Positions 1 to 64,000 of a stretch of DNA of 64,000 nucleotides are shown piece after piece (within the stretch, counting starts at the first letter, position 1; each line of letters begins with the position of its first letter). The DNA is taken from NCBI GenBank assembly GCA_934122395.1, contig CAKOWQ010000002.1:2595-66594 (forward strand), written 5' to 3'. The DNA is from an uncultured Bacilli bacterium (GTDB lineage: Bacteria; Bacillota_I; Bacilli_A; RF39; UBA660). Under the pieces are notes generated by a model. The model searched no databases. It was not told the DNA's origin and saw nothing but the letters and a program-made list of their open reading frames with translations. The position numbers were made by a program, and so were the translations under genes.

Positions 1-3000
1 ATAATTGTTTTTATACATTTGTCTATTTTGTTCCACTTCTTCTACTTCATCATCTAATATTTCATTAGTTTTCTCATTCATATTTAATAATCTATTAACT
101 TCATTTAATCTTTTTTGTTTATCTTTTAACTCTTCTTCTTGATTAAATGGTTTGCCAAACTCTAATTTTGCTTTTTCAAGTTGAGTTTTTATTGTTTCAA
201 GTTCTGTTTGAGAGTCTAATAAATGACTTGATATATTATCTAGTGCATTATCAATTCTTGTAATATTTCCAAGTTCACTATTTCCTAGATTAACTACAAC
301 AGTAGAGTTTCTTTTTAAGATTAAGTTATATTCTTTCATAAAAGCAAAGAACTTTAACTCCATTTTAAATCCTTTATATTCTCCTATCTCTTTTGTTTCA
401 TCACTTATAATACTTTTGCATTCATCAATTATCTTTGCTCCTGCATCTTGCTTTTCAGAATATGTTATTCCATTAATAATCATACCAGTAAAACTATCTT
501 CATTACTATAATTATTATTTAGATATTCAATATCATTTTTATAATTTTCTATTTCTTTTTCTAGTTCTTTTATTCTATTAGGATACTTCTTTTTTATTCT
601 ATCTTCTAAATCATATTGTTCATTTAGATAGCTTTGTTTTAAAAGTTTTAATTTTGATACTTGAGTATCTAACTCGGTTTTTTCTATTATTAGTGGATTA
701 CCAGCTGCAAGTGCTTTTATTTCTGCATAAGAAAGTGCTACTTCATCTATATCTTCAGCACTTCTAACAGGTGTTTTAGATGTCATTATTTGAGATATGA
801 ACTTCTGTTTATTCTCTACTAACTGATAAAGGTAAGCATCAAATGTTTTTTCTGTTACATATCTATAAATATATACTTCTTTATTTTGATTTCCTTGTCT
901 TATAATTCTTCCACTTCTTTGTATTAAATCACTAGGTCGCCATGGACAATCTAAATCATGAAGTGCAATTAATCTATCTTGACAGTTTGTTCCAGCACCC
1001 ATTTTAACAGTGCTTCCCATTAAAACTCTTACTTGTCCTGCTCTAACTTTTGCAAATAATGCTTGTTTTTGTAATTCTGTATTAGCATTATGGATAAATT
1101 CTATTTCATTTTCTGGTATTCCTTTTGCTACTAATTTGTTTTTTAAATCAGTGTAAGCATCAAATGAGCCATCACCTTTTGGTGTTGATAAATCGCAAAA
1201 TACTAATTGAGCAGATTTTTTATCTTTTGTTTCTTCCCATATTCTATAAATATTTTGAGAACAAGTATCTATTTTACTATTCTCATAATCTGGTAATAAT
1301 TCATTTATTAGTCTTTGATCTAGTGCTATTTTTCTACCCTCATTAGTGATTTTAAGCATATTATCTTCTTTTGAATCTACTTCTCTATTTCTTACTTTTT
1401 CAGCTCGTTCTCCTAATGAATTTACTAAATCCAGTTGTGTTTGACTTGGTTTTATTACTACATTTTCATAATTTGCTTTTGGTAATGGCAAATTTAATGT
1501 ATCAGATGTTTTAATATCAGCGACTTCTATAAACATATTCATTAACTCTGGTAAGTTATAAAACTTGGCAAATCTTGTTTTAGTTCTATAACCAGTTCCC
1601 TCTGGTGCTAATTCTATTGCAGTTACTGTTTCTCCAAAAGTAGATGCCCAAGCATCAAAATGTTGTAACCTACTTTCTATTAGTTTATCGTATTGTAAGT
1701 ATCTTTGCATAGTGTATAGTTCCACCATAGAGTTAGAAATTGGTGTTCCAGTCGCAAATACTATTCCTTTTCCACCAGTTATTTCATCTAAATATCTACA
1801 TTTCATAAACAAGTCACTAGACTTTTGTGCTTCCGTTTGAGCAATACCACCTACATTTCTCATTTTAGTATAAAGATATAAGTTCTTATAATAATGTGCT
1901 TCATCAACAAATAATCTATCTACACCTAACTCTTCAAAAGTAATTACATCATCTTTTCTTGATGTACTATTTAGATTTGCTAACTTTTTCTCAATAGACT
2001 TCTGTGTTTTCATCAATGCTTTAATACTAAATCTTTCTCCGTTATGATTTTTTAAATCCTCAATTCCTTTTAATGTATCTTGAAGTTGCTGCTCTAATAT
2101 GGCAACTTGCCTTTTAATGGACATTGGTATTTTTTCAAATTGAGAGTGTCCTATAATTACTGCATCCCACTCTCCAGTAGCAATTCTTGAACAAAACTTT
2201 TTTCTATTTGCTGTTTCAAAATCTTTTTTAGTTGAAACAAGTATATTAGCACTAGGATATAATTGCAAGAACTCACTAGCAAATTGCTCTATTATATGAT
2301 TAGGTACTACAAATAAACTTTTATTGCAAAGTCCTAATCTTTTACTTTCCATAGCACTTGCTACCATTTCAAAAGTTTTACCAGCACCAACTTCATGAGC
2401 TAGTAAAGTATTTCCACCATATAAAACTCTTGCTATTGCATTTACTTGATGTGGTCTTAATGTTATTTCTGGATTTATTCCATCAAATGTTATATGACTG
2501 CCATCATATTCTCTTGGAATTATTGCATTAAACTTTTCATTGTAAAGATATGTTAATCTTTCTCTTCTTTCTTGGTCATTCCATACCCAATCTTGAAATG
2601 CCTGTTTAATTTTATCTTGTTTAGCTTGAGCTATTGCTGTTTCTTTTTTATTTAATACTGCAACTTTTTTCCCATTTTCATCATAGTTATAATCAAAGAT
2701 TTTAGTATCTCTTAAATTAAGTGCATCTTCTATTAGTCTATAAGCATTAGCTCTATTTGTTCCATAAGTAGATGTTACAGCAATAGTATTCCTATCACAA
2801 CTTTTATTTTCAATGTTCCATTCACCAGTCATATCAGAATAATGTGCTTTTACATCTCTTCTAGCATAGATACTAGCATCTATTAACTCTAAAATAAAAC
2901 TAGTAATTATATCTTCTGGTATCCATGTTGCACCTATTCTTATACTTATTTCAGTAGGTGGAATATCTTTTGGAATAACTTTCTTTAAGTATTCTACATT

Positions 3001-6000
3001 GATTTGATAACTATTATCTTCAAATGCAAACTGTCTTGCCACTTTTAGTTTTTCACGAACATTACCAGATAAATACTCATCAGCAGTAACCCAATGATTA
3101 GAATTACCATATTCAGGTACTCTAAATATTTCTCCTTCTAGTTCTTCAAGCATTTTGTCTGTATCCAGTCCACATAACTTTTGCATATATGATATATCAA
3201 CTTTTGCTTTTTCTTGTATTGATACTATTAAAGCATCTCTTGCATTTTCAATAATTCTTTCTTTTGATTTCGGTTTAATTGTTCTTTTGTTAAATAAATC
3301 AGCTTTTCTTTTTAGATTTCCATTTTCATCTAAAACTTCAAGTGAACATAAAAGAAAATAACTTCCATCATTTGAAAATACACTAGCATTACCACGACTG
3401 TTGATAAGTCCATACTTTTTAACAAACTTATCATATAATTCGTTTAACTCTTTTTGTTTATCTTGTATTTCTTCATCACTAGCATTATCTAGCTGCAAGT
3501 TAATAATTTCTCTTGTTATATCTCTTAATTTAACTAAATTCTTAACTCTATTTTCAGCAGTTTCTGATAAGTTTTGAGGATACATTCTACTATTTTCTCT
3601 ATAATAAATTACATTATCAATTAAAGCATAAGAAAAGTTTTTTACATTTATATCAGCTTCAATAGATAAATCTTCATTATCTGCTATATCATCAATCTTA
3701 TAATCTTTTATTTCTGCTTTAACATTTGGTATTGCATTATTAAGCATTTCTTCTAAATTCATACCATCTACAGGAATACAAGCAGGTTCTTCTCCAAATG
3801 GTGTTGATATTAATTCCATTTTTCCTAGTATCATTTGTGGATTATCAACGAAATATTTATTTATTCTTAAATTATTTTCATCAGTATCAATATTTATCCA
3901 GTCTGGCATTATATCTGTAATTGAATCTCTTTTTTGAAGAAATATTATATCTGATGTAACTGTTGTTCCAGCACTATCTTTAAATACATTATTAGGTAGT
4001 CTTATAGCACCAATTAAATCTGCTCTGCTTGCTACATACTTTCTTACATCATCATTCTTTTTATCCATAAATCCTTGAGATGTAATAAATGCTATTATTC
4101 CTCCTGGTCTTACTTTATCTATGGCTTTTGCAAAAAAGTAATCATGTATTAAGAAGTTTCTCATATCATATTTCTTATCGCTTACAGGAATATTTCCAAA
4201 TGGAACATTTCCTATTGCAACATCAAAAAAAGAATTTGAATAGTTTACTTCTTCAAATCCTTTAACTGCGATAGATGACTTTTGATATAACTGTCTTGCT
4301 ATATTTCCACTAATTATATCTTTTTCTACTCCATATATTTTTAACTTATCATTATTCGGTAAAAGTCCAATAAAGTTTCCTATACCACAACCGGGTTCTA
4401 ATATATTCCCTTTATCAAGTCCCATATTGGATAAAGCTTTATACATTGCTTTAATTACCACTGGTGGTGTATAAAAAGCTGTTAAAGTTGATTCTTTTGC
4501 TTGAATATATTCTTCTTCAGTTAGAAGTTCTTTTAATTCATAATACTCATCAGTCCATCTATCTGGATCAAAAGCATCTGATAATCCACCCCAACCAACA
4601 TAATTAGAAAGTATTTCTTGTTCTTCACTTGTAGCATATCTATTTTCTTTCTCACACTTTCTTAAAACATTTATTGCTTTAATATTATTTCTATACCTTT
4701 CTTTTGGTGTTCCCACTCCTAAATAATCAGTATGTATCTTGTAATTTATTCTATCTTCTAATGGTACTTCTGGATGAAGAACATAACTAACTTCTCTTGG
4801 TTTTGTTTTAATAGGAACTTCTATTTTATCTTCTTTTAAATCATCAATTATTAAAGTATTATCTTTATTATTTATATCCTCTAATACTTCTTCTTTATCA
4901 ACACTTAAATCTAATACTTTATCATCAAAGTTATGATAATAAACATATATACTATCTGGAGTAACCCTTATAGCAAAGTCTTTATCTTTTTCAAGCATTT
5001 TAAATAGTTTATTACTTTCTATTTGCTCTTTTAACCTTAATTCACTTGTTTTATCAGTATTAAAATATGTAAAACTAGTATCGTGATTAGTATTATTACT
5101 ACTTTCTAATGATATTGTTAGATTTCTTTTTTTAGATTTAATATGTTCCCATTTTTCTAATTCTACTTTTTTTATTTCAAAACTATTTTCCCATATTGTA
5201 TCTTTAGAACACTTATTAAACATATCAACTATAACATCAGCAAACTCTTGCTCTTTAGTGGCAAACAAAGATAACTGTGCTTTCTCACTTCTTGGCATTA
5301 CTATTTTTTCTTTTTCAGTTGGTAATTTAGTTTCTTCCTTTTCATATTTATTAGCATAGTTTTTTAATTTATTATAATCTTCCTCATTTAATAATGTGGG
5401 AATATTATTATCATTATAATTAAATAATTCATCAAATATAAACTTATAAAACTCTTTACCATACCAAATATTATCATCATCCATTGCTATCAGATTATCT
5501 TTATCATCATACATCAATTCAATATCATTTATCTTGTATTTATTTAATACATCATAAAGTAATCCTATTTCTCCATCAGTTTTATCATACATATAAATAA
5601 CTGAAGAAAATTCATCATTAAATATTTGTTCTAACTTATCAAATAAAGCATCTGTTGATAATCCTTTATTAAACCAATCTGCCTCTACTATTTCGTTTTC
5701 CCAGGTATCCTCATTTGTTCTAGTTCCTAATTCTACTGTTGCTATTCCATTTATATAATGAAGTTCTACACAGTATAAATTAGTTTTAACTCTTGCTACT
5801 GTAAATGAGTTAGTATCATCTAAATCTTCTAAATTAGTTATTAACTCACTTTCAACAATATCTTTTCTACTATCTGAAAAAAGAATACTGTTGTTAGTAT
5901 TCTCTTGATTTAGTTGAAGATTAACTCCCTCATCACTATTTCCTCTGCTTGATTCTTCAAGTTGTTCATTAGTCCTGTCCACTTCATTGGATCTTCCATC

Positions 6001-7095
6001 TTCAAGTTCTCTGTTATATTCTCTTGTGCTATCAATTCTTTCATTATCAAGTTCACTCTCATCTCGGCTGTTGTATCTATCTCCAATAGGTGTTCTGTTA
6101 GTGTATCCTTGATTTTCATTTGCTCGTATAAAGGTTTCTTCTTGCTCTTTAGGTAATCCAACCTCATAAAACCATATTTCCCTATGTTGAAGTTTCTCTC
6201 TTTCACTTTCAAGTTCGGTATCTTGTAATCTCCTACTGTTTTGTAAGTTATCATTTACTTCACTCCTCTCCTTTAATTCATCTTTAGCATAAACTATATT
6301 TTTATCATTATCAAATGTACGAATTTTTTCTATTTCGCTTATTCTTATATTTTTTAATGTTTCATAAATATTAAGCAGTGTCATTTTACTTATATCACTT
6401 GTAGCAGTTCCTAAACTTACAACACTCTCTATATCTTGAAACATTATAATATCTTGAAAATCAGTATATAAAAACTCTTTATCAGCATTACCCACACATT
6501 TATTTATAAGCATATAAGCAATACTTTTTTGAAGTAAGTTTTTATATTTTTGAATAATTAAATCATTATCTATATTTATGAGTCTCGTATTTTCTTTATT
6601 ATCTAGTAAATAATCAATATAATCTGTTATGTTATCTTCCACTAAATTAGTTGCAACTGATTTTAAACTATCAATAAAAGTATCTTTATTTTCTAATTCT
6701 CCATATCTATTTTCTAGTGCCTCTACAACTTGATCTTGATAAGCTATTCCTACATTCCAAACTCTAACCTTTTTACCTTTTCTACCATACATACTTTGAG
6801 TATCTGATACATCCCATACATATCTTATAGATGGTTTGCCATACTTTTCAGTTATTAGTGCTATACCACTATGACCTTTTTTAATTATTCTATTTAATTT
6901 ACTATTCCAAGTATCATAACTAGCACAAGCTATAGCAGTTGGTCTTTGAGCATATATAAGTAATTGCTCATCAAAATCATACTTATAGTTCTTTGAGGCA
7001 CAACTTAAAAACGATTGCCATTTTCTTGAATCAGAGGTTATATCAGCAATCGTTTCATTATAGACTTCTTTAATATCTACTAATGTTGTAGCCAT
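1..7095 (-). CDS. Giant conjugative-element protein (C-terminus beyond window start, more than 2360 aa). Domains in order: ArdC-like N-terminal domain, acidic repeat linker, N6-adenine DNA methyltransferase, SNF2/DEXH helicase, coiled-coil tail.
   Basis: Continuous minus-strand reading frame from ATG at 7095 (SD GAGAGG 8 nt upstream) to position 1 with no stop found by manual translation. MTase motif I 'LEPGCGIGNF' (~4370-4400) and motif IV 'GNVPFG' (~4195-4212). Helicase motif I 'AHEVGAGKTF' (~2385-2400), motif II 'LFVDEAHYYKN' (~1895-1915) and C-terminal helicase motifs. N-terminus 'YDTWNSKLNRIIKKGHSGIALI' resembles ArdC-N ssDNA-binding domains. Absent from the ORF track only because no stop codon lies in the window. 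Confidence 0.7.
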   Translation of the reverse strand, partial: MATTLVDIKEVYNETIADITSDSRKWQSFLSCASKNYKYDFDEQLLIYAQRPTAIACASYDTWNSKLNRIIKKGHSGIALITEKYGKPSIRYVWDVSDTQSMYGRKGKKVRVWNVGIAYQDQVVEALENRYGELENKDTFIDSLKSVATNLVEDNITDYIDYLLDNKENTRLINIDNDLIIQKYKNLLQKSIAYMLINKCVGNADKEFLYTDFQDIIMFQDIESVVSLGTATSDISKMTLLNIYETLKNIRISEIEKIRTFDNDKNIVYAKDELKERSEVNDNLQNSRRLQDTELESEREKLQHREIWFYEVGLPKEQEETFIRANENQGYTNRTPIGDRYNSRDESELDNERIDSTREYNRELEDGRSNEVDRTNEQLEESSRGNSDEGVNLQLNQENTNNSILFSDSRKDIVESELITNLEDLDDTNSFTVARVKTNLYCVELHYINGIATVELGTRTNEDTWENEIVEADWFNKGLSTDALFDKLEQIFNDEFSSVIYMYDKTDGEIGLLYDVLNKYKINDIELMYDDKDNLIAMDDDNIWYGKEFYKFIFDELFNYNDNNIPTLLNEEDYNKLKNYANKYEKEETKLPTEKEKIVMPRSEKAQLSLFATKEQEFADVIVDMFNKCSKDTIWENSFEIKKVELEKWEHIKSKKRNLTISLESSNNTNHDTSFTYFNTDKTSELRLKEQIESNKLFKMLEKDKDFAIRVTPDSIYVYYHNFDDKVLDLSVDKEEVLEDINNKDNTLIIDDLKEDKIEVPIKTKPREVSYVLHPEVPLEDRINYKIHTDYLGVGTPKERYRNNIKAINVLRKCEKENRYATSEEQEILSNYVGWGGLSDAFDPDRWTDEYYELKELLTEEEYIQAKESTLTAFYTPPVVIKAMYKALSNMGLDKGNILEPGCGIGNFIGLLPNNDKLKIYGVEKDIISGNIARQLYQKSSIAVKGFEEVNYSNSFFDVAIGNVPFGNIPVSDKKYDMRNFLIHDYFFAKAIDKVRPGGIIAFITSQGFMDKKNDDVRKYVASRADLIGAIRLPNNVFKDSAGTTVTSDIIFLQKRDSITDIMPDWINIDTDENNLRINKYFVDNPQMILGKMELISTPFGEEPACIPVDGMNLEEMLNNAIPNVKAEIKDYKIDDIADNEDLSIEADINVKNFSYALIDNVIYYRENSRMYPQNLSETAENRVKNLVKLRDITREIINLQLDNASDEEIQDKQKELNELYDKFVKKYGLINSRGNASVFSNDGSYFLLCSLEVLDENGNLKRKADLFNKRTIKPKSKERIIENARDALIVSIQEKAKVDISYMQKLCGLDTDKMLEELEGEIFRVPEYGNSNHWVTADEYLSGNVREKLKVARQFAFEDNSYQINVEYLKKVIPKDIPPTEISIRIGATWIPEDIITSFILELIDASIYARRDVKAHYSDMTGEWNIENKSCDRNTIAVTSTYGTNRANAYRLIEDALNLRDTKIFDYNYDENGKKVAVLNKKETAIAQAKQDKIKQAFQDWVWNDQERRERLTYLYNEKFNAIIPREYDGSHITFDGINPEITLRPHQVNAIARVLYGGNTLLAHEVGAGKTFEMVASAMESKRLGLCNKSLFVVPNHIIEQFASEFLQLYPSANILVSTKKDFETANRKKFCSRIATGEWDAVIIGHSQFEKIPMSIKRQVAILEQQLQDTLKGIEDLKNHNGERFSIKALMKTQKSIEKKLANLNSTSRKDDVITFEELGVDRLFVDEAHYYKNLYLYTKMRNVGGIAQTEAQKSSDLFMKCRYLDEITGGKGIVFATGTPISNSMVELYTMQRYLQYDKLIESRLQHFDAWASTFGETVTAIELAPEGTGYRTKTRFAKFYNLPELMNMFIEVADIKTSDTLNLPLPKANYENVVIKPSQTQLDLVNSLGERAEKVRNREVDSKEDNMLKITNEGRKIALDQRLINELLPDYENSKIDTCSQNIYRIWEETKDKKSAQLVFCDLSTPKGDGSFDAYTDLKNKLVAKGIPENEIEFIHNANTELQKQALFAKVRAGQVRVLMGSTVKMGAGTNCQDRLIALHDLDCPWRPSDLIQRSGRIIRQGNQNKEVYIYRYVTEKTFDAYLYQLVENKQKFISQIMTSKTPVRSAEDIDEVALSYAEIKALAAGNPLIIEKTELDTQVSKLKLLKQSYLNEQYDLEDRIKKKYPNRIKELEKEIENYKNDIEYLNNNYSNEDSFTGMIINGITYSEKQDAGAKIIDECKSIISDETKEIGEYKGFKMELKFFAFMKEYNLILKRNSTVVVNLGNSELGNITRIDNALDNISSHLLDSQTELETIKTQLEKAKLEFGKPFNQEEELKDKQKRLNEVNRLLNMNEKTNEILDDEVEEVEQNRQMYKNNY

Positions 7096-7114
7096 TTAAT
7101 TTACCTCTCTTTCT

Positions 7115-7438
7115 TTATTTTTTTTGTTCTCTATTTTCAATTAACTTACTATAATAATCTTCTACATTATCATTTTTTTCAGCTCGTAATAATAATTGCC
7201 AAATCATATCACTTGCTTCGTTAGGAAAAAATCTTACATCTACAAATTCTATATCATCATTATTAACTCTTGGTACTGAATATGTAAGTAATTTATTCTT
7301 TAATTTTTCTGCAGTTGTTGAAAACTTTTCATCTTCAATATTCATCTTTATATTAAAATCTAAAATACCAACTAATTGATTAAATAAATCTTTACATAAT
7401 GATAATTGTGTAGATGGTGTTCTTGTTTGATGTGGCAT
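7115..7438 (-). CDS. Hypothetical protein (107 aa), leading-region small ORF.
   Basis: ORF track. Tightly packed between the sortase cluster and the giant MTase/helicase, same strand, near-overlapping neighbours. No recognisable motif. Confidence 0.4.
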   Translation of the reverse strand: MPHQTRTPSTQLSLCKDLFNQLVGILDFNIKMNIEDEKFSTTAEKLKNKLLTYSVPRVNNDDIEFVDVRFFPNEASDMIWQLLLRAEKNDNVEDYYSKLIENREQKK

Positions 7439-7743
7439 TATATCTTCACTCCTCTCCTAATTGTTTTTGGGAATATTACTAAACAATCATCTATTTCTTC
7501 ACTTTTGTTACTATTCCCTAATAATTCTCCTCTAATTTCAATGTATGTATTTTTATTTATTTCTGGGAAATCATTTATACAAGGTGTAAATAATATAAAT
7601 GATATATAGTTATTAACTCTTTCAATCTTATTATCATTTATAACTTTCATCTTTGTAGGTATTTCTAAAATAAATCTTGTAAATAATTCATTATCAAATA
7701 CATCTTTCTTTATAACTTTACCTGATATTTTTATTTCATTCAT
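7438..7743 (-). CDS. Hypothetical protein (101 aa), possibly an OB-fold/SSB-like protein.
   Basis: ORF track. N-terminus 'MNEIKISGKVIKKDVF..ELFTRFILEI' resembles the N-terminal strand pattern of plasmid SSBs (MN.v.L.GrL...). Start overlaps the stop of the upstream ORF (ATGA-type coupling). Confidence 0.3.
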   Translation of the reverse strand: MNEIKISGKVIKKDVFDNELFTRFILEIPTKMKVINDNKIERVNNYISFILFTPCINDFPEINKNTYIEIRGELLGNSNKSEEIDDCLVIFPKTIRRGVKI

Positions 7744-7967
7744 CTTTCATCACTCCTATCTTTATCTTTATTTAACGACACTTGTTCTACTACTTTACTT
7801 TCTTTTATTTCTACATCTATATTTTTAGATAGTTTATCTTTTATATCTTTAACTGTAATACTATCTAATGTATCTTTTAATATTCTTCTAGCTTCTTCTT
7901 CATTTTCTGCTACTACAGTTATTTTCATTCTTTCGTATAAATTAACATTAAACTCATAATTATTCAT
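7740..7967 (-). CDS. Hypothetical protein (75 aa).
   Basis: ORF track. 4-nt overlap with the downstream ORF, consistent with an operon of small leading-region genes. Confidence 0.35.
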   Translation of the reverse strand: MNNYEFNVNLYERMKITVVAENEEEARRILKDTLDSITVKDIKDKLSKNIDVEIKESKVVEQVSLNKDKDRSDER

Positions 7968-8208
7968 TTTCTTTTCCTCCTTTTATTTCTTCGCTATTAC
8001 TTAAAAAAGCAATTATTTGTCTATTCTTAATTGCTTTCTTTAAATCTAATAAAATAATTATTTCATTACCATTTACATCTTGTATTTTTGTTAAATCATC
8101 TAATTTTATATTTAAAATATCTTTTTCAGTTTTAAATCCTGCTTTAAATATTTTCTCTAATACTTTTGTTATTTGACTTAAATTATACTTATTCATAGTT
8201 TTCCTCAC
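7960..8208 (-). CDS. Hypothetical protein (82 aa).
   Basis: ORF track. 8-nt overlap with the neighbouring ORF. No recognisable motif. Confidence 0.35.
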   Translation of the reverse strand: MRKTMNKYNLSQITKVLEKIFKAGFKTEKDILNIKLDDLTKIQDVNGNEIIILLDLKKAIKNRQIIAFLSNSEEIKGGKENE

Positions 8209-8866
8209 TTTCTAGTTCTAAAATATAAACTATTTGCTTTGTTTTATCAGTTTGACTACAAGTAATTAAAGTTAAAGTATTCTTTTTATTATCTCTATGA
8301 ATTACAACTTTTCCTGTCTTATCAACATCATATTTTCCTGCTACTTTATATGTATATTTAATATTATTAAAATAAACATAGGCAACATCATCATTGCTTA
8401 ATTTATATAGATTTTTAAAATATGATATATAACTATTTCCAGAATGAGCAGCAATTATAAGATTTCCATTTTTAACATCTGGCATATCACTACCCTTTAT
8501 TACTTGTAAGTTTTTATTAACATTATTACCTTTATCATTGATATTTAAAAATCCTCTTTTTACATTTATTTTAGGTATTTCAAGAACTCCAATATAACTA
8601 TAATTTGGTGTTTTCTTTTCTTCTTGTTTTGGTTGTTCTTGAGTATCTTCATCATCAATATCAACTTTTATTACTTCAACTTCTTCTTTACCAATATTTA
8701 AAAACTCTTGGGCTTTTTTATAATCTCTTAGTTCTATGTAATAGTTATAACCAATTCTACCTATATACATAAAAGCACCAGTTAAGAATATGAAAGAAGC
8801 AACTAGTTTAATTAGTTGCTCCCTTTTATTTACATTTTTATTTTCTTTTGTTCTTTTTAGAAACAT
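8189..8866 (-). CDS. Sortase (cysteine transpeptidase).
   Basis: N-terminal TM anchor. Active-site His region 'LIIAAHSG' and catalytic Cys motif 'TLTLITC' (TLxTC). Sits immediately downstream of, and overlapping, its likely substrate gene. Confidence 0.75.
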   Translation of the reverse strand: MFLKRTKENKNVNKREQLIKLVASFIFLTGAFMYIGRIGYNYYIELRDYKKAQEFLNIGKEEVEVIKVDIDDEDTQEQPKQEEKKTPNYSYIGVLEIPKINVKRGFLNINDKGNNVNKNLQVIKGSDMPDVKNGNLIIAAHSGNSYISYFKNLYKLSNDDVAYVYFNNIKYTYKVAGKYDVDKTGKVVIHRDNKKNTLTLITCSQTDKTKQIVYILELESEENYE

Positions 8867-11411
8867 AAAGAAATACCCCCATTCCTACTACCATACAAGT
8901 AACACTAATTACTGTATATAGTTTACTGTTATTAGCCATAGTGTTTGGTACTTCAACTATTTGTTCATTAGTTAAATTAGCTTTAACTATTTCTCCATTT
9001 TCTTTGATTTCAAACTCTATAACTTCATCTGTTATTTGGTAACCAGTTGCACTTTCTTTTTCAATAATATGTCCTTTTCCTATAAATAAATCTTTAATGA
9101 TAATTTGACCATTTTCATCAGTAAGTCCAGAGAATATTAAAGTAGATTCTATTGTTCCATCTTCTAGTTCTTTATCTGAATAGATTTCTATTAAAGTATT
9201 AGGAATTGGTTTACCACTAACTAAATCTGTTTTAGTAAATTCTAAAGTTCCTTTTTTATAATAGTTTTGTAATTCTACATCTTTAACTATTTCTTTAGTA
9301 TATTGATCTTTATACTTTAACTCAAAAGTATATATTTTTTCATCTAACACATGATTATTATCTGTTGATTTCTCTTTTATATAGTATTTTCCAAGCTCAA
9401 GCCCATCAATAGTTGCCTTACCATCAGCAGTAATAACAGTTGTTATCAATTCATCTTTTGAATATTTTTTCTTACCACTAACATAAATATCCTCGTTAGC
9501 ATAAAGTTCTAATTCAACTTCGCTTAATAATATCTTTTTGTATCCAAAAGTATTATTATCTATAATTAGCTTTTCTCCATATTTAGTGATATTTAATTTT
9601 CCTTTAACTCTTTCATTCGCAAACTTAACTACTAATAAGGCACCGTAATCTTTATCAACTAGTATCTCGCTACCTTCTCCAATATGGATTGGCATTGCTT
9701 CACTATTCCAAACATAACCATCTAAGACATGATTTTCTACTTCTTCTAAAAGAAAATCTCCAACTAGATTTGATGGTGTTATAATCACTCCATTTTCATC
9801 TGTTTCATATTCACATACTTTTTTAGCAGTTGGATATGTTATTGTTTGACAAACATATTCATTAGTTTTAGCATCTTTTATTTTAAACTTAATACCTGCT
9901 TTAGTTATTACTTCGCCTGTTTCTTTATCAGTTTTAATAACTTTTAATTTTGCCTCAATAGGAGCATTGCTAACTAATTTATAAATATCACTACCAGTAT
10001 TTTCATTTACTTCAACTTCAAAATCTTTTACCTTTTCATAATCTGGTGTTGAATTAATTTGTTTAAAAGTATATTTACCATAAGGTAAAGTTATTTTTGC
10101 ATATCCTTTATCATCAGTTGTGATAGTATCTGCTAAACAAGTATTACTGTCTTTCAATAATGAATTAGAATTACAATTATTTAAGTAAATCTCAAATGTT
10201 ATATTAAGCTCGCCTTTTAATATTCCAGTTGCTCCACTTGCAAATGTTTTAAATAATGTAACATCTGCTTCTATAACTTTTTCATATACTTTCACATTAG
10301 CAAGTAAATTGTCTTTATCTACTACAAATGAATATTTATTGTTTGTATCTAAAGTATATCCTTTACTAGGTGATAGTTCTTTTAAATAAAACTCCCCTAA
10401 TGCTGGTAAATAATCACTTATACCATATCCATTTTCATCTGTAGTAATTTCTCCAACCTTTTCGTTATTCAAGTTATATATACCATACTTTGCACCACCT
10501 AGCGTGGCGTTTCCTTGTGGAATATTATTTTTAGTTTCACTATCCACTTTATTTATCTCTACTCTGCCACCAACTGACTCTAACTCTATACTCTTAACGA
10601 CTGGGTCAGCATTTCCAACTCTCATAACATTTTGAGAATGGTTAGAATAATAAACTATTGGAGTTACATCATAATAAGATGGTTTTTTAACTAAATTAAC
10701 TTTAACATTTTCTATTGAATTAGATGTGATTGTTAAAGTGTTTCCATTTATACTTGCTACACCATTTTCTACTGATGAAATACTAAATTGACTTAATACT
10801 CCATTTGTATCTGTAAAATCCAGACTTTTACCTATTGGTAATTTAACTCCGTCAATATTAAAACTTGGTTTAGTATAATGTTTATTTAATAAATCTTCCA
10901 TCTCTGCTATTTCACTAGCAAATTTATTTGGTAAGTCATTTCCATTTAGTGTATCTGTAAATACAATTCTTGATGTAGGTACTGCTGTTCTCCATATCAT
11001 AACCTGAGTAATCACATACCATTTATTATTTGAATGGTCATATCCATTTTCTTTATATTGATAACCATAATATGCTAAAAGTGATATTCTTTGCCATTGT
11101 TCTTCTGTCATATTAAGATATACAGCAAAATCACTTCTAGCTATTTTATAATAAGGCAAATTATTATCTATATCTACATAAGGTTGTAGGCAATAGACGA
11201 ATTTATTATCCTCACTTCTTCTTATAAATCCTGCTTGTTGATACTTAATGTATCCATCTTCTCTGTATTTTTTAATAAAAATATTTGCTATCTTTTCAGA
11301 TGGCCAAATAGCTTGACCTTTATATTCTTCAGCATTTACTTTTGTAATGCCAAAAAATATCGTAAAAAAAAGTATGCCGATTAAAGCATACAAAGTCTTT
11401 GTTTTATTCAT
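8838..11411 (-). CDS. Cell-wall-anchored surface adhesin with Cna-B-type (prealbumin-like) repeat domains and a C-terminal sorting signal.
   Basis: Signal peptide 'MNKTKTLYALIGILFFTIFFGITKVNA'. Repeated 'TDENG..' Cna-B-like modules (e.g. 'TDENGYGISDYLPALGEFYLKELSPSKGYTLDTN', 'GLTDENGQIIIKDLFIGKGHIIEKESATGYQ'). C-terminus 'VPNTM' followed by a hydrophobic segment and 'KKNKRK' tail, a classic sorting-signal architecture with a non-LPXTG motif. Confidence 0.7.
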   Translation of the reverse strand: MNKTKTLYALIGILFFTIFFGITKVNAEEYKGQAIWPSEKIANIFIKKYREDGYIKYQQAGFIRRSEDNKFVYCLQPYVDIDNNLPYYKIARSDFAVYLNMTEEQWQRISLLAYYGYQYKENGYDHSNNKWYVITQVMIWRTAVPTSRIVFTDTLNGNDLPNKFASEIAEMEDLLNKHYTKPSFNIDGVKLPIGKSLDFTDTNGVLSQFSISSVENGVASINGNTLTITSNSIENVKVNLVKKPSYYDVTPIVYYSNHSQNVMRVGNADPVVKSIELESVGGRVEINKVDSETKNNIPQGNATLGGAKYGIYNLNNEKVGEITTDENGYGISDYLPALGEFYLKELSPSKGYTLDTNNKYSFVVDKDNLLANVKVYEKVIEADVTLFKTFASGATGILKGELNITFEIYLNNCNSNSLLKDSNTCLADTITTDDKGYAKITLPYGKYTFKQINSTPDYEKVKDFEVEVNENTGSDIYKLVSNAPIEAKLKVIKTDKETGEVITKAGIKFKIKDAKTNEYVCQTITYPTAKKVCEYETDENGVIITPSNLVGDFLLEEVENHVLDGYVWNSEAMPIHIGEGSEILVDKDYGALLVVKFANERVKGKLNITKYGEKLIIDNNTFGYKKILLSEVELELYANEDIYVSGKKKYSKDELITTVITADGKATIDGLELGKYYIKEKSTDNNHVLDEKIYTFELKYKDQYTKEIVKDVELQNYYKKGTLEFTKTDLVSGKPIPNTLIEIYSDKELEDGTIESTLIFSGLTDENGQIIIKDLFIGKGHIIEKESATGYQITDEVIEFEIKENGEIVKANLTNEQIVEVPNTMANNSKLYTVISVTCMVVGMGVFLYVSKKNKRK

Positions 11412-11458
11412 ATTTATCTTTCCTTTCTTTTTCCAAAATAAAAAGACACTTTATGTGC

Positions 11459-12025
11459 CTAAAATAATTTAATCATTTCTCCTAAATATCTACCAGATGC
11501 ACTGTTTATTGTAGAACAAGAAAATCCCATTCCACTTTCTTCACCATACTTAATACAAGCATTAAAACAGTTTTCCTGACTTCCATACTTTTCAATAGAA
11601 AAATCTACTTTAGCCCAACTCCATGCAGGTTTATTGTAATAATCATCTTCACTCATTCCAAGTTCTTCCCAAGCTGTCATTTCTTTCTTTTCTTCTTGTT
11701 TTGGTTCTTCAATTACATTTTTTTCAACCTGTTTTTGTTCTGGTTGAGTAACTTTTTCTTCTTTTTGCACAGTACTTGTTTTTTGATCTGGTATATTTTT
11801 TTCTTTTTCCACAGTATTTGTTGATAAATCCTCTGCTTTTGAAATTGGTTCTTCTATTTTTTCTTCTTTTTGAGTATTAATTTCAACTTTATCTTGTGAT
11901 TCATGCTCAGCTTGATTTGATTTTGTTGTATCTGATTCCGGTACTGATTTTCCATTAAATGCACTCCCTAGTCCAACAACCAGACTTACAACTACAAAAG
12001 CTATAAAAATTCGTATTAGTTTCAT
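11459..12025 (-). CDS. Secreted Glu/Lys-rich protein with a Cys-containing C-terminal domain, function unknown.
   Basis: Signal peptide 'MKLIRIFIAFVVVSLVVGLGSA'. Imperfect E/K-rich repeats. Own promoter-like ATGACA-17-TATGTT and RBS AAGAGGAG upstream (12026-12090). Confidence 0.5.
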   Translation of the reverse strand: MKLIRIFIAFVVVSLVVGLGSAFNGKSVPESDTTKSNQAEHESQDKVEINTQKEEKIEEPISKAEDLSTNTVEKEKNIPDQKTSTVQKEEKVTQPEQKQVEKNVIEEPKQEEKKEMTAWEELGMSEDDYYNKPAWSWAKVDFSIEKYGSQENCFNACIKYGEESGMGFSCSTINSASGRYLGEMIKLF

Positions 12026-12173
12026 CTCACATCACTCCTCTTCTTTGTCTTAACATAGCATATTTTAACTATTTTGTCATATCTACTAATTATTTTTTTT
12101 CAGTTAGTAATAATAGTTAGTATTATTTTTAGGGGAGATTGTAAGAGGGGGCTTTTTGGCAAATATACTCCCA

Positions 12174-13139
12174 CTATCTTTCATTGCTTTCTTTTTCTCT
12201 CTTTTTTTGCAACCACCTCCCATAAAAACTAACTGCTTTAACAACATAATCTTCCTTTTCTTCATTTGTTGTAAGATTAGTTGGGAGTATATTATTTAAT
12301 TTGTCCATATTAACTTTTAGAGTTTGTATTTGATTAGGTTTTTCTTGCTCTAAAATAGTTTCCATATACTCTCTTGTAAGTTTATTATCTTTACTTAATC
12401 TTTTAAAATCTTGGGCTTGTGATAATGATGGAGTACAAGCAAAACATTCCATTATATCTAAAAGTTCTTTTTGTTCTTCTTCTTTTAAATAAGATATTTC
12501 AACTGCTGGACTTATTGCCATACTTGGAGATAATTTCAAAGCATCATTATCTACCATTTGAAGTATTTGTGGTATTAGTTCAGTTAGTCTAATATATCTA
12601 TGAACTTGTCTAGCACTTTCGTTGTTTTCCATACCTATTATATCAACAGTTTTTAACTTGTCGCCAACTTGGCGAGAAGTTGCAACTTTACCTTGATGAC
12701 TTAATGCTTCCATTTTTAATTTATAAGCAAATGCTTTCTCGCTTGGTAGTATCTTTTCTCTTTGCAAATTACTATCAACCATTATAATAGTTGCCTCATC
12801 ATCAGATAAATCTCTTACTATACAAGGTATTGTTTCTAATCCTGCTAACTCACTAGCAAACTTTCTTCTATGACCAGAAATCATTTCATATTTGCCATTT
12901 TCTTTTGGTCTAACTAATGTCGGCACTAATACGCCATTTTCACTAATACTTTCTGCCATTTGTTTCATATCTTCATTATCTATTACTTTAAATGGGTGTT
13001 TAGGGAAGTCATCTATATCATTTAAACTTATATTTACTACTTTTTCTTTTAATTTATCATCTCTCTCTTCTTGTGTTGAAAACAGGTCATCATCTAGTAA
13101 AATCTTTGGTAGAGGCATTTTTGTTTCTTTCTTTACCAT
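12174..13139 (-). CDS. parB: ParB-like partition protein (ParB/Spo0J N-terminal domain).
   Basis: 'GHRRKFASELAGLETIPCIV' ParB box II-like motif. Located directly downstream of parA with a short overlap. The true start may be the internal Met (MPLPKILL, ~13118). Confidence 0.7.
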   Translation of the reverse strand: MVKKETKMPLPKILLDDDLFSTQEERDDKLKEKVVNISLNDIDDFPKHPFKVIDNEDMKQMAESISENGVLVPTLVRPKENGKYEMISGHRRKFASELAGLETIPCIVRDLSDDEATIIMVDSNLQREKILPSEKAFAYKLKMEALSHQGKVATSRQVGDKLKTVDIIGMENNESARQVHRYIRLTELIPQILQMVDNDALKLSPSMAISPAVEISYLKEEEQKELLDIMECFACTPSLSQAQDFKRLSKDNKLTREYMETILEQEKPNQIQTLKVNMDKLNNILPTNLTTNEEKEDYVVKAVSFYGRWLQKKREKESNER

Positions 13140-13920
13140 TCTCCATTACCTCCTTTGCAAATAAGGTATATGAATCTGCTACCTTACTATTTTTATCATA
13201 AGAGAAAATACTTTCTCCATGAGATGTTGATTTTGCTACATTTACTGCCATAGGTATTTGAGTATTATATATCTTTACTTTACTTCCATAACTTTCTTGA
13301 AGTTCATATCTTACTTGATTAGGTAAAGTTGTTCTCTTATCTACTAGTGTAAGCAAAACACCATCTACCATCAAGTTTGGGTTTATTTGTTTTCTCACTC
13401 TTGAAATTGTTTGTAAAAATTGTCCCATACCTTTCGCAGCTAAAAACTGTGTTTGTACTGGAATAATTACTTTATCGGCACAAGCAAGAGCATTTATTGT
13501 TATCATACCTAAACTAGGCATACAATCTATCAGTATATAATCATACTTATCTTTATATTTAGATAATGTATTTCTCATAACACTTTCTCTACTCATTACA
13601 TTAACAAGTCCTACCTCTAATTGTGATAAATCTAAATTAGATGGTATTAAATCCACTTCTTCATTATGATGCAATATTACATCATCTATGTTTATATTGT
13701 CATCTCTAATAGTGGCACTCATTACATCTGCTAATGTAGTCTGTATTTTATCTAAATCAGTCCAACCCATGCAAGTAGTTAAATCTCCTTGTGGATCAGC
13801 ATCTACTAGTAATACTTTTTTTCCTCGTTTTGCTAATGCTACACCCAAATTAAAAGTGGTAGTTGTTTTACCAACTCCACCTTTTTGATTTGCAATAGCA
13901 TATATCTTACAATTATCCAC
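13090..13920 (-). CDS. parA: ParA/Soj-family partition ATPase (plasmid type, no N-terminal HTH).
   Basis: Deviant Walker A 'KGGVGKTTTT' and 'LLVDADPQGDLT'. 276 aa. Confidence 0.85.
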   Translation of the reverse strand: MDNCKIYAIANQKGGVGKTTTTFNLGVALAKRGKKVLLVDADPQGDLTTCMGWTDLDKIQTTLADVMSATIRDDNINIDDVILHHNEEVDLIPSNLDLSQLEVGLVNVMSRESVMRNTLSKYKDKYDYILIDCMPSLGMITINALACADKVIIPVQTQFLAAKGMGQFLQTISRVRKQINPNLMVDGVLLTLVDKRTTLPNQVRYELQESYGSKVKIYNTQIPMAVNVAKSTSHGESIFSYDKNSKVADSYTLFAKEVMENGKERNKNASTKDFTR

Positions 13921-14196
13921 TTTTTTCTCTCCTTTCTTAATATTTTAGTTTCGCAAAATCAAATAAAAAAAGAGCATATTTTCTCAAAATATTTAGCTCT
14001 AATATTTTTAAAATGCCCGTATTATATGACTTCAACGATTATTCTTGTATGTACCAGTTTTATAATTATCGTCCATGCCCTGCATCTACTACAATTTTAT
14101 AATCCATTCTATATTCCTCCTCGAAATATTTTATGATATTTATCTATATTGTTGTATAAAAAAAGAACAATTCAATATCATTGTTCCAAAAGATTG
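13921..14196 (-). promoter_or_regulatory. parA upstream control region with four AATATTT/AAATATTT palindromic repeats (candidate centromere/operator), and a Rho-independent terminator of the upstream small ORF (GGAACAATGATATTGAATTGTTC + T-run, ~14165-14200).
   Basis: Repeats 'tcaaaatatttagc', 'ctaatattttta', 'cgaaatattttatg' and 'taatattttag' within 200 nt. Inverted repeat GAACAAT...ATTGTTC followed by a T-run on the minus strand. Confidence 0.3.
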
Positions 14197-14385
14197 TTAA
14201 TCATCATCCTCATTATAATAATCGTCATCTTCCAAATCTTCTTCCTCAAAATTCCAACTATCATAATTTCCCTTATTCAATTCATCTGTTTGCAAGAAGT
14301 CTAAATCATTATTCCCATCCAGTTTATCCTTTTGATTTTCGGAGTCATCTAATAATCCTGACAAAAACGATAATATAATACCCAT
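14197..14385 (-). CDS. Small, highly acidic protein (62 aa) with a hydrophobic N-terminus.
   Basis: Strong RBS AAAGGAGGAG 6 nt upstream of the ATG. Sequence 'MGIILSFLSGLL' followed by a D/E-rich tail (EEEDLEDDDYYNEDDD). Own terminator downstream. Confidence 0.45.
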   Translation of the reverse strand: MGIILSFLSGLLDDSENQKDKLDGNNDLDFLQTDELNKGNYDSWNFEEEDLEDDDYYNEDDD

Positions 14386-14424
14386 GCTCTCCTCCTTTAT
14401 TATATTAGTATTATACTCTATAAA

Positions 14425-14450
14425 TATAAAAAGAACAATTTCTTGTTCTT
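14425..14450 (-). terminator. Rho-independent terminator of htrA.
   Basis: AAAGAACAAGAAATTGTTCTTTTT on the minus strand immediately after the htrA stop codon. Confidence 0.6.
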
Positions 14451-15559
14451 TAATCAGTTGATTTTGATAACGTTACAGTAGTTGTATGTTCTTTTCCACC
14501 CCTATTATAAGTAATAGTTATCTTATCTCCAACATTATATTTATATAAAACATATTTTAAATAAGCAGCATTCATTACTTCTTCTTTATCAATTTTAGTA
14601 ATTACATCACCTTTTTGTAATCCTGATTTTGATGCTCCAGAACCATTTACTACTTCGACTACAACAATACCACTTGTAGCATTATTTGGAATAGTAATAC
14701 CATAACTTGCTAAAGTTCTAGTATCGCTTGTATTTAATAGTTTTATTCCTAACATTGGCCTTTCAATTGTCTGAGATTTTTCTAGTTCTTCTACATGAGC
14801 CATGGCATCTTCAATCTTAATAGAGAACCCCATTCCTTCAATACTACTATCTACTAATTTCATTGAATTAACTCCAATTACTTCGCCATTCGAATTCATT
14901 AGTGGCCCCCCACTATTTCCAGGATTTATAGCTGCGTCAACCTGAGATACTTTCATAATCCAATCTGATTGTGAATTAACGCTAACAGTTACTAAACGGT
15001 CAATACCAGAAATAATACCGCTTGTAACAGTATTATAATATTCTTCACCCACTGGAGAACCTATAGTAAAGATAGTATCACCCAACTTTAATTTTTCAGT
15101 ACTACCAATAGTGGCAACTTTCAACACTTCTGATACTGGAATACGTAATACCGCAATATCTAAATATTCATCTCCACCTAATTTAGTAGTTTCTATTTCT
15201 TTTCCATTTGTCATAAGTACTGTTAATTTTGTTGCGTTTTCAACTACATGTTCATTAGTCATAATATATCCATATTTTTCATCAGTTTTATATACAAATC
15301 CACTACCAGTACTTGCTAATTTACTTCCTTGATAGTTTTTTATCATAACTACTGCATCATAAACTTTTTCAACAGCAGCACTTATTCCTGTATTATCTAC
15401 TATAACTTTATTTTCACAACTAGTATATTGGCATCCTAGTGCTCCAGCTTGATTACTACTACCTTTGCCAAATGGATTAGTAATTACTACATACATTACT
15501 CCTCCACCTAATAAAAATGCACACAAGACAAGTAGAAAATTAATTATTCTTCCACGCAT
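14450..15559 (-). CDS. htrA: HtrA/DegP-family serine protease (trypsin-like domain plus PDZ), membrane anchored.
   Basis: N-terminal TM anchor. Catalytic His 'MTNEHVV', Asp 'DIAVLRI' and Ser 'NPGNSGGPL'. C-terminal PDZ-like region. Confidence 0.85.
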   Translation of the reverse strand: MRGRIINFLLVLCAFLLGGGVMYVVITNPFGKGSSNQAGALGCQYTSCENKVIVDNTGISAAVEKVYDAVVMIKNYQGSKLASTGSGFVYKTDEKYGYIMTNEHVVENATKLTVLMTNGKEIETTKLGGDEYLDIAVLRIPVSEVLKVATIGSTEKLKLGDTIFTIGSPVGEEYYNTVTSGIISGIDRLVTVSVNSQSDWIMKVSQVDAAINPGNSGGPLMNSNGEVIGVNSMKLVDSSIEGMGFSIKIEDAMAHVEELEKSQTIERPMLGIKLLNTSDTRTLASYGITIPNNATSGIVVVEVVNGSGASKSGLQKGDVITKIDKEEVMNAAYLKYVLYKYNVGDKITITYNRGGKEHTTTVTLSKSTD

Positions 15560-15565
15560 TTGTTA

Positions 15566-16504
15566 TCACTCCTTTTCAATGTTAGCAATATTTTCCCAAT
15601 TTTCTGGAAATCCCATTCTATCTAATACTTTAGATATTGGTATAGAATATAAATTATAATTTAAATTATCTAATGCATGATCTATTTCAATAACCATATT
15701 TTTTATTTCAGTATCTGTTAATAAGTGTTTCATTATAATTATTAAAGCAAATAAATCGTTTTTACCATATTTGTATTCACCATCTACTTTTTCAATATTT
15801 AATAGATTATGATATATGGTATTACCTATAATTTTTTGTGTTTTGTTTTCAAACAATATATCTTCGTGTGCACATAAATTACGATAGTTAGATAAGATTG
15901 GTAAATATATACCTAAAGCATTAATATCCATACCATATATTTCAGCAATTGCAATTCTATCATCTATCCTTAGTATAGAGTATAATTCACTAACTATTCC
16001 AAAAGATAATACTTTAACTAATACCCATAACGGAATATATCCATAATTACTTAGATAGTGAACAGTAGCAGAATGTTGTCTACCATTAACATGAATTTGT
16101 CTTTTCATCTTCTTTATTAAATCATTTACTTGTCTTGATTTTTCAGGACTAGTATCAAAGTTTTTAGGCTTTAAATAATCATGTTCTTTGTAACCATATT
16201 TTTTAGATAAACGATAAGATATAATAGACTTTAGATTGTTTTCCACAATTAATAAATTTTTAAAAATAATATTACGGAATTGGCGGTCAAACAAAAATAA
16301 ACTATACAACTCCTCGAAAGTAGTTCCTTCTATAAATTTTTTAGGATCATTACTACTCATAAATAAATGTCTATATCCACTTAAGAAAAAGTAATTCTCT
16401 CTTAATAGTACTTCTTTTGCATAGACTTCGTCATTAATTACCAAGCCCTTATGCTTTAAGATTTCTATTTGTTCATCTAAAGTTTTGAACTGCTTTGTCT
16501 TCAT
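15566..16504 (-). CDS. Abortive-infection protein, Abi_2 (AbiD/AbiF-like) family.
   Basis: N-terminus 'LDEQIEILKHKGLVINDE...FLSGYRHLF' and conserved 'PLWVLVKVLSFGIVSELY ... YRNLCAHEDILF' (RNxxAH motif) typical of PF07751-type Abi proteins. Confidence 0.65.
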   Translation of the reverse strand: MKTKQFKTLDEQIEILKHKGLVINDEVYAKEVLLRENYFFLSGYRHLFMSSNDPKKFIEGTTFEELYSLFLFDRQFRNIIFKNLLIVENNLKSIISYRLSKKYGYKEHDYLKPKNFDTSPEKSRQVNDLIKKMKRQIHVNGRQHSATVHYLSNYGYIPLWVLVKVLSFGIVSELYSILRIDDRIAIAEIYGMDINALGIYLPILSNYRNLCAHEDILFENKTQKIIGNTIYHNLLNIEKVDGEYKYGKNDLFALIIIMKHLLTDTEIKNMVIEIDHALDNLNYNLYSIPISKVLDRMGFPENWENIANIEKE

Positions 16505-16649
16505 ATTCTCACCTATTGTAAATTATAGCACATAACGTATGAAATTACATGAAAAATTTATGAAAATATTGTAATTAATTTGTGTTATTTTTTTGATTTT
16601 TCATGAATTAAATATTGCTTATTTTTTCATAATAGTTATAGGTGATACT

Positions 16650-17474
16650 ATGTTTTATAATTATAATATTTTAAATGTTAACGATGAAGAAGTCTTATAT
16701 TTATATGTTAGCAATATGTATGAATTTTCTATAGAGTTTGATAAACCTAACAAAATTAAGTCCTTATATGGCAAAATAAGTGAGTACATTAAGGATATGG
16801 ATATTAATTTTAATGGAAAAAAAGTAATGCTTGTAGTAAATGGAATTATAATTGGTAGTTTAATGTTACTATCTAATAATTTTAGTGACACTAGTAAAAA
16901 CAACGGATACATTTCGTATAAAGAAATAACCGATATTAATATTAATGATCATATGGATGTAATTGATATTAATAGTAAAATGAATAATTTTATCAAAGAT
17001 AAGTTGGACCAAAATGATCCTATTGTTTCCAATTTTGTTAAAATGAAAAATAAAGATGGGATGATTACTTATGTAGATATTAATAATTATATAATTAACA
17101 CTACAAGTAAAATTATCCCACCTACTTATGAAGATGAAGCATTAAAAAGCGCTGTTATTATATGTAGAACTAAAATGTTGCAAGACTTATATGAAAACAA
17201 TTATTTAAGTCAAGATGATTACGTAAACACAAGTAATCTACAGAAATTGTGGAAAAAAGATTTTAACTTTTATTATAATAAACTTAAAGATGCTGTTCAG
17301 GAAACAGATAATGAATATTTATTAAAAAATAATTATTATTTTAAATTTAATGATAGAGAAAAATATCAAATACCGTTTACCAGTTATGGTGCAAATATAC
17401 TTGCTAAAAATGGTTATACATATATTGATATTTTAGGGCATTATTACCCCGACGCAACATTGGAAACTGTATAA
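16650..17474 (+). CDS. SpoIID/LytB-domain protein (divergent and short). Start uncertain: ORF-track start 16593, RBS-supported ATG at 16650, alternative start at 16797.
   Basis: 'TYEDEALKSAVIICRTKML' (SpoIID-domain EALKAQ..ART signature) and C-terminal 'SYGANILAKNGYTYIDILGHYYPDATL' (GANGMA..G..Y..IL.HYY signature). Confidence 0.45.
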   Translation: MFYNYNILNVNDEEVLYLYVSNMYEFSIEFDKPNKIKSLYGKISEYIKDMDINFNGKKVMLVVNGIIIGSLMLLSNNFSDTSKNNGYISYKEITDININDHMDVIDINSKMNNFIKDKLDQNDPIVSNFVKMKNKDGMITYVDINNYIINTTSKIIPPTYEDEALKSAVIICRTKMLQDLYENNYLSQDDYVNTSNLQKLWKKDFNFYYNKLKDAVQETDNEYLLKNNYYFKFNDREKYQIPFTSYGANILAKNGYTYIDILGHYYPDATLETV

Positions 17475-18130
17475 AAATATTCTATAACAGAATTTGAAAT
17501 AGATTTGGCTATTTTTTGCTGATATGTTTTTTGCCTTAACAAATATCTCTCGTTAGAATTGGATAGAAAACCGCACTCAATTAAAACACCTAATTTTCTA
17601 GTGTTACGATATAAATAAAGATCAGTCTTTTTTAATGATCGTTTAGTTTTGAAATCTTTCTTAAAGTTTTTCATTAATATTTCACCTAACACTTTGTTGT
17701 TAGGATTGATATTGTGATACAAAACTTCAGCACCACTCCATGATGAGTTCTTGTACCAATTCATATGGATTGATAAATACATATCAGTCTTTTTCTTTTT
17801 ATCTTCTATAAAAAGTATTCTTCGATATAAATCACCACGTTTTTTCTTCTTATCATATTTACTAGATAAATCATTATCATCTTCTCTTGTCATGTATACA
17901 ATAGCTCCTTTAGATATTAGTTCATCTTGTAATACTTTAGATAAATCTAAATTGATGTCTTTTTCGTAGATTGTTCCATACATAGTTCCAGGATCCCTAC
18001 CGCCATGTCCAGGATCTATTACTATGACTTTACCTAATAATGGTAATGATGTATCCGCCCTTACTTTTATAAGAGTAAAAATAAATATACCTACTAAAAT
18101 AATAATCAACATGAAAGTTTTTAGTTTCAA
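17444..18130 (-). CDS. cwlD: N-acetylmuramoyl-L-alanine amidase (Amidase_3), CwlD-like germination-specific amidase.
   Basis: Signal/TM 'MKLKTFMLIIILVGIFIFTLI'. 'VIDPGHGGRDPG' and 'HMNW' Zn-amidase motifs. Sits next to rpsI, as cwlD does in Bacillus. Confidence 0.75.
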   Translation of the reverse strand: MKLKTFMLIIILVGIFIFTLIKVRADTSLPLLGKVIVIDPGHGGRDPGTMYGTIYEKDINLDLSKVLQDELISKGAIVYMTREDDNDLSSKYDKKKKRGDLYRRILFIEDKKKKTDMYLSIHMNWYKNSSWSGAEVLYHNINPNNKVLGEILMKNFKKDFKTKRSLKKTDLYLYRNTRKLGVLIECGFLSNSNERYLLRQKTYQQKIAKSISNSVIEYFYTVSNVASG

Positions 18131-18271
18131 TTATATCACCTAATAAATAATATGTTTTTTATTCATTAAAAATATAAAAGTAAATAATAATATATTTAAA
18201 GTATTGCATATATTTGTTGAAACAAAAAAGCCAAAGAAAAGGAAGATAATAATATCTTCCATAAAACAATC

Positions 18272-18697
18272 TTAACGTTTTGAGAATTGTGGTGCACGTC
18301 TTGCTTTTTTCAATCCTGGTTTCTTACGTTCTTTAATTCTTGAATCTCTAGTAATAAATCCTGCTGGTTTTAATGCTTTTCTGAAACTATTTTCGCTATC
18401 GCTTGATGTAGTACTATCATATTCTAATAATGCTCTAGTAATACCTAAACGAATTGCTCCAGTTTGTCCTGAGAATCCTCCACCTTTAACTTCAACTTCT
18501 ACATCAAAGATTTCGTTAGTTTTAGTTAATTCAAGTGGTTGCATTAAATCCATAACTAAAGTTTCATAAGGTAGGTATTCGTGTACATCTTTACCATTAA
18601 CAGTAACTTTTCCTTTACCTGGAATTAATTTAACTTTAGCAATACTAGCTTTTCTTCTACCAGTACCGTAATATACGTTTTTCTTATCTTTTGCCAT
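18272..18697 (-). CDS. rpsI: 30S ribosomal protein S9.
   Basis: '[14 protein letters not shown] ... [20 protein letters not shown]'. Terminator hairpin GGAAGATATTATTATCTTCC downstream (~18225-18262). Confidence 0.9.
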
Positions 18698-18710
18698 CAG
18701 TTATTCCTCC

Positions 18711-19142
18711 TTATTTAACTTCCATAATTTCTGGTTTTTGAGCAGCATGTGGATGATTTGCACCTTTGTATACGAATAATTTCTTATACATTTGTCTTCC
18801 TAATCTGTTATGAGGAAGCATTCCTTTAACAGCTCTTTCAACCATTTCTTCAGGATATTGTTCTTTCATTACTTTAGCAGTTCTTTCTCTTAATCCACCA
18901 GTATACATTGAGTGATTATAATACATCTTGTCTTCTAATTTGTTACCAGTTAAATTAGCTTTTTCTGCATTGATAATTATAACATTATCACCGCAATCGA
19001 TATGTGGAGTATAAGTTGGTTTATGTTTACCACGAAGAATATGTGCAGCTTTAGCAGCTACTCTACCTAATGATACTCCTTCTGCATCGATTACATACCA
19101 TTTACGTTCAATTGTTTCTTTCTTTTGCATATAGCTTTTCAT
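18711..19142 (-). CDS. rplM: 50S ribosomal protein L13.
   Basis: '[41 protein letters not shown]'. Confidence 0.9.
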
Positions 19143-19255
19143 AATTTTTCTCCTTTACTTAAGTCCAGCTTCCCACGGCCAAACTTATGTGGGGATTTCA
19201 ATGTACCGATTAGAATTATACTAAAATCGTGCTTATTTGTCAACGAATTTCTATA
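19143..19255 (-). promoter_or_regulatory. sigma-A promoter (TTGACA-18-TATAAT, plus-strand coordinates 19215-19244) and structured L13 leader preceding rplM-rpsI.
   Basis: Minus-strand sequence TTGACAAATAAGCACGATTTTAGTATAAT, then a GC-rich leader 'CCCCACATAAGTTTGGCCGTGGGAAGCTGG' and RBS AAGGAG before the ATG. Confidence 0.55.
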
Positions 19256-19990
19256 TTATTTATAAGAAACTTCTACTAAATATAATCCTTCTGGTTTAGC
19301 TGTATAAACATACTTATTATCTTTAGTTCCATCTAATAATTCTTTAATAATATTACTTGGTAATTTACCTTTACCTATTTTGAGTAAGGTCCCAACCATA
19401 TTTCTTACTTGATATTTCATAAAGCCATTTCCTGTAAAACTAAAAACCAATGTATCTTCTTCTTTAGAAAGTGAAGCTGAATAGATAGTTCTAACATAGT
19501 TTTCTTTGATCGCTTCATTAGAGGTAAACACTTTAAAATCAAAAGTTCCTATAAAACTCTTGATTGATTCTTGCATCTTTGAAATATCAAGTTCTTTATT
19601 GTATTGATAAATGTAATTTCTCTTTATTGGATCATATTCTCCAGTATTCAAATAATATTTATATGTTTTTTCTTTTACCATAAATCTTGCATGGAAATAA
19701 TCATCAACACTTAAAGCATCTATAACATGAATATCTTCTGGTAATAAACTATTTAGTGCACATTTAAGTTTATACAAAGTAATATTAACCTCTAAATTAA
19801 AATGAGCAGTTTGTCCTAGAGCATGTACTCCCCTATCAGTTCTACCAGAAGAAAATATTCTAGTTTTAGTGTGATTATTAATATTAAATAAAGCATCTTC
19901 TAAGCAGCCCTCAACTGTTCTTTTATTAGGTTGTTTTTGATAACCATAAAAATTGGTTCCATCATATGAAAATTTAATTAAATAACGCAT
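19256..19990 (-). CDS. truA: tRNA pseudouridine(38-40) synthase.
   Basis: 'YDGTNFYGYQKQPN...RTVEG ... SGRTDRGVHALGQTAHF' TruA motifs. Conserved position upstream of rplM. Confidence 0.85.
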   Translation of the reverse strand: MRYLIKFSYDGTNFYGYQKQPNKRTVEGCLEDALFNINNHTKTRIFSSGRTDRGVHALGQTAHFNLEVNITLYKLKCALNSLLPEDIHVIDALSVDDYFHARFMVKEKTYKYYLNTGEYDPIKRNYIYQYNKELDISKMQESIKSFIGTFDFKVFTSNEAIKENYVRTIYSASLSKEEDTLVFSFTGNGFMKYQVRNMVGTLLKIGKGKLPSNIIKELLDGTKDNKYVYTAKPEGLYLVEVSYK

Positions 19991-20000
19991 ATTTCACCTT

Positions 20001-20642
20001 CTATTTATATAGTATTGTTAGTATAAATATTAAAATTGAAGCAATCATGAATGTATTATCAACGTTTCCCCATTTCATATTCAAAATACTTGTTTTCTTA
20101 TCATGAAATTTATAAAAACTTAACTTATTTCTATATGATACATCTTGTAAATCATAGTTAGTTTTGATTAAAGCTTGTTTAACTATATAATTACTGTACT
20201 TTCTTCTTGCATATTTATCAATATCATCATAAACATGCATGTTGTTATCAAATTTTTTACTTTTATAACAAGAGTCAAGATACAATTGCATTGATTTTTT
20301 ATTTCTGCTTTTATAAAAAAGCTTATCTACAATATACATTTTCTCTTTATTATTTGTCATTTCTTTGGCTATTAGATAAAGTACATATAACAATATTAAT
20401 TTCACAATGATTAATAAAAACGGATGAAGATAGTAAAACATAGATGCTACCACGAGAATTAATGATAATTGAAGTGCTTCAAAGTTTTTAAGAATAGCAG
20501 ATATTAAAATACTAAGACCTATTATTATAAAAACAATGTAAACGTTTTCAACCATAATAATAGATAACATTATTAATAGTAAACTTATAAATTTAGCATA
20601 TAAATTCAGATCTTTAAGGTTATTATATACTTTTGTATACAT
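20001..20642 (-). CDS. Polytopic membrane protein at the canonical ecfT position (highly divergent).
   Basis: Four or five hydrophobic helices. Overlaps the upstream degenerate ATPase gene by 20 nt. No EcfT ARG signature recognisable. Confidence 0.4.
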   Translation of the reverse strand: MYTKVYNNLKDLNLYAKFISLLLIMLSIIMVENVYIVFIIIGLSILISAILKNFEALQLSLILVVASMFYYLHPFLLIIVKLILLYVLYLIAKEMTNNKEKMYIVDKLFYKSRNKKSMQLYLDSCYKSKKFDNNMHVYDDIDKYARRKYSNYIVKQALIKTNYDLQDVSYRNKLSFYKFHDKKTSILNMKWGNVDNTFMIASILIFILTILYK

Positions 20643-21393
20643 CTTTCATCACATCCCTAACATCTTTTCTATAAAATAAATTTATATTCTTTTCTTTTTT
20701 AGCTTTATATGTCAAAAGAGAAAAATATGGTGTATCTATTTTTTTATTAATGAGCATTTCTACTTGTTGATATATATCATTAGTATTTCCTAATATCACT
20801 TCATTTTGGTTAATAATTGCTACTCTTTCAGTTAATTCATATAAAATATTACTATCATTACTAGTAACGATTACTAATACTCCATCATTTTTTAACTTAT
20901 TTATTAATTTCTTAATTATTTTTTTATTATTTAAATCCAACCCATTCATTATGTCTTTAAAAATTACAATTTTAGGTTTATAAATTAAGTTAGCAACTAT
21001 TTGAACAAAATACTTTTCAGTTGTTGAAAGTGTTGGTACGATTCTTCTTAAAATACTTTCATCTAATCCAACCATTAGTAGTAATTCTTCGATTCCTTGT
21101 TTTATCGTGTGACTTTTATACTCTCTTATTTTAGCATTAAAGAGTATTTCTTCTAAAACTTTAGACGTATAAAAACTTTTATCACTATCTATAATTGCAA
21201 TTAATTTTGAATTATATTTCCTATAAATACGCTCATCGATAAAGATATGACCACTTGAAATTAAAGATGGTTCTTTAATTATTTTTAGTAAATTATTAGC
21301 ATTATATATTCCATTCACATAATTGTTATCTAATTTGAAAGATATATTACTCAATTTATCTTTGTATGAAATCTTTTCAAAACTTACTTCCAT
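20623..21393 (-). CDS. ABC-ATPase-like protein with all catalytic motifs lost (ecfA'-position pseudo-ATPase).
   Basis: Vestigial signature 'LSTTEKYFVQIVANLIYKPKIVIFKDIMNGLD' aligns to LSGGQKQRVAIARAL...ILILDEP..LD. No Walker A, no Walker B Glu, no H-loop. Confidence 0.5.
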   Translation of the reverse strand: MEVSFEKISYKDKLSNISFKLDNNYVNGIYNANNLLKIIKEPSLISSGHIFIDERIYRKYNSKLIAIIDSDKSFYTSKVLEEILFNAKIREYKSHTIKQGIEELLLMVGLDESILRRIVPTLSTTEKYFVQIVANLIYKPKIVIFKDIMNGLDLNNKKIIKKLINKLKNDGVLVIVTSNDSNILYELTERVAIINQNEVILGNTNDIYQQVEMLINKKIDTPYFSLLTYKAKKEKNINLFYRKDVRDVMKDVYKSI

Positions 21394-22187
21394 AGCTTAT
21401 CCACCATCCCATCAACATCAGTAATTATCTCGTCTAGCACACCATAGAAATTAAGTTTTAATGATAAATCAATCATTGAGGGAATAATAAATCCTAATTT
21501 TGATAGCTCATTATCTTGGTGTAATACTTCATCGGGATTTCCTTCAATCTTAACATTCTTATCGCCTAAAACTATAACTTTATCAAACAGCAATATATTA
21601 TCAAGACTACTACTGGTGATGCAAAAAGTTGTGTCTTTTTTTACTTCTTGCAATATTTTGAATAATTCTTTACATTCACTTTCGTTTAATCTAGATAAAA
21701 TATTATCTAAAAATACTATTTTAGGTCTATGAATTAATGAAGTTGCAATTAATACTTTTACCTTTTCATATTCTGTTAATTCATCTATCTTTTTATTTAT
21801 ACAGTTTTCTAATCTAAATAAATTCCTTATTTCATACAACCTATTAGTTATATCTTTTTTCTTATAATTAAGGTTTTCTAGAGGAAATGCTAATTCATCT
21901 ATTACTTTCTCAAACAAGAATTTATTTTGATCATCAAAAAATACAACACCTATTGACAGCATATATTCTTTTAAGTTTTCCTTATTTAAATAAATATCAT
22001 TTACTTGTATACAATTATTACTTGGAAGTATTCCAGTAAGTAGGTAAATCAATGTTGTCTTACCACTAGAATTGGTTCCAAGAATTAAGTTTATTGTTCC
22101 TTTTTTTATCGAAAAATGTAGATTATTAAAAATTTGTTTATTTTCGTAAGAAAAATTTAAGTCATTAACTTGTAACAAATCTTCCAT
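21384..22187 (-). CDS. EcfA-like ABC ATPase with intact Walker A but degenerate signature, Walker B and H-loop.
   Basis: Walker A 'GTNSSGKTT'. 'ELTEYEKVKVLIATSL' replaces LSGGQ. 'KIVFLDNILSRLN' has Asp but no catalytic Glu. Confidence 0.55.
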   Translation of the reverse strand: MEDLLQVNDLNFSYENKQIFNNLHFSIKKGTINLILGTNSSGKTTLIYLLTGILPSNNCIQVNDIYLNKENLKEYMLSIGVVFFDDQNKFLFEKVIDELAFPLENLNYKKKDITNRLYEIRNLFRLENCINKKIDELTEYEKVKVLIATSLIHRPKIVFLDNILSRLNESECKELFKILQEVKKDTTFCITSSSLDNILLFDKVIVLGDKNVKIEGNPDEVLHQDNELSKLGFIIPSMIDLSLKLNFYGVLDEIITDVDGMVDKLWK

Positions 22188-22244
22188 AAACCCACCTCAT
22201 TTTTTACTTTTTATTATACAACAAAAACATCAATAAAAAAATAC

Positions 22245-23552
22245 CTAAAAAGGCATTTTCATATTTCCATTTGAGAATTGTTTCATCATTTTTTTCATTC
22301 GATCAAATTGTGTTAAAAGTTTGTTAACTTCTTGAACAGATAATCCGCACCCTTTAGCAATTCTTGTTTTTCTACTGGCTTTTATAATATCTGGATTTTT
22401 TCTTTCTTTTGGAGTCATTGAAAGTATTATTGCTTCAATGTGAGCCATCTGTTTTGGATCAATTTTTATGTTATTAAGTCCAAGTTTTGATGCACCTGGA
22501 ATTAATTTTAATAAGTTCTCTAGAGGACCTAATTTTTTAATTTGTTTCATTTGAGATAAAAAATCTTCTAAATCAAATTTACCACTCTGCATTTTCTTAG
22601 CTGCTTTTTCAGCTTCTTTTTCGTCAATTGCTTCCTGAGCTTTTTCAACTAAAGAAATTATATCTCCCATTCCTAGAATTCTTCCTGCCATTCGTTCAGG
22701 ATCAAAGTAATCTAGTCCATCCATCTTTTCACTAACACCAATAAATTTAATTGGAACATTAGTTAAATGTCTTACAGATAATGCAACACCGCCTTTAGTA
22801 TCACCATCTAATTTTGTTAAAATAACACCAGTTAATGGTAATGCATTATTGAATCCTTCTATTACATTAATTGCATCTTGTCCCATCATAGAATCTATTA
22901 CTAATAATATTTCTTGAGGATTTACACTATTTTTAATGTTTTCTAATTCTTCCATTAAAGCTTCATCAATATGTAAGCGCCCTGCTGTATCAATTAATAC
23001 ATAATCATAACCATTATCCTTAGCATATTTAACAGCATTATTAGCAATTTCTATTGGGTCTTTTTTACCTTCTTCATATACCTCTATATTTAGACTTGCT
23101 CCTATTTGTTTTAATTGATCAATAGCTGCTGGTCTATAAACATCACACGCTACTAAAAGAGGTTTTTTCTTGTTCTTTTTTCTTAATAAATTTGCAAGCT
23201 TACCAATAGTAGTAGTCTTACCACTTCCTTGTAACCCTACCAACATTAAAATTGCAGGATTACCAATTACATTTAATTCTTCTTTTTCGCCACCTAATAA
23301 CTCTGTTAATTCATCTTTAACTATTTTGACGAATACGTCTCCTGGTTTTAAACTTTTTTGAACTTCTTCACCAAGAGCTTTTTCTTTTACATCATTAATA
23401 AATTCTTTAACTACTTTATAGTTAACGTCTGCTTCTAATAATGCTAGACGTATTTCTCTAGTCATTTCACTTATGTTTTCTTCAGTTATCTTTCCATAAC
23501 CTTTTATTTTTGAAACTACATTTTGTAGTCTTTCCCCTAAACTTTCAAACAT
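22245..23552 (-). CDS. ffh: Signal recognition particle protein Ffh.
   Basis: 'LVGLQGSGKTTTIGKLA', 'DTAGRL', M-domain 'MTPKERKNPDII...'. Confidence 0.9.
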   Translation of the reverse strand: MFESLGERLQNVVSKIKGYGKITEENISEMTREIRLALLEADVNYKVVKEFINDVKEKALGEEVQKSLKPGDVFVKIVKDELTELLGGEKEELNVIGNPAILMLVGLQGSGKTTTIGKLANLLRKKNKKKPLLVACDVYRPAAIDQLKQIGASLNIEVYEEGKKDPIEIANNAVKYAKDNGYDYVLIDTAGRLHIDEALMEELENIKNSVNPQEILLVIDSMMGQDAINVIEGFNNALPLTGVILTKLDGDTKGGVALSVRHLTNVPIKFIGVSEKMDGLDYFDPERMAGRILGMGDIISLVEKAQEAIDEKEAEKAAKKMQSGKFDLEDFLSQMKQIKKLGPLENLLKLIPGASKLGLNNIKIDPKQMAHIEAIILSMTPKERKNPDIIKASRKTRIAKGCGLSVQEVNKLLTQFDRMKKMMKQFSNGNMKMPF

Positions 23553-23570
23553 TTTATCACCATGCTTTCT

Positions 23571-25328
23571 TTATTGTTGAGTCCAGTATTTTACAACATC
23601 ACTATTAGTACTTAAAGGCATAGGATCAGGCATTTCTAATTTTGCAATTACAGGAATTTTAAATGCTGTACCAAAACCTAAACATGTACCAGATTGTAAT
23701 CCTTTTTGTTTTTCTACTATTTCAGTATTAATATTAGGTATCATATTTTTAATATATTCTACATCTAAAGGATGATTAGTTTTGAAAATTATAAAGTTTG
23801 AACATTGAGATATAACAGTATCAGATAATTCAACTGGTCTTTGAGATATGACTCCTAACATTACACCATATTTTCTTCCTTCTTTAGCTACTCTATTAAA
23901 TATATTATAGCCATATAGGAAGTCATCATTATCATTGTTTCTTATATATCTATGCGCTTCTTCTACTAAAATATTAAATGGTACTGAGCCTCTATTTGGA
24001 ATTCTTTTAGCATAATCAAATATTATCCTTGTGAATATCTTTGTAATTACTGCTCCCATAGAATCGTCCATATCCTCTAAATTAATATTTACTATTTGAC
24101 ATTTTCTACCATTTGGTGCAAAGAGATAATTCATGTATTGATTTATGTCAATGTATTCTGGAAAAGTGAAGATATCACTATGAGGTCCAGTTAACAATGA
24201 ATGTAATCTTACTCTTATTGTCATTGCATCTGCATAAGTTTGTTTATTTTTAAACCATCCATCAGAGATAAGTGTAAATTCTAATGCTTTTTCAAAGTCA
24301 TTAAGTGTAAAATATGAATTACTACTTGGTTCATAACTGTCAAATTTACTATCAATAAATTTTGATACATATTCAGTAATTAAAATACCTTCAGTAAATG
24401 TACCCGTCTTATCAATATTAAAACAATCTCTAAATAATCTCGTATAACCAATTCCTTGTATTTCAGTATTAAGGCTAAATTGATCGGTAGTACATGATTC
24501 AACTATTTTAAATATATCATTTTTCTTATTTGCTGGTGTTGAATCACTGAATAACACTCCCATAATAGCTTTAGCTATAATATGATTCTTATAATTAATT
24601 GCATTTTCACCAACTTCTGCAAAAGATCTAGCAAGTTTCAATGTTTTTTCGATCATAGGAATTTGAGAATGTGAATTAGCCATTAAAAGAGATGATATAT
24701 CAGTAACATTTAATAACCATACTGGTATTCTTAACTTCTCCATAGTATTATCGGTTGTACTAGTTGTAAAAACACGATAATTAAAATTAGGATTAATAGT
24801 ATTTAAGTTAGAAAACGCATTAATATATTCTCCTGATACATCAAACATTATAAAATTAGAACGATATGGAACTACATTCGGGTTTTTGAAAACGTTTTGA
24901 ATTATTCGTGCAAGTCCACATGATTTACCACTACCACTATTACCAAATATTGCGAAATGATTGCTAAAAAACTTATTTACATCTAAGTATATTGGATGAT
25001 CATTATAAAAGGGGCTTGTTCCTAATAAAAGAGCATTACTCTCAGTCTTTCCTAAAATTAAAGGAATTTCGTTTTCTGTTAATGGTCTTATTTCAGCATC
25101 TAATAATGGCTTTCTGATAACTCCACCATATAATTCACCATTTTTAAATTCACCTAATAATTTTATTTTAACTTTTCTATCTTTAATTTCTTCTATTTCA
25201 CCTAATAATTGTTTTTCGACATCTCCAATTACAACATGAGCATTAAGTAAATTGTTTTTAACTTCAACATCTTCTTTAAGACTAACATATATGTTAGTAT
25301 CATTCATAAATTCAATCTTATTAAACAT
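23571..25328 (-). CDS. HerA/FtsK-superfamily ATPase (DUF87-like), 585 aa.
   Basis: Walker A 'FGNSGSGKS', Walker B 'FNILVEEAHRYI', C-terminal 'VISQRPVELSDTVISQCSNFIIFK' typical of HerA/DUF87. 11-nt gap from ylxM and 18 nt to ffh. Confidence 0.65.
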   Translation of the reverse strand: MFNKIEFMNDTNIYVSLKEDVEVKNNLLNAHVVIGDVEKQLLGEIEEIKDRKVKIKLLGEFKNGELYGGVIRKPLLDAEIRPLTENEIPLILGKTESNALLLGTSPFYNDHPIYLDVNKFFSNHFAIFGNSGSGKSCGLARIIQNVFKNPNVVPYRSNFIMFDVSGEYINAFSNLNTINPNFNYRVFTTSTTDNTMEKLRIPVWLLNVTDISSLLMANSHSQIPMIEKTLKLARSFAEVGENAINYKNHIIAKAIMGVLFSDSTPANKKNDIFKIVESCTTDQFSLNTEIQGIGYTRLFRDCFNIDKTGTFTEGILITEYVSKFIDSKFDSYEPSSNSYFTLNDFEKALEFTLISDGWFKNKQTYADAMTIRVRLHSLLTGPHSDIFTFPEYIDINQYMNYLFAPNGRKCQIVNINLEDMDDSMGAVITKIFTRIIFDYAKRIPNRGSVPFNILVEEAHRYIRNNDNDDFLYGYNIFNRVAKEGRKYGVMLGVISQRPVELSDTVISQCSNFIIFKTNHPLDVEYIKNMIPNINTEIVEKQKGLQSGTCLGFGTAFKIPVIAKLEMPDPMPLSTNSDVVKYWTQQ

Positions 25329-25339
25329 ATTTATACCTC

Positions 25340-25633
25340 TTACAATAATTCTTTTATTTTTTCTAACAAATCGTCTTCTATTTTACCTTTTAAAAGTTCA
25401 GTTATCTTGTCTTTTTTTGTTACTAAGTTAAGAATAGATTCCATTTCTAGTAATCGTTCCTCAACTATTTTTAATTGATTATGAACGGCATTACGGCTTA
25501 TATTATTTGCTTCGGCTATTTCACCTAATGAATAATTACTGCAATAATAATCCTCAAAATATTCTTGCTGTTTTTGTGTTAAGAAATCTTTATAGTAGTC
25601 ATATAAAATATTTAATTTTATTCTTTTGTCCAT
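25340..25633 (-). CDS. ylxM: YlxM/UPF0122 small DNA-binding protein of the SRP operon.
   Basis: 'LYDYYKDFLTQKQQEYFEDYY..SLGEIAEANNISRNAVHNQLKIVEERL' matches YlxM HTH. Confidence 0.8.
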   Translation of the reverse strand: MDKRIKLNILYDYYKDFLTQKQQEYFEDYYCSNYSLGEIAEANNISRNAVHNQLKIVEERLLEMESILNLVTKKDKITELLKGKIEDDLLEKIKELL

Positions 25634-25642
25634 AACTTTCTC

Positions 25643-26695
25643 CTACATCATATCTTTAAATAATCCATATATATATTTTTCAATATCAAATACTTGTAAA
25701 TCATCTTTAGTCTCACCAAATCCAATATATTTAACTGGTATACCAACACTTTCTTTTATCGCTAGAACTATACCACCTTTTGCTGTACCATCTAATTTAG
25801 TTAAAACTATTCCTGTTATATTAGTTATTTCTTTAAAACTTTTTGCTTGTACAATACCATTTTGACCTGTTGTAGCATCTATTACTAATAAAGTTTCGTG
25901 TGGAGCATCAGGTATTAATTTTCCTATTACTCTGTTTATTTTTTCTAGCTCTCCCATTAGATTAACTTTGTTTTGTAGACGTCCTGCTGTATCAATTAAT
26001 ACGACATCAATATTTTCCTCTTTAGCTTTTGTAAGGCCATCAAAAATAACACTTGCAGGATCCGCTCCTTCATGAGCACCTGTAAATTCTACTCCAACCT
26101 TATTTGCCCACTCTTCTAATTGTTTAGTAGCACCTGCTCTAAACGTATCACCAGCTACTAGCATAACTGTTTTGCCTTCATGTTTCAATTTATCTGCCAT
26201 TTTAGCAATAGTAGTTGTTTTACCTACACCATTAACACCTACAAACAGTACTACTGTTGGTCCTTCCTTGGCATAATTAATTTTATTAACAATTACTTCA
26301 TCATTGACATAAATAATAAATAATTCATCCACAATTATTTCGTTCAAATACGAAACATCTTCTATATGTTCTTGTCTTACTCTTTTACGAAGCCTTTCCA
26401 TGAAATCCATCACTGTATTAACACCAATATCAGCCATTATTAGAATTTCTTCTAATTCATCAAAGTACTCTTCTGTAACTTTGTGATATTTATTTGTTAA
26501 GTTAATTAGCTTTGATACAAAGCTTTCTCTACTTTTAGTTAATCCTTTTTCATAAATCTTTACACTTTCGACTTTTTTTTCAGATTTCTTTTCTTTTTCT
26601 ACTTCTTTTTTTTGATTTGATACTGCATTTTCTTTGATTTGTTCTTTTTTTTCTTCTTGTTTGAACATATTCTTAATTTTGTTAAATATTCCCAT
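25643..26695 (-). CDS. ftsY: Signal recognition particle receptor FtsY.
   Basis: 'VGVNGVGKTTTIAK', 'DTAGRLQNK', 'TKLDGTAKGG'. Confidence 0.9.
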   Translation of the reverse strand: MGIFNKIKNMFKQEEKKEQIKENAVSNQKKEVEKEKKSEKKVESVKIYEKGLTKSRESFVSKLINLTNKYHKVTEEYFDELEEILIMADIGVNTVMDFMERLRKRVRQEHIEDVSYLNEIIVDELFIIYVNDEVIVNKINYAKEGPTVVLFVGVNGVGKTTTIAKMADKLKHEGKTVMLVAGDTFRAGATKQLEEWANKVGVEFTGAHEGADPASVIFDGLTKAKEENIDVVLIDTAGRLQNKVNLMGELEKINRVIGKLIPDAPHETLLVIDATTGQNGIVQAKSFKEITNITGIVLTKLDGTAKGGIVLAIKESVGIPVKYIGFGETKDDLQVFDIEKYIYGLFKDMM

Positions 26696-26747
26696 GTATA
26701 ATCACCATTCTCATTATATCAAAAAAAAAGAGTACAATATACCCTTT

Positions 26748-27389
26748 TTAAAGATTTTCTTTAACCAATTCCTTTGTACGGTAGAAGGTTTTGGTACTAA
26801 TACTTACATTATTTAAATCAATTTCTTCTATTGATTTAATATTTTTATTTTCATTTTTATTATAAAGTGAAATAAATTCTTTCATTACTACATATTGATC
26901 TAGTACATTTTTCCCATTCTTTTGATAGTTATATAACTTAGCCGTTTCAGCTTCTAAAGAATTTCCTATTTTCTCTTGCCAAGATGATACTTTATATACT
27001 TTATAAAAACTACTTGAAGCTAGTTGTGAATCAATTAAGTAATCACCACATCTAAGTGTTACATATCTTTCTGCGTCAGTTACAGTAACAACTTTTGACT
27101 CATATAAATTACACTCTCCACCACCTCTAAATGGGTTTCTAAATGCTTTTATATAATTATCATTAACTATGTCCTCTAAATAGATTACTTTTTCATATTT
27201 TACTTTTTCATTACGATAAGTAGCAACGTTAGTAGCAAAGTCTCTTGCATTTTGAGCAAAAACTTCATACTTACGTTTTCCACTATCCTTAAATGCAATA
27301 TATGCAATAAAAGCCACGATAACAGCAATAAAAGCTATAATAGTCAATAATTCAATTAATACTAATCCACGATTATCTTTCATTTTCAT
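26748..27389 (-). CDS. Prepilin-like protein (type IV pilin/pseudopilin N-terminal domain), orphan.
   Basis: 'MKMKDNRG|LVLIELLTIIAFIAVIVAF': class-III signal with Gly at -1 and Glu at +5, followed by a hydrophobic helix. 213 aa. No pilus assembly genes in the window. Confidence 0.5.
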   Translation of the reverse strand: MKMKDNRGLVLIELLTIIAFIAVIVAFIAYIAFKDSGKRKYEVFAQNARDFATNVATYRNEKVKYEKVIYLEDIVNDNYIKAFRNPFRGGGECNLYESKVVTVTDAERYVTLRCGDYLIDSQLASSSFYKVYKVSSWQEKIGNSLEAETAKLYNYQKNGKNVLDQYVVMKEFISLYNKNENKNIKSIEEIDLNNVSISTKTFYRTKELVKENL

Positions 27390-29091
27390 AAGAATGCATC
27401 AACCTTACCTTAATTCCAGGATCATATGTGTCTAATGTATTGAAAGACACTTCTAAAGCCTTTTTATAATTACCTTTATAGAACAACATTTCTGCTCTTG
27501 ATAGTCCCTTATCTATTTCATTATTATCTTTTCTAAAGCGATTACCATATATAATTGCGTCTTCAACTAATCTTGCTGTTTTAATCATTTCATTAGTAGT
27601 ATTGTATAATTTTAAAACTAAATCTCTTGCTGTATCTACCCTAGTATTAAGTGTTTTAATAGAAATAGGTTTTTTTTCTAATTCTTTTATTATTTCTAGT
27701 ATTGCTTCATTGGCCTCTGATAGTTGTACAAAATACTCATTACCAATAATAGGTAATTTATACCCTCTTATTCTAATCTTAGATTGATTTAATAATTCTT
27801 GAATTTCATCTAGTTGTTCACGAGCTCTTACTTCATCTTCATACATATTGCCAAGTGATTTTAATGACATATCTAAATCATCGTCAACTTTTGATAAATT
27901 TAAAGTAAGATTTTCAAGGATCTTCAAGATCTTAGAATAAGATATTTCTTTTTTGTTTAAATCGATCAATGCCTTTTTATATTCTTCGTTAATATCTTCT
28001 AAACGCTTATTAACTTCATCGATAACCTTAATATCTTCATCAGTTAAATCATACATACTTTTAATTTCATCTAACTGACCATAAATATCTGTTACTATTT
28101 TATTTACTTTTTCTAGTTTTTTGTTAAATAAATTTGATTCTTCTTCGTATTCTTTTTTTGCTGTTTTTTCTTTTTCAAATTCATTAAATAATGAATCTAA
28201 ATATTCCAACATTGTACGTAGTTCAAACATACAATCTTCTAAATTTAATACTTTTATTCTATCAACTATAGAATTGACATTTTTCAATGATTCTTCAACA
28301 TTATATTCTATATTCATATATCCGATTGGATAGTCTTTAGCAACCATATCTTGATATGTTTCTGTAATTTGTTCAATGCGCTTTGGTATTAATTTTTCTG
28401 CTAGCAAAACTAAATCTGGGACTTCTGATACTACTATTGACATATGATCAACCATATTATCTATAGCTTTTACAATATGAACAACTTCACCATATTCATT
28501 TTTTTCCATGTATTCTTCAAAGTCTTGAAATCTTTTTTCAATATTCTCGAATTGTAATTCAATGATTTCAGCGATGTCCTCATAGTCATCTTTATTGTTT
28601 TCAAAAGTACTGCTAAGTTCACGATATTTACTTTTTAATTTTGTTATGATACTACGATACTTTTCTTCACTAGAATTAATTTCCTTTATTTCATCAAGTA
28701 AAGTATTCATCATTGTTCTAGCTTTATAAACCTCTATTTCTACATCTGCTAATTTGGCTTGATATGCTTTATAGTTTTTATTATCCCAAAAAATATCTAA
28801 ATCTATGATCATATCAGTAATATGCGCTAGTTGATTTGCTTTAATACTTTCAAATCTCTCCTGCCACTGTTTATATTTTTCTTCCATCTTATCATTTTTT
28901 ATAATTGTTTCGACTTTGGCAAGTTCAAGTAATATTGGTGTTGACTCTATAATATTTTTTTCTTTTTCTAATTCTTCAATAGTGTTTTGGAAGTTTTTGC
29001 TACGTCTTTTTTTTGTTGCAAATAAAACTACCACTACAAGAAGAATAGCAACTACTACATATGTTGCAATTATAAGAATTGTGCCATTCAT
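27373..29091 (-). CDS. ezrA: Septation ring formation regulator EzrA.
   Basis: N-terminal TM, approximately 570-aa coiled-coil protein. C-terminal 'IIYGNRFR' patch like the EzrA QNR motif. Confidence 0.7.
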   Translation of the reverse strand: MNGTILIIATYVVVAILLVVVVLFATKKRRSKNFQNTIEELEKEKNIIESTPILLELAKVETIIKNDKMEEKYKQWQERFESIKANQLAHITDMIIDLDIFWDNKNYKAYQAKLADVEIEVYKARTMMNTLLDEIKEINSSEEKYRSIITKLKSKYRELSSTFENNKDDYEDIAEIIELQFENIEKRFQDFEEYMEKNEYGEVVHIVKAIDNMVDHMSIVVSEVPDLVLLAEKLIPKRIEQITETYQDMVAKDYPIGYMNIEYNVEESLKNVNSIVDRIKVLNLEDCMFELRTMLEYLDSLFNEFEKEKTAKKEYEEESNLFNKKLEKVNKIVTDIYGQLDEIKSMYDLTDEDIKVIDEVNKRLEDINEEYKKALIDLNKKEISYSKILKILENLTLNLSKVDDDLDMSLKSLGNMYEDEVRAREQLDEIQELLNQSKIRIRGYKLPIIGNEYFVQLSEANEAILEIIKELEKKPISIKTLNTRVDTARDLVLKLYNTTNEMIKTARLVEDAIIYGNRFRKDNNEIDKGLSRAEMLFYKGNYKKALEVSFNTLDTYDPGIKVRLMHSYENER

Positions 29092-29116
29092 AATTTCACC
29101 TCTATTTTAAGATAAT

Positions 29117-29575
29117 TTATTTTATTAGATATACTACTGTTCCTAATACAACTAAGAAAGTTCCTACAACATAGAAAACTAATCCATCAAATTCATCTAC
29201 TACAAATGCTTCCTTTGTTTTTCTAGGATTATATTTTACAATTACTTCTTTACCAATAGGCATTAAATTAGTATCGTTTATAGAATCTATTATACGTACC
29301 TTTTTGCCTTTAACAGTAAATTCTACTATACCAGCAGTCGTGTTAATTCCTTCCTCAGCTAAAAACAAATGATCATCTTCATCATAATTAATAGCATCCA
29401 TACCAAATTCTTCATCATCAAACTTTACATGGCCGTCTTTAGAAATATGCTCTACAACACAACCTACCGCTGTTTTATATCCTTTAAATTCTTTATTCTT
29501 ATTTATATATATAACTGTTTTAATTATTCCTAATAGTAATGAGATACCACCAAAAATCCATAAAATTATACTCAT
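29117..29575 (-). CDS. Membrane protein (two TM segments flanking a soluble domain), unknown function.
   Basis: ORF track. N- and C-terminal hydrophobic segments. Confidence 0.4.
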   Translation of the reverse strand: MSIILWIFGGISLLLGIIKTVIYINKNKEFKGYKTAVGCVVEHISKDGHVKFDDEEFGMDAINYDEDDHLFLAEEGINTTAGIVEFTVKGKKVRIIDSINDTNLMPIGKEVIVKYNPRKTKEAFVVDEFDGLVFYVVGTFLVVLGTVVYLIK

Positions 29576-29665
29576 AAAGTTATCACACTACCCTTCTATA
29601 ATGATTATAGCAAAAAAAATCTATTTAGAGTAGTCTAAAATAATATTTTCTAAATAAAAAAAAGA

Positions 29666-29694
29666 TTGACTATTTGCATATATTTATATATAAT
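29666..29694 (+). promoter_or_regulatory. rpsD promoter TTGACT-17-TATAAT. The S4 leader follows, up to 29855.
   Basis: ttgactatttgcatatatttatatataat. Strong RBS AAAGGAGGG before the ATG at 29856. Confidence 0.5.
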
Positions 29695-29855
29695 TATTAA
29701 TGCATATTCAAGGAACAGCGCGTCTTTATATAACTAATGTGTTTATTAAGTTTATAAGTATCCTTGCTGTTAGGTGAAAGTATTAAAATAAACTCCCTAG
29801 TTATAGAAAAGATAAAGTCCTACGTTTATGTAAATAAATAAAGGAGGGTATAAAA

Positions 29856-30458
29856 ATGGCAAGATATACAGGGCCAAGTTACAAACAAGCTCGTCGTGTA
29901 GGTTTCTCTATTCTTGAAAACGGTAAAGATGTTGCTAGACGTCCATATGGACCAGGACAACACGGTGCTGATAGAAAAGGAAAACTTTCTAACTACGGTG
30001 TGCAATTAAAAGAAAAACAAAAAGTAAGATTCATGTATGGTTTAAATGAAAAACAATTCAGAAAAACTTTTAATGAAGCTGCTAAAATGAAAGGTGTTCA
30101 CGGTGAAGATTTCTTAAGATTACTAGAATCAAGACTTGATAACTTAGTATATCGTTTAGGATTTGCTTCTACAAGACGTGGAGCTAGACAATTAGTAAAC
30201 CATGGTCATATAACTGTTGATGGACAAAAAGTTGATATTCCATCATATAGAGTAAAACCAGGATCAGTAATTGCTGTTAAAGAAAATTCTAAAGATATGA
30301 AAGTAATTAAAGAATCTCTTGAAAAAGTAACTAATAGAGTTGAATTTGTAACATTTGATGAAGGTAAACTTTCTGGTACTTATGTAAGATATCCTGAAAG
30401 ACGTGAATTAAATGCTGATATTGATGAATCATTAATCGTTGAATTCTATAACAGATAG
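29856..30458 (+). CDS. rpsD: 30S ribosomal protein S4.
   Basis: '[16 protein letters not shown]... [27 protein letters not shown]'. Confidence 0.9.
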
Positions 30459-30489
30459 AAAAAAGGAACTTAAAAATAAGTTCCTTTTT
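30459..30489. terminator. Bidirectional Rho-independent terminator between rpsD (+) and tyrS (-).
   Basis: AAAAAGGAACTTAAAAATAAGTTCCTTTTTT. Confidence 0.6.
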
Positions 30490-31721
30490 TATGCTATCTT
30501 AGCTAAATAATATTTTTTCTTACCTCTTCTTATAATAATAAATTTACCATCTATTGCCATATCTCTTGTTAAAATATTAGTCTCATCTTTAATTATTTCA
30601 TTGTTAACACTTATAGCACCATTATTTAAAAATTCGCGGGCTTCTCTTCTACTAGATGCAACTTTCTCATTTACTAGAACATCTATTATAGGTAGTTCTT
30701 CATTTAATTCAAAACTAGGAACACCTTTAAAGCCTATTTCTATTTCTTCGGCAGTAAGTTTTTTAATATCATCGCTAAATAAAGATTTACTGATTTTCTC
30801 AGCTTTCTCATATTCTTCTTTTCCATGTAAATCTGTGATTATTTCTTTTGCTAAAGCTTTTTGTGCTTCTCTTAGTTCCGGATTAGTCTTATGTTTTAAC
30901 TCTAGTTCTTCTATTTCTTCTTTTGATAAGAATGTAAACACTTTTAAGTAATGGATAACCATTTCATCATCAGTATTAATTAGATATTGATATAATTCAT
31001 AAGATGATGTTTTATTTTTATCTAACCATAAAGCATTCCCTTCACTTTTACCAAATTTATTCCCAAATTTGTCTAAGATAAGTGGCATAGTAAATCCATA
31101 TGCTGTCTTATCTATTTTTTTTCTTATTAAATCAATACCGGTAGTGATATTTCCCCATTGATCTGATCCTTCAACTTGAAGAACGCAGTTTTTTTCTTTA
31201 AATAAGTGTAGAAAATCGTTTCCTTGAATAAGTGTGTATGCAAACTCTGCAAAAGTTATTCCTGTATCTAGTCTTCTTCTAATGATATCCTTATCTAAAA
31301 TGTAATTAACATTTATATATTTACCAACATCTCTTAAGAAATCTAAGAAACTAAAATCTTTAGTCCAATCATAATTATTAACAACTTCTGCTTTACCATC
31401 AAATATGTGATCTACTTGTTTAGATATTCCTTCTAAATTCTTTAATACTGTCTCTTTACTAATTATTTCACGTTCAGCAGTAGGCCTAGGATCACCAATC
31501 AAACCCGTAGCTCCACCTACTAGAAGAATTGGATGATGTCCATACTTTGCTAGACGTTTCGCTGTTACTAATGAAGAATAATGTCCCAAGTGTAAGCTAT
31601 CTGCTGTTGGATCTGTACCCCAATAGAATGTTAATTGTTCTTCGTTCAATTTTTTTTCTAATTCAGGACTAGAAATATCTTTAATCAATCCTCTCCACAT
31701 TAAATCATCATATAATTTCAT
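30489..31721 (-). CDS. tyrS: Tyrosine--tRNA ligase.
   Basis: 'HLGHYSSL' (HIGH), 'KFGKS' (KMSKS), C-terminal S4-like domain. Confidence 0.9.
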   Translation of the reverse strand: MKLYDDLMWRGLIKDISSPELEKKLNEEQLTFYWGTDPTADSLHLGHYSSLVTAKRLAKYGHHPILLVGGATGLIGDPRPTAEREIISKETVLKNLEGISKQVDHIFDGKAEVVNNYDWTKDFSFLDFLRDVGKYINVNYILDKDIIRRRLDTGITFAEFAYTLIQGNDFLHLFKEKNCVLQVEGSDQWGNITTGIDLIRKKIDKTAYGFTMPLILDKFGNKFGKSEGNALWLDKNKTSSYELYQYLINTDDEMVIHYLKVFTFLSKEEIEELELKHKTNPELREAQKALAKEIITDLHGKEEYEKAEKISKSLFSDDIKKLTAEEIEIGFKGVPSFELNEELPIIDVLVNEKVASSRREAREFLNNGAISVNNEIIKDETNILTRDMAIDGKFIIIRRGKKKYYLAKIA

Positions 31722-31980
31722 TTTATCTCCTTCCCAATAAAAAAGCCCTTACACATCTGTATAAGGACGAAATTTCGCGGTACCACCTTAATTCATAGCA
31801 TTGCTATGCACTTAATACTATAAAGCGTAACCTATATGACTCCAGAATTGTATATTCATTTATTACAAATATTAGTTTTCACCACCCACTAATTCTCTAG
31901 TTAATTTGTAATAACTACTTGATTCTTTCTTCGCCATTTATATTTCATATTCTAACATAGAAAAAGAGTATATACAACTC
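31722..31980 (-). ncRNA. T-box riboswitch leader of tyrS.
   Basis: Minus-strand T-box 'AATTAAGGTGGTACCGCG' (plus-strand coordinates 31766-31783), followed by terminator 'CGTCCTTATACAGATGTGTAAGGGCTTTTTTATT' just before the tyrS RBS. Confidence 0.8.
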
Positions 31981-32415
31981 TTATTTTCCAGCTTTTTCTA
32001 ATTTATTTAATACTTCTTTTACTACTTCGATTGTTTTTTGTCTTACTTCTTCAGTTGCCTTTTGTAAAACAGGAGTACCTTTAGCAACAGCTAATTCTAC
32101 TAATTCTTCACTTTTTTTCTTTAAAGCTGCTCCTTTTTCTTTAGCAATTTTTAAAGCCTTTTCCTTATCAAGATCAGCTAATTCAGCTTTTATCTCTTCA
32201 ATTTTTAATTCGATTGATTCTCTTACTTCGTCAACATCAATTCCTTTTACTTTATTAGCTAATTCATCTAATTTTTCTTTAAGTTCACGTCGAGTTTCAC
32301 TACCTTTTTTAGGTGCGAATAAAATTCCTAATCCTGCTCCGATAGCTGCTCCTGCTAGAAACTTTCCAAAACCACTTTTCTTTTTGTCTTTACTCATATT
32401 CATCCATCTCCTCAT
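31981..32415 (-). CDS. YtxH-like general stress protein (DUF948-associated).
   Basis: 'KKSGFGKFLAGAAIGAGLGILFAPKKGSETRREL' characteristic YtxH N-terminus, followed by coiled coil. Confidence 0.6.
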   Translation of the reverse strand: MRRWMNMSKDKKKSGFGKFLAGAAIGAGLGILFAPKKGSETRRELKEKLDELANKVKGIDVDEVRESIELKIEEIKAELADLDKEKALKIAKEKGAALKKKSEELVELAVAKGTPVLQKATEEVRQKTIEVVKEVLNKLEKAGK

Positions 32416-32692
32416 TTTCTTCTTTTTTCTTTTTCCTTTTGTGGAAAAAGTGTGAAATCATTCCTGATACACCATCAATAACTCTATCTCCTACTACAGC
32501 AATAGTATTTGATAGGCCATCAACAATGTTAAAGAATCCATTTAATGATTTAGATTTTTGTTCTATATCATCTAATACAACGTTTGCTCTATCTATTGTT
32601 TGAATTAATTTTATACCTAATATTATTAATATTACAAGTAAAATAGAACCTAAAATATATAGTAATATTGGTAATACTTCATTTAATGTCAT
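32390..32692 (-). CDS. DUF948-type membrane protein (YtxG-like).
   Basis: N-terminal TM 'VLPILLYILGSILLVILIILGI', short coiled region, Lys/Glu-rich tail. Operon with the ytxH-like gene. Confidence 0.55.
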   Translation of the reverse strand: MTLNEVLPILLYILGSILLVILIILGIKLIQTIDRANVVLDDIEQKSKSLNGFFNIVDGLSNTIAVVGDRVIDGVSGMISHFFHKRKKKKEENEEMDEYE

Positions 32693-32694
32693 AA

Positions 32695-33591
32695 CTATTC
32701 CTCCTTATCTTCATACATTGATTCAATTAAGTCAAATAAATTATTTTCTAATGAAGCTGAATCATCATTTTCTTCTTTGGTTTCTTTATCTTCTTTGTCT
32801 TTCGTCTCTAGTTTTGTACTTCTTCTTCCTGTAGCTTTAGTAACACTATTATCTTTATAATCTACATTATATTCTAACCCTAAATCGTTGAAATATTCTT
32901 CAGCATCACCAACAGTAACTTTTTCTACTGCTGGAGACCCAATATTTAAATCATAGAAAGTATTTTCTTTTTCATCAATCTCTTCTTTAACATCTTCAAC
33001 TTTTTCTTCTTGCATTGATGCAGATATATCACTAGCTAAATCCCCATATGCTTTTTCTCTTACTAAATCAACATCCATTTTCTTAGAAGAACCAGTAGAT
33101 AATATTATTGGCTTTTTAGTAACTATTTCTTCTTTTTTATAATTCTTATCTAAGATACCATAAATAGGTGAAATAATAGGCGTTGGTTTAAATACCGTTT
33201 TCTCTTTTTTATCCTCCCTACCTTCGTATAAAGGAACTCTTTCATTTTCATAAATATATTTTGGAGGCTCTTCTTTTTTAGGTTCCTCTTTCACATGTTT
33301 AACTTCTTTAGGTGGTTCCTGAATTACTTTTTCTTCCTTAAAATCATCTTCCTCAAAAGTCATAGGGAATTTGAATTTGTTCTCAACTTTTGGTTCTACT
33401 ACTTCTTCTTCAGGCTTTTCTTCTTCAAATTGTTCAACGACTTTTTCTCTTTTAGGTTCTTTTTTTATCTCTGGTAAGTCAATCTTTTTTGCTACTGTTA
33501 CTTTTTCTTTTTTTGGTTTTTTTTCTTCTTCTTCAACCTCAACATATTCTTCTTCAAAAAATATGTTTTTTATCTTATCAAATACTCCCAT
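32695..33591 (-). CDS. Low-complexity Glu/Lys/Pro-rich protein, unknown function.
   Basis: ORF track. 'MGVFDKIKNIFFEEE...' with EEKKPKKEK-type repeats. Same operon as the ytxGH-like genes. Confidence 0.4.
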   Translation of the reverse strand: MGVFDKIKNIFFEEEYVEVEEEEKKPKKEKVTVAKKIDLPEIKKEPKREKVVEQFEEEKPEEEVVEPKVENKFKFPMTFEEDDFKEEKVIQEPPKEVKHVKEEPKKEEPPKYIYENERVPLYEGREDKKEKTVFKPTPIISPIYGILDKNYKKEEIVTKKPIILSTGSSKKMDVDLVREKAYGDLASDISASMQEEKVEDVKEEIDEKENTFYDLNIGSPAVEKVTVGDAEEYFNDLGLEYNVDYKDNSVTKATGRRSTKLETKDKEDKETKEENDDSASLENNLFDLIESMYEDKEE

Positions 33592-33604
33592 ATTGACACC
33601 TCAC

Positions 33605-34276
33605 TTATTCGTTCTTATCAGTTACTAAAATATCTGAATCTTTCTTTTTAGAATCATCTTCAATGTTACCTTTATAATCATAGTAATCTTTTTCATACTG
33701 CAAAAATTCATCTGAATCTCTATGTGGACCAAAAATATCGAAAATTGTTTCTTTATAGTCCAAAGCATTCTCACCAATTAATGTTTCTATTACTTTATCA
33801 TTAAATTGAACTGAAGATAAAATATAACCACTATTGATAATCGCTTTATTTAAATCTTTTTTTTCTACTAATGTTTCAATCTTAGCATAGTTATACATTA
33901 TTTCGATGAAATAAGTATCATCTTTTTCAGTTATTTCTAAATATCCCTTTTTATTGTTAAAATTAAGTTCTTTAGAATAATAGCTATCGCTAGCTGTAAA
34001 TTTTGTTTCTACTTTATTATAATAACCTATAACATCAACGAACAAATAATACACATCTTTGCCACTAACGATTTTGGCATTATAACCTTTTTTACCTACT
34101 AGTCTTAAGCCCCTAGGTAAATAATATTTATATCCATCAAAATAAGAATTAGATAAAGTTATTTTTTTTGTTAAAACACTTTCAACAATACTATCTATAT
34201 TATCATCTTGAATTGATTTTACGCTACATCCTGTTACTAGCACCATGAAGCAGAGTAAAAGAACAATCTTTTTCAT
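33605..34276 (-). CDS. Lipoprotein, unknown function.
   Basis: Lipobox 'LVTGC' after the signal 'MKKIVLLLCFMVLVTGCS'. Confidence 0.55.
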   Translation of the reverse strand: MKKIVLLLCFMVLVTGCSVKSIQDDNIDSIVESVLTKKITLSNSYFDGYKYYLPRGLRLVGKKGYNAKIVSGKDVYYLFVDVIGYYNKVETKFTASDSYYSKELNFNNKKGYLEITEKDDTYFIEIMYNYAKIETLVEKKDLNKAIINSGYILSSVQFNDKVIETLIGENALDYKETIFDIFGPHRDSDEFLQYEKDYYDYKGNIEDDSKKKDSDILVTDKNE

Positions 34277-34356
34277 AATTCACCTACTCTATATTAATTA
34301 TAACAAACATTTACTTTGTTTAATATAATTTTATCACGTTTTTTGTAAATTGGACA

Positions 34357-34992
34357 CTATTTTTTTGCGACCAAATAATAGATCGTATTATTATTTTTGA
34401 CAAATTTTTTCTCGTATTCACTCATGATAATATTTTCGTAATTACTGTTATGTAAGTCAAGAGATATATCTTCTATTTTGTAACCATTATCCACTAAACT
34501 TTTTATTGAAAATTCAAATAATTGCCTATTATCAGTTTTTTGATATATTACTCTATTGTTTTTAAATAATGCTTCATATCTACTTAAAAATTCTGGACTT
34601 GTTAATCTACGCCTTGCATGTCTATCTTTTGGCCAAGGATCAGAAAAATTTAAGTAAATTCTATCTACTTCTTTTGAAAAAATATCTTGAATATTTCTAG
34701 CATCCATTCTAACAAATCGTAAATTTTTAATATCTTCTGGTAGTTTTTCAATAGCTCTTACTATGACGCTGTCATATTTTTCAATACCTATAAAGTTGAT
34801 ATTAGGATATCTTTTAGCATTTTCAATTATAAAGTCGCCTTTCCCCATACCTATTTCTATGTACAGTGGATTATTATTACAAAACTCTTTATCCCAATTA
34901 CCTTTAAGTTTGTTAGGATTACTAATAAGAATTTTGCATTTACTAATTATTTCTTCTTTATTTTTTACATTTCTAAGTCGCATATCTTTCAC
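34357..34992 (-). CDS. trmB: tRNA (guanine46-N7)-methyltransferase.
   Basis: 'IEIGMGKGDFI', 'YLNFSDPWPKDRHARRRL', 'DLHNSNYENIIMSEYEKKF' match TrmB. Confidence 0.85.
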   Translation of the reverse strand: MKDMRLRNVKNKEEIISKCKILISNPNKLKGNWDKEFCNNNPLYIEIGMGKGDFIIENAKRYPNINFIGIEKYDSVIVRAIEKLPEDIKNLRFVRMDARNIQDIFSKEVDRIYLNFSDPWPKDRHARRRLTSPEFLSRYEALFKNNRVIYQKTDNRQLFEFSIKSLVDNGYKIEDISLDLHNSNYENIIMSEYEKKFVKNNNTIYYLVAKK

Positions 34993-35058
34993 CTATTTAA
35001 TTATAACATTATTATAAAAATATGCATATAATAATACGAAAGTAAAGGAGAGTTAATT

Positions 35059-35319
35059 ATGAATGAACAACCACCATTTGGATTTTTTCCAAACAATCCT
35101 GGGAATTTTTTCCCTAATCAGCCGAATCAACAATGCAACTGCTCAAATGAAATAAGAAATATCAACAATAAATTAAACAATCTAGAAAGACAAGTTAATA
35201 GATTAGAACGTCGTGTTAGAAAATTAGAATTATCTAACATCACACCATATGCTTCAGCTAATTCAATGAACCCTAATGACTTTTCATCATCTTATAATGA
35301 CAATAACTACATAATATAA
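35059..35319 (+). CDS. Small Pro/Asn-rich protein with a central coiled coil (86 aa), possibly spore-associated.
   Basis: RBS AAAGGAGAG 7 nt upstream. Shares the bidirectional terminator hairpin GTAAAACC...GGTTTTAC (35321-35356) with the convergent ytgP-like gene. Confidence 0.45.
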   Translation: MNEQPPFGFFPNNPGNFFPNQPNQQCNCSNEIRNINNKLNNLERQVNRLERRVRKLELSNITPYASANSMNPNDFSSSYNDNNYII

Positions 35320-35336
35320 AAAAGTAAAACCTATTA

Positions 35337-36983
35337 TTAAGGTTTTACTTTTTTGTGTAATTTCTTTTTAATAAGACCTAGCATGTCCTGATCAAATACT
35401 TCGTTAATAGTATTAGTCTTATAAGTAAACATAATATATATTGTAGCTCCTATTATTGCATACAAAGCAATTACAAAAATCGAAGCTATTCGGCCAGCTG
35501 TTAATGGAACAATAAAAGTCAAACATTTTAAGCCTAAAAGCATTAAGATTATGGCTAATAAAATTTTACCAAAAACTTTATATTGTTTGAAGAAATCTAT
35601 ATCATATTTTTTATAAAGGAAAGTAATTACCATTATTATTGAAACGGAGTTTCCTAGAATAGTTGCTGCTATTGCTCCATAATAAGGAGGCCACCCTAAA
35701 CTATTAAACAAGTATATAAATGGAACATCCATAGTGGCATTTATTAGCAAGCCTGTAAGTAGATTAGCAAATAACATTTTATATTCTTTTAGTGTTAATA
35801 ATATTGTCATTCCAAGTGAAACACCAACTGTTACAAATGCTATAAATATTGAAAATTTGAAAACTTGAGGGCCATATTTACTAGCACCATAGAACACTTG
35901 CCATACTGGTTTTGATAAGAAGCTTAATCCAACTACCATAGGTAATGTTATAAAACAAGTTATTTTATATGTTTTATTTATTTTCTTTTTGATATCCTGA
36001 TAATCTTTTTTTACTAAACTATATGTAATGTTAGGAATTATGCTTACTGCAAAGCCTGTTCCTACTGCTATAACTATCATATTTAATTTGTTACCCCATG
36101 TTGATATAACACTCATAATAGATTCTGCATCTGTAACTGCATAACCTAATCCATTTACTAAAGTACGTATTAATAGAAATGTATCAACAGAGTTATATAA
36201 TGATTTAAACACATCACCAAATACAAAAGGTACAGAATAACATAATATTTTAATTACTATTTCTTTAGTTGTTATAGTGCACTCTTTTTCTTTATCTAAG
36301 TCTGCTCTAAGTTGCTTTTTGTGTTTTAAAACTTGATTAACAAGATACAAATATGCACAAATAGAACCTGCAGTTGCACCAAATAGTGCTACTCCTACTG
36401 CTGTTGATAAGCTTAAATTAAAAACTCGTAATGTTAAATAGCTACCAACGATTATTATTACTACTCTTACTATTTGCTCTAAAACTTGACTAACTGAAGT
36501 AGGAGTCATATATTTATGTCCTTGTAAGTATCCCCTATAAACACTTAAAATAGGAACAACTAACACCGAAAAAGAAATAACTCTAATTACAAATACAATG
36601 TCTTCTAAAGTGTTACCACCTGTAATATCACCTATAATTAATTTTGCAACTCCAGGAGCAAATATAAATAATATTAAAAAGCACGCAATTCCTATCATGC
36701 TTAATAATCTTTTTGATATTTTAAACGCTTGTTCTTTTTCTTTATAATATCCTAGTGCATTATATTCACTAATTATTTTACTAACAGCAAGAGGAACACC
36801 TGCTGTTGATAAGCTTAAAAATATTGAATATATATTATAGGCATATCCATACAATGCTCCACCTTGTTCACCAATTATAGCGTAGAAAGGTATTACATAT
36901 ATAATGCCTAAAATTTTACTAATAACTATTCCCATCGAAGCTATAAAAGCTCCTTGCATGAATGTATTCTTTTTTAATTTCAT
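35337..36983 (-). CDS. MOP-superfamily polysaccharide/lipid-II flippase (YtgP/SpoVB/MurJ-like).
   Basis: 14-TM protein. N-terminus 'MQGAFIASMGIVISKILGIIYVIPFYAIIGEQGGALYGYAYNIY' typical of Wzx/MurJ-family PST proteins. Confidence 0.7.
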   Translation of the reverse strand: MKLKKNTFMQGAFIASMGIVISKILGIIYVIPFYAIIGEQGGALYGYAYNIYSIFLSLSTAGVPLAVSKIISEYNALGYYKEKEQAFKISKRLLSMIGIACFLILFIFAPGVAKLIIGDITGGNTLEDIVFVIRVISFSVLVVPILSVYRGYLQGHKYMTPTSVSQVLEQIVRVVIIIVGSYLTLRVFNLSLSTAVGVALFGATAGSICAYLYLVNQVLKHKKQLRADLDKEKECTITTKEIVIKILCYSVPFVFGDVFKSLYNSVDTFLLIRTLVNGLGYAVTDAESIMSVISTWGNKLNMIVIAVGTGFAVSIIPNITYSLVKKDYQDIKKKINKTYKITCFITLPMVVGLSFLSKPVWQVFYGASKYGPQVFKFSIFIAFVTVGVSLGMTILLTLKEYKMLFANLLTGLLINATMDVPFIYLFNSLGWPPYYGAIAATILGNSVSIIMVITFLYKKYDIDFFKQYKVFGKILLAIILMLLGLKCLTFIVPLTAGRIASIFVIALYAIIGATIYIMFTYKTNTINEVFDQDMLGLIKKKLHKKVKP

Positions 36984-37084
36984 TTAATCACATCTTTCTA
37001 TGTCTATAAATATAATAACACAAATTGTTTATTAATAAACAAAAGAACACAAAATTTCATGTTCTTTTTACACTATCAAGATAC

Positions 37085-39361
37085 TTATTCTGTTCTTAGC
37101 GCTTCAACCGGATCTTTTCTAGAAGCTATTTTAGATGGTATTGCTCCACCAATCATAGTTAGTATAACGCTTATTAAGACTAATATTATTGCATGTATCG
37201 GATTTAATTTAGCAACATTGGAAAGTTCAGTTAGCTTTTTTATTATTAAATTAACAGGGAAAGTTATAATCCATCCTATAAATATACCAATTAAACCTGA
37301 TATTAGACCGATAATAACAGTCTCGGCATTAAATACACGGCTTATGTCCTTAGCTCTTGCACCAAGTGCACGTAGTATTCCTATTTCTTTTGTTCTTTCT
37401 AAAACTGATATATATGTTATTATACCTATCATAATACTAGAAACTAGTAAAGATATTCCTGAAAAAGCAATTAGTACAATAGTAATAGCATCCATAATTG
37501 AACTTGATAAGCTAGAAAAGATTTTTCCTAAATCGGTATATAATATTTGATTGTTTAAATCTTTATCTACATTGTACTTATCTAAATATTCTATAACAGA
37601 CGCTTTAGCTTTAAAGTCTTTTGGATATAATTGGATTGCTATAGGTATATCATTACCACCAAGATATGAAATTAATTCTTCCTTTGTAGTCTTAGTATAA
37701 TCTATTTTTTCACCAGTAAGCACATTATAATCTACATTCCTTTGCAATTGAACAATCTTCGAATCATTATTCTTTTCAATTACATAATCAACCAACTCAC
37801 TAGTGTATGATAATAACGAATCGTCAGAAGTTAATACTTTTTTATCTTTCTTTCCTCTTGCTATACCAACTATTTTTAGAGTTAAAGCATTATTGGAATT
37901 ATATAGTCCCTCTAAATTATTATTTATTGTGAAAAATGAATTCATCTCATTATAGTATTCATCATTAAAGATAAGTTTTAATTGAGTACTAATTATTTCA
38001 TCAAATGTAATTTCTTTTTTATTGATGTCTATTCCTATACTATTTAATATTTCTTTATTTACATTATTTTTACTATCAACAGTTAATAATAGTTCATCCT
38101 TAGAAGTTGGAAATTTTCCTTCTAATAAATCATAATTATCTTCAAAAACGCCTACCTTTGATGTCTTCTCAGGGATCATAGTAAAATATGCTGAATCCAA
38201 TAATAATTGTTTATAATTATTATCATGCTTTGCAATAATATTTAATGACACTGTTCGAGTATATGAAATACCACTTAATAATTCTTTGTCTATACTTTTA
38301 ACATAATCTATATAGTTATTATCTATATTGTTAATATGTACTAGTTGTTTGTCTACTGGAGATACAGGATAAACGATCTTTTTAGTAATATATTCTTCTT
38401 TATTATCACTTTTTTCTACCTTATCAAGTTCCATTGCTTGTTTCGATATAACGATAGGCATAGATGATAACGTGTCCTTTTCAAATTTATCTATTTCAAT
38501 ATTAAATCCATTAGAAAGAGCCAATATTATAGTTATTCCTATGATACCTATACTTGATGCAAAAGAGGTTAATAAAGTTCTCCCCTTTTTAGTTTTAATA
38601 TTATTAAAAGATAATTTTAAAGCAGTTAAAAAGTTCATTGCAGTTTTCTTTATTTTGTATTTTTCATCTTTATTACTTTCTTTTTCTATAGGATTAGTAT
38701 CACTTACTAACATTCCGTCTTTGAATTCAATAATACGATTGGCATAAGAATTTGCTAATTCAGCATTATGCGTTACCATAATAACCAACTTATCTTTAGC
38801 TATTTCTTTAATTAATTCCATTATTTGAATACTAGTCGCTGAATCTAATGCTCCAGTTGGTTCATCAGCTAGAATAATACTAGGATTATTTGCTAGTGCT
38901 CTTGCAATTGCAACACGTTGCATTTGACCACCAGATAATTGATTTGGCTTTTTATGAGCATGTTCTTTTAATCCGACTTTTTCTAATACTTCTAATGCTT
39001 TCTTTTTTCTTTTAGAAGACGAAACTCCACTAAGTGTCATTCCCATTTCAACATTATCTAATATAGAAATGTGGTTAATTAAATTATAGTTTTGAAAGAT
39101 AAAACCTATACAATTATTTCTATAAGCATCCCATTCTGTTTTATGAAACTTTCTAGTTGATTTATTATTTATGATTAAATCTCCACTATCATATTTGTCT
39201 AATCCACCAATAATATTTAAAAGTGTTGTTTTACCGCTTCCAGATGGTCCTAGAATGGCAACAAATTCATTTTTTCTAAATTCTATATTAACATTATTTA
39301 ATGCCTGTTGACTAAATTTACCAGTTACATAACTTTTATTTATATTTATCAATTTAAGCAT
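37085..39361 (-). CDS. Fused ABC transporter: N-terminal ATPase and C-terminal FtsX/MacB-type permease.
   Basis: Walker A 'GPSGSGKTTLL', signature 'LSGGQMQRVAIARAL', Walker B 'ILADEPTGALD', then four FtsX-type TM helices. Terminator AAAAAGAACATGAAATTTTGTGTTCTTTT at 37037-37066. Confidence 0.8.
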   Translation of the reverse strand: MLKLININKSYVTGKFSQQALNNVNIEFRKNEFVAILGPSGSGKTTLLNIIGGLDKYDSGDLIINNKSTRKFHKTEWDAYRNNCIGFIFQNYNLINHISILDNVEMGMTLSGVSSSKRKKKALEVLEKVGLKEHAHKKPNQLSGGQMQRVAIARALANNPSIILADEPTGALDSATSIQIMELIKEIAKDKLVIMVTHNAELANSYANRIIEFKDGMLVSDTNPIEKESNKDEKYKIKKTAMNFLTALKLSFNNIKTKKGRTLLTSFASSIGIIGITIILALSNGFNIEIDKFEKDTLSSMPIVISKQAMELDKVEKSDNKEEYITKKIVYPVSPVDKQLVHINNIDNNYIDYVKSIDKELLSGISYTRTVSLNIIAKHDNNYKQLLLDSAYFTMIPEKTSKVGVFEDNYDLLEGKFPTSKDELLLTVDSKNNVNKEILNSIGIDINKKEITFDEIISTQLKLIFNDEYYNEMNSFFTINNNLEGLYNSNNALTLKIVGIARGKKDKKVLTSDDSLLSYTSELVDYVIEKNNDSKIVQLQRNVDYNVLTGEKIDYTKTTKEELISYLGGNDIPIAIQLYPKDFKAKASVIEYLDKYNVDKDLNNQILYTDLGKIFSSLSSSIMDAITIVLIAFSGISLLVSSIMIGIITYISVLERTKEIGILRALGARAKDISRVFNAETVIIGLISGLIGIFIGWIITFPVNLIIKKLTELSNVAKLNPIHAIILVLISVILTMIGGAIPSKIASRKDPVEALRTE

Positions 39362-39531
39362 ACTTTACCTCCTTATATGTGAACATGATAATTATATGTT
39401 ATTGATTATTTGTTATCAACTTATTAAATATGTATTTTATAAAACAATTTACCAATTACTCTTAATTTTAACCAAGTGAAATTTTAAAATTTAAAAAGTA
39501 CCCCTTTTAAATTTTTAAAAAGAGTACTTTT

Positions 39532-39723
39532 TTATTTTTCATATAAAATCATTGCTGAGAAACAATATATTTGTTCTTCACTAAACATTGAAATGGATAC
39601 TTGATATTTAATGTCAATAACTTTATCACCTATTTCTTCAAGAAAAGTATTAACACTAGCTTCTAAATCCTTTTCATGCATCTCATCAAAAACTTTTACT
39701 TTCATATCAGTCACCAATGACAA
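39532..39723 (-). CDS. Cse60-like small sporulation protein.
   Basis: 'VKVFDEMHEKDLEASVNTFLEE...IDIKYQVS...EEQIYCFSAMILY' resembles the sigma-E-controlled Cse60/YteV family. Terminator hairpin AAAAAGTAC...GTACTTTTTT directly downstream. Confidence 0.45.
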   Translation of the reverse strand: MSLVTDMKVKVFDEMHEKDLEASVNTFLEEIGDKVIDIKYQVSISMFSEEQIYCFSAMILYEK

Positions 39724-39750
39724 TATATAACTGTTTAGTGTCGAAAAATG

Positions 39751-42141
39751 TTATTTTACAACAATATTTATAATTTTATCTTTAATTATAATGAATTTAA
39801 CTATCTCTTTACCGTCAATATGTCTAATGATATTTTCTTCTTTTAATGCTTTTTCTCTTATTATATCTTCATTATCATCAACAGTAACATTAATTGTTGC
39901 TCTTACTTTACCATTTACTTGAACTGCTAAAGTTTTAGAACTTTCCTTGATTAAATCCTCATTATACGTAGGCCATTTTTCATACGCAATAGTATTATTA
40001 TGTCCTAACATATTCCATAATTCTTCACCTAAATGTGGGCAAATTGGACTAATTAATTTAGCTAAACCTATAGCATATTCTTTTGGTAAATATTCTTCTT
40101 TATATATTGCATTTACAAATATCATCATTTGAGAAATAGCTGTGTTGAAGTTTAAGTTTTCGTAGTCTTCAGTTACTTTTTTGACTGTTTGATGATAAAT
40201 TTTTTCAAGATTTTTATTTTCTTTATCAGCTACTTTTCCTTCTTCGAATATTCTATAAATACGATCGATGAATTTCTTAGCACCATCTATTCCTGTATTA
40301 CTCCAAGGTTTATCAGCATCAAGTGGTCCCATAAACATTTCATACAATCTTAAAGCATCAGCACCATGGCTTTCAACTATATCAGTAGGATTTACAACGA
40401 ACTCTGGATATCTTTTACCCATTTTTATACCATTAGCTCCTAAAATCATTCCTTGATGTACTAACTTTTGAAATGGCTCAGCAACAGGAACTAATCCCTT
40501 GTCATATAAGTAATTATTCCAGAATCTTGAATACAATAAGTGTCCAGTTGTGTGTTCGGGTCCACCTATATATAAATCTACTGGTAACCAATGTTTCAAT
40601 AATTCTTGATTAGCAAATTCTTCATCGTTATGTGGATCTATATATCTTAAGAAGTACCATGAAGAACCAGCAGAACCTGGCATTGTAGAAGTTTCTCTTA
40701 CTCCTTTCATACCATGTCTTATAACATTTTTCCATTCTTCAGCAAAATCCAATGGTGCTTTTCCGCCATGTCCCTTATAATCCTTTAATTTAGGTAAAAC
40801 TAAAGGTAATTCACTATCATCTAATACTTCCATAGAACCATCTTCCATATGGACGATAGGAACTGGTTCTCCCCAATATCTTTGACGAGCAAAAATCCAT
40901 TCACGTAAACGATAATTTACTTTTTTAGTGCCTAATTTATTTTCTTCTAGCCATGCAATCATCTTGTCAATCGCTTCTTGTTTACCCAAACCATTTAAGA
41001 ATCCAGAATTAATATGAACCCCATCTTCTGTAAAGGCTTCTTTATCTACATCGCCACCTTCTAATACTGGAATTATTTTTAATCCAAACTTTTTAGCAAA
41101 TTCATAATCTCTTGTATCATGGGCTGGAACTGCCATAATAGCTCCAGTTCCATAAGTTGCTAAAACATAGTCAGCAATCCATATAGGAATTTTTTCACCA
41201 TTTACTGGATTAATAGCATAGCTACCAGTAAATGCTCCTGTCTTTTCTTTATTTAATTCTGTTCTTTCTAAATCTGACTTAGTAGCACATACTTTTTTAT
41301 AAGCTTCTACTTCTTCTTTTTGTTCATCACTAGTAATTACATCCACTAATTTATGTTCAGGTGATAATACACAGTAAGTAGCACCAAACAAAGTATCACA
41401 TCTAGTTGTAAATACTTCAAATGATTTATCCGTGCCATCTACTTTAAAAGTTACTAATGCTCCAGTTGATTTTCCTATCCAATTTCTTTGCATTTCTTTT
41501 GTTGATTCAGGCCAGTTAATATTATCAAGACCATTAATTAATTTTTCAGCGTATTTAGGAATGTCCATTACCCATTGCTTCATATTACGTCTTACAACAG
41601 GAAATCCTCCTCTTTCACTTTTACCATCTATTACTTCATCATTTGATAAAACTGTACCTAATTCTTCACACCAGTTAACTGGCATATCAACACATTTTGC
41701 TAATCCATCTAAATATAATTGTTTAAATATCCATTGTGTCCATTTATAGAATTCAGGATCGCTTGTTGATATTTCTTTACTCCAATCATAAGAGAATCCC
41801 AAACTCTTTAATTGCGTTTTAAATGTTTTAATATTTGCTTGAGTAAAGCCGTCTGGATGATTACCTGTATTAATTGCATACTGTTCAGCAGGTAATCCGA
41901 AAGCATCCCATCCCATTGGATGTAATACATTATATCCCTGCATTCTTTTCATTCTTGATACTATATCTGTTGCAGTATATCCTTCTGGGTGTCCAGCATG
42001 TAATCCTACTCCAGATGGATATGGGAACATATCTAATGCATAAAACTTAGGTTTAGAAAAATCATACACATCTGTTTTAAAGGTATCATTTTCTTCCCAA
42101 TAATTTTGCCATTTCTTTTCAACTTCTTTAAAATTATACAT
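39751..42141 (-). CDS. leuS: Leucine--tRNA ligase.
   Basis: '[16 protein letters not shown]' (HIGH region), 'KMGKRY' (KMSKS), editing domain, 796 aa. Confidence 0.9.
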
Positions 42142-42544
42142 TTTTAGTCAATCCTTTCTTTTTAAAATATCTTCCTAATAGAGAAAAACTTGTTAGTATT
42201 ACTGGTACTACAAGTAGTACTCCTACTCCTAGTTGTATATATATATTATCTGTTTTTAATAAAGTTATAACTGTTACAATAAATGCAACATCTAAACTAC
42301 AAACAAAACCCAAGAGTTTTAACATACCTCTAAAATTTATCTTTTTTAAATCTACTTTGTACTTATATATAAACAACTCAACCTCAGCTGGATATTTTGC
42401 TTGATCTACTTTATCTTTCTTTTTCACATCTTTCTTCTTTTTGCTTTCTTTTACTATTCTATTCCCTTTAGCATCATATTTTCTAATTATAAATATGTAA
42501 TAAATCAAATATGTTAATGCTGTAGTAATTATAAACCAAATCAT
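42134..42544 (-). CDS. Small polytopic membrane protein encoded between the T-box leader and leuS.
   Basis: RBS AAAGGAGAAG before '[20 protein letters not shown]'. Three predicted TM helices. Overlaps the leuS start by 8 nt. Confidence 0.35.
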
Positions 42545-42571
42545 AACTTCTCCTTTCAAAATAAAAAGCAT

Positions 42572-42780
42572 CCTTACATAAGGACGCTTTATTTACGTGG
42601 TACCACCTTAATTCATAGTATAAAACTATGCGCTTAATATTGTTAACGCAATTATGCGAATTACTTAAATAGGAACAAGTTCATAAACAAGTTACAATAG
42701 TTAACACCAACCACTATCTCTCTTTAAATAACTTGGTTTATTACTACTTTCCAAAGTAATTAAATATATCATATAGTATA
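42572..42780 (-). ncRNA. T-box riboswitch leader (leucyl) controlling the small membrane ORF and leuS.
   Basis: Minus-strand T-box 'AATTAAGGTGGTACCACG' (plus-strand coordinates 42594-42611). Terminator 'AGCGTCCTTATGTAAGGATGCTTTTTATT' at 42572-42600. Confidence 0.7.
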
Positions 42781-45189
42781 TTAAATTTGATTAATATATT
42801 CAAGTAAATTTAAGAATAATTTTACAAAAGATGAATCTAATCCTGCTCTTCTAAGCTTTCTAATAGCTATTCTTTTCTTTTTTATAGGTTCATCACTGAA
42901 CATTGCATCAGATATCTTTTCTTTTAAAGATGTTTCAATTTGTAGGTCTGACAAAATCATATCTATGTCATCATTGACCAATCTAACAGCATCTATTTCA
43001 ATATCTGTACCTTTGCAGTTAATTGTTAATTGTCTAAATACGTCAACATTATTAACTTCAACTATAAAATCTGTATCGTCTATGTAAGTATTACTTTCTA
43101 TTACATCTCCATCTACTCTACAGATAACTTCATCTGCTTTTTTAGTATTTCTAAATCTTATTTTAAAGTTTCTAGTATCTGGTACAATACCTCTTTTACT
43201 ATCAAGAGCGTTTCTGATAATTAAAGTATAGTTATTTGGAAGATAATTATATTCAATGATTGTTTTAAAATAAGCTCCCTTTTTATAAGCTTCTGAAATT
43301 CCATCATCTTCATATAATTCATAACTATTGCTTTCACCTGGGAATACTTGAATTTCCATATCACTAGGATTAGAAGTATTATTGCTATTACTTTTTATTG
43401 ATAATGGTATAATAGCACCTTTTCTTGCAAATACTGGATAATCTTCGTCTTTATAGAATGCTACATACTTTTTATTACCCAAGAATTTTTTACCAGTGAA
43501 AAAATCATACCAAATACCATCTGGTAAATAGAATCTATGAATAGTTCTATTCATTATTGAATCTTTTTTATTTGTTATTGGTGCTACTAAAAGACTACTA
43601 CCATAAAAGTACTCATTACGATATATTAAGTCATCATATACTTTAGGTATTACATAATAAAGTGGTTGGAATACCATTGTTCCTGCTGTAGAATACTTAT
43701 GAGCTTCTGTGTATAAATAAGGAATTAACTTATGACGTAATACCAAGTATTCACTTGTTATTTCATATGTCTTTTTATCCCACAACCATGGTTCGCGTTT
43801 ATAGTACTTTCCACCTGCTGAATGAAATCTCAGAATTGGACTAAACACTCCTAATTGGACTGATCTTATATATAATTCCGATTCTTCTATTCCACCGTTA
43901 TATCCGCCTATATCATGACTCCACCAACAAACTCCAATATTTGAGGCTGATAAATTGAAGAAAGGGATTAATTTAAGATTATCCCAACTCACTTTAGTCT
44001 CTCCTGAATATAATACTGGATATCTGTGTGCTGCTTTTAAAGCATTTCTTGATAAAATCATTCCTCTATTTCCAAGTTTTTTAGAATCAAAATAATGATA
44101 ATTAGTTAATGTCCATAGAGTTGTTAAATCTTTTAGGTTATTAAAGTCATTCCAGAAAAAATCAATACCCATTTTTTCCAACGGATGAATAAATACTTTA
44201 AAATATACATCTAAAAATCTAGGATTAAGAGGATCAAATTTTAAAATGTTACCTGCTGTTCCTCCTAAATATTGACATGCACTATTATAATAATTTTCAA
44301 AAGGATAAAATCCTTCACTTGGATCTACTGATACTCCTATTTTTATATTTCTATCATGAATTTCTTTAATGAATTGAACAGGGTTATGAATTAAATCTTC
44401 ATTAAAGCTAAATCCGCTGTTAGTTACTTTTTTATTATATACATTTCTTTTATGCCAATCTTTGTCTAGTAATAATACTGATATTGGTATTTCATTTGAA
44501 TCGAACTTATTCAATAAATTATTAATTTCATCTGATGAATATGCTTTATCTCTACTCCACCAGTTTCCTAAAGCATATCTAGGTACAAATGATGGCATTC
44601 CTGTTAAAGTAAAATAATCTTGCATAGCAAGTCCAAAATCTTTACCATATATAAAAACATACATATCTATACTTCTAGAATTAGGGCTTACTATAGTACC
44701 ATTTTGATCCAACCTTAAAGTATTACTATCATCAATACTTACAAAACCTTCTAAAGAATAAAGTCCTCTATTTATAGAACTTTCTGCATTGGGTTTTAGA
44801 ACATTATTAGAGCCAAAGTAATTTCTTACTTCTGGATGATCATAATACCAAAACCTATCTGTACCATTAAGGGATATTTTCAAATTCTTTATTGGATTCA
44901 CACCAGTACCTTTAAATGGCATCTCTTTTGAATATTCAAGTTTAAAGTAATTAGTAGTAACTTCTAAAAAGGCATTATCTTGTCTTATTTGAAAAGGAGT
45001 TTTCTCAAAGTTTCTATATATAACAAGTTCAGTACCTAAATCATTAAATTTACCTTCTTCACTATATTCAAGACGGATTAGTCTTTCTGTAAGAATAGAA
45101 ATACGATATTTTTGACCTTGTATTACATTAGTATTTCTAGTTTTTAAATTATTTAAATCAATATGAAATTGATTACCTAAATCATACAT
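42781..45189 (-). CDS. Glycoside hydrolase family 31 protein (alpha-glucosidase/alpha-xylosidase-like), cytoplasmic.
   Basis: GH31 nucleophile region 'IDFFWNDFN' (cf. WNDMNE) and second signature 'WWSHDIGGY' (cf. GADICGF). 802 aa, no signal peptide. Confidence 0.65.
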   Translation of the reverse strand: MYDLGNQFHIDLNNLKTRNTNVIQGQKYRISILTERLIRLEYSEEGKFNDLGTELVIYRNFEKTPFQIRQDNAFLEVTTNYFKLEYSKEMPFKGTGVNPIKNLKISLNGTDRFWYYDHPEVRNYFGSNNVLKPNAESSINRGLYSLEGFVSIDDSNTLRLDQNGTIVSPNSRSIDMYVFIYGKDFGLAMQDYFTLTGMPSFVPRYALGNWWSRDKAYSSDEINNLLNKFDSNEIPISVLLLDKDWHKRNVYNKKVTNSGFSFNEDLIHNPVQFIKEIHDRNIKIGVSVDPSEGFYPFENYYNSACQYLGGTAGNILKFDPLNPRFLDVYFKVFIHPLEKMGIDFFWNDFNNLKDLTTLWTLTNYHYFDSKKLGNRGMILSRNALKAAHRYPVLYSGETKVSWDNLKLIPFFNLSASNIGVCWWSHDIGGYNGGIEESELYIRSVQLGVFSPILRFHSAGGKYYKREPWLWDKKTYEITSEYLVLRHKLIPYLYTEAHKYSTAGTMVFQPLYYVIPKVYDDLIYRNEYFYGSSLLVAPITNKKDSIMNRTIHRFYLPDGIWYDFFTGKKFLGNKKYVAFYKDEDYPVFARKGAIIPLSIKSNSNNTSNPSDMEIQVFPGESNSYELYEDDGISEAYKKGAYFKTIIEYNYLPNNYTLIIRNALDSKRGIVPDTRNFKIRFRNTKKADEVICRVDGDVIESNTYIDDTDFIVEVNNVDVFRQLTINCKGTDIEIDAVRLVNDDIDMILSDLQIETSLKEKISDAMFSDEPIKKKRIAIRKLRRAGLDSSFVKLFLNLLEYINQI

Positions 45190-45216
45190 AATATCACCTT
45201 TCTATTCTTTTCTTTT

Positions 45217-46671
45217 TTATTTAACAAGATATGGATTAGTTTTTGTTCCATCTCCACTTAATACTGTTACCGTTGATTTCAAATTGATTACAGGGCGAGC
45301 GTTAAAACTGCCACTGTTGGCACCACTTTGGCCAGTTATACCAGAAATACCTACTGCCCATACAAAAGCAGCTCCACTATAATTATCTGGTGTCATTGTC
45401 CAAAAGCCTTCATTATTTTTTAGGTAAAATTCATCGTTATTTCGAGAATAAAGAGCTCCAGCATATGCCACTTCATCAGCCGTTATTAATCCAATTGGAT
45501 AAGTCAAGGCTTTATTACCTTTTGTTGCTGATGATGTTGTATATAAATCGTTTTCTTGTGGGCACTTGAATTGTGGTATATATTTTGACATTAGTCGATT
45601 ATGTGAACCATAAGAAGTTGACGTTGTACCATAGCCGAGTGCTTCTGAATCTATACTTCTATCTCCACAAAAGCCAGAATCTGCTAAATATGATGAGTAA
45701 TCAACCAAATTATTTTGATACCATATATCTAAATATGATTTTATAGCACTTGAATTAGTATTGATATGCGTTGCCTCATAAGTGGTTGCACCAGCTGTTC
45801 CATACATGTATCCTACATATGCATTATCGTTAGAGAAATTATTAAAGACACTAACCCCAATCGAATCCTGTTTAATCAATCTTACACTGCCGTCTTCATT
45901 TATTCTTACTATTCTCCATGTAAATCCTGCAAAGGATACATAGTTATTTTCTACTGCTCCTCTAAAGTAATAAGTAGTTTTATTATCTTCTGTATTTGTT
46001 GATGTGTAATAAAGCCCTGTTCCATTTGTATTACTACTTATCTTAGAAAAATCTATGTTTGTATCTGCTATTGTTGTATTATTACTTAATATTTTAGTTA
46101 CTAATTTTTCGTATGCATCTGGTATTAATTCGCCATCTGCTGTTGGTGCACTTGCTACATATTGTCCTATATTTAATGTTAATCCTACCTCTTTTGTCTT
46201 TTTACTTGGGTCTTTTTCTACTGCTGGATTATATCCTACTGTTACTGTCATTGTATGAGTTGGACATGTAGTTAATCCTTCGCAGCTTTCTATTGTTGTT
46301 CCTTTTCTTATATTTTCTATTCTTACGTATATAGCATCATTATCTGTTGATGTATATGTTGCTCCTTTTACTTCTGCTTTTATATCTCCATAGTTTGTTA
46401 TATCTATTTCATATGTTAATTCATCTCCTGGTTGTACTAAATCTACTTCAAAGTTTGCTGTTGTTGATGTATAACTACTACTCTTTGAAGTTGCTCCCCC
46501 TTTGGTACTTCCCGTCTTTACTCTTATTGCACTGAATTCTACTTTCCATGTTGATGTTACTGAGGTTCCTCCATTTATATCCAACTTCGTTGACAATAAT
46601 GCATATCCTATCCCCATAAACAGCATCATTACGCACATTACTATTATTACTGTTGTCTTCTTTCTATACAT
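45217..46671 (-). CDS. Secreted protein with SipW-cognate-type signal peptide and TasA/camelysin-like N-terminal region, fused to a Ser/Thr/Tyr/Gly-rich C-terminal domain.
   Basis: 'MLFMGIGYALLST' resembles the ...GGGTFAFFSD SipW-class signal of TasA/CalY. Downstream 'FEVDLVQPGDELTYEIDITNYGDIKAEV' resembles the camelysin beta-sandwich start. 484 aa. Confidence 0.4.
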   Translation of the reverse strand: MYRKKTTVIIVMCVMMLFMGIGYALLSTKLDINGGTSVTSTWKVEFSAIRVKTGSTKGGATSKSSSYTSTTANFEVDLVQPGDELTYEIDITNYGDIKAEVKGATYTSTDNDAIYVRIENIRKGTTIESCEGLTTCPTHTMTVTVGYNPAVEKDPSKKTKEVGLTLNIGQYVASAPTADGELIPDAYEKLVTKILSNNTTIADTNIDFSKISSNTNGTGLYYTSTNTEDNKTTYYFRGAVENNYVSFAGFTWRIVRINEDGSVRLIKQDSIGVSVFNNFSNDNAYVGYMYGTAGATTYEATHINTNSSAIKSYLDIWYQNNLVDYSSYLADSGFCGDRSIDSEALGYGTTSTSYGSHNRLMSKYIPQFKCPQENDLYTTSSATKGNKALTYPIGLITADEVAYAGALYSRNNDEFYLKNNEGFWTMTPDNYSGAAFVWAVGISGITGQSGANSGSFNARPVINLKSTVTVLSGDGTKTNPYLVK

Positions 46672-46814
46672 CGTATCAGCTCCCCTAGTATTATGTGTAT
46701 ATTATCTCATTAATAAGATTTTTTTTCAATATCTTCTACAATAAAATACTTTTATTTATCTATAGATTTCTTTAAGAAAACCATTATCTTTGATATAATA
46801 TTGTTGGTGATGTT

Positions 46815-48014
46815 ATGAATGGATTAGTATTATCAGGTGGAGGCGGCAAAGGCGCTTATCAAATTGGTGTCTGGAAAGCTTTACGCAAAATTCATTATAA
46901 AATTGATATTGTTACTGGTACTTCGGTTGGTTGCTTAAATGCATTGTTAATCACTCAAAATTATAAATTTTTAGCTCCTTTTATTTGGAGTAGAATTGAT
47001 TTTAGTGAAATATTTCAAGATGATGTAAAAAAAGAACAAACAACCATGGAAATAATCGAAATGTATGGTAAAAATATTTTGAAAAACAAAGGCATGAGTA
47101 CTGATAACTTGCAAAAAAAATTAGACAAGGTTGTTAATTATAGAAGATTCTATAAATCTAAAGTGGATTTTGGATTGGTTACTGTAAATTTAAGCGACTT
47201 AAAACCAGTTGTCTTAACCAAAAAAGAAATTCCTAAAGAAAGATTAAAAGATTATTTGATGGCTTCTGCTACTTGCTATCCGGCTTTTAAGATGAAAGAT
47301 ATTGATGGTAACAAATATATCGATGGTGGTTATTATGATGTCTTACCAATCAACCTTGCTGTTAAAATGGGAGCCACAAAAATAGTTGCTGTTGATTTAA
47401 AAAGTTTCGGAATAAAAAAGAAAGTTAAGGATAAAAATATTCCCGTTACATATATCGTTCCTAGAAACAATATTGGATACAGTCTATTGTTTAATAGAAA
47501 TGTTAATAAACTTAACATGAAATATGGTTACAATGACACTTTAAAAGATTTTGGTAGATTAGAAGGTAACAAGTTCACATTCAAAAAGAACTTCACTAAA
47601 CATATTAATCACCAGTTAGTAAAAAATAATATTCTATGTTTTTATAACTTAAAAAATATAGAAAAAAATATATTACTTAATAAAAAACTAAAACATTTTA
47701 TAAGCGATACATTAGATACTAAAGCATATATAAAAATATTAGAAAATATTGGTTATAGTTATAATCTTCCTGACTACAATATCTATTCTATACGTAAGTT
47801 TAATAAACTAGTTACTAATAAAATTAATAAACAAGAACCAATAAAAAAACTAGGAATTAATCCTTCAAAAAAAGATGTAATAACATTTTTATATAGCTGT
47901 ATGCTTAATAACGAGACTAACAAAATAAAAAAAATATCACTTATATATTCAAACGAGTTTATTGCTGCTATTTATTTATATACTATAACTAGAGGTAAGT
48001 ATCATGCAATTTAA
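46815..48014 (+). CDS. Patatin-like phospholipase with C-terminal extension.
   Basis: Oxyanion 'LSGGGGKGAYQIG', nucleophile 'GTSVGC' (GxSxG), catalytic Asp 'IDGGYYDVLP'. Extended -10 TGATATAAT upstream. Confidence 0.75.
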   Translation: MNGLVLSGGGGKGAYQIGVWKALRKIHYKIDIVTGTSVGCLNALLITQNYKFLAPFIWSRIDFSEIFQDDVKKEQTTMEIIEMYGKNILKNKGMSTDNLQKKLDKVVNYRRFYKSKVDFGLVTVNLSDLKPVVLTKKEIPKERLKDYLMASATCYPAFKMKDIDGNKYIDGGYYDVLPINLAVKMGATKIVAVDLKSFGIKKKVKDKNIPVTYIVPRNNIGYSLLFNRNVNKLNMKYGYNDTLKDFGRLEGNKFTFKKNFTKHINHQLVKNNILCFYNLKNIEKNILLNKKLKHFISDTLDTKAYIKILENIGYSYNLPDYNIYSIRKFNKLVTNKINKQEPIKKLGINPSKKDVITFLYSCMLNNETNKIKKISLIYSNEFIAAIYLYTITRGKYHAI

Positions 48015-48945
48015 ATACAGCGATTCAAATAAAAGATATTATACTTTGGATTATTTCTATAAACATAAATTTAATTCTAAAGTATTTAAAGTTAGTCTTA
48101 ATGCTGGGTTCTCTTGTCCTAATAAAGACGGTACAAAAGGATATGGGGGATGCATTTATTGTTCTAAACTAGGTAGTGGTGACTATGCAGGAGATAAAAA
48201 TGAATCATTAATAGAACAGTTCAATAAAGTTAAAGAATTTATGAGTCATAAGTGGCCAAACAGTAAATACATCGCTTATTTTCAAGCTAATACTAATACT
48301 TATGCTCCTGTTGAAGTATTAAAAGAAAAATACGAAAGTGTTATGTATTTAGACAATGTAGTTGGGCTAAATATTGCTACTAGACCTGATGCTATTAGTG
48401 ATGAATGTCTAGATTATTTAGAAAAACTTAATAAAAAGACTTATTTAACTATTGAATTGGGATTACAAACCATACATGAAGGAACATCTAAATTGATAAA
48501 TCGTGGACATGACTTAAACTGTTTTAATGATATGGTTAAAAAATTAAGAAATAGAAATATAAATGTCGTTGTACATATAATTAATGGACTACCTTATGAA
48601 ACAAAAGAAATGATGTTAGAAACTGCTAGATATTTATCCAGTTTGGATATTCAGGGTATTAAAATACACATGTTACATATTTTATCCGATACAGCCTTAG
48701 CTAATCTATATGAAAAAGAACATTTTCATGTTTTAACTAGAGAAGAATATGTAGATATTGTTTGTTCACAGTTAGAATTATTACGGGAAGATATTGTTAT
48801 ACATCGTATTACAGGAGATCCTAACCCAGATGATTTAATTGAACCTAAGTGGCTGATTAAAAAATTTGGTGTGTTAAACGAAATAGATAAAGAAATGGTT
48901 AAAAGAAATAGTTATCAAGGTAAATTAAAAAAGTATTCACAGTAA
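48004..48945 (+). CDS. Radical SAM protein, TIGR01212 (YhcC-like) family.
   Basis: 'FSCPNKDGTKGYGGCIYCS' cluster characteristic of the TIGR01212 radical SAM family. Start overlaps the patatin stop by 11 nt. Confidence 0.7.
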   Translation: MQFKYSDSNKRYYTLDYFYKHKFNSKVFKVSLNAGFSCPNKDGTKGYGGCIYCSKLGSGDYAGDKNESLIEQFNKVKEFMSHKWPNSKYIAYFQANTNTYAPVEVLKEKYESVMYLDNVVGLNIATRPDAISDECLDYLEKLNKKTYLTIELGLQTIHEGTSKLINRGHDLNCFNDMVKKLRNRNINVVVHIINGLPYETKEMMLETARYLSSLDIQGIKIHMLHILSDTALANLYEKEHFHVLTREEYVDIVCSQLELLREDIVIHRITGDPNPDDLIEPKWLIKKFGVLNEIDKEMVKRNSYQGKLKKYSQ

Positions 48946-48957
48946 TTGTGGATACTT

Positions 48958-49710
48958 TTATTTTGTTTTCTTTTTCTGAATATTATATGTTATTTTTGCT
49001 AAAGACTTTGTGGATAAAAATCTCTCAAAGAAATAAGCGCACTTCATTTTAAATCCTGGTACAATAACAAGTTTTTTATTAAACATTTCATCTATGGCAT
49101 ATTTTGCCACGAATTCACTAGTTAATGGTTTTACAGAGAATTTCACATTTGCTACTTTATTGAAATTAGTATCAACAGGTCCTGGGCATAAACATGATAT
49201 TACTACATTAGATTTGTCTCTACGTAATTCTTCTGATATTGAAGTAGTTAATCTTAATACATAAGCTTTGGTACTATAATATGTTGCCATTAATGGTCCC
49301 GGAACAAAAGCCGCTGATGATGCAACATTAAGAATATAACCACTATTTCTCTTCTTCATGTCTTTTAAGAATAACTTAGTTAGAATGTGAACAGCTTTAA
49401 TATTTAAATCAATCATATTTAATTCTTTAGATAAATCTGTCTCATCAAATTTTCCAAAATCACCAAAACCTGCATTATTAATTAATATGTCTATATTTTC
49501 GCTTTTACACAATACATATACTTCTTTTACTTTATTTTCAAGAGATAAATCAGCAACAATAATTTTGACATCAGTCTTTAAATTTTCTTGCATTTTTTGT
49601 AATTTTTCTTTATCTCTAGATACTAAAATTAAATCATGACCTAAATCACTTAAATACTTAGCCATTTGGTATCCAATACCAGATGAAGCTCCTGTTATCA
49701 ATGCTTTCAT
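48958..49710 (-). CDS. Short-chain dehydrogenase/reductase (SDR).
   Basis: 'MKALITGASSGIG' (TGxxxGIG), 'NNAG', 'YSTKAY' (YxxxK). Confidence 0.8.
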   Translation of the reverse strand: MKALITGASSGIGYQMAKYLSDLGHDLILVSRDKEKLQKMQENLKTDVKIIVADLSLENKVKEVYVLCKSENIDILINNAGFGDFGKFDETDLSKELNMIDLNIKAVHILTKLFLKDMKKRNSGYILNVASSAAFVPGPLMATYYSTKAYVLRLTTSISEELRRDKSNVVISCLCPGPVDTNFNKVANVKFSVKPLTSEFVAKYAIDEMFNKKLVIVPGFKMKCAYFFERFLSTKSLAKITYNIQKKKTK

Positions 49711-49754
49711 AAAACCATCTCCAGCCTCATTATACCATAGAAAAAAGGCCTTTA

Positions 49755-51131
49755 CTAGACCTCTTCACTTTCTTCTATATCACTAGAGTCATAATTTTTA
49801 CTAAATTTTTGTAAAAACTCTTGAAGTTTTTCCCTTTCTTCATCTGATATTTCATTTATATCTTTAGCATTATCAGTATCTATAGATGGAACATCCTCAT
49901 TTAGATAAATATTATTAACGGAACTTAATACTATCTTATTGTCCTCAGTATTTCCTATAGATATTTTAGTTTCTAGTTTATATTCTTTATTTTTAGTAAC
50001 TGTGCTAATCTTAAATGTTATATCGCCTAGAGCTTCACCATTATAAGTACAAGATAATGCTAAGTCAAACGTAGAATTATTTTTAACTAATGTACCACTT
50101 ATGGATGCATTACCTTCATCATTTACTACAGTGATGTTTATGTTTGCCTTATCTTTTGAAGTATATGCTTTTTCAAATTTGATACTTGAACCGTTCATTT
50201 CTGCAGTTACTGCAGTAGTATTATGTTTGTTCTTATTTTGATAAAAATCTACCGATAAAGACATATCAACTGCTAGACCATCTGAAGTTGATAACTCTAT
50301 TCTTGTTACATCACCAAATACTTTGCAATAGAACGACAATACTAGATATTCATCATTAGATGTTGATTCACCCATTGATTTAACTGCATCTTCTAAATCA
50401 CTCTTAGTAATATTTTTATCAATTTTTTGTAATACCTTTATTGCTTTAGTATCATTACTTAATGCTTTTAGATAATCTTTAGATATTGAAGTAATCATCT
50501 TATCAGTCATTTTTAGTGATAGTTTATACATGCTTACTTTCTTACCATCTAATGTTAAAGCCTCTTTAGTTTTAGTTAAATCTTTGTTAGTAATATTTTT
50601 AGAGATACTCTTTTTTAAGTGATCAGTTAATATTTTTAGATCTTTTTTTGATAGTTTAGATATTTCTTCATAGTTAACACTATCAACTACTTCTTGATTA
50701 GATATACTGTCTTCAATATCAGTATAATAAAACTCATCCATTACATCTTTGATCTTGAAAAATACTTTTTTCTCATCTAATAGGCCAATGAGTCCTAGAT
50801 TTTCATTAATTTCGCCTTCAACTTTTCCATCTAAATCTACATATAATTGATTACTATTATTAAAATATAAATCACCAGATACACCCATCTTATTATCTAT
50901 ATAAGTTAAAGCGCTATTAGTAGTTATTTTGTATTTATCACTACCATCTAACCCTTCTATAAATGTTTTATCACCCTCGTTAACTTTATTAACATAAGAT
51001 AATACACGTCCTAGTGATGTTTCAAACATATATTTATTGGAATTCATTAAATAGACTCCAGTACCAATCATTGCGATCGACGCAATTAAAAGGCAAATAC
51101 TAACAATTTTCTTAGTCATTACACTACACAC
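49755..51131 (-). CDS. Membrane-anchored extracytoplasmic protein, unknown function.
   Basis: N-terminal TM 'IVSICLLIASIAMIGTGVYL', then a 420-aa polar domain with an acidic C-terminus. Confidence 0.45.
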   Translation of the reverse strand: MCSVMTKKIVSICLLIASIAMIGTGVYLMNSNKYMFETSLGRVLSYVNKVNEGDKTFIEGLDGSDKYKITTNSALTYIDNKMGVSGDLYFNNSNQLYVDLDGKVEGEINENLGLIGLLDEKKVFFKIKDVMDEFYYTDIEDSISNQEVVDSVNYEEISKLSKKDLKILTDHLKKSISKNITNKDLTKTKEALTLDGKKVSMYKLSLKMTDKMITSISKDYLKALSNDTKAIKVLQKIDKNITKSDLEDAVKSMGESTSNDEYLVLSFYCKVFGDVTRIELSTSDGLAVDMSLSVDFYQNKNKHNTTAVTAEMNGSSIKFEKAYTSKDKANINITVVNDEGNASISGTLVKNNSTFDLALSCTYNGEALGDITFKISTVTKNKEYKLETKISIGNTEDNKIVLSSVNNIYLNEDVPSIDTDNAKDINEISDEEREKLQEFLQKFSKNYDSSDIEESEEV

Positions 51132-51179
51132 CTCTTTATTCTAAGTAAATTATACTAATAATTGAGAAAATTGTCTATA

Positions 51180-51206
51180 AAAAAAGAATGACTTTTGTCA
51201 TTCTAA
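51180..51206 (-). terminator. Rho-independent terminator ending the alpha operon after rplQ.
   Basis: AGAATGACAAAAGTCATTCTTTTTTT on the minus strand. Confidence 0.65.
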
Positions 51207-51212
51207 TTATAA

Positions 51213-51557
51213 TTAATCTACTAATTCTAATCTAACAAGTAACGCATCGTCTCCTCTACGTTCATCCATTTTTAGAATTCTTGTATATCCACCATTTCTA
51301 TTTGCATACTTTGGTGCAAGTTCATCAAATACTTTTTTAACAGCAGTAGTATCATTATGAAGGAAAGCTAGTGCTTTTCTTCTTGCAACTAATCCACCAT
51401 CTTTACCATAAGTTATCATCTTATCAACAAATTTACTAGCTTCTTTAGCTCTTGTATCTGTTGTTACTACAAATCCATGCATGATAACGTCTTTAGTAAG
51501 ATTAGCAAGCATGCTTCTTCTATGTTTGTTATCAACACCTAATTTTCTATATGCCAC
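51213..51557 (-). CDS. rplQ: 50S ribosomal protein L17.
   Basis: 'HRRSMLANL...TRAKE...RNGGYTRI'. Confidence 0.9.
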   Translation of the reverse strand: MAYRKLGVDNKHRRSMLANLTKDVIMHGFVVTTDTRAKEASKFVDKMITYGKDGGLVARRKALAFLHNDTTAVKKVFDELAPKYANRNGGYTRILKMDERRGDDALLVRLELVD

Positions 51558-51572
51558 TTTAACTCCTCCTTA

Positions 51573-52523
51573 CTAATCATCGTCGCGTAAAAGTAAACCT
51601 AATTCTTTTACTTTGTCTAATACTTCTTTTAATGATTTTTTACCTAAGTTACGTATTTTCATCATATCATTTTCTGATCTATTAACTAAATCTTGTAATG
51701 TATGAATTCCTGCTCTTTTTAAGCAGTTGTAAGCACGAACTGAGAAATCTAAATCTTCGATAGTTGTTTCTAATGCTTTTACTTTTGGATCCTCAGTTTT
51801 TTCAATCATCATACCTGTCATATCAGCAATATTACTTAAGTTAGTTAATATATTGAAATGTTCAATTAATATTCTAGCTGCTAAAGCAATTGCTTCTTCT
51901 GGTTTGATAGAACCGTTAGTCCATACGTTCATTATTAATTTATCATAACTTTCATCTTGTCCTACACGAGCACTTTCAACATCATATGAAATACGTTCGA
52001 TTGGTGAGAAAATTGAATCTATTGGAATAACTCCAACTTTTTTGATATCAAGTAATTTCTTATTTTCTTCACTCTTAACATATCCTCTACCGTTAGATAC
52101 TGTCATTTCAGCAACTAATTTTCCACCTTTAGCAACATTTGCAATTACTAAATCTGGATTAATTATTTCGATATCAGCATCACGTTCGATGTCACCAGCA
52201 GTAACTGGACCTTCCTTTGTTATGTTTAATCTAACAATTTTACTATCATTAGAATGATTTTTAATTACAACTTTCTTTAAGTTTAAGATAATAGTTGTAA
52301 CATCTTCAACAACACCTTCAAGTGTTTGGAATTCATGTAGTGCTCCTTCAATTTTAACACTACTGATTGCTGAACCTGGAAGAGATGATAACATAACACG
52401 TCTTAAGGCATTACCTAAAGTTGTACCAAATCCTCTTTCTAATGGTTCAAGTTCAAATTTTCCGTAAAAATTGCTTTCTACATAGTCAGTTATTTTATAG
52501 TTTGGTTTTTCAAATTCTATCAT
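51573..52523 (-). CDS. rpoA: DNA-directed RNA polymerase subunit alpha.
   Basis: 'ERGFGTTLGNALRRVMLSSLPG', C-terminal domain 'LDFSVRAYNCLKRAGIHTLQDL'. Confidence 0.9.
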   Translation of the reverse strand: MIEFEKPNYKITDYVESNFYGKFELEPLERGFGTTLGNALRRVMLSSLPGSAISSVKIEGALHEFQTLEGVVEDVTTIILNLKKVVIKNHSNDSKIVRLNITKEGPVTAGDIERDADIEIINPDLVIANVAKGGKLVAEMTVSNGRGYVKSEENKKLLDIKKVGVIPIDSIFSPIERISYDVESARVGQDESYDKLIMNVWTNGSIKPEEAIALAARILIEHFNILTNLSNIADMTGMMIEKTEDPKVKALETTIEDLDFSVRAYNCLKRAGIHTLQDLVNRSENDMMKIRNLGKKSLKEVLDKVKELGLLLRDDD

Positions 52524-52545
52524 GAAACTACCTCCTTTATTTTAA

Positions 52546-52929
52546 TTAGCCACGTGGACGTTTTGGTGGACGACATCCGTTATGTGGTATTGGTGTCACA
52601 TCGTTAATAGCAGTTACTTCTAATCCTGCTGTTTGAAGTGATCTAATAGCTGTTTCACGTCCTGGTCCTAAACCTTTAACATAAACCTCAACTTTTCTCA
52701 TTCCTGCATCAAATGCTGCTTTTCCTGCTGCTTCTGCTGCAATTCCTGCTGCGAATGGAGTTGATTTTTTACTACCTTTAAAACCTAATGCTCCACTTGA
52801 AGCCCAAGAAATCGCATTTCCGTCTTTATCAGTTATTGTAGTAATTGTATTATTAAATGTTGAATGAATGTGTGCTACACCTTCAGGAACATTCTTTTTA
52901 ACTTTTCTTTTTCTAGTTTTATAAGCCAT
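52546..52929 (-). CDS. rpsK: 30S ribosomal protein S11.
   Basis: '[13 protein letters not shown]...[20 protein letters not shown]'. Confidence 0.9.
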
Positions 52930-52959
52930 AAGTTTGACCTCCTTTTTAACTATTTTTTA

Positions 52960-53334
52960 TTATTTCTTTTTATTAGCTATTGTCTTACCTTTGCCTTTGC
53001 GAGTACGAGCGTTACTTCTAGTTGATTGTCCTCTTACAGGTAATCCTTTTTTGTGACGACTTCCTTCGTATGAGTTGATTTCCATTTTAGTTTTGATGTT
53101 CATGTTAACATCACGTCTTAAATCACCTTCAACTACATATTTGTTAACTTCATCACGAATTTTGTTTAATTCATCATTATCTAAATCTTTTACCTTTTTC
53201 ATTGGATCTACTCCTGCATCAGATAAAATCTTTTTAGATAAATTTCTACCTATACCATAAATGTATGTTAGTGAAATTTCAATTTGTTTATCATTTGGTA
53301 TATCTACACCTTTAATACGTGCCATAGAATACAC
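52960..53334 (-). CDS. rpsM: 30S ribosomal protein S13.
   Basis: '[26 protein letters not shown]'. Confidence 0.9.
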
Positions 53335-53343
53335 TTCCTTTCA

Positions 53344-53457
53344 TTAACCTTGTCTTTGTTTGTGTTTTGGATTTTCACAAATAACCATTACTTTACCTTT
53401 ACGTTTAATAATTTTGCATTTTTCGCAAATCTTCTTTGCTGATGCTTTTACTTTCAT
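53344..53457 (-). CDS. rpmJ: 50S ribosomal protein L36 (not in the ORF track; under 60 aa).
   Basis: Manual translation gives [37 protein letters not shown], canonical L36 with a C4 zinc-ribbon. Confidence 0.85.
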
Positions 53458-53470
53458 AATATCCCTCCTA

Positions 53471-53686
53471 TTATTTCCTATAGGTTATACGCCCACGTGT
53501 TAAATCATAAGGCGATAGTTCTAGCATTACGGTATCCCCCGGTAAGATGCGAATGTAATTCATTCGGATTTTACCAGAAACGTGAGCTTCCACAATGTGT
53601 CCATTCTCAAGTTCTACTTTAAATTTACCGCCTGGTAAAATTTCTAGAACATGTCCTTCGATCTCAATTGTATCGTCTTTTGCCAT
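53471..53686 (-). CDS. infA: Translation initiation factor IF-1.
   Basis: '[30 protein letters not shown]...[15 protein letters not shown]'. Confidence 0.9.
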
Positions 53687-53690
53687 CTTA

Positions 53691-54446
53691 TCACTCTCCT
53701 GTTAATATTTCGTATCCATCCTTAGTTACTACTACAGTATGTTCAAAATGAGCAGATGGACTATCATCATCAGTAACTATTGTCCAGCCATCATCCAGCA
53801 TATATATATCAGCAGTTCCATAATTTAACATCGGTTCTACTGCTATAACCATACCTTCTTTTAATAATGGTCCTGTACCTTTTTTACCATAATTAGGAAC
53901 ATCTGGTTCTTCATGTAAGTTGCTACCTACACCATGACCAACTAGTTCTTTTACAACTCCTAAGTTATGTGCTTTGGCATATACCTCTACTGCATTAGAG
54001 ATATCACCAATTCTATTACCAGGTTTTATTTGACTTAGCCCTTCATACAATGCTTGTTCAGTATACTTAAGTAAATCTTGTTTTTCTTTACTTATTTCTC
54101 CAACTGGATAAGTCCAAGCTGAATCACCATGATATCCTTTATAACAAGCACATATATCTATCGAAACTATATCTCCATTTCTTAGCTTGCGATTACTAGG
54201 GATTCCATGAACAACTTCTTCGTTAATACTAACGCAAAGTGTTGCAGGAAATCCCTCATATCCCTTGCAAGAAGGAGTAGCTCCTTTACTTCTTATGAAT
54301 TCTTCTGCCAATCTATCAAGTTCTTTGGTTGTTATGCCAGCTTTTACATAAGGTTTTAGATATTGATGAGTTAAGTAGACAATATGTCCTGCTTCTTTTA
54401 ATAATTCGATTTCTCGATTACTTTTAATTTTAATCAATACTATCAC
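53691..54446 (-). CDS. map: Methionine aminopeptidase type I.
   Basis: Pita-bread fold metal ligands 'DIVSIDI', 'GYHGD', 'HGVGSNLHE', 'EPMLN', 'EHTVVVT'. Confidence 0.85.
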
Positions 54447-55101
54447 CTAGTTTTGTTAGTAGTTCTTCTACTTGTCTTAGTGTTTCTTTAGAGCCAGAAC
54501 TACTATTTACTACATATAAGCAATTTTTCTTATTGTAGTAATCTATTAATGGTTGTGTTTTTTCAAGGTAAGTATTATATCTTGTTTCAAGTGACTCTAA
54601 ATTATCATCACTTCTTTGATATAATTCACTACCACATTTATCACAAACATTTTCAACTTTAGGACTTAATTCAGGATTATAAATATTATATATTGCATCA
54701 CATCCACGACATAATCTTCTACCAGTAATTCTTTCAATAAGTAATTCTTTTTCTATATCTAAAACAATTACTATTCCAAGATCTTTATTTAAATCTTTTA
54801 AAATCTGATCATACATTTCAGCTTGCTTAACTGTTCTTGGATATCCATCTAGGATATATCCGTTTTGGCAGTCATCTTGTTCTAATCTATTTTTTAATGC
54901 ACTTGCAACTATTTCATCAGAAACTAACATACCTTTAGTTTGCATCTCATGAATTTGTTTTCCAAGTTCATCACCTTTTTGAGCAGCTTCTCTTAATAAA
55001 TCACCAGTTGAAATATGTGTATAATGATATTTTTCTTTTAAATCCTTTGCTAATGTCCCTTTACCTGCACCTGGTGCAGCAATTAGTATTAAATTCTTCA
55101 T
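54430..55101 (-). CDS. adk: Adenylate kinase (with LID-domain Zn knuckle).
   Basis: 'GAPGAGKGT', 'CRGCDAIYN...CDKCGSEL' zinc LID. Confidence 0.85.
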   Translation of the reverse strand: MKNLILIAAPGAGKGTLAKDLKEKYHYTHISTGDLLREAAQKGDELGKQIHEMQTKGMLVSDEIVASALKNRLEQDDCQNGYILDGYPRTVKQAEMYDQILKDLNKDLGIVIVLDIEKELLIERITGRRLCRGCDAIYNIYNPELSPKVENVCDKCGSELYQRSDDNLESLETRYNTYLEKTQPLIDYYNKKNCLYVVNSSSGSKETLRQVEELLTKLGDSID

Positions 55102-56367
55102 TTATCTCCTACTATAACCTTTCTTATATGTTCTTGTAACCAAACTACCCTCTAATTGTTTATATGTTTCAAGAGCAACACCAACAACGATTAATAAGCT
55201 TGTTCCACCAATTGTAATACTTGATGGTAACTTGGTAACGTTACTAAATACTATTGGTAAGCCTGAAATTATAACTAAGAATAAACCACCGACAATAGTC
55301 AATTTAGATAAGATATTACTGATATATTTTTCAGTATCTTTTCCAGGTCTAACGCCAGGAATAAATCCACCATTCTCTTGTAAGTTCTTTGCTAATTCAT
55401 CTGGTTTCAATTGCAAGAATGTATAGAAATATGCAAAGAAATATATTAATACTACGAATACTAAGAATCCCACTGGAGTTGTGTAGTTTAAATATTTATT
55501 TACAAAATTAGTAAATCCTGTATTCTTTACAAATTGAGCTATTGTTGCAGGTATTGCAAGTAAGCTTGATGCAAAGATTATTGGAACCACTCCAGCTGAG
55601 TTTATTTTAATTGGCATGTAAGATTGATTTGCTCCAAATGCACTTGTTGTTTTATTTGCATATTGAATAGCAATCTTACGTTCAGAATTTTCAACAAATA
55701 TTACTCCTATTATAATTAAGAAGTAAACAATTACAAATCCAACAAATGATAGTATTCCAAGTGGTAAAGCTAATCCACTTTCAATAATTAATTCTTTAAA
55801 TGCTGTTACAAACATTGTTGGTAATGTTGAAATAATACCTGCCATAATAATTAATGAAATACCATTTCCAATTCCTTTTTGAGTTATTTGATCTCCTAGC
55901 CATAATAGGAATGCAGTTCCAGCAGTCATAACAGTTGCAACATACATATAATCTAATGTTGACTTACCGCTACCTAAGAATGCAAAAGCAAATGCAAAAC
56001 CTTCAATAAAGGCAAATATAATACCCATATATCTAGTTATTTGATTTAACTTTTGACGTCCTACTGGTCCTTGTTTTTTTAACTCACTAAAGTAAGGAAT
56101 AATATCCATTTGTAATAATTCAACAATAATTGATGCTGTGATGTATGGCATAACTCCTAAAGCAAATATTGAGAATTGCTTTAAGGCACCTCCACCCATA
56201 ACATTAATTAATTCTAAAAAACCTAAACTCCCAGCGACATCTGCTGTACCTGGAATTTGGATTCCAGTACCTACAACAAATATCAATAATGCACCTAAAG
56301 TAAATAAAATTCTTACTCTTAAGTCTTTATTTATAGGTGACATTAATTGTTTCAATGGCTGAAACAT
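55102..56367 (-). CDS. secY: Preprotein translocase subunit SecY.
   Basis: 10-TM protein with SecY signatures 'GIQIPGT', 'GISLIIMAGI', 'GGFIPGVRPGKDT'. Confidence 0.9.
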   Translation of the reverse strand: MFQPLKQLMSPINKDLRVRILFTLGALLIFVVGTGIQIPGTADVAGSLGFLELINVMGGGALKQFSIFALGVMPYITASIIVELLQMDIIPYFSELKKQGPVGRQKLNQITRYMGIIFAFIEGFAFAFAFLGSGKSTLDYMYVATVMTAGTAFLLWLGDQITQKGIGNGISLIIMAGIISTLPTMFVTAFKELIIESGLALPLGILSFVGFVIVYFLIIIGVIFVENSERKIAIQYANKTTSAFGANQSYMPIKINSAGVVPIIFASSLLAIPATIAQFVKNTGFTNFVNKYLNYTTPVGFLVFVVLIYFFAYFYTFLQLKPDELAKNLQENGGFIPGVRPGKDTEKYISNILSKLTIVGGLFLVIISGLPIVFSNVTKLPSSITIGGTSLLIVVGVALETYKQLEGSLVTRTYKKGYSRR

Positions 56368-56368
56368 A

Positions 56369-56812
56369 TTAGATCACCTCAATTTTACTTCCAGATGCTT
56401 CAATTTTTTCTACTGCGCTTTTTGAAAATTTATTTGCTTGAATAGTTAATTTCTTTTTTAAATTTCCATTTCCTAATATTTTAATTCCATCTAACTCTTT
56501 ATTAGCTAATCCTACTTCTTTTAATAATGCAGGAGTTACTAATGTACCATCTTCAAATCTATTTAAATCTTCTACATTAACTGTAGCATAAGTAGTTTTG
56601 AATTTGAAGTTTGAGAAACCTCTTTTTGGTAGACGTCTATATAATGGTAATTGTCCACCTTCGAATGAAGCTCTAACTCCTCCACCACTTCTAGAATTTT
56701 GACCTTTTTGTCCTTTTCCACTTGTTTTACCTAATCCACTACCTGGTCCACGACCTACAATTTTTCTTTTTTGAGTTGCACCAATATTTTTTTCTAATTC
56801 ATGTAATTTCAT
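56369..56812 (-). CDS. rplO: 50S ribosomal protein L15.
   Basis: '[22 protein letters not shown]'. Confidence 0.9.
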
Positions 56813-57321
56813 TATCCTAAAATCTCCTCTACTGTTTTTCCTCTTAATTCAGCAGTGTGTTCAGGTGTTTTTAATTGTTTTAGTGCATCCATTGTAGCAT
56901 GTGCCATGTTATTTTTTGTTCTTGCTCCAAGTGATTTAGATAAAATATCGTGAATTCCAGCAAGTTCTAGTACAGCACGAACAGCACCACCAGCAATAAC
57001 TCCAGTACCTTTGTTAGCTGGTTTAAGCATAACTTTTGCAGCTCCTCTAGTACCATATACTTCATGGGCAATTGTTCTATTATCAGTTAGGTGTATTTTA
57101 ATCATATTTTTATTTGCAGCTTGAATTGCTTTTTTAATTGCATCAGGTACTTCATTAGCTTTACCAGTACCTAATCCAACTTTACCTTTTCTATCCCCAA
57201 CTACAACAGTAGCAGAAAAACGTCTTTGTCTACCACCCTTGTTAACTTTTACAACGCTTTTTACTTCAATTACTTGTTCTTCATAAAGCTTTGCTTTTGG
57301 GTCATTATTTCTATTTTGCAT
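56812..57321 (-). CDS. rpsE: 30S ribosomal protein S5.
   Basis: '[37 protein letters not shown]'. Confidence 0.9.
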
Positions 57322-57335
57322 AAATTACCCTCCTC

Positions 57336-57698
57336 TTAGAATTCTAAACCTTTATTACGTGCAGCTTCAGCTAAAGCTTTAACACGTCCATGATAAAGAT
57401 ATCCACCTCTATCAAATACTACTTTAGTTATTTTAGCTTTTTTAGCTTTTGCAGCTATAGCTTCACCAACTTTAGTAGCAGCCTCTATGTTACTTCCGTT
57501 TTCTAATTTTAAATCTTTATCAAGTGATGATGCAGAAACTAAAGTCATGCCTGCTTCGTCATCAATAATTTGTGCAAAAATATTAGAATTTGATCTAAAC
57601 ACATTAAGTCTTGGAACTGCGCTAGTTCCATGAACAGATTTTCTTACTCTTTCGTGTCTAGCTTCACGCATAACATTTCTTGATACTTTTCTTATCAT
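57336..57698 (-). CDS. rplR: 50S ribosomal protein L18.
   Basis: '[18 protein letters not shown]'. Confidence 0.9.
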
Positions 57699-57723
57699 AA
57701 GTAACTTCTCCTTATCTTATATT

Positions 57724-58254
57724 TTAAGCAGCTTTCTTTCCTTCTTTACGACGAATATGTTCATCTTTGTAACGAATTCCTTTTCCTTTATATGGTTCAG
57801 GTTGTCTTACTTTACGAACGTTAGCTGCATACTCACCTACTAAAACTTTGTCAATTCCTTTAATAGTAAGTTCAGTATTGCTAGGAACCTCTACAGTAAT
57901 TCCTTCTGGAATATCCATTTCAACTGGATGAGAGTATCCTGCATTAATTACAATCTTGTTTCCTTTTAATGCAAAACGGTAACCAACACCAAGGATTTCT
58001 AACTGTTTTTCATATCCTTTGCTTACACCAATCATCATATTATTGATATTAGCATTGATTGTTCCGTGCATTGCTTTGATATCATCATTTGCTCTTAGTA
58101 CTTCTAAAGTGTTATCTTCTACTTTTAAAGTAATTCCTTTTACTAATGAAGTAGTAAGTTCTCCCTTAGGTCCTTTAACTGTAACGATACCATTTTCTTC
58201 TGTTACTGTAACTCCTTCTGGAATTACAAGTTTTCTATTTCCAATACGACTCAT
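57724..58254 (-). CDS. rplF: 50S ribosomal protein L6.
   Basis: '[18 protein letters not shown]'. Confidence 0.9.
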
Positions 58255-58278
58255 TTTAGGTCCTCCTTACACTTTAGA

Positions 58279-58680
58279 TTACCAAATATACGCAAGAACT
58301 TCTCCACCAAGATTTTCTTTACGAGCTTGTTTATCAGTCATAATTCCACGAGATGTAGAAATTATTGCAATTCCTAATCCATTTAAAACTTTAGGAACTT
58401 CTTCACTCTTAACATATACTCTTAATCCTGGTTTAGAAATACGTTTTAATCCAGTAATTACTCTTTCTTTATTTTTTCCATATTTAAGTGTTAAAACGAT
58501 TGTTCCTTGAACATCTTTTTCAACAATTTTATAATCTTCTATAAATCCTTCTTCTTTTAAAATTCTTGCAAGTTCTTCTTTTAATTTAGAAGCAGGTACT
58601 GAAACTTCAGTATAGTGCATTGCATTTGCATTTCTAATGCGTGTTAGCATATCTGCAATTGTATCAGTTACTACAGCCAT
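58279..58680 (-). CDS. rpsH: 30S ribosomal protein S8.
   Basis: '[14 protein letters not shown]'. Confidence 0.9.
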
Positions 58681-58700
58681 ATTTTATTCCTCCTTCCCAA

Positions 58701-58886
58701 TTACCAGCTTGACTTTCTAACACCTGGTATTTGTCCTTTATAAGCTAATTCTCTAAAGCAAATACGGCAGATCCCAAATTTACTTAATACAGCATGAGGT
58801 CTTCCACATCTTTTACAACGTGTATATTCACGAACTTTGAATTTTTGCTTTTTGTTAGCTTTAACAATCATACTTTTCTTTGCCAT
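58701..58886 (-). CDS. rpsN: 30S ribosomal protein S14 type Z (Zn-ribbon, 61 aa).
   Basis: '[38 protein letters not shown]'. Confidence 0.9.
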
Positions 58887-58900
58887 TATTTACCCTCCGA

Positions 58901-59440
58901 TTACTTTCTAAATGGAACACCAAGTTCATTTAATAAATCATAAGCTTCTTCGTTTGATTTAGCAGTTGTTACAAATACGATATCCATACCTCTAACTTTT
59001 ACTACATCATCATATTCGATTTCTGAGAATATCAATTGTTCTTTAATACCTAAAGTATAATTTCCTCTACCGTCAAATGCTCTTGGAGATACTCCTCTAA
59101 AGTCACGTACACGAGGTAATCCAATAGATAATAACTTATCCATAAAGTTATACATGTTTTCTCCTCTTAAAGTAACTTTGCATCCGATTGATTGTCCTTC
59201 TCTTAGCTTAAATCCTGCAATTGATTTTCTTGCTTTAGTAATTACAGGTTTTTGTCCTGAAATTAACTCTAATTCTTTAACTGCTGCCTCTAATAATTTA
59301 GAATTAGTAGTAGCATCTCCTACACCGATATTGATTACAATCTTATCTAGTTTAGGAACTTCCATTATAGTCTTATAATTATATTTTTTTGTTAAACTTG
59401 GAACTATTTCATTTAAATACTTTTCTTTTAGGCGGTTCAT
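58901..59440 (-). CDS. rplE: 50S ribosomal protein L5. Start trimmed from the ORF-track 59458 to the RBS-supported Met.
   Basis: RBS GGAAGGAGGG precedes '[14 protein letters not shown]'. The ORF-track extension MEGGYY overlaps rplX. Confidence 0.85.
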
Positions 59441-59457
59441 ATAATACCCTCCTTCCA

Positions 59458-59766
59458 CTAATCAATCTTCTCGCTAGATCTTTTAGCTATTCTTATTTTT
59501 TTATTATTTTTATCAGTTGTATGCCCGATTCTAGTACCTTTTTTTGTTTTAGGATCTAGTATCATAACATTTGAAGCGTGGATAGGTGCTTCTATTTCAA
59601 GAATGCCACCTGTTTCATTTCCATTACCTTTTCTATGTTTCTTTATGATATTACATCCTTCAACGATTACTTTGTTTTCGTTTTTAAGGGTTTTGATTAT
59701 TTTTCCTTCTTTACCCTTACTAGATCCAGCAATAACTACTACTTTATCTCCTACTTTTAAATTCAT
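59458..59766 (-). CDS. rplX: 50S ribosomal protein L24.
   Basis: '[23 protein letters not shown]'. Confidence 0.9.
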
Positions 59767-59777
59767 AATATCCTCCC

Positions 59778-60146
59778 TTATAGCACTTCTTTAGCTAAAG
59801 ATACTATTTTCATAAAATCTTTGTCACGAAGTTCACGTGCCACTGGTCCAAAGATACGTGTTCCTACTGGACTCTTATCATCTTTAATGATAACACATGC
59901 GTTGTCATCGAATTTAATATATGATCCATCTTCTCTTCTAACACCTTGTTTACTTCTTACGATAACAGCTTTAACTACTTTTCCTTTTGGTACAGTTCCA
60001 TTAGGTGTGGCTTTTTTAATTGTACCAACAACTATGTCACCGATATTACCAGTTTTTACTTTGCTTCCACCTAGAACTCTGATTACTAATAGTTCTCTTG
60101 CTCCTGAGTTGTCAGCAACTTTTAAACGACTTTCTTGTTGAAGCAT
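59778..60146 (-). CDS. rplN: 50S ribosomal protein L14.
   Basis: '[27 protein letters not shown]'. Confidence 0.9.
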
Positions 60147-60168
60147 AATTAATCCTCCTTCACCTAAG

Positions 60169-60426
60169 TTATAAAATAACTGCTTCTTTTACTATTTCTG
60201 CTAAATAGAATCTCTTAGTAGCTGAAATTGGTTTAGTTTCAACTATTCTAACAGTATCTCCTTCTTTAGCTTTATTTGTTTCATCATGTACAGCATATTT
60301 CTTAGAATATTTTACTCTTTTACCATACAATGGATGTTTTTTATAAGTTTCTACTAAAACAGTAATTGTTTTATTGTTTTTAGCACTTACTACTTTTCCA
60401 ACTAACTCTTTCTTAACTTTTTCCAT
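60169..60426 (-). CDS. rpsQ: 30S ribosomal protein S17.
   Basis: '[34 protein letters not shown]'. Confidence 0.9.
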
Positions 60427-60436
60427 TCTAACCCTC

Positions 60437-60631
60437 CTATTTACTCATTTCACGTTCATTTAAAACGGTTTTAAGTCTTGCTACTTGATGTCTTAATTCT
60501 CTGATTCTTGAAGGTTTTTCTAAGTTACCTGTTGCTTGTTGGAAACGTAAATTAAATAATTCTTCTTTAGATTCTTTAATCTTTGTGATTATTTCTTCAG
60601 TGGTTAGATTTCTAATTTCATTAACCTTCAT
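60437..60631 (-). CDS. rpmC: 50S ribosomal protein L29.
   Basis: '[35 protein letters not shown]'. Confidence 0.9.
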
Positions 60632-61055
60632 TTATATCACCACCATTTTCTTTAATTACAAATTTTGTTTTAATTGGTAATTTGTGAGCTGCTAATCTTA
60701 AAGCTTCTCTAGCTGTTGCTTCATCAACTCCAGCTATTTCAAACATTATTTTTCCTTCTTTAACTACAGCTACCCACGCTTCTACATTACCTTTTCCTTT
60801 TCCTTGACGTGTTCCTAATGGTTTTTTAGTCAATGGCATATGAGGGAAAATATTTATCCAAACTTTTCCGCCACGTTTCATGTAACGAGTCATAGCTACA
60901 CGAGCTGCTTCGATTTGGTTTGTAGTAATCCAAGCACCTTCCATAGCCATTAATCCAAAATCACCATTGTGTAATTCTGTATTACCTTTAGCTTTGCCTT
61001 CGTAAGGTAATCTATGAACACGACGATATTTAGTTCTTGCTGGTATTAATGCCAT
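60621..61055 (-). CDS. rplP: 50S ribosomal protein L16.
   Basis: '[24 protein letters not shown]'. Confidence 0.9.
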
Positions 61056-61057
61056 AA

Positions 61058-61711
61058 TTAATTACCTCCTTTAGCCTTTTTATCTTCAAGAATTTCTCCT
61101 TTATAGATCCATACTTTAACACCGATTTTACCAAAAGTAGTATCAGCTTCAGCATGTGCATAATCTATATCTGCTCTTAATGTATGTAGAGGAATAGTTC
61201 CTTCAGAATATCCTTCACTACGTGCTATATCAGCACCACCTAAACGTCCAGATACTAAAGTTTTAATTCCTTTAGCTCCTGCTTTCATAGCATTTCTAAT
61301 TGCTCTTTTTTGAGCCATTCTGAATGATGCTCTGTTTTCAATTTGATTAGCTATACTTTCTGCAACTAGAGCTGCATCAACGTCTGGTTTTTTAATGTCT
61401 GCTATTGAAATTTGAATATCTTCTCCTACAATTTTAGACATTGACTTTTTAATCTTTTCTATTTCTTCACCACCACGACCGATGATAACACCAGGTTTAG
61501 CAGTGTGAATAATAACTTCTGTTCTTTTTCCGTTACGTTCAACTTCAACTTTTGAAACTGATGCGTCTTTTAAATTTTCAGCAATATACTTACGGATTTT
61601 TAAATCTTTTTCTAAGTAATTTGAGAAATCTTTACCAGATGCATACCAATTAGCTTCCCAATCTTTGTTGATACCTATTCTAAGTCCAACTGGACTAACC
61701 TTTTGTCCCAT
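61058..61711 (-). CDS. rpsC: 30S ribosomal protein S3.
   Basis: '[24 protein letters not shown]', KH domain. Confidence 0.9.
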
Positions 61712-61726
61712 ACTAACCTCCTTCGA

Positions 61727-62059
61727 TTATTTGCTAGCCACTGTGATAACAATGTGACTAGTTCTCTTATCGTTATGTCCTATATGACTACGTGAATCAA
61801 ACATGTGTCTTTTCATTACAGGACCTGCATCTACTCTTGCTTCTTTAACATATAGAGTATTTGCATCTAGTTTTAAATTATTAACTGCGTTAGCAATTGC
61901 TGAATCTAAAACTTTTTTTGTAAGCCTAGCTGGCTTTTTATTCATATTATTTAATATGTTTAATGCAACATTAACATCTTTACCACGAATTAAATCAACA
62001 ACTAATCTTGTTTTAATAGGTGATACTCTAAGAGTTTTTGCGATTGCCTTTGCTTCCAT
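61727..62059 (-). CDS. rplV: 50S ribosomal protein L22.
   Basis: 'AKTLRVSPIKTRLVVDLIRGKDV...NKRTSHIVITV'. Confidence 0.9.
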   Translation of the reverse strand: MEAKAIAKTLRVSPIKTRLVVDLIRGKDVNVALNILNNMNKKPARLTKKVLDSAIANAVNNLKLDANTLYVKEARVDAGPVMKRHMFDSRSHIGHNDKRTSHIVITVASK

Positions 62060-62077
62060 TTTCTTTCCTCCTAGTCA

Positions 62078-62347
62078 TTATTTCTTTTTGTCTTCGCCAT
62101 GACCACCAAATTTACGAGTTAAAGCAAATTCTCCAAGTTTATGTCCAACCATATCTTCAGTTACATATACTGGAATGAATTCTTTACCGTTATGTACTGC
62201 GAATGTGTGTCCAATAAAATCAGGAAATATTGTTGAACGGCGTGACCATGTTTTAATTACTTCTTTTTTTCCATTTTTATTTAATTCTTGAACCTTGTTT
62301 AATAATCTATCAAATACATAAGGTCCTTTTTTTAAACTTCTAGCCAT
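62078..62347 (-). CDS. rpsS: 30S ribosomal protein S19.
   Basis: '[11 protein letters not shown]...[45 protein letters not shown]'. Confidence 0.9.
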
Positions 62348-62364
62348 AATTAACTCTATCCTCC

Positions 62365-63195
62365 TTAATTACTATTGCGACGACGCACAATAAGTTTATC
62401 AGACGCTTTTCTCTTACGAGTCTTGTATCCAAGAGCAGGTTTACCCCAAGGAGTAACTGGTCCTTTACGTCCAATAGGTGCACGACCTTCACCACCACCA
62501 TGTGGGTGATCATTAGGGTTCATAACAGAACCACGAACTGTTGGTCTAATACCCATATGACGACTACGTCCGGCTTTTCCTAATTTTACAAGTTCGTAAT
62601 CTTCATTTCCTACTTCACCGATAGTTGCATAGCAAGTTCCTAGAACTAATCTTTGTTCTCCGCTTGATAAACGAACCATTACATATGTTCCTTCTCTACC
62701 TAGGATTTGTGCACTTGCTCCTGCACTTCTAGCTAATTCTCCACCTTTACCAGGTTTTAATTCTATATTATGAATTACAGTACCAACTGGAATATTTTTA
62801 ATTGGTAAGCTGTTACCAGTTTTGATATCAGCATTTTCACCAGCAACTATTTCCATACCTACTGTTAATCCTTTTGGAGCGATTATATATCTTTTTTCTC
62901 CATCTTTATAATTAATTAATGCAATGTTAGCACTTCTATTTGGATCATACTCAATTGTTGCTACTAATCCAGGAATATCTCTTTTATCTCTTTTGAAATC
63001 GATAAGTCTGTATTTTCTCTTAGCTCCTCCGCCTTGATGTCTTACAGTGATTCTTCCTTGATTATTACGACCACCATTTTTCTTTAAAGTAACTACCAAA
63101 CTTTTTTCAGGAGTGCTTGAAGTGATCTCATCATTTATTAAAGTAGACATTTTACGTCTAGCATTAGTAGTTGGTTTAAAATTTCTAATTGCCAT
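62365..63195 (-). CDS. rplB: 50S ribosomal protein L2.
   Basis: '[22 protein letters not shown]', '[25 protein letters not shown]'. Confidence 0.9.
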
Positions 63196-63209
63196 AATGT
63201 TACCCTCCT

Positions 63210-63494
63210 CTAATTAAGATCGATAGTTTGACCTTCAGCTAATTTAACAATTGCTTTTTTATAACGATTTGTTAAACCAGTGTAACGTCCTACTCTTCTT
63301 TTCTTTGTTTTTGCGTTAATAGTAGAAATACTTTCTACTTTAACTTTGAATATTTTTTCAATAGCTTCTTTTATTTCAGTTTTATTAGCTTTAGGATCTA
63401 CTTTGAATACGTATTTTCCTTCATTTTGAGCTAATGTGCTACTTTTTTCAGTAATAACTGGTGCTTTAATAATTTCTAAATATTTTGTATTCAT
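63210..63494 (-). CDS. rplW: 50S ribosomal protein L23.
   Basis: '[26 protein letters not shown]'. Confidence 0.9.
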
Positions 63495-64000
63495 TATGCT
63501 AGCACCTCCTCAATTGATTTTAATGCTTCTTCTGTAATAACTACTTTTTCGTTAGCAATTAAATCTAATACATTAATTTCGTTTGCTTCTAGTAATGTAA
63601 CATTGTCTAAGTTTCTAGAAGATAAAATAATGTTTTCATCTAATTCATTTACGATTATTAAAGTTTTTACATCGTTAACTTTTAATGTTGTAAGGATACT
63701 TAACATATCTTTAGTTTTAGGAGTAGCAACTTTTAATTCATCAAGAATTATCATGTCAGCTGCTTTAACTGCTAAAGCACTCTTTAATGCTAATTTTCTT
63801 TCCTTACGATTCATTTTTTTACTATAATCTCTTGGAACAGGTCCGAAGGCTATACCTCCGCCTCTCCATTGTACAGCTCTAATTGATCCTTGACGAGCAT
63901 GACCTGTACCTTTTTGACGCCATGGCTTTCTTCCACCACCGCTTACTTCTGAACGAACTTTAGTCTTATGGGTTCCTTGTCTTAATGATGCTCTAGTTAA
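63494..64000 (-). CDS. rplD: 50S ribosomal protein L4 (N-terminus beyond window end). The ORF-track start at 63814 is an internal Met.
   Basis: Reading frame stays open upstream of 63814 to the window edge, encoding '...[46 protein letters not shown]...', the canonical L4 core. Confidence 0.85.

Follow-up and report, generated by a model that had tools for sequence, protein, structure and literature searches.

One end of a putative integrative conjugative element inserted in an amidase gene of an uncultured Bacilli bacterium

The window analysed here, a stretch of 64,000 nucleotides from an uncultured Bacilli bacterium, carries at positions 1-14075 what sequence comparison identifies with a probability of about 0.88 as the 14-kb parA end of an integrative conjugative element (ICE) of approximately 40 kb, presumably inserted into an amidase gene by a large serine recombinase. 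The element is of an ordinary kind and belongs to a known class, with its own boundary, integrase and attachment sites. The original prediction of an integrated conjugative element or plasmid holds for the first alternative, with the window containing one end of an ICE, and fails for the plasmid, given the serine-recombinase att system described below.

Target gene, boundary and attachment sites

The chromosomal site of the element is an Amidase_3 gene downstream of htrA and of an acidic ORF of 62 aa. The right end is marked by the 5 bp CATGG (14073..14077, minus strand), which are common to attL, attR and the empty site and lie within codons 11-12 (GHGG motif) of the amidase gene. The 5' end of this gene persists on the minus strand as a remnant (14066..14107; MDYKIVVDAGHG, followed by an out-of-gene stop), with host DNA reaching down to 14076; the probable crossover dinucleotide is CA at 14077-14076. 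On the element side follow the P' arm of the attachment site and a non-coding leader (13939..14075, minus strand), which are peculiar to the serine-recombinase variant of the element and include an inverted-repeat arm, TAAAACTGGT, at 14062-14053.

Among the contigs encoding an identical HtrA, 16 carry the block and six lack it, so that related genomes without the insertion, which had been envisaged at the outset, are indeed available and the block is a discrete insertion missing from otherwise identical genomes. Alignment of the unoccupied contigs with the window shows 99.98% identity from 25559 to 14073, after which their sequence runs on as an amidase ORF. The original prediction had the element start with the acidic ORF and end at 14386-14450, or further right if htrA and Abi_2 were part of its cargo. 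The acidic ORF does lie next to parA in the same orientation, but it, htrA and Abi_2 are all kept at 99.98% identity in the block-free contigs (L025, L027-L029), homology ends at 14073 in these contigs and at 14082 where the same element lies in a different genomic context, and the junction falls inside the amidase reading frame. A boundary at 14386-14450 was rejected on these grounds and retains hardly any probability; the true boundary is located 310-375 bp further left, in the truncated amidase gene. By sequence comparison the acidic ORF, htrA and Abi_2 are chromosomal, neither opening the element nor forming its cargo. Composition does not set the block apart from the chromosome (GC 0.275 vs 0.288, tetranucleotide correlation 0.979), and the k-mer comparison proposed earlier leaves the two indistinguishable.

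A large serine recombinase of 699 aa is encoded at the far end of the element, outside the window (L047, L057), and its gene adjoins the remainder of the same amidase gene. The protein matches PF00239, PF07508, PF13408 and PF14287, each over its cut-off, and comprises a Resolvase catalytic domain with the serine motif YVRLS, a Recombinase domain and a zinc ribbon. It is probably the integrase of the element. The flanking repeats that had been predicted became apparent on comparison of attL in the window (..GCAGGGCATGG|ACGATAATTATAAAACTGGT), attR in the window's species (L047; ..ACCAGTTTTAAGAGTATCAACCACATGG|TGGTGAAGATCC, with a flank 100% identical to the empty site) and the empty site (L048; ..GCAGGGCATGGTGGTGAAGATCC). 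The attP rebuilt from both ends has perfect 10-bp inverted repeats, ACCAGTTTTA and TAAAACTGGT, each separated by 13 nt from a central CA, and its circle junction as reconstructed is ACCAGTTTTAAGAGTATCAACCACATGGACGATAATTATAAAACTGGT. On contig k141_52631 of another genome, attL reads GGTCA-TGGACG and attR ACCACA-CGGTGG, with T vs C after CA; because attB and attP are identical there in CA only, the crossover is placed at this dinucleotide. Sequence comparison yields for the element an integrase with att sites at both ends and a 2-bp crossover centred in an inverted-repeat attP, as in serine-recombinase systems. The recombinase gene was found next to four distinct amidase remainders, namely HGGEDPGA, HGGSDPGA, HGGDDPGT and CACGGTGGTACGGATTCTGGTGCT, the last of which was translated by hand as HGGTDSGA.

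TnpX of Tn4451 and TndX of Tn5397, both from clostridial mobile elements, share with this recombinase the combination of Resolvase, Recombinase, Zn-ribbon and DUF4368 domains with the motif YVRLS, a 2-bp crossover between imperfectly symmetric sites and a gene placed at the extreme end of the element, where 30 nt separate it from the junction; among solved structures, TnpX alone was matched (2MHC, E 2.5e-6). For TnpX and TndX the crossover dinucleotide is GA, whereas here it is CA and the target consists of the codons for the GHGG motif in Amidase_3 genes. Identity of the recombinase to anything in the plasmid collection is below 40%.

Gene content of the block

All eleven predicted co-directional minus-strand ORFs exist at their positions; ten of them belong to the element, the acidic 62-aa ORF being the chromosomal exception, and the lengths of these ten equal those in relatives. 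The predicted plasmid-type partition genes are confirmed by profile matches: parA (13090..13920) encodes a ParA/Soj-type ATPase with an AAA_31/CbiA match and the Walker A motif KGGVGKT, and parB (12174..13139), which shares an overlap of 50 nt with parA, contains ParB_N at aa 33-126 (TIGR00180, 90.4 bits vs a cut-off of 58.45). Although both proteins are present, no canonical parS was found. The AATATTT iterons claimed upstream of parA are weak candidates, as the motif occurs 109 times in the window vs 87 expected and the repeat scan returned no iteron family. Three copies lie inside the element (13939-14007), in a 137-bp stretch missing from the commoner variant of the element, and one further copy lies outside it (14124-14131).

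The next ORF (11459..12025) encodes a secreted or membrane-anchored protein of 188 aa, in agreement with the secreted protein expected here, with an N-terminal hydrophobic segment, a Glu/Lys-rich linker and a C-terminal domain with Cys, and without a family match. It is followed by the gene of a surface adhesin of 857 aa (8838..11411) with signal peptide, thioester domain (TED), five SpaA/Cna-B-type stalk domains and sorting signal, and by that of a sortase (8189..8866), which has a membrane anchor at its N-terminus and the motifs HSG (aa 141) and TLITC (aa 199); the pairing of a Cna-B adhesin with its sortase was thus correctly recognised. The TED scores 34.8 bits vs a cut-off of 22, and its predicted Cys/Gln pair, Cys74 in YCLQ and Gln136 in QVMIW, precedes the Cna-B-type domains; the C-terminus consists of VPNTMAN, a transmembrane segment and KKNKRK. 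The adhesin matches the class II TED adhesin BaTIE (6FWV, E 5e-15) in its stalk domains (aa 649-813), outside the TED. The TED adhesin of the conjugative element pLS20, TIEpLS20, which is required for efficient conjugation, likewise has a signal peptide and, at the N-terminus, a TED containing Cys and Gln, together with a Cna-B-type stalk, and was itself modelled on BaTIE (PMC8092201). TIEpLS20 possesses neither a sorting signal nor a sortase gene and functions without sortases, whereas the adhesin in the window has both a sorting signal with basic tail and an adjoining sortase gene.

Four small ORFs occupy 7115-8208, as predicted. Those of 82 aa (7960..8208; 78 aa from the ATG at 8196) and 107 aa (7115..7438) are without family match, the latter protein recurring identically in 3327 blocks of the metagenome collection, and the ORF of 75 aa (7740..7967) has a DpnD/PcfM-like match below threshold (19.4 bits vs a cut-off of 25). 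For the ORF of 101 aa (7438..7743) an OB fold of the SSB/PriB type is predicted, in keeping with the SSB-like gene proposed earlier, without the acidic C-terminal tail of canonical SSBs.

The block ends with the gene of a giant polyvalent protein (1..7095), of which 2365 codons lie within the window and the last two codons and the stop just left of it. The full-length protein of 2367 aa, recovered in exact form as P0121, corroborates the predicted methyltransferase/helicase of more than 2360 aa. Its first ~890 aa match no family, and a profile search detected neither ArdC-N nor another recognisable domain there. An Eco57I-type N6-adenine methylase (30.7 bits, over the cut-off of 25.3; motif I GCGIG at aa 902, motif IV NVPF at aa 963, ~nt 3976-4411) is directly followed by an SNF2/SF2 helicase (aa 1544-2068, ~nt 892-2466), which matches SNF2-rel_dom, ResIII and Helicase_C and has the motifs GAGKT, DEAH and QRSGR. 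This DarB-like dyad resembles DarB of phage P1, which is likewise carried by a mobile element, exceeds 2000 aa, combines an N6-adenine methylase with a C-terminal SF2/SNF2 helicase and has a proposed anti-restriction role (PMC5512222); the giant protein differs in the ~890 N-terminal aa devoid of a recognisable domain. An anti-restriction role in conjugative elements has been proposed for such proteins (PMC5512222), which occur as variable genes of Tn1549-family ICEs (PMC12084326), and 'darB' genes are reported from the leading region of a conjugative element of Streptococcus (PMC11541004). A search for a solved homologue of the giant protein gave none; its homologues have precomputed PF28553/PF28554 matches.

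Remainder of the element and alternative readings

The prediction that the element continues past position 1 proved right, with relaxase, T4SS genes and integrase all found in the continuation. Contig k141_52631 contains the whole element, 42,199 bp, in a different amidase gene, in the order amidase 5' end, parA through the Toprim gene, 11 cargo genes, MobC, relaxase, DUF3801, PrgI, VirB4, CHAP, recombinase and amidase 3' end with LysM repeats. In the window's species the far half comprises MobC, a PF03432 relaxase (126 bits), DUF3801, a coupling protein (T4CP; PF02534 at 207 bits, PF12696 at 114.6 bits), TrbL_2 (VirB6), DUF4314, PrgI, a VirB4-like protein (PF12846 27.1 bits vs a cut-off of 27.5, P-loop_TraG 38.6 bits, over its cut-off), a CHAP hydrolase and the recombinase, so that at least 36 kb of the element are accounted for. 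Relaxase, coupling protein and VirB4-type ATPase occur together in L064 from this species, in L021, in L019 and in L037 with L057. In a commoner variant, located after secA, the gene immediately upstream of parA encodes a tyrosine integrase.

The conjugation genes lie on contigs other than that of the window. Within the species no contig joins both halves, and all contigs with the exact giant or Toprim protein break within a cargo gene, ~300 nt past the end of the Toprim gene, for which reason the continuity of the window's copy can only be deduced. The far end (L047/L064) is tied to the window by the identical target gene and complementary junctions instead of one read-through contig. This gap would also suit a non-mobile remnant extending from parA to the Toprim gene only, as in the metagenome-assembled genome L014, where the element is truncated in this way and the Toprim gene is succeeded by chromosomal genes and by integrases of unrelated origin. 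Such a remnant is nevertheless unlikely, given that 22 contigs of the same species carry the full conjugation module and the recombinase beside the rest of the same amidase gene, that the insertion is polymorphic among near-identical genomes and every ORF is intact, and that a recurrent contig break at one point is expected from a repeated or variable cargo gene. Far less probable still is an integrated conjugative plasmid or prophage. The ParA/ParB pair is typical of plasmids and a distant match (72%) to the helicase region resides on an Anaerococcus plasmid, but no near match exists among 72,556 plasmids, replication initiator and phage structural genes are absent from all loci, PHROGs gave matches only for the Toprim primase and one HTH regulator, and an ICE is indicated by the element's own serine recombinase and by attL and attR defined within a chromosomal gene.

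In sequence the conjugation module of this ICE resembles the Tn1549 family of Firmicutes (PMC12084326, B-type organisation), whose criteria include a PF03432 relaxase (MOBP7) and a VirB4-like protein carrying PF12846. Both have PcfB/DUF3801, VirD4 (PF02534 and PF12696), a small membrane protein, VirB6/TrbL_2, PrgI, a VirB4-like ATPase and a cell-wall hydrolase in a run, as well as a variable methylase-helicase 'dyad' protein, and both are abundant in gut metagenomes. Tn1549 itself uses a low-specificity tyrosine transposase, whereas the probable integrase here is the large serine recombinase, replaced in the commoner variant by the tyrosine integrase beside parA. Further differences are the CHAP type of the hydrolase, the presence of ParAB, TED adhesin and sortase, and the hosts, which are small-genome uncultured Bacilli. 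Topoisomerase III (topB) is a backbone gene of Faecalibacterium Tn1549-family ICEs and not a defining criterion (PMC12084326); no topoisomerase family was detected among the genes called in L037, L057 and L064, and a DUF3991/Toprim_2 primase-like gene is present instead.

The original prediction also took the block for a leading region. If so, the block would enter the recipient ahead of the other DNA and its genes could be read from the transferred strand, the entry order being Toprim primase, methylase-helicase, OB-fold protein and later adhesin and ParAB. We only infer this from geometry, and the chances for and against it are even. The genes from parA to Toprim all face the sole conserved non-coding stretch ahead of MobC and relaxase, which has 185 nt, two hairpins and a promoter-like TTGTTA-N-TGATATAAT and is situated directly upstream of mobC in L019; this agrees with the rule that anti-defence, methylase and SSB genes of leading regions lie on the T-strand (PMC11541004), and the primase, methylase-helicase and SSB-like content fits. 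MOB types common in Firmicutes may, however, behave differently (PMC11541004), no oriT was found, some copies have as much as 7 kb of cargo between the Toprim gene and mobC, and adhesin, sortase and ParAB serve donor-side or maintenance rather than establishment functions.

Proposed biology and amidase genes as a possible landing pad

In the proposed life cycle the recombinase would join attP to the His codon of the D-x-G-H-G-G motif in peptidoglycan amidase genes. Excision would make the recombinase gene, attP and parA contiguous and place the block directly downstream of the recombinase gene; the tyrosine integrase of the commoner variant has the same position. What looks like an 'end' in the window is thus, in the circle, just the DNA that comes after the recombinase gene. 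Judging from their families, ParA and ParB may retain or position the excised circle and the sortase may anchor the thioester adhesin on the donor surface, where, by analogy with the pLS20 TED adhesin, it could stabilise mating pairs. The small proteins, including the putative OB-fold ssDNA binder, and the DarB-like methylase-helicase would shield incoming DNA from recipient restriction and aid establishment.

Amidase_3 genes may be a general cross-species landing pad, on whose catalytic-motif codons unrelated serine-recombinase elements have converged; we slightly favour this view. For the ICE, which is found in at least five amidase genes, the target is the D-x-G-H-G-G motif, where crossover takes place at CA within the His codon. 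A restriction-modification island (TnpV and a 550-aa recombinase) occupies the S-N-H-x-N-A-G-G-G motif of the same genes in at least six genomic contexts, and in L052 the end of a third element falls on the GHGG site. If the landing pad is real, the ICE recombinase tolerates degenerate attB arms and yet keeps its site specificity, and this tolerance would account for the spread across species. In the window's species, two of the amidase-targeting elements are stacked in one gene.

Boundary of the element and insertion polymorphism

For the determination of the element's boundary, the exact HtrA protein was looked up in public assemblies, and the contigs retrieved fell into two kinds. Sixteen contigs with an identical HtrA are arranged as the window is, and in the other six htrA, Abi_2 and the acidic ORF are present, whereas parA and all that lies beyond it are missing. 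These unoccupied contigs are 99.98% identical to the window from 25559 down to 14073 and diverge beyond this position. In L008, a locus where the same element has different genomic surroundings, the match to the window begins at 14082 and extends leftwards. Across the breakpoint the sequence of the unoccupied contigs is ATGGATTATAAAATTGTAGTAGATGCAGGGCATGG/TGGTGAAGATCCGGGAGC, where an Amidase_3 protein begins (MDYKIVVDAGHGGEDPGA); that of the window is ...GGGCATGG/ACGATAATTATAAAACTGGT. This places the end of the element at 14073-14077, within codons 11-12 of the amidase gene, the ATG of which lies at 14107-14105.

The original prediction, that the window opens with the end of an integrated conjugative element, holds: conjugation genes, a recombinase and att junctions were found, and the related genomes lacking the insertion, which it proposed to look for, are represented by the six unoccupied contigs. 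Its right boundary (14386-14450) has to be moved to 14073-14077 in the amidase gene. The acidic ORF, which it had counted as an element gene, and htrA and Abi_2, considered as possible cargo, are host genes, since the unoccupied contigs keep all three at 99.98% identity and diverge at 14073, inside the amidase gene. The highly acidic ORF, which lies downstream of htrA (62 aa, 14197-14385), is conserved in genomes with and without the element. The proposed k-mer and GC comparison did not set the element apart, as neither GC nor tetranucleotide content separates it from the chromosome. The annotation of the locus is settled, with htrA, Abi_2 and the acidic ORF belonging to the host and the element beginning inside a broken amidase gene. 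Judged by these assemblies, the element is polymorphic for presence and absence within the species.

The far end and the attachment sites

In the window's species the far end was traced via TnpV, the gene found behind the amidase fragment in contigs without the element. In L047, a contig of the same species, and in similar contigs, T4SS genes lie upstream of TnpV, followed by an HTH gene, HU, a sigma-like gene and the gene of a 699-aa large serine recombinase. The junction is located 30 nt past the recombinase stop codon (..ACCAGTTTTAAGAGTATCAACCACATGG/TGGTGAAGATCC), and the sequence beyond it is 100% identical to the unoccupied site. The exact 699-aa recombinase showed this far-end context in 22 of 22 contigs, with the full MobC-to-VirB4 module on the same contigs. 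Relaxase, T4SS and integrase genes were all found, in relatives and at the far end in the same species, where the probable integrase is the serine recombinase. Contigs that encode a giant or Toprim protein identical to the window's all break off some 300 nt past the Toprim gene, within a cargo ORF which we take to be DUF3781-like, and the far-half contig begins in another cargo ORF. Because the contigs break in different cargo ORFs, the two halves are linked solely by the common target gene and the complementary junctions. By comparison of these contigs, a complete conjugation gene set is present in the window's species.

Together, attL of the window and attR of L047 restore the empty site exactly (attB: GATGCAGGGCATGGTGGTGAAGATCC). 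The deduced attP is ACCAGTTTTA-AGAGTATCAACCA-CA-TGGACGATAATTA-TAAAACTGGT, with perfect 10-bp inverted repeats, 13-nt spacers and CA at the centre; of the two arms, the window holds one (14062-14053) and L047 the other, and the sequence expected at the circle junction is ACCAGTTTTAAGAGTATCAACCACATGGACGATAATTATAAAACTGGT. On contig k141_52631 from another genome, the two ends of a relative are separated by 42,199 bp, and the gene it interrupts is a different amidase-LysM gene (attL GGTCA-TGGACG, attR ACCACA-CGGTGG). Since CA is the sole identity between attB and attP there, the crossover probably takes place at the predicted centre. Four distinct amidase remainders adjoin the recombinase, namely HGGEDPGA, HGGSDPGA, HGGDDPGT and HGGTDSGA. 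The aligned junctions show that insertion is site-specific and falls on the GHGG codons of amidase genes. Targeting of this motif extends the list of known ICE targets by one small but concrete case.

The recombinase comprises Resolvase, Recombinase, zinc ribbon and DUF4368 domains, and the TnpX catalytic domain is the sole related solved structure. By analogy to its family it would integrate and excise the element. As its attP is fully defined and a natural attB family within a conserved protein motif is known, it is directly testable as a tool for site-specific integration.

Gene content and the conjugation module

All eleven ORFs on the minus strand of 1-14385 are co-directional, as had been predicted. 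ParA (13090-13920, AAA_31/CbiA match) and ParB (12174-13139, ParB_N match) are encoded by genes overlapping by 50 nt and may maintain the excised circle. A perfect 12-nt inverted repeat, AATATACTCCCA / TGGGAGTATATT, surrounds the 3' end of parB (12162-12173 and 12282-12293, 108 nt apart); it may bind ParB or have arisen by chance. Canonical parS is absent from the element. The AATATTT "iterons" postulated upstream of parA could not be upheld: the window contains 109 copies versus 87 expected, the three copies inside the element all fall within a variant-specific 137 bp, and the iteron and repeat scan upstream of parA gave nothing past short AT-rich matches and no repeat family. Between 13700 and 14500 the scan returned no terminators and promoters at chance level, and the attL leader folds no better than shuffled sequences (z -0.38). 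At gathering score, Rfam detects only two T-box leaders in the whole window (31760-31940 and 42577-42760, minus strand), far from the element.

A 188-aa protein with an N-terminal hydrophobic segment is followed by an 857-aa adhesin with a thioester domain (Cys in YCLQ, Gln in QVMIW) and five SpaA/Cna-B-type domains, which ends in VPNTMAN, a transmembrane segment and KKNKRK and matches the class II TED adhesin BaTIE (6FWV). The next gene encodes a sortase with HSG and TLITC motifs. Anchored by sortase, the adhesin may stabilize mating pairs, a role like that of TIEpLS20, which stabilizes the mating pairs of pLS20 (PMC8092201). Four small ORFs occupy 7115-8208. No match in PHROGs, NCBIfam or Pfam was obtained for the 188-aa protein, for three of the four small ORFs or for the acidic ORF; the remaining small ORF, of 75 aa, had sub-threshold matches only (DpnD/PcfM-like 19.4 bits, Icd-like 17.2 bits; cut-off 25 each).

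The giant ORF starts at 7095 and extends off the left end of the window. With two residues added from relatives, the protein matches an entry of the protein collection exactly and is 2367 aa long. It combines an Eco57I-type N6-adenine methylase (GCGIG at 902, NVPF at 963; 30.7 bits with the segment scanned by itself) with a subsequent SNF2/SF2 helicase (GAGKT, DEAH, QRSGR). An ArdC-N-like N-terminus finds no support in Pfam. With the giant protein as query, the PDB sequence search gave no matches; the best matches in the plasmid collection (72%) are limited to the helicase part. This DarB-like methylase-helicase and an OB-fold protein would protect and establish the entering DNA (PMC5512222, PMC12084326).

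In relatives of 93-95% identity, the giant gene is followed by an HTH gene, DUF6664, DUF3848 and a primase-like DUF3991/Toprim_2 gene, and then by a conserved 185-nt non-coding stretch and variable cargo. The stretch (L030:19443-19640, with equivalents in L004-L021) lies 2.5 kb to the left of window position 1 and is kept in all copies; cargo is inserted immediately after it, and in L019 mobC follows it directly. It contains two perfect hairpins (CTAAGAC-TTAT-GTCTTAG and GCAAATGT-N7-ACATTTGC), a GGGAAACCC-T-run and a promoter-like pair, TTGTTA / TGATATAAT, and may serve as oriT, as a terminator or as a promoter of the cargo. The genes from parA to Toprim are all directed towards this stretch ahead of mobC and the relaxase gene, and leading regions carry their genes in T-strand orientation (PMC11541004). 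If oriT lies in the stretch and the relaxase gene enters last, the gene orientation fits a leading side, a reading to which we give about even odds.

After the cargo follow, in order, a NikA/MobC-like protein, a PF03432 relaxase, DUF3801, two unknowns, a VirD4-type coupling protein (PF02534 and PF12696), a small membrane protein, VirB6/TrbL_2, several unknowns, DUF4314, PrgI, a VirB4-like ATPase and a CHAP hydrolase. By its domains the module fits the Tn1549 family in the sense of PMC12084326: relaxase and coupling protein agree with the definition, the VirB4 domain is borderline (27.1 bits versus a cut-off of 27.5), and no topoisomerase gene was seen. The element belongs to a known kind, and current understanding is not overturned by any of these findings.

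Variants and further elements in amidase genes

Most copies in public assemblies represent a commoner variant, located after secA, with a 425-aa tyrosine integrase encoded 27 nt upstream of parA; it is homologous to the window up to 13938, which is 18 nt ahead of the parA start. Once the window's variant is a circle, attP joins the serine recombinase gene directly to parA. The two variants therefore differ in the recombination module, with a clean exchange of tyrosine integrase and serine recombinase at a single position of the circular map. The ICE is very widespread in uncultured small-genome gut Bacilli, one protein being unchanged in thousands of assembly blocks. According to GTDB records the hosts are MAGs of uncultured 'Bacilli', 'Tenericutes' or 'Clostridium sp.', the two largest contigs measuring 1.2 and 1.5 Mb. 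In one complete-looking MAG (L014) the copy is cut off after the Toprim gene, and a 331-aa tyrosine recombinase, a truncated integrase and chromosomal genes (LysR, aminotransferase, ATP-grasp) follow (L014:11794-13867).

A second mobile island occupies Amidase_3 genes in at least six genomic contexts (L048-L056, locus coordinates ~9890-20351). It encodes TnpV, two unknowns, a D12 methylase, a HinfI-like endonuclease, Mrr, AAA_13, HTH_36 and a 550-aa serine recombinase, and its junction is always at the second conserved amidase motif (..SNHxNAGGG/DSQSVTNV*; DNA ..GGnGGTGG/CGATAGTCAAAGTG). In the window's species it resides in the same amidase gene as the ICE, just past the far end of the ICE and outside the window. 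A third element (L052:9590-9760; AAA ATPase, ClpP-like, 1162-aa and 719-aa proteins) ends with ..TTTAGCACATGG/AGGAAGTGATCC at the GHGG position of an amidase, and its terminus resembles that of the ICE. Within the window, the neighbouring cwlD-like amidase gene (17444-18130) has an unoccupied GHGG site near 18010 on the minus strand (GATCCTGGACATGGCGGTAGGGATCC), which resembles the attB sites of the ICE recombinase.

Follow-up and report, generated by a model that had tools for sequence, protein, structure and literature searches.

The window analyzed here, which comprises 64,000 nucleotides of contig CAKOWQ010000002.1 from an uncultured Bacilli bacterium, opens with more than 7 kb for which a mechanical list of open reading frames (ORFs) shows no entry on the minus strand. 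This raises the question of whether the region encodes one giant protein and, if so, to what class the protein belongs and what it may do for the DNA that carries it.

Open frame and domain layout

Translation of the minus strand from position 7095 to position 1 gave a single stop-free frame of 2365 codons. The local base composition predicts a stop about every 10 codons in this stretch, and at a stop probability of 0.099 per codon the chance of 2365 stop-free codons is approximately 1e-107. The remaining two minus-strand frames over the same stretch contain 259 and 408 stops. The ATG lies at 7093 to 7095, with an in-frame stop one codon 5′ of it. Full-length relatives measure 2362 to 2367 aa, and in the loci L001 and L009 the gene spans 2367 aa and is complete with its stop; the part lost at the window edge is thus no more than one or two codons and the stop. 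The 7-kb frame represents a genuine and almost entire gene for a protein of 2367 residues. The preliminary description of this DNA was right that the frame is uninterrupted and that it is missing from the ORF list only because it passes the window edge, and the motifs that it quoted, WNSKLNRIIKKGHSGIAL (aa 63), LEPGCGIGNF (aa 899), GNVPFG (aa 962), GAGKT (aa 1570), and DEAH (aa 1731), are located where it placed them. Its term "unannotated" is correct for the window but not for the family, whose members are frequent in public data under the names SNF2-related protein and helicase-related protein. The gene and its regions are as follows.

7104..7110, minus strand: ribosome-binding site AGAGAGG, 8 nt 5′ of the ATG, as read from the sequence
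1..7095, minus strand: giant polyvalent-protein gene, 2365 of ~2367 codons; the last ~2 codons and the stop lie off the window
6781..7095, minus strand: ArdC-N-like subdomain, aa 1 to ~105; three helices and a nested beta-hairpin unit (aa 57 to 101)
6316..6780, minus strand: helical extension of a conserved 260-aa header, aa 106 to 260 (header family and model)
5806..6315, minus strand: acidic low-complexity linker, aa ~261 to 430 (composition), weakly conserved
4786..5805, minus strand: variable middle, aa ~431 to 770, lineage restricted, with no recognizable domain
4486..4728, minus strand: LPD36-like helical region as defined in PMC5512222, with the GWGG (GxGU) motif at aa 834 to 837 (window 4585-4596)
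3925..4512, minus strand: gamma-class N6-adenine DNA methyltransferase, aa 862 to 1057 (Pfam, PADLOC, motifs)
2476..3924, minus strand: intervening region between methylase and helicase, aa 1058 to 1540, conserved among relatives
766..2466, minus strand: SWI2/SNF2-type two-lobed ATPase, aa 1544 to 2110 (Pfam, NCBIfam, PADLOC, motifs)
1..765, minus strand: conserved C-terminal region, aa 2111 to 2365; a small globular segment flanked by two short helices that resemble coiled coils

The catalytic dyad and the N-terminal header

The N6-adenine methyltransferase and the SNF2/DEXH helicase that had been proposed for this frame were both recovered by HMM searches. When aa 801 to 1200 were scanned alone against Pfam, N6_Mtase scored 38.6 bits (cutoff, 20.4) and Eco57I scored 32 bits (cutoff, 25.3), and the PADLOC MTase_II and oMTase models also match this domain. 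The Pfam scan of the whole protein did not detect the methyltransferase, and whole-protein HMM scans may, as a caution, miss domains in giant low-GC proteins. The methyltransferase carries the motifs FYTP (aa 874), EPGCGIGNF (aa 900), and NVPF (aa 963), the last of which is motif IV in a Pro-to-Val variant of the canonical NPPF/Y. In the ATPase, GAGKT (aa 1570), DEAH (aa 1731), TGTP (aa 1782), and QRSGRIIR (aa 2059) represent motifs I, II, III, and VI, the Pfam models SNF2-rel_dom, ResIII, and Helicase_C score above cutoff within aa 1544 to 2068, and DrmD/BrxH-type helicase lobes of NCBIfam and PADLOC match as well. The catalytic motifs of both enzymes are all intact. Among relatives, the helicase core is 70 to 87% identical, and the N termini are as little as ~30% identical. 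The precomputed Pfam lists of these relatives place WH_1 (PF28553) and DUF8437 (PF28554) between the methyltransferase and ResIII. The "long coiled-coil tail" of the preliminary description is reduced to two short stretches, aa 2173 to 2207 and 2272 to 2316, which in a crude heptad scan are the only coiled-coil-like parts and enclose a globular segment.

Upstream of the dyad, the linker and middle (aa 260 to 770) gave no match from Pfam, NCBIfam, or PADLOC; the variable middle is present only in the two closest representatives and is missing in relatives at ≤60% identity. The GWGG motif lies 40 residues before the TP motif, within a conserved block beginning near aa 770 to 800, and the putative LPD36 assignment is drawn from the GxG[GAS] motif and its position. 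The polyvalent-protein methylase-helicase dyad (LPD36, gamma-class N6A methyltransferase, and SWI2/SNF2) was catalogued computationally by Iyer in 2017 (PMC5512222), and on sequence grounds the giant protein is a member of this already described class, with which it shares the domain order, the GxGU motif before the methyltransferase, the TP motif, a motif IV of the NPP(Y/F) type, and, C-terminal to the methyltransferase, an ATPase of the SNF2 type. It differs in having a header too divergent for Pfam ArdcN with a 150-aa helical extension, no zincin metallopeptidase for self-cleavage, the NVPF form of motif IV, and a middle of ~350 aa that is specific to its lineage.

In tblastn searches, aa 801 to 2365 matched "DarB-like antirestriction" phage proteins (Bcep22-like, Ralstonia, and Klebsiella) at 98 to 100% coverage and 32 to 39% identity, and P7 and P1 DarB at 24 to 25% identity (E = 2e-17 to 4e-17). 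DarB, the DarB-like proteins, and the giant protein share a homologous methylase-helicase module and the same predicted role, the cis-protection of entering DNA. DarB travels inside the capsid and is injected, whereas the giant protein would be delivered by conjugation; in addition, the giant protein has an ArdC-N-like head that DarB lacks, and the giant DarB-like phage proteins add a lytic transglycosylase and other domains.

The 260-aa header defines a family of 3544 representatives, nearly all of which have the header beginning at residue 1, in proteins that span 226 to 3009 aa; all 21 of the representatives of at least 1500 aa also possess the methylase-helicase dyad. Two AF2 models of the head (pLDDT, 92 and 90) show strands at aa 57 to 59, 69 to 71, 78 to 84, 87 to 95, and 99 to 101. 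In Foldseek searches of 350,542 PDB chains, the ArdC structures 6sna (probability, 0.92) and 6i89 (probability, 0.89; TM score, 0.46) rank first for two independent head models, with weak E values of 0.02 to 0.085. They are followed by the Rad4 BHD (probability, 0.6 to 0.66; 2.6 Å over 48 residues), which is a known remote relative of ArdC-N (PMC6222260). By sequence, Pfam ArdcN (PF08401) gave no match to aa 1 to 300 of the giant protein even at E ≤ 10, and hhalign of the head against R388 ArdC or a 121-sequence ArdC-N profile aligned the KKG-x-G motif alone, with a nonsignificant P of 0.07 over 17 residues for the profile. Among header relatives, ArdcN is the sole recurrent Pfam family, found below threshold in 4 of 32 (best E = 0.025), and a standalone paralogue from the same family of integrative conjugative elements (ICEs) matches it at E = 0.002 and 18.7 bits, under the cutoff of 22.6. 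A phmmer search of aa 1 to 330 against the PDB returned no ArdC and a single match, the histidine kinase HprS (9epn; E = 0.0075), which was treated as unrelated, and a 32-sequence header profile gave only noise against the PDB. The ArdC-N head of the preliminary description therefore stands at the fold level, through the top Foldseek matches and the subthreshold ArdcN matches in relatives, but not by the HMM proposed for its detection. From the models, we conclude that the head is a divergent ArdC-N-like domain, and its resemblance to ArdC-N lies at the fold level, short of proven homology.

The ArdC of IncW R388/pSa (6i89 and 6sna) has its ArdC-N fold in common with the first ~105 residues of the giant protein, and in both a series of short motifs follows one order (Y-x-x-x-[NE]...L, KG-x-x-G, and Y-V-[FW]-[ND]), and both proteins are encoded on conjugative elements. 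ArdC, however, is a 297-aa protein with a C-terminal zincin metallopeptidase, MPTase-PolyVal (PF18818; 1.2e-48 for R388 ArdC), and Pfam found no match to this domain anywhere in the giant protein. Because the zincin is absent and the similarity between the head and the ArdC sequence is not significant, the giant protein is not an ArdC orthologue.

The conjugative element and its relatives

The genes between the giant gene and the chromosome are as follows.

7115..8208, minus strand: four small ORFs (82, 75, 101, and 107 aa) directly upstream of the giant gene, one of them weakly DpnD/PcfM-like
8189-8866, minus strand: sortase
8838-11411, minus strand: surface adhesin of 857 aa, thioester/SpaA-repeat
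within 11459..13920, minus strand: 188-aa ORF, among the first genes of the element
12174-13139, minus strand: ParB, among the first genes of the element
13090-13920, minus strand: ParA, among the first genes of the element
13963..14072, minus strand: terminal 110 bp of the ICE; homology to the L001 ICE copy begins at 13962

The junction between the ICE and the chromosome lies between positions 14072 and 14073, in codon 12 of an amidase gene (ATG at 14105-14107), and ICE-free strains are 100% identical to the window down to 14073. Judging from these alignments, an ICE is integrated in the amidase gene of a gut Bacilli-lineage chromosome; its first 14,072 bp, which contain the giant gene, lie in the window, and its other end is off the window. 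L001 has a tyrosine integrase upstream of parA; a counterpart was expected in the window but is not present there, and the element terminates in the amidase gene. No tRNA gene is present in the window, and the element is therefore not a tRNA-targeting one.

In the window and its relatives, the neighbors comprise ParA, ParB, adhesin, sortase, small ORFs, HTH, DUF6664, DUF3848, and Toprim primase genes. The genes parA and parB lie upstream of the giant gene, and in relatives a Toprim primase and an HTH regulator follow immediately downstream of it. MobC, relaxase, PcfB, VirD4, PrgI, and VirB4 are found downstream in L002 by annotation and in L011, L015, L018, L019, and L021 by tblastn, and this synteny, including the Toprim primase, holds in relatives of 56 to 97% identity; the linkage to transfer genes is thus one seen in relatives, and in the window these genes would fall beyond position 1. 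The giant gene sits between the partition and adhesin genes and the primase-MobC-relaxase-VirD4-VirB4 block, in the same transcription direction. The 97%-identical copy in L009 belongs to an element that lacks relaxase and type IV secretion genes, which suggested an element without transfer genes; tblastn over all loci identified L009 as a truncated exception. The gene had been called a marker of a conjugative element, and this is borne out by the synteny in relatives, even though the transfer genes are off the window and L009 is truncated. By this synteny, the giant gene is part of the ICE backbone, and both its architecture and its place in an ICE are nearly certain. We assume that it occupies the leading region, where orphan methyltransferases are enriched (PMC11541004).

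Members of the family abound in the human gut, with thousands of full-length copies at 80 to 97% identity and 2646 member sequences in one 90%-identity cluster. The relatives come from uncultured gut Bacilli/Tenericutes metagenome-assembled genomes (MAGs) and Hadza gut metagenomes, and near-identical copies (96 to 97%) occur in several different gut MAG lineages. Clostridioides difficile, which the GC content and cluster size had suggested as the host, was discarded in view of this origin of the relatives. Relatives are also carried together with tet(O/32/O) and tet(40). At 40 to 56% identity over 70 to 85% of its length, the giant protein matches plasmid and ICE proteins of Streptococcus suis, Streptococcus agalactiae, Clostridium perfringens, Clostridium botulinum, Listeria, and Bacillus. 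The same family includes "snf2," a backbone gene in streptococcal ICEs of the ICESa2603/Tn5252 type and in conjugative plasmids of Firmicutes, which has been described as a methyltransferase with an SNF2 helicase domain (PMC12942858). Compared with these streptococcal ICEs, the ICE studied here is of the CD1110/CD1115-type VirB4/VirD4 (gut Clostridia/Bacilli) type, and its giant gene has another middle segment and other hosts (uncultured gut Bacilli MAGs).

Proposed shielding of incoming DNA and other possible roles

We favor, with a probability of about 60%, the reading that the giant gene encodes a polyvalent establishment protein of the ICE that counters restriction by methylating the entering DNA. 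The head would bind the transferred single strand during or just after conjugative entry, and the protein would either accompany the DNA into the recipient by type IV secretion or be made early in the recipient. Such travel together with DNA through type IV secretion has been proposed for ArdC and TraC1. The SNF2 motor would move the enzyme along the DNA as the second strand forms, and the methyltransferase would deposit m6A, after which the restriction enzymes of the recipient would no longer see the ICE as foreign. The giant protein would then be the conjugative counterpart of phage P1 DarB, whose anti-restriction role has been demonstrated (cited in PMC5512222). An anti-restriction role may reasonably be inferred for the giant protein, in agreement with the published prediction for its class (PMC5512222) and with the DarB-like homology; the word "broad," which the preliminary description attached to this role, is unsupported. 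A functional precedent, set beside the giant protein by description only, is provided by M.EcoGIX/M.BceJIII, orphan single-strand-specific m6A methyltransferases of conjugative plasmids that protect the entering plasmid strand from restriction (PMC7736820). These enzymes differ from the giant protein in being much smaller, without an SNF2 motor, and dependent on DNA polymerase I.

Several observations run against this anti-restriction reading. Pfam ArdcN and the profile-profile comparison (P = 0.07) miss the head, the Foldseek E values are weak, and motif IV is NVPF. A 270-kDa protein would also be a demanding substrate for type IV secretion, and a composite streptococcal ICE whose snf2 is disrupted by a Tn1806 insertion retains low-frequency transfer, which indicates that snf2 is not essential for transfer as such (PMC12942858). 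As a tentative possibility, the 260-aa header, built of an ArdC-N-like core and its helical extension and missed by Pfam ArdcN, may be a distinct Firmicute-type delivery and single-stranded DNA clamp module with which the ~270-kDa enzyme would ride the T-strand through the Gram-positive type IV secretion system, and the SNF2 motor would drive a processive, low-specificity methylation that "paints" the whole ICE. If true, this would provide genuinely broad restriction evasion and could account for the 96 to 97% identical copies across gut MAG lineages.

SNF2 enzymes are translocases and remodelers of double-stranded DNA, which would also fit a role in the element's own DNA processing and maintenance, with the motor remodeling nucleoprotein at oriT, the replication origin, or the partition complex and methylation regulating ICE genes. 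The operon-like arrangement, in which parA and parB precede the giant gene and, in relatives, the Toprim primase and HTH regulator follow it, points in this direction. However, the closest characterized relative, DarB, acts in anti-restriction, and the module is common to virion-injected phage proteins. In addition, the dyad is classed as variable, not core, in Faecalibacterium ICEs (PMC12084326), and this variability and the transfer of snf2-disrupted ICEs (PMC12942858) argue against a core processing role, so we regard this explanation as unlikely. Quite unlikely is an ICE-borne defense or exclusion device of the restriction-modification, DISARM, or BREX kind, which would mark resident DNA and direct the helicase against phages or competing elements to the benefit of the host. 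The coupling of an adenine methyltransferase to an SF2 translocase is shared with type ISP/III restriction-modification and DISARM DrmD/DrmMI, type I, III, and ISP systems typically link a methylase to a helicase (PMC5512222), and domain-level similarity extends to the helicase lobes of DISARM DrmD and DrmA, BREX BrxHI, type II/IIG/I methyltransferases, and mad2. These matches, however, are to single lobes only and fall far under the family cutoffs (e.g., 36.6 bits versus 610 for DrmD). Searches of the giant protein with Pfam, NCBIfam, and PADLOC detected no effector domain, whether nuclease, PLD, Mrr, or another kind, no restriction endonuclease or nuclease was seen among the neighbors, and no DISARM or BREX partner gene lies beside the giant gene in the window or any relative. 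The fixed position in the ICE backbone and the ArdC-N-like header, which is typical of transferred proteins, also speak against defense. Finally, the presence of a 97%-identical copy in the truncated element of L009 and the noncanonical motif IV would be consistent with an inactive relic, a large gene without current function on a decaying element. We consider this highly improbable, given that a 7.1-kb frame has stayed open where stops are expected so often, that the catalytic motifs are all kept and the helicase core is conserved while the N termini have diverged, and that full-length copies number in the thousands.

Papers on ICEs routinely name this gene "snf2," and the giant gene adds one member to a known class while providing a clean marker of the ICE end. 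Should the giant protein indeed methylate entering DNA, it would contribute orphan m6A signal to gut methylomes and be a major factor in the spread of resistance-carrying ICEs across Firmicutes.

Open reading frame and methyltransferase-helicase dyad

Translation of the minus strand gives a giant open reading frame (ORF) of 2365 stop-free codons, running from an ATG at 7093-7095 to position 1, and the single uninterrupted frame proposed in the preliminary description is thereby confirmed. The ATG has an in-frame stop one codon upstream and a ribosome-binding site, AGAGAGG, 8 nt 5'. Because stops are expected at 9.9% of codons given the local base composition, the chance probability of so long an open frame is ~1e-107; the remaining two minus-strand frames over the gene contain 259 and 408 stops. 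That the mechanical ORF list omits the gene is due solely to its frame running past the window edge. Full-length relatives have 2362-2367 aa, and the 96-97% identical copies in two other genomes (loci L001 and L009) are 2367 aa long and end in a stop codon, indicating that the window drops only about two codons of the gene.

A whole-protein Pfam scan (2365 aa) placed SNF2-rel_dom, ResIII, and Helicase_C at aa 1544-2068 and reported no methyltransferase family. When aa 801-1200 were scanned alone, N6_Mtase (38.6 bits) and Eco57I (32 bits) both exceeded the curated Pfam cutoffs, and the type II, type I, and orphan methyltransferase (MTase) models of PADLOC concur with this call. The MTase and helicase domains first read from motifs are thus recovered by HMMs, and every motif quoted in that reading was found in place. 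On the technical side, the MTase of this 2365-aa protein, encoded by a 28% GC gene, is missed by the whole scan but passes the cutoffs when its region is scanned alone; HMM scanning of giant low-complexity proteins should go piecewise.

Iyer et al. 2017 gave the definition of an "LPD36 - gamma-class adenine methylase - SWI2/SNF2" dyad (PMC5512222, section 14). Judged from its sequence, the giant protein is such a dyad, matching at each point but one, with the LPD36-like region recognized by its motif and position; the sole departure is Val for the first Pro in motif IV.

Motifs of the dyad in the giant protein (minus-strand gene)
aa 834, GWGG: GxGU motif of LPD36
aa 874, FYTP: diagnostic dyad motif
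aa 900, EPGCGIGNF: diagnostic dyad motif
aa 963, NVPF: motif IV, Val replacing the first Pro
aa 1570, GAGKT: diagnostic dyad motif
aa 1731, DEAH: diagnostic dyad motif
aa 1782, TGTP: diagnostic dyad motif
aa 2059, QRSGRIIR: diagnostic dyad motif

N-terminal head and modular architecture

The N-terminus had been described as resembling ArdC-N, an assignment that fails by profile but is favored by structure. With the threshold relaxed to E<=10, Pfam still gave no ArdC-N or other match in aa 1-300, and sequence searches of the PDB with the N-terminus gave no ArdC link. In contrast, ArdC structures came top for two AlphaFold models. The model of aa 1-260 (pLDDT 92, pTM 0.90) ranked R388 ArdC (6sna) first among 350,542 PDB chains (probability 0.92; runner-up, 0.11), and a second model, built separately for aa 1-118 (pLDDT 90), placed both ArdC entries on top (6i89, probability 0.89, TM 0.46; 6sna, probability 0.85), followed by Rad4 BHD domains (probability 0.60-0.66, 2.6 A across 48 residues), a published remote relative of ArdC-N (PMC6222260). 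From these models, the N-terminus is very probably a divergent ArdC-N-like head, a wording adopted because the E-values of the structural matches to ArdC are weak (0.02-0.085). R388 ArdC bears a zincin peptidase, whereas the giant protein has none and is therefore not an ArdC orthologue.

When aa 1-260, the header, served as query in an exhaustive phmmer search, 3544 representatives were recovered at E<=1e-3, with the header almost always beginning at residue 1 of host proteins of 226-3009 aa; by this sequence comparison, the header is shown to be a large family in its own right. ArdcN is the sole recurring Pfam family across 32 header members, and weakly so (4/32, best E 0.025). A standalone 294-aa header paralogue, located between pcfB and virD4 in related integrative conjugative elements (ICEs), is 33% identical to aa 10-99 of the giant protein, and the paralogue from the Monoglobus locus (L002) gave the best ArdcN HMM match in the header family, at E=0.002 and under the cutoff. 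Profile-profile comparison with a 121-sequence genuine ArdC-N profile aligned just a 17-residue KKG-x-G motif (P=0.07). In profile terms, the head lies outside Pfam ArdcN, and the header family escapes that current model.

Standalone header paralogues (250-294 aa) between pcfB and virD4
L002, 32654-33538
L011, 25783-26544
L021, 22249-23010
L018, 22338-23219

Comparison with relatives of falling identity revealed a three-part layout. Identity among relatives is 25-57% across the header plus an acidic linker (aa 1-~400); the middle (aa ~400-760) is confined to the closest lineage, being replaced in relatives at <=60% identity and present in 2 of 150 header-family representatives; and the part from aa ~770 to the C-terminal end is strongly conserved (57-69% overall, with the helicase core up to 87%). 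This last block stands free in a Rhizobium genome, from aa 798, and the dyad is present in all 21 of the 21 header-family representatives of at least 1500 aa. A TnpV domain follows the header in some family members (E 8.6e-41 in one), and in the Monoglobus locus an annotated TnpV CDS (20827-21159) lies within the region aligning to the N-terminal third of the giant protein; the middle segment is thereby shown to be a slot with exchangeable content. The "long coiled-coil tail" reported earlier proved to be two short coiled-coil-like helices flanking a small globular piece. The giant protein is shown to be intact and strongly conserved, and to join an ArdC-N-like head to an adenine MTase and an SNF2 ATPase.

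The conjugative element and its integration site

On the minus strand 5' of the giant gene lie parA, parB, a 188-aa ORF, an 857-aa thioester/SpaA adhesin, a sortase, and four small ORFs, separated by very short spacers or overlapping. One of these four small ORFs next to the giant gene (7740-7967) is weakly DpnD/PcfM-like (E 0.001, under the cutoff), and the other three gave no matches. The window is 100% identical to element-free strains down to 14073, where divergence begins within codon 12 of an amidase gene (start, 14073-14107), and the element therefore spans 1-14072 and extends past the window. This amidase gene is a hot spot for insertions. In strains with a 100% identical flank (L004, L006, L007, and L008), it carries a different island after codon ~96, with TnpV, a D12 adenine MTase with a HinfI-like endonuclease, Mrr_cat, AAA_13, HTH_36, and a 550-aa serine recombinase. 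The ICE leading module shares 93% nucleotide identity across 14 kb with copies in other genomes. Elsewhere (L001 1865-3142; L009-L012), it is attached to a tyrosine integrase beside secA, whereas here the ICE end (13963-14072) is without an integrase and is seated in the amidase gene; integration modules are therefore swapped on a common ICE backbone.

The window, with a GC content of 28.5%, is chromosomal and contains a ribosomal-protein operon, rpoA, secY, and adk (assigned by ORF sizes), ffh, ftsY, ezrA, tyrS, leuS, rplM, rpsI, and truA; ARAGORN found no tRNA or tmRNA genes across the whole 64 kb. In the flank, an Abi_2 (abortive-infection-like) gene (15566-16504) immediately precedes an HtrA-type protease gene (14450-15559) and is kept in all strains examined; an ORF for an extremely acidic 62-aa product (14196-14384) separates these two genes from the ICE junction. 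A 585-aa HerA/DUF87-type ATPase (23571-25328) is encoded between a ylxM-like gene and ffh, which are normally neighbors.

In Monoglobus (56% identity, annotated), the giant gene is followed by genes for a DUF3991/TOPRIM primase, DUF3846, MobC, relaxase, PcfB, the header paralogue, VirD4 (CD1115 family), PrgI, VirB4 (CD1110 family), sortase B, and CHAP, and the ICE carries tet(O/32/O) and tet(40). The MobC-relaxase-PcfB-VirD4 order recurs downstream of the giant gene in L011 (97%), L021 (87%), L019 (82%), L015 (69%), and L018 (60%). This synteny bears out its proposed use as a conjugative-element marker and identifies it as a backbone gene of a Firmicute ICE family. The L009 copy (19641-27095), 97% identical, belongs to an element that has been truncated: past the primase there is a single tyrosine integrase plus a fragment of an integrase, LysR, NUDIX, and aminotransferase genes come next, and MobC, relaxase, and VirD4 are all missing. 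The closest copies are in uncultured gut "Bacilli/Tenericutes" metagenome-assembled genomes (MAGs) and Hadza gut metagenomes. Protein copies 96-97% identical occur in MAGs labeled Bacilli, Tenericutes, and Clostridia (L009-L013 and L016), which suggests either recent ICE spread between gut lineages or inconsistent MAG binning or taxonomy.

Relation to known proteins and proposed function

The protein class is already described, and the giant gene adds one member. Over 98-100% of their length and at 32-39% identity, its aa 801-2365 align both with phage "DarB-like antirestriction" proteins (Bcep22 and Ralstonia phages) and with comparable giant proteins from Klebsiella, Pseudomonas, and Erwinia phages; P1/P7 DarB aligns at 24-25% identity (E ~1e-17). 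Plasmid relatives (40-56%) in C. perfringens, C. botulinum, Listeria, Bacillus, S. suis, and S. agalactiae are annotated as SNF2-related or helicase-related proteins, and six dyad proteins of this type occur in Faecalibacterium ICEs (PMC12084326). Public data contain close copies in abundance (6392 matches; one cluster has 2646 members), and an inactive relic is highly improbable for a gene with so long an open frame.

A role in defense or exclusion is unlikely: defense-system models matched single helicase or MTase lobes, far under family cutoffs, and no nuclease or defense partner genes were found in the giant protein or neighboring genes. An ICE-internal DNA-processing or epigenetic role is slightly less improbable, though still unlikely. 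On the ICE, the gene adjoins the primase and lies upstream of the mobC-relaxase block in the same orientation, with no restriction partner. Anti-restriction, to which we assign a probability of about 0.6 as a whole mechanism, is favored by analogy because of DarB (Iyer 2017), the orphan plasmid MTase M.EcoGIX, for which protection of the entering strand was shown (PMC7736820), and the enrichment of orphan MTases in leading regions of plasmids (PMC11541004). The "broad" reach initially ascribed to it is unsupported by the present results. In the anti-restriction mechanism, the head would bind the transferred single strand, the protein would ride with this strand or be synthesized early in the recipient, the SNF2 motor would translocate along DNA while the strand turns duplex, and the MTase would add m6A, which may block restriction by the recipient.

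Follow-up and report, generated by a model that had tools for sequence, protein, structure and literature searches.

Four short, overlapping open reading frames (ORFs) lie between a sortase gene and a giant methyltransferase gene in a 64,000-nucleotide stretch of DNA (the window) from an uncultured Bacilli bacterium. A first-pass annotation described them as an operon and put them forward as candidate anti-restriction, anti-CRISPR, or SOS-inhibition genes. We asked whether the four ORFs are genuine genes, what kind of element carries them, what their products resemble, and which role is the most probable.

A coupled cassette inside a long gene string

All four ORFs are located on the minus strand, where ORF4 (7960..8196, 78 aa), ORF3 (7740..7967, 75 aa), ORF2 (7438..7743, 101 aa), and ORF1 (7115..7438, 107 aa) follow one another with overlaps of 8, 4, and 1 nt. 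They are preceded by the sortase gene (8189..8866, minus strand; Pfam PF04203, E=2.4e-18) and followed, after a gap of 19 nt downstream of ORF1, by the giant gene, of which the 5' 2,365 codons are translated without interruption (1..7095, minus strand); this ORF extends beyond the window edge. Coordinates, sizes, overlaps, and flanking genes were as first annotated, with one correction. An 82-aa version of ORF4 (7960-8208) would start with GTG; because GTG 8208 sits inside the GAGG Shine-Dalgarno sequence of the ATG at 8196, this ATG is most likely the start. The 78-aa protein is also the gene-caller version on related contigs, and alignments of its homologues begin at the same methionine. Strong Shine-Dalgarno sites, read from the sequence, were found 7-10 nt upstream of the starts of all four ORFs (AAGGAGG in the case of ORF3, AGGAG in the case of ORF2, and GGAGAGGAG in the case of ORF1).

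With the ATG at 8196, the beginning of ORF4 and the end of the sortase gene share 8 nt, and the sortase gene itself overlaps by 29 nt the gene of an 857-aa surface adhesin (8838..11411, minus strand; SpaA/TED domains by precomputed Pfam). No terminator-like site was found on the minus strand from 8793 to 6500. Since the overlaps continue upstream of ORF4 and the scanned region contains no terminator-like site, the four ORFs are not, as had been annotated, an operon of their own. They are co-transcribed and translationally coupled, genuine genes within one long co-directional gene string. Their order and similar sizes are kept in related loci at protein identities of 27-83%, and the order is conserved in dozens of related integrative conjugative elements (ICEs) of uncultured gut Bacilli and Clostridia. 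Comparison with the close relative L020 gave dN/dS values of 0.28 for ORF4, 0.03 for ORF3, and 0.10 for ORF1. An Rfam search of positions 1-16,000 revealed no RNA family, and a 9-kb megablast query had no match among PLSDB plasmids.

The element begins with the genes of ParA (13090-13920, minus strand; assigned by ParA families) and of a ParB_N-domain protein (12174-13139, minus strand; Pfam ParB_N, E=8e-21), followed by the genes of a 188-aa protein, the adhesin, the sortase, and ORF4, ORF3, ORF2, and ORF1. Next come the 2,367-aa methylase/SNF2 helicase (with a nested TnpV gene), an HTH protein, DUF6664 and DUF3848 proteins, and a DUF3991/Toprim primase, and then, after ~6 kb of cargo, a NikA-like protein and a relaxase. 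The element, which resides in uncultured low-GC gut Bacilli, is an ICE; its relaxase is of the MobA/VirD2 type and its accessory protein is NikA-like. In the related locus L040, genes of a NikA-like protein (PF21983, E=8e-16), a relaxase (PF03432, E=6e-37), DUF3801, and DUF3991/Toprim are found on one strand, and the layout of a Subdoligranulum element (OY725857.1) is equivalent to that of the window's ICE. The ParA/ParB-adhesin-sortase-cassette-giant gene arrangement was present in every retrieved locus (L001-L033), at different chromosomal sites. In these loci, cassette homologues were confined to mobile-element (ICE) contexts throughout, and not to non-mobile chromosomal ones. A phage origin was rejected on account of the absence of the family from IMG/VR viral contigs. 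Among relatives, ParA and ParB are about 56-67% identical, and the sortase is 35-45% identical.

The flanks directly upstream of ParA differ between assemblies and metagenomes, and a comparison of junctions indicated that the sequence common to element copies begins only ~20 nt upstream of the ParA start. There is therefore no room for a promoter of the element's own when it is integrated, and transcription of the gene string probably depends on read-in after circularization. The cassette precedes nikA and the relaxase gene by about 16-20 ORFs (~16 kb), with 15-16 ORFs, ~6 kb of cargo included, between it and nikA, and all genes in between are co-oriented. By analogy with known systems, the cassette is probably located in the leading/establishment region, pointing towards the presumed oriT. 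Hairpins resembling ssDNA promoters or oriT were sought; no inverted repeats were found at 11,300-14,500 of the window, and the region upstream of nikA in L040 contained short, unconvincing repeats only, with no convincing oriT inverted repeat. Leading-region genes coding for SSBs, methylases, and anti-defence proteins cluster in approximately the first 30 ORFs, in one orientation (PMC11541004); in the case of an F-like plasmid, ParA, ParB, and SSB are themselves exported to recipients (PMC8406263).

Resemblances of the four small proteins

At the curated thresholds of Pfam, NCBIfam, PHROGs, and PADLOC, none of the four proteins belongs to a recognized family, in agreement with the first-pass annotation. 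Searches with tblastn gave one informative match, that of ORF1 in Subdoligranulum; ORF2, ORF4, and two remote ORF1 relatives had no match, and ORF3 had a chance-level match only.

ORF2 had been noted to start like plasmid SSBs, and this likeness was borne out, though below the Pfam cut-off. The window protein itself has no SSB match in Pfam. When its profile was compared with the PDB, SSBs accounted for two of the three top matches (E=0.21 and 0.82), and hhalign against an SSB alignment gave E=2.3e-4 over 80 columns, with a probability of 44%. In a search of 1,225 locus ORFs with an ORF2 HMM, the first match outside the family was a canonical SSB. The ORF2 homologue from L028 matched PF00436 over the full length (E=1.5e-4), with a score of 22.2 bits (cut-off 26). 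ORF2 shares with leading-region SSBs of plasmids and ICEs (PF00436; F-plasmid SSB) a size of ~100 aa and a position near ParB-like and methylase genes in a probable leading region, and its alignment to the SSB OB domain is in register from the first residues onward (MN, a hydrophobic run, and G). It differs from PF00436 SSBs in that it scores below the gathering threshold, evolves fast, is dispensable in close relatives, and lacks the acidic C-terminal tip, the part of SSB that recruits and binds host partner proteins. The C-termini are basic (…RRGVKI in the window, …KGVKL and …KGVMK in homologues), and an acidic amphipathic tip of the …D-D-D-I-P-F type was not present in ORF2 or its homologues.

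The ORF2 protein (net charge +0.5 at pH 7) represents a narrow, fast-evolving family, with identities of 27-40% where ORF1 stays at 60-65%. The gene is cleanly absent from the close relative L020, and is also absent from L021, L023, L024, L029, and L032. The gene order is ORF4-SSB-ORF3-ORF1 in L026 (where the SSB was recognized from its sequence only) and ORF4-ORF3-ORF2-SSB-ORF1 in L028 (SSB by PF00436, E=4e-25); in L029, an SSB gene is located downstream of ORF1 (E=3e-6). The ORF2 slot is optional or exchangeable: relatives carry a canonical SSB in or beside the cassette, or none. Judging from these sub-threshold similarities, ORF2 is probably a divergent, tail-less SSB-type (OB-fold) protein.

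ORF3 codes for an acidic protein (pI 5.0, net charge −3.5 at pH 7) with an invariant C-terminal Glu-Arg. It matched the DpnD/PcfM-like family (Pfam PF14207) at 19.4 bits (cut-off 25; E=1e-3), over residues 13-32 only, and weak matches to this family were also seen in seven of ten ORF3 homologues, at a best E of about 1e-3. As in the case of PcfM of pCF10 and the pneumococcal DpnD gene, ORF3 is small, acidic, and derived from a Gram-positive conjugative element, and has the same N-terminal strand-helix signature (…V.V.A.seeEA…); however, the likeness spans ~20 residues and remains below the 25-bit cut-off. To our knowledge, the DpnD/PcfM-like Pfam family itself has no assigned function, so membership in it would give ORF3 no mechanism. 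Like ORF4 and ORF1, ORF3 occurred in all related ICE loci for which the ORFs were listed, at 28-96% identity among related loci; in the distant Subdoligranulum locus L033, no ORF3 homologue was detectable. The ORF3 profile, compared with the small ORF that takes the equivalent place in the Subdoligranulum element, had an hhalign E of 0.14.

ORF4 is basic (pI 8.9, net charge +1.5 at pH 7), contains conserved lysines, and is 55-83% identical across species-level relatives. None of the 799 proteins of its family has a Pfam domain or a name. The AF2 model (pLDDT 85) is a compact bundle of five helices, for which the best Foldseek matches in the PDB were NusA AR, SAM domains, and the RAD51 N-terminal domain (TM 0.4-0.5, rmsd 2-4 Å over ~50 residues); all had E>1, and none was statistically significant. 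The sequence profile matched the RNAP alpha C-terminal domain weakly (E about 0.6), and the small ORF in the corresponding place of the Subdoligranulum element at an hhalign E of 0.018. The compact five-helix model of ORF4 thus resembles, below significance, SAM-like/(HhH)2 modules such as the RAD51 N-terminal domain, the NusA acidic repeats, and the RNAP alpha C-terminal domain; unlike these, ORF4 is a stand-alone 78-aa protein and not a domain of a larger enzyme. The conserved Gly-hydrophobic-Gly hairpin, which in such modules contacts the DNA backbone, was not found in the alignment of ORF4 homologues, where the corresponding residues are QDVNGNE (window) and PDISS(T/S)D (most homologues), with no conserved glycine. 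The model suggests that ORF4 is a SAM/HhH-like small protein.

ORF1 is again acidic (pI 5.2, net charge −3.4 at pH 7) and has at least 146 close homologues. Its relatives form 219 clusters at 50% identity with no Pfam family; in nearly all of the 150 cluster representatives listed, they are stand-alone proteins of ~100-120 aa. An apparent ORF3-ORF1 fusion was seen in one metagenomic cluster (P0327), for which an error of assembly or gene calling may be responsible. Identity among related loci is 36-91%. No sequence relatives of ORF1 were found in Pfam, PHROGs, or the PDB, and its AF2 model (pLDDT 83, pTM 0.70), an alpha/beta protein with the topology b-a-a-b-b-a-a, had no significant Foldseek match in the PDB or BFVD. 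The model has the order of a type I KH domain (beta-alpha-alpha-beta-beta-alpha) with one extra helix. Assignment to KH domains was rejected on account of low TM values (0.25-0.35, with rmsd of 7-8 Å and E about 1-3) and the absence of a GXXG loop: the sequence joining helices 1 and 2 is …NIKMNIEDE… in the window protein, and an alignment of 99 homologues has no conserved glycine there. SUI1/aIF1 was also rejected (a weak match only, E=0.036 over 42 residues), as was a ribbon-helix-helix fold, since the N-terminal strand pairs inside a three-stranded sheet in the model.

The ORF1 gene adjoins the giant gene on its upstream side in L001-L032, with the exception of L029, where three genes lie in between. 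In Subdoligranulum OY725857.1, the ORF1 homologue (34% identity) is likewise next to the giant gene, and the adjacency spans ORF1 identities from 100% down to 34%. Because ORF1 has no sequence or structural relative of known function, any role proposed for it is drawn from gene adjacency.

The giant gene and the anti-defence question

The giant protein is 2,367 aa in related contigs, and is full length in L040. Its Eco57I-type methylase and SNF2/ResIII helicase families come from precomputed Pfam data on identical or related gene products; the N-terminal 332 aa had no Pfam match at E<=0.01, ArdC_N included. According to Iyer et al. 2017 (PMC5512222), Tn1549-like polyvalent ArdC-N/methylase/SNF2 proteins are proposed to act on entering ssDNA and to be transferred along with the DNA. 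In the 2,367-aa gene, too, an N-terminal module is followed by a methylase and an SNF2 helicase. The four ORFs differ from the polyvalent-protein domains described there in being separate small genes that are constant upstream companions; term searches of the main text of that paper returned no such companions, and the words "SSB" and "sortase" are absent from it.

Two other features of this region were observed. A TnpV gene (5910..6254, minus strand, 114 aa; Pfam PF14198, E=1.2e-35, full length) with its own Shine-Dalgarno sequence is nested out of frame (+1) in the giant gene. The nesting and the relative frame are identical in 13 of 13 related loci, and, across the shared bases, conservation is higher in the TnpV frame than in that of the giant gene. 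A C-terminal Glu-Arg is common to ORF3, ParB, SSBs, the primase, and the polyvalent protein; it is enriched in the ICE backbone (6/25 and 7/25 ORFs) compared with chromosomal ORFs (1/55). Since the codon usage for these two residues varies, selection for them appears to operate at the peptide level. The nested TnpV gene and the recurrent Glu-Arg C-termini are more unusual than the four ORFs themselves.

The suggestion that the four ORFs are anti-restriction, anti-CRISPR, or SOS-inhibition genes was not supported. The four window proteins matched no ArdA, ArdB/KlcA, PsiB, Acr, or Ocr-like families in Pfam, NCBIfam, or PHROGs; no anti-defence family match was obtained in Pfam for 113 diverse ORF1 relatives, and PADLOC reported no defence-system match. 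The DNA mimics ArdA and Ocr have charges far from the net charges of the four proteins (about −3.5 to +1.5), which are not DNA-mimic-like in this respect. In the fold searches, ORF1 had no recognizable match and the top matches of ORF4 were of the SAM/HhH type and non-significant; no housekeeping fold was assigned to either protein. ORF4, ORF3, and ORF1 belong to the conserved backbone, are subject to purifying selection, and are as slow-evolving as ParA/ParB and the methylase; only ORF2 shows presence/absence turnover. The leading-region anti-defence islands described by Samuel et al. 2024 (PMC11541004) likewise contain uniformly oriented small genes within ~20 ORFs of the presumed oriT, with SSB-, ParB-, and methylase-type neighbours as here. 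However, the known islands are mosaics of exchangeable, recognizable anti-defence genes, whereas three of the four genes studied here are fixed backbone without anti-defence homology. A role of the four as accessories of the sortase or adhesin was rejected: inspection of the translations revealed no signal peptide or hydrophobic segment in any of them, and their conservation far exceeds that of the sortase or the adhesin.

Possible roles of the cassette

The four ORFs may code for small nucleic-acid-handling helpers of ssDNA entry and establishment, encoded in a probable leading region; we give this reading an even chance of being correct. The small proteins would work on the transferred single strand jointly with the primase and the polyvalent protein. 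ORF2, as a putative minimal, tail-less SSB-family OB-fold protein, would coat the incoming ssDNA, while the basic five-helix module of ORF4 would bind DNA or serve as a host DNA- or RNA-polymerase-associated partner. ORF3 would be a DpnD/PcfM-like small alpha/beta protein among the helpers, and the acidic ORF1 would be a partner to the polyvalent protein. We infer both the ssDNA or DNA binding and the partnership of the ORFs with the giant protein.

Alternatively, at least one of the four could be a dedicated anti-defence inhibitor, expressed early in the recipient and acting by binding or mimicry, which we regard as unlikely. The cassette is located in the probable leading half, its uniform orientation is typical of leading-region anti-defence genes (PMC11541004), and the neighbouring methylase/helicase is of the polyvalent, counter-restriction type (PMC5512222). 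The small proteins are without a known family, ORF1 and ORF3 are mildly acidic, and the ORF1 fold, which has no known relative, leaves room for a new inhibitor. Yet ORF4, ORF3, and ORF1 are syntenic and under purifying selection, evolve no faster than ParB or the methylase, and lack the patchy distribution and rapid exchange that anti-defence cargo usually shows. The charges of −3.5 to +1.5 and the lack of Pfam matches to ArdA, KlcA/ArdB, PsiB, or Acr also speak against an inhibitor, and the sole variable member, ORF2, is SSB-like.

VirE1 is a small acidic chaperone encoded directly 5' of VirE2, a T4SS-exported ssDNA-binding protein. ORF1 is likewise small, acidic, and encoded immediately 5' of a very large protein, which, as the counterpart of VirE2, is predicted to act on the ssDNA during transfer and may accompany it (PMC5512222). 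By analogy, ORF1 could serve the 2,367-aa protein as a chaperone or export adaptor of the VirE1 kind, with ORF3 co-exported; it would prevent an N-terminal DNA-binding region from acting in the donor and pass the protein on to the coupling protein. We consider this quite improbable, even if ORF1, nearly always a stand-alone protein, lies directly before the giant gene at every checked locus except one, in both Bacilli and Oscillospiraceae elements, the Glu-Arg C-terminus is enriched in ICE backbone proteins, ORF3 included, co-transfer of polyvalent proteins with DNA has been proposed (PMC5512222), and an apparent ORF3-ORF1 fusion (P0327) exists. These points are, however, purely contextual; the intervening genes in L029 go against them, the Glu-Arg pattern may have another cause, and the fusion may be artefactual. 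ORF1 has no sequence or fold similarity to VirE1 and no likeness to other known secretion chaperones, so that the analogy is one of gene arrangement, with export of the giant protein itself hypothetical. The small proteins are very unlikely to be transfer-operon regulators, with, for example, ORF4 modulating RNA polymerase or antitermination for the >30-kb string after excision. A weak resemblance of ORF4 to the RNAP alpha C-terminal domain and the NusA acidic repeats, a string that has no room for its own promoter when integrated and is probably read into after circularization, and a very long operon with no internal terminators in the scanned part would be in line with such regulation. But all the ORF4 resemblances are non-significant, regulators are usually first in an operon or divergent rather than in mid-string after an adhesin and a sortase, and, elsewhere, the element contains canonical HTH regulators.

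Next to the reading of the four ORFs as ssDNA-entry and establishment helpers, there is a small chance that ORF1, possibly together with ORF3, represents a new class of small partners for the polyvalent methylase-helicases of Firmicutes ICEs, or that ORF1 is a defence inhibitor with a new fold. In the case of a partner class, a protein of 2,300-3,200 aa would be delivered with the DNA through a Gram-positive T4SS, and the Glu-Arg C-terminus would be part of the recognition signal.

As it stands, the finding is ordinary for a mobile element, namely uncharacterized small backbone genes with a divergent SSB. At least 1,000 contigs code for exactly the ORF1 protein of the window, and the element is very abundant in gut metagenomes. 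Two of the families, those of ORF1 (219 clusters at 50% identity) and ORF4 (about 800 proteins), have no Pfam entry. Knowledge of the small genes that constantly accompany the polyvalent methylase-helicase narrows the search for factors of establishment in new hosts, and would provide concrete targets for tests of the leading-region model, which has scarcely been examined in Gram-positive ICEs.

The cassette genes, their conservation and their transcription unit

The window carries four small overlapping genes on the minus strand, between the sortase gene and the giant gene that encodes a 2,367-aa polyvalent Eco57I-type methylase with a SNF2/ResIII helicase (5′ part at 1-7095, minus strand). 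As the first-pass annotation had stated, they are ORF1 (7115-7438, 107 aa), ORF2 (7438-7743, 101 aa), ORF3 (7740-7967, 75 aa), and ORF4 (7960-8208, 82 aa if the GTG start is used), with overlaps of 1, 4, and 8 nt between neighbors. Reading of the sequence reveals a strong Shine-Dalgarno element at every start (AAGGAGG for ORF3, AGGAG for ORF2, and GGAGAGGAG for ORF1). The ORF4 GTG at 8208 falls within a GAGG site serving an ATG at 8196; a 78-aa version, with an 8-nt overlap into the sortase gene (stop at 8189), is backed by gene calls on related contigs and by homologue alignment. The adhesin and sortase genes upstream of the cassette overlap by 29 nt, the giant ORF starts 19 nt past ORF1, and the minus strand shows no terminator-like site from 8793 to 6500. 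The cassette, proposed as a four-gene operon, is therefore one part of a transcription unit that is far longer.

All four ORFs are real genes. Identical or near-identical cassettes are present on many metagenomic contigs (the exact ORF1 protein on at least 1,000, named “hypothetical protein” every time), and gene order and sizes are unchanged in more distant copies. Comparison with the close relative L020 gave dN/dS values of 0.28, 0.03, and 0.10 for ORF4, ORF3, and ORF1. When window proteins were compared by tblastn with 15 diverged loci, identities to the window copy were 55-83% for ORF4, 36-91% for ORF1, 28-96% for ORF3, about 56-67% for ParA/ParB, 53-71% for the methylase segment, 35-45% for the sortase, and 22-46% for the adhesin. 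ORF4, ORF3, and ORF1 were found in all related loci inspected by ORF listing, whereas ORF2, where present, is only 27-40% identical. It is cleanly absent from L020, whose neighboring genes are otherwise 83-96% identical, and likewise from five other loci (L021, L023, L024, L029, and L032). ORF4, ORF3, and ORF1 are therefore backbone genes, and ORF2 occupies an optional slot.

The cassette is also an insertion hotspot among relatives: DUF6664, SSB, and DUF3848 genes lie between ORF1 and the giant gene in L029 (6404-7568), L026 and L028 each carry a canonical SSB gene in a position of its own, and an additional 133-aa gene without known family lies between the sortase gene and ORF4 in L007-L010 (L008 6861-7262).

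The integrative conjugative element

Flanks upstream of ParA vary by assembly (Abi_2/HtrA in the window; elsewhere an integrase beside SecA, a cation ATPase, histidine kinases, or Zip/KilA-N), and copies at different insertion sites share sequence from only ~20 nt before the ParA GTG (AAGAAAGGAGAGAAAAA; window about 13,920-13,945). ParA is therefore the first gene of the integrated element, whose end lies there, leaving the ParA-to-primase gene string without room for its own promoter when integrated. Its expression probably depends on read-in after circularization or from the flank. In L004, a tyrosine integrase gene (2521-3798) lies directly upstream of ParA, beside secA; that end of the window copy lacks one, which suggests that the integration module is exchanged between otherwise near-identical elements. 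A 62-aa extremely acidic ORF (14197-14385, minus strand; C-terminal half …EEEDLEDDDYYNEDDD) lies in the interval that separates the end of the element from the chromosomal gene of an HtrA-like protease. It was seen only in assemblies sharing this insertion site (L001), and is therefore probably chromosomal. The 857-aa adhesin (8838-11411, minus strand), with TED thioester and SpaA domains, ends in …EVPNTMANNSK, a hydrophobic stretch, and KKNKRK, which resembles a sorting signal of non-canonical type, with VPNTM/VPNTI instead of LPXTG. The signal presumably fits the fast-evolving sortase that the element itself encodes.

A scan of species-representative genomes yielded 18 loci, all in gut MAGs (human, ruminant, rabbit, and mouse) labeled Bacilli, “Tenericutes”, Erysipelotrichaceae, or Clostridia. 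Viral contigs in IMG/VR yielded no member of the family, and plasmid records contained no match to the DNA. In L040, a 97%-identical copy, one strand carries the giant gene, HTH_3, DUF6664, DUF3848, a DUF3991/Toprim primase, and about ten cargo ORFs, followed by genes for a NikA-like/MobC protein (PF21983, E=8e-16), a MobA/VirD2 relaxase (PF03432, E=6e-37), and DUF3801. The element is an integrative conjugative element (ICE) whose relaxase is of MobA/VirD2 type and whose accessory protein is NikA-like. The same layout logic is followed by a distant relative in a 334-kb Subdoligranulum variabile replicon, where N-terminal sequences, read by inspection rather than tested against Pfam, suggest that T4SS genes and two integrases are also present.

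The cassette reads towards nikA from a position 16-20 ORFs upstream of it. In systems of the NikA/NikB and F-like types, the side with the relaxase is the last to enter. By analogy, the cassette half would be the leading half of the element; nic and oriT were looked for but not located. Leading genes share one common orientation (PMC11541004).

A nested TnpV frame and Glu-Arg C-termini

Two features of the element are more unusual than the cassette finding itself. A complete 114-aa TnpV (5910-6254, minus strand; PF14198, E=1.2e-35, 111/111 positions) is encoded within the giant ORF (1-7095), in the +1 frame relative to it, with its own Shine-Dalgarno sequence (GGAGAGGAG), and overlaps an E/R/N/D-rich stretch (giant-protein residues 281-396). 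Nesting and relative frame are alike in 13/13 related loci, including the high-GC Subdoligranulum element, where TnpV (E=2e-44) lies within a 3,208-aa ORF. Over the same bases, conservation is 47-58% in the TnpV frame versus 31-44% in the giant frame. TnpV is a candidate conserved overlapping gene; our literature search found no description of a nested TnpV.

The second feature is a Glu-Arg C-terminus, present in ORF3 (where these final two residues are invariant; window 7740-7745), ParB (window 12174-12182), the polyvalent protein, and the DUF3848 protein, and also in the Toprim primase, DUF3801, the protein next to it, and inserted SSBs (loci L040, L033, L034, L026, and L028). Such endings occur in 6/25 and 7/25 long ORFs of two elements versus 1/55 in the part of the window that is chromosomal, and their enrichment among the DNA-processing proteins of the element is striking. 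Because the codons used, the stop codon, and the spacing to the following start all vary, while the motif is kept in distant-host orthologues, the peptide itself seems to be under selection, and it could be an export or processing signal.

The cassette proteins and their possible role

The first-pass annotation had likened the start of the 101-aa ORF2 to plasmid SSBs, and this likeness was borne out by several sub-threshold matches. The family is narrow (15 proteins at ≥67% identity in a word-indexed search), and alignment A3 was built to take in syntenic, diverged copies. Against PDB sequences, SSBs were two of its three best matches, aligned from residue 1 at sub-threshold E=0.21 and 0.82, and hhalign against a small SSB alignment gave E=2.3e-4 over 80 columns (44% probability). 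The L028 copy matched Pfam SSB over its full length (E=1.5e-4; 22.2 bits, cut-off 26) and SSB_1 at E=0.012. When an ORF2-family HMM was run over the 1,225 ORFs of fetched loci, the first non-family match was a canonical SSB (E=8.7e-5). Canonical SSB genes lie between ORF4 and ORF3 in L026 (4585-5010) and between ORF2 and ORF1 in L028 (5624-5986; PF00436, E=4e-25), and the SSB gene of L029 (E=3e-6) is two genes past ORF1. Unlike SSBs, ORF2 lacks the acidic C-terminal tip. With good confidence, we take ORF2 to be a divergent, tail-less SSB-type protein with a putative OB fold.

A profile search with ORF4 returned 799 relatives, all of 74-83 aa and none with a Pfam domain or name. Its AF2 model (pLDDT 85) has five helices; the best PDB matches were NusA acidic repeats, SAM domains, and the RAD51 N-terminal DNA-binding domain (TM 0.4-0.5, none significant), and an independent, weak resemblance to the RNAP alpha C-terminal domain came from the sequence profile. 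ORF4 is basic, with several invariant lysines, and the canonical GhG hairpin is not conserved. It is modeled as a SAM/HhH-like module that could plausibly bind DNA or dock a protein. Seven of ten ORF3 homologues weakly match DpnD/PcfM (PF14207), at best with E=1e-3 and 19.4 bits (cut-off 25) over a 20-residue strand-helix motif; no ORF3 relative was found in PDB.

ORF1 has at least 146 close relatives in a family of 219 clusters at 50% identity (among the matches listed, nearly all stand-alone proteins of 100-120 aa), with a strongly conserved core, YSVPR…VDVRFFPNEASDMIWQLL. No sequence relatives were found in Pfam, PHROG, or PDB, including in scans of 113 diverse members. The AF2 model (strand, two helices, beta-hairpin, two helices; pLDDT 83, pTM 0.70) had no significant match in PDB or BFVD. 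A KH domain was considered for ORF1, the order of elements being KH-like, but the GXXG test failed. The one firm property of ORF1 is its position: it directly precedes the giant gene at all loci checked, from 100% down to 34% identity, except L029 with its three inserted genes. A single metagenomic cluster, P0327 (148 aa), joins an ORF3-like N-terminus (MKKFEIDVDINGTITFEVEAKNKKEA…) to an ORF1-like C-terminus (…KLLRYSVP…VDMRFYNNE…). The apparent fusion may be of the Rosetta-stone kind and hint at joint action of ORF3 and ORF1, or it may have arisen as an error of gene calling or assembly.

The product of the giant gene is one of the polyvalent proteins described from Tn1549-like conjugative elements. 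These are proposed to shield and process the single strand as it enters, and possibly to accompany it (PMC5512222). In leading regions, genes for SSBs, methylases, and anti-defence functions cluster in a single orientation (PMC11541004), and ParA, ParB, and SSB proteins are exported by an F-like T4SS (PMC8406263). In light of this literature, the most economical reading, to which we give about an even chance, assigns the cassette to the DNA-entry/establishment machinery of the element. ORF2 would be its optional SSB-type protein, ORF4 a small basic SAM/HhH-like protein, ORF3 a DpnD/PcfM-like protein, and ORF1 a conserved acidic partner of the polyvalent protein.

The first-pass annotation correctly recognized the genes and their overlaps, but its proposal that they encode new inhibitors of host defences is disfavored by backbone-like conservation, modest charge, and the lack of homology of any kind, and we consider it unlikely, though less so for ORF1. 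That ORF1, next to the polyvalent gene, acts by analogy as a VirE1-like chaperone or adaptor seems rather doubtful, and a transcription-regulatory role of ORF4, the protein with weak RNAP alpha matches, would be quite improbable. With DNA entry and establishment as the preferred reading, the finding is one of uncharacterized small ICE backbone genes accompanied by a probable divergent SSB.

Follow-up and report, generated by a model that had tools for sequence, protein, structure and literature searches.

A putative pseudo-ATPase complex of ECF-transporter descent at the canonical locus upstream of truA in uncultured gut Bacilli

How does a clade of gut bacteria acquire its vitamins when the ancestral locus of the uptake motor holds only a motif-dead descendant, and what role is left to an ABC NBD heterodimer without a catalytic site? 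Bacillota take up vitamins mainly through ECF transporters, which are considered to depend strictly on ATP and are being pursued as antibacterial targets. Both questions are raised by a 64-kb stretch of DNA (the window) and by its counterparts in a large and prevalent clade of uncultured gut Bacilli, which we take, from GTDB, to be RF39-like. The RF39-like group has been described as lacking vitamin biosynthesis (PMC6784871), and in ECF transporters ATP binding, followed by hydrolysis, drives the expulsion and re-docking of S-components (PMC10368641). No prior report of degenerate ECF ATPases was found in the literature.

The window carries three minus-strand ORFs, each overlapping the next, which span 20001-22187 exactly as in the initial annotation, where they were described as a degenerate ECF module at its canonical place upstream of truA. 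The first (21384..22187; 267 aa) encodes an EcfA1-derived pseudo-ATPase, A1', the second (20623..21393; 256 aa) an EcfA2-derived pseudo-ATPase, A2', and the third (20001..20642; 213 aa) a shortened, highly diverged EcfT homologue, T'. Downstream on the same strand, within 18272..19990, translations and Pfam labels place truA (19256-19990) and then rplM (18711-19142) and rpsI (18272-18697). The truA-rplM-rpsI order is common to 80 of 80 loci and fixes the syntenic position of A1'-A2'-T'; the slot in these 80 GTDB species loci reads rplQ-..-SDR-[A1][A2][T]-truA-rplM-rpsI, and in 11 sister genomes it is occupied by canonical modules. The ecfA1-ecfA2-ecfT order, the Bacillota slot and orthology to canonical modules mark the three genes as an ECF energising module at the level of the operon, and, as in those modules, the proteins have their full length and the genes share one orientation, with translational coupling. 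The proposed placement is thus borne out by ORFs, best family matches and synteny. On the upstream side the alpha-operon neighbourhood does not hold: in relatives the canonical junction rplQ-(x)-SDR-ecfA1 lies directly upstream, while in the window the upstream neighbour of A1' is ffh rather than rplQ, and the block of rplQ, an unknown 458-aa gene and SDR is found at 48958..51557 (minus strand), displaced by ~27 kb from A1', the rplQ side of the slot having been rearranged away in the window.

Motif states in A1' were read from residue-level alignment to solved EcfA chains and 80 orthologues. Among the 182 NCBIfam families that match A1', the top one is TIGR04520 (ECF_ATPase_1), at 145.7 bits and hence below the cutoff of 315 that defines an EcfA1 equivalog, and A1' aligns to the EcfA1 chains 8bms_A and 5jsz_A of the PDB (E 2e-23). 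Its Walker A motif, GTNSSGKTT (residues 37-45; 22053..22079, minus strand), is intact; the pattern G....GK[ST] is present in 36 of the 40 T'-bearing orthologues, and G42, K43 and T45 are invariant in the orthologue alignment (A2). Also retained are the A-loop Tyr14 and the Walker B Asp, the latter in all 40 T'-bearing orthologues. The Walker B motif (IVFLDN, residues 157-162; 21702..21719, minus strand) has Asn in place of the catalytic Glu, which none of the 40 possesses, N, D, C, S or Q being found there instead. Phe stands in for the Q-loop Gln and Ser for the H-loop His, and where LSGGQ is expected the former signature reads LTEYE (residues 137-141; 21765..21779, minus strand), the family consensus being LTxxE and canonical sister loci having LSGGE or LSGGQ. 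Of the motifs required in a catalytically competent ABC NBD, A1' retains no more than Walker A and the Walker B Asp. The initial annotation, according to which the first ATPase keeps only Walker A and has lost LSGGQ, the Walker B Glu and the H-loop, was correct as to the losses and too severe as to what is left, as the Walker B Asp and A-loop Tyr also remain. Asp or Gln, which some members of the family carry at the catalytic position, permits slow hydrolysis in other ABC proteins. A missing catalytic Glu is a hallmark of non-hydrolysing degenerate sites (PMC7544095, PMC3971661), and A1' is predicted to bind ATP without hydrolysing it.

A2' is more thoroughly altered, and the claim that the second ATPase has lost every motif agrees with the PDB and 80-locus alignments: no nucleotide-binding or catalytic motif of a competent ABC NBD is intact. 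Its best NCBIfam match, TIGR04521 (ECF_ATPase_2), scores 70.6 bits where an EcfA2 equivalog would reach 330, and it falls under the Pfam ABC_tran cutoff (17.3 against 25 bits). The P-loop has been removed by a five-residue deletion where GxxGxGKST is expected, leaving the remnant VNGIYNANNLLKII (residues 26-39; 21277..21318, minus strand; HMMER alignment to 1vpl_A) at a position at which canonical sisters read GPSGSGKTT in the alignment of 80 loci. The signature reads LSTTE, the Walker B remnant IVIFKD (residues 142-147; 20953..20970, minus strand) has Lys for Asp and Asp for Glu, the H-loop His has become Asn, and the Q-loop Gln is lost. Given that signatures, H-loops and catalytic Glu are gone, neither composite site would have a catalytic base or a signature clamp. 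Loss of the catalytic motifs from both composite ATP sites is clear in the alignments, and it is from these motifs that loss of catalysis itself is inferred.

The third gene required more sensitive comparison. T' has no sequence match in Pfam, NCBIfam or the PDB (phmmer and PDB profile search); it falls outside Pfam CbiQ (PF02361), as do the L014, L016, L017 and L047 types, and its HMMER profile, run against 1.84 billion representatives, recovered 47 short relatives and no canonical EcfT. Profile-profile alignment with the lineage's own canonical EcfT gives a probability of 93.6% (hhalign, E 2e-7, 201 columns), and an HHalign chain from T' through the T17 group to EcfT gives 99.3% and then 98.5%. 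An AF2 model built on a 53-sequence alignment (pLDDT 88.3, pTM 0.73) and a hydropathy scan give T' four TM helices at the N-terminus, a pair of long cytoplasmic helices and a single TM helix at the C-terminus, and the top eight PDB matches of this model in Foldseek are all EcfT or CbiQ (probability 0.85-1.0; query-normalised TM-score 0.50-0.57), with 8bms_C the best structural match. An earlier model from 20 sequences (pLDDT 66) also ranked EcfT first, without significance (E 0.33). Profile-profile homology and the modelled EcfT fold together place T' among EcfT/CbiQ proteins, and an outcome that would have undone the initial annotation, assignment to unrelated families, was not seen for A1', A2' or T'.

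What T' does not have are the two conserved Arg-containing motifs (Ala-Arg-Gly/Ser type) in which the coupling helices of EcfT terminate on their C-terminal side, an absence already noted by eye and now supported by profile alignment, in which both canonical Arg positions are substituted. The first coupling helix ends in DKYARRK (residues 142-148; 20199..20219, minus strand), whose DKYA aligns with SQASRG of the lineage's canonical EcfT with Arg not conserved in register; R146 and R147 are near-invariant within the close subgroup only. The second ends in RNKLSFY (residues 171-177; 20112..20132, minus strand; hhalign for both helices), in which NKLSFY aligns with canonical MEVRLY and Ser175 takes the place of the Arg of VRLY; the downstream register, KKTSILNMKWGNVD, fits the canonical KRTxYRxxKWxxxD. 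Arg146, Arg147 and Arg171 lie close to the lost positions and might compensate for them.

The 80 loci come from species-level genomes of uncultured gut Bacilli and were retrieved through the C-terminal motif of A1', so that lineages without an A1'A2' pair are invisible in the set. Three states occur among them: in 11 the ECF module is canonical or close to it, in 38 it is degenerate with a short T', and in 31 it is degenerate and the locus lacks a T gene. Among the genomes of the clade, CAKPHC01 is the closest GTDB representative (A1' 73% identical), OZ006981.1 is a complete chromosome of the L030 type, and Clostridium sp. CAG:451 and CAG:710 are examples of T-less genomes. In one canonical sister (L045) the motifs LSGGEK, ILILDE and ITITHD are intact, and the third gene of canonical sisters is recognised as Pfam CbiQ at 80-96 bits. 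Between the extremes lies a graded series. It begins with degeneration of the A1 site (L034, L042 and L044), followed by loss of the A1 signature (L041, L046, L052 and L053). Deletion of the A2 P-loop and shortening of T come next (L017 type), then loss of the A2 Q-loop and Walker B (the type of the window), and in the last state the T gene is absent. In T-less loci, which are those with no T gene within ~6 kb (a T elsewhere in the genome being possible), A2' directly adjoins truA, and no T-like ORF was found within 6 kb. An NJ tree of the three proteins, without support values, suggests that T was lost independently at least 3-4 times. The degenerate state is kept among 120 homologues, down to 39% identity, and the substituted residues are themselves conserved.

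All three genes are under purifying selection across ~70 species. Between the window and its relative L089, dN/dS is 0.10 for A1', 0.25 for A2' and 0.08 for T', with 0.115 for truA (dS 0.5-0.8); T-less pairs give 0.06-0.14. This comparison, proposed with the initial annotation, thus returned values of 0.06-0.25 across the degenerate genes, similar to truA. None of the 69 degenerate species loci has a broken ORF, and on this ground and on dN/dS pseudogene decay is rejected. The best-conserved regions in the degenerate groups are the C-terminal EcfA/EcfA' dimerisation segments of A1' and A2', although part of the A1' conservation (residues 235-244) is built in, the same motif having served to retrieve the loci. 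The A1' groove (residues 90-115) has a conservation of 0.57 where T' is present and 0.34 in T-less loci.

The alignments and synteny establish, at the level of sequence, the descent of A1'A2'T' from an ECF module. The reading that we favour, and consider probable, is that the three genes are orthologous descendants of a group-II ECF module that now form a selectively maintained pseudo-ATPase complex. Since they are maintained under purifying selection though motif-dead, their role is probably other than ATP-driven vitamin import. From sequence we infer ATP binding, heterodimerisation and T' binding. A1' and A2' would remain a constitutive heterodimer through their well-conserved C-terminal domains, and in this genome T' would anchor the dimer to the membrane via the post-Q-loop groove of A1', whose selective conservation appears to be confined to lineages with T'. 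Given that A-loop Tyr, P-loop and Walker B Asp are kept, A1' would still bind ATP, in a lone site that is permanently degenerate and lacks catalytic base, H-loop, Q-loop Gln and partner signature alike, and the second composite site would be unable to bind nucleotide. With both sites so altered, the complex would not be able to run the hydrolysis cycle that expels and re-docks S-components, and may instead be a nucleotide-occupied scaffold or switch rather than a transport motor.

The 31 T-less species, in which A1'A2' is kept under selection, indicate a function that is probably T-independent and hence not classical vitamin import. A tentative extension of the favoured reading is that A1'A2' represents a new bacterial pseudoenzyme, an ECF-derived NBD pair with no working ATP site and a housekeeping role independent of T and of transport, perhaps that of an ATP-occupancy sensor or a structural regulator. 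Such a role would explain the survival of the pair in ~31 species after deletion of the membrane subunit. Were it true, a large clade of vitamin-auxotrophic gut Bacilli would import vitamins without an ECF motor.

Comparison with known systems sharpens this picture. The group-II ECF module EcfA-EcfA'-EcfT (for example Lactobacillus delbrueckii 5JSZ/8BMS, L. brevis 4HUQ) has the same gene order and slot; A1' and A2' match the EcfA1 and EcfA2 equivalogs best, including the ECF-specific C-terminal dimerisation segment ending in LWK, and T' shares the modelled EcfT fold. The differences are that neither A1'A2' composite site has the catalytic Glu, H-loop His or LSGGQ, that A2' lacks the P-loop, that T' is ~40-50 residues shorter with both coupling-motif Arg substituted, and that all three proteins fall far under curated family cutoffs. 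A second comparison is with heterodimeric ABC proteins that pair one degenerate with one consensus site (TM287/288, BmrCD, TAP1/2, CFTR, ABCB11), whose degenerate sites bind ATP stably without hydrolysis. The remaining site, between the P-loop of A1' and the signature side of A2', resembles these: the catalytic Glu is missing, the H-loop is non-canonical and the partner signature is degenerate. L034, L042 and L044, early in the series, look exactly like the one-degenerate, one-consensus arrangement. Transporters of this type, however, always keep one consensus site, at which ATP hydrolysis drives transport, whereas in A1'A2' the other site too has been destroyed, which would leave no consensus site. 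Starting from two consensus sites and passing through one degenerate site to none and then to the loss of T, the series offers natural intermediates for an evolutionary dissection of ECF coupling, and supplies candidates for biochemical work on what ABC domains may do without catalysis, as scaffolds or switches.

Two further systems bear on the loss of catalysis. In the E-to-Q 'locked' ECF module (2EQ mutant, 8BMS) a non-acidic residue in place of the catalytic Glu of both ATPases abolishes hydrolysis (PMC10368641), and A1' and A2' share the replacement of this Glu. The mutant closes on two ATP because it keeps signatures, P-loops and H-loops, and A1'A2', without these elements, probably cannot form such a closed sandwich dimer. 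In Listeria monocytogenes, FmnA (T-like) and EetB (S-like) are ECF components re-used for flavin export (PMC9973259), a precedent for altered subunit composition and a non-canonical task. FmnA and EetB are, however, additional paralogues whose EcfA and EcfA' partners are the normal, catalytically active ones, whereas here the ancestral module itself appears to have lost catalysis and an extra paralogue is not in evidence.

Among other explanations the one that survives best, although we consider it unlikely, is that A1'A2'T' is no motor and yet still docks S-components, whose toppling lets vitamins in by facilitated diffusion; metabolic trapping would set the direction, and ATP occupancy of the single A1' site might act as a gate. 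Retention of the whole EcfT architecture in T', including both long coupling helices, at a dN/dS of 0.08, and conservation of the A1' groove where T' is present, would fit such a passive role, and if the lineage is RF39-like, its members, lacking vitamin biosynthesis, must import vitamins (PMC6784871). Yet docking that depends on T leaves unexplained the equally strong selection on A1'A2' in the 31 species without T at the locus, both canonical Arg positions of the window T' are substituted, and ECF docking and release normally require an ATP-driven shape change (PMC10368641). Nor did the 64-kb window or ~1 Mb of flanking loci show an S-component gene, although such genes normally lie scattered around the genome. 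No second ECF module was found in the window and the flanks of the 80 loci, where the small membrane ORFs encode TraX, ZIP, LrgA/B, SecY and a Zn-peptidase.

Far less credible is that the module still works as an ATP-driven ECF motor, its catalytic residues having drifted past recognition in a fast-evolving, AT-rich, reduced genome. A GC content of 27%, full-length, co-oriented and translationally coupled genes, and the Walker A and Walker B Asp of A1' are what such a motor might present. GC is, however, ~28% in canonical and both degenerate locus classes alike, and on this ground AT-bias drift is rejected as the cause; sister genomes of identical GC keep the canonical motifs, the A2' P-loop is missing through a physical deletion, the two ATPases have between them no signature, H-loop His or catalytic Glu, and the replacement residues are conserved. 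We know of no ABC ATPase that works without P-loop, signatures, H-loops and catalytic Glu. Of the two alternatives offered in the initial annotation, the repurposed pseudo-ATPase complex is therefore the better supported, and divergence in an AT-rich reduced genome is insufficient, both because same-GC sisters are canonical and because the degenerate state is conserved in ~70 species under purifying selection.

It is just as improbable that the genes are decaying, non-functional remnants tolerated inside an essential operon for translational coupling to truA, rplM and rpsI: the stepwise erosion of motifs, the final deletion of T in several lineages and the faster evolution of A2' relative to its neighbours (dN/dS 0.25) have to be set against intact ORFs in 69 of 69 degenerate loci, dN/dS of 0.06-0.25, close to truA with T-less lineages included, strong conservation of specific residues and C-terminal domains, and genomes of ~1.3 Mb (L030) that shed useless DNA fast and from which T was cleanly excised while A1'A2' stayed. 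Assignment to a defence-system ATPase was rejected, as PADLOC returned only weak, generic ABC matches, none above 47 bits, while the ECF ATPase model scores 146 bits.

Upstream of truA, rplM and rpsI in the window, and preceded by ffh, lie three overlapping minus-strand reading frames, A1' (21384-22187, 267 aa), A2' (20623-21393, 256 aa) and T' (20001-20642, 213 aa), the degenerate descendants of ecfA1, ecfA2 and ecfT (overlaps of 10 nt for A1'/A2' and 20 nt for A2'/T'). Genetic code 11 gives a clean reading at a window GC of 25-33%, and identical copies of the trio turn up on contigs, the longest 231 kb, from Hadza human-gut metagenomes. The top NCBIfam matches of the ATPases are the EcfA1 equivalog TIGR04520 for A1' (145.7 bits; cutoff 315) and the EcfA2 equivalog TIGR04521 for A2' (70.6 bits; cutoff 330), neither cutoff being reached. 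Residue-level alignments to solved EcfA chains and 80 orthologues bear out the initial annotation in that catalytic motifs are missing from both proteins. A1' has Phe for the Q-loop Gln, LTEYE for the LSGGQ signature, Asn for the Walker B catalytic Glu (IVFLD-N) and Ser for the H-loop His; that it keeps only Walker A (GTNSSGKTT, intact) was too severe, since A-loop Tyr14 and the Asp of Walker B survive as well. A2' has indeed lost every motif assessed: Walker A through a 5-residue deletion, the Q-loop Gln, the signature (LSTTE), Walker B (IVIFKD, Asp to Lys and Glu to Asp) and the H-loop His (Asn). Head-to-tail NBD dimers form two composite ATP sites. Judged from these residues, site I, formed by the A1' P-loop and the A2' signature, can do no more than bind ATP, site II (A2' P-loop, A1' signature) is predicted to be destroyed, and the initial observation is thereby confirmed. 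Exporters described with degenerate ATP sites retain one consensus site (PMC3971661, PMC7756269), whereas A1'A2' keeps none; literature searches turned up no account of an ECF module degenerate at both sites.

T' has no match in Pfam, NCBIfam or PDB sequences, and its EcfT homology emerges from profile-profile comparison, both directly with the lineage's canonical EcfT (201 columns, 93.6% probability, E 2e-7) and by a chain from the window group to that of a related locus, L017 (99.3%, E 1e-20), and thence to canonical EcfT (98.5%, E 4e-15). A confident AlphaFold2 model (pLDDT 88.3, pTM 0.73; 53-sequence alignment) gives T' an EcfT fold, with four transmembrane helices at the N terminus, a pair of long helices in the cytoplasm and a single transmembrane helix at the C terminus. 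Its best 8 Foldseek matches among 350,542 PDB chains are without exception EcfT or CbiQ subunits (8bms_C, 9kym_C, 6zg3_D, 7nnu_D, 7nnt_D, 5x3x_q, 5x3x_Q and 5x41_F; probability 0.85-1.0, query-normalised TM-score 0.50-0.57), and at the ninth the probability falls to 0.06. The C-terminal register KKTSILNMKWGNVD fits the canonical KRTxYRxxKWxxxD. Both coupling-helix Arg positions are substituted in the profile alignment (SQASRG vs DKYA; VRLY vs LSFY), so the statement that the EcfT Ala-Arg-Gly signatures are lacking holds; Arg146, Arg147 and Arg171 near the coupling-helix ends might compensate. Relatives of T' are scarce: a set of 1.84 billion representatives yields just 47 clusters at 50% identity, which measure 190-217 aa save for a spurious repeat protein and two fragments.

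Degeneracy itself persists across the family: a search with A1' gave 265 homologues, and the 120 listed, at identities down to 39%, share GxNxxGKTT, LTxxEK, LLLD[N/D] and an H-loop Thr or Ser. Scanning with the family alignment, one genome per GTDB species, yielded 80 loci, a count to which lineages without the A1'A2' pair are invisible since loci were found via A1'. All lie in MAGs of uncultured 'Bacilli', 'Tenericutes' or 'Mollicutes', among them Clostridium sp. CAG:451 and CAG:710, UBA660, UBA5348, Candidatus Scybalousia and a closed chromosome of 1.31 Mb (OZ006981.1). We take the GTDB order RF39 to be the home of CAG-451, CAG-710 and UBA660. RF39 is described as genome-reduced and without vitamin biosynthesis (PMC6784871). 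Several records with this Gram-positive-type ribosomal and ECF locus are titled 'uncultured Muribaculaceae bacterium', and NCBI taxonomy puts Candidatus Scybalousia in Bacteroidales; these labels look wrong for the contigs (L018, L028, L051, L077, L083, L088; L021, L029).

Across the 80 loci the position proposed for the module is upheld, and its slot occurs in three states. In 11 loci the ATPase motifs are canonical or partly degenerate and a Pfam CbiQ gene (the EcfT family; 80-96 bits) follows; nine of these loci have it immediately behind A2, and in L048 and L087 an additional ORF intervenes. In 38 loci and the window, a short third gene (192-222 aa) without Pfam match follows degenerate ATPases. 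In the remaining 31, A1'A2' directly abuts truA, an arrangement borne out by Pfam for L062 and L078, with no T-like ORF within about 6 kb. The states are graded: in L045 both ATPases retain all motifs; L034, L042 and L044 lack the A1 catalytic Glu or His but have A2 and the signature of A1 intact, the classical pairing of one degenerate with one consensus site; L041, L046, L052 and L053 additionally lack the A1 signature; the L017 type has a 3-residue deletion in the A2 P-loop (GDNKT) and a shortened T, while its A2 still has the Q-loop and the Asp-Glu of Walker B; these are missing from the window type as well; and finally the T gene is gone. The trio is an orthologous descendant of an ECF module. 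A rough neighbour-joining tree of truA, rplM and rpsI, without support values, places canonical loci outside one degenerate clade and suggests that T was lost independently at least three to four times within it, while A1'A2' stayed.

The C-terminal segment, the constitutive dimerisation domain of EcfA-EcfA' structures, is the best conserved part of both ATPases in both degenerate groups (Y248, V262, L265, W266 and K267 in A1'; P222, K235, L239, D244, D247, K250, D251, Y253 and V256 in A2'); A1' residues 235-244, biased by the scan pattern, are excluded as independent evidence. The A1' P-loop region is likewise conserved. The A1' groove after the Q-loop (90-115), which in known structures contacts the EcfT coupling helices, has a conservation of 0.57 in loci with T', above the overall 0.47, and of 0.34 in those lacking T, under the overall 0.41. 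Nei-Gojobori dN/dS between the window and related locus L089 (unsaturated dS, 0.47-0.81) is 0.10 for A1', 0.25 for A2' and 0.08 for T', with 0.115 for the control truA. T-less pairs are as constrained, at 0.11 and 0.13 (A1', A2'; L062-L055), 0.12 and 0.06 (L059-L061) and 0.14 and 0.12 (L067-L074), so that long-term purifying selection (0.06-0.25) acts throughout. Drift towards AT fails to account for the lost motifs, so the initial alternative of extreme divergence in a reduced, AT-rich genome is not enough: GC is equal in canonical and degenerate loci (medians 0.285, 0.280, 0.278), and L045 is fully canonical at 26.5%.

On alignment evidence, the trio is a real, conserved and putatively catalytically dead variant of a well-known system. 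A1'A2' would remain a heterodimer, anchored by T' in the window genome and binding ATP at a single non-hydrolytic site. It would be unable to drive the ATP-hydrolysis cycle on which expulsion and re-docking of S-components, the substrate-binding partners, run (PMC10368641), and would consequently act as scaffold or switch, not motor. Since A1'A2' persists where T is gone, the function for which the pair is kept is probably something other than T-dependent import of vitamins. With the EcfT fold of T', a passive docking platform for S-components is conceivable; neither S-components nor a second ECF module were found in the 64 kb of the window or the roughly 1 Mb of flanking sequence fetched, and we consider it unlikely. 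Far less credible still are a very diverged yet active motor, favoured by the intact A1' Walker A and opposed by the missing catalytic residues, and a decaying relic, favoured by the motif losses and opposed by the purifying selection. PADLOC returned nothing beyond weak generic matches for the trio. The variant matters because a prevalent gut lineage, probably auxotrophic for vitamins, carries it and because its ATPase pair persists where the membrane partner has been lost.

Several features of the surroundings deserve record. Relatives read rplQ-(x)-SDR-[A1][A2][T]-truA-(x)-rplM-rpsI; the window's rplQ, 458-aa gene (no Pfam match) and SDR block lies at 48958-51557, about 27 kb from A1', and a rearrangement therefore parted it from A1'. 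Upstream of A1' now stands ftsY-ylxM-HerA-ffh, a lineage-specific rearrangement common to L009-L013 and L070. The lone HerA/DUF87 ATPase (23571-25328, minus; PADLOC HerA 349.7 bits), inserted between ylxM (25340-25633) and ffh, has no partner nuclease or SIR2 gene beside it; a same-size gene (584 aa) occupies this position in L010, L011, L013 and L070 and is absent in L009 and L012. In L048 (6819-8558) and L087 (6811-8615), otherwise canonical, the ORF after ecfA1 is unlike EcfA2 and a further ORF (283-301 aa) stands ahead of the CbiQ gene, which may reflect replacement or addition of a subunit. In T-less L055 and L059-L065 of the CAG-451 group, the gene directly after rpsI, at about 9300-10000, encodes a TraX-family membrane protein (223 aa, Pfam TraX 123-136 bits). 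An Abi_2 (abortive-infection-like) gene (15566-16504, minus), directly upstream of an HtrA-type protease, keeps its position in distant relatives (L007, 18381-19334), an unusual constancy for a gene of presumed defence function. An open frame of >2100 aa (1 to ~6300, minus), running past the window start, has Eco57I-type methylase and SNF2/ResIII helicase domains; with the nearby sortase (8189-8866), TED/SpaA thioester adhesin (8838-11411) and ParB/ParA (12174-13920), it suggests an integrated element, conjugative or otherwise mobile, and strains vary in this region, since contig L002 of the same species diverges downstream of HtrA.
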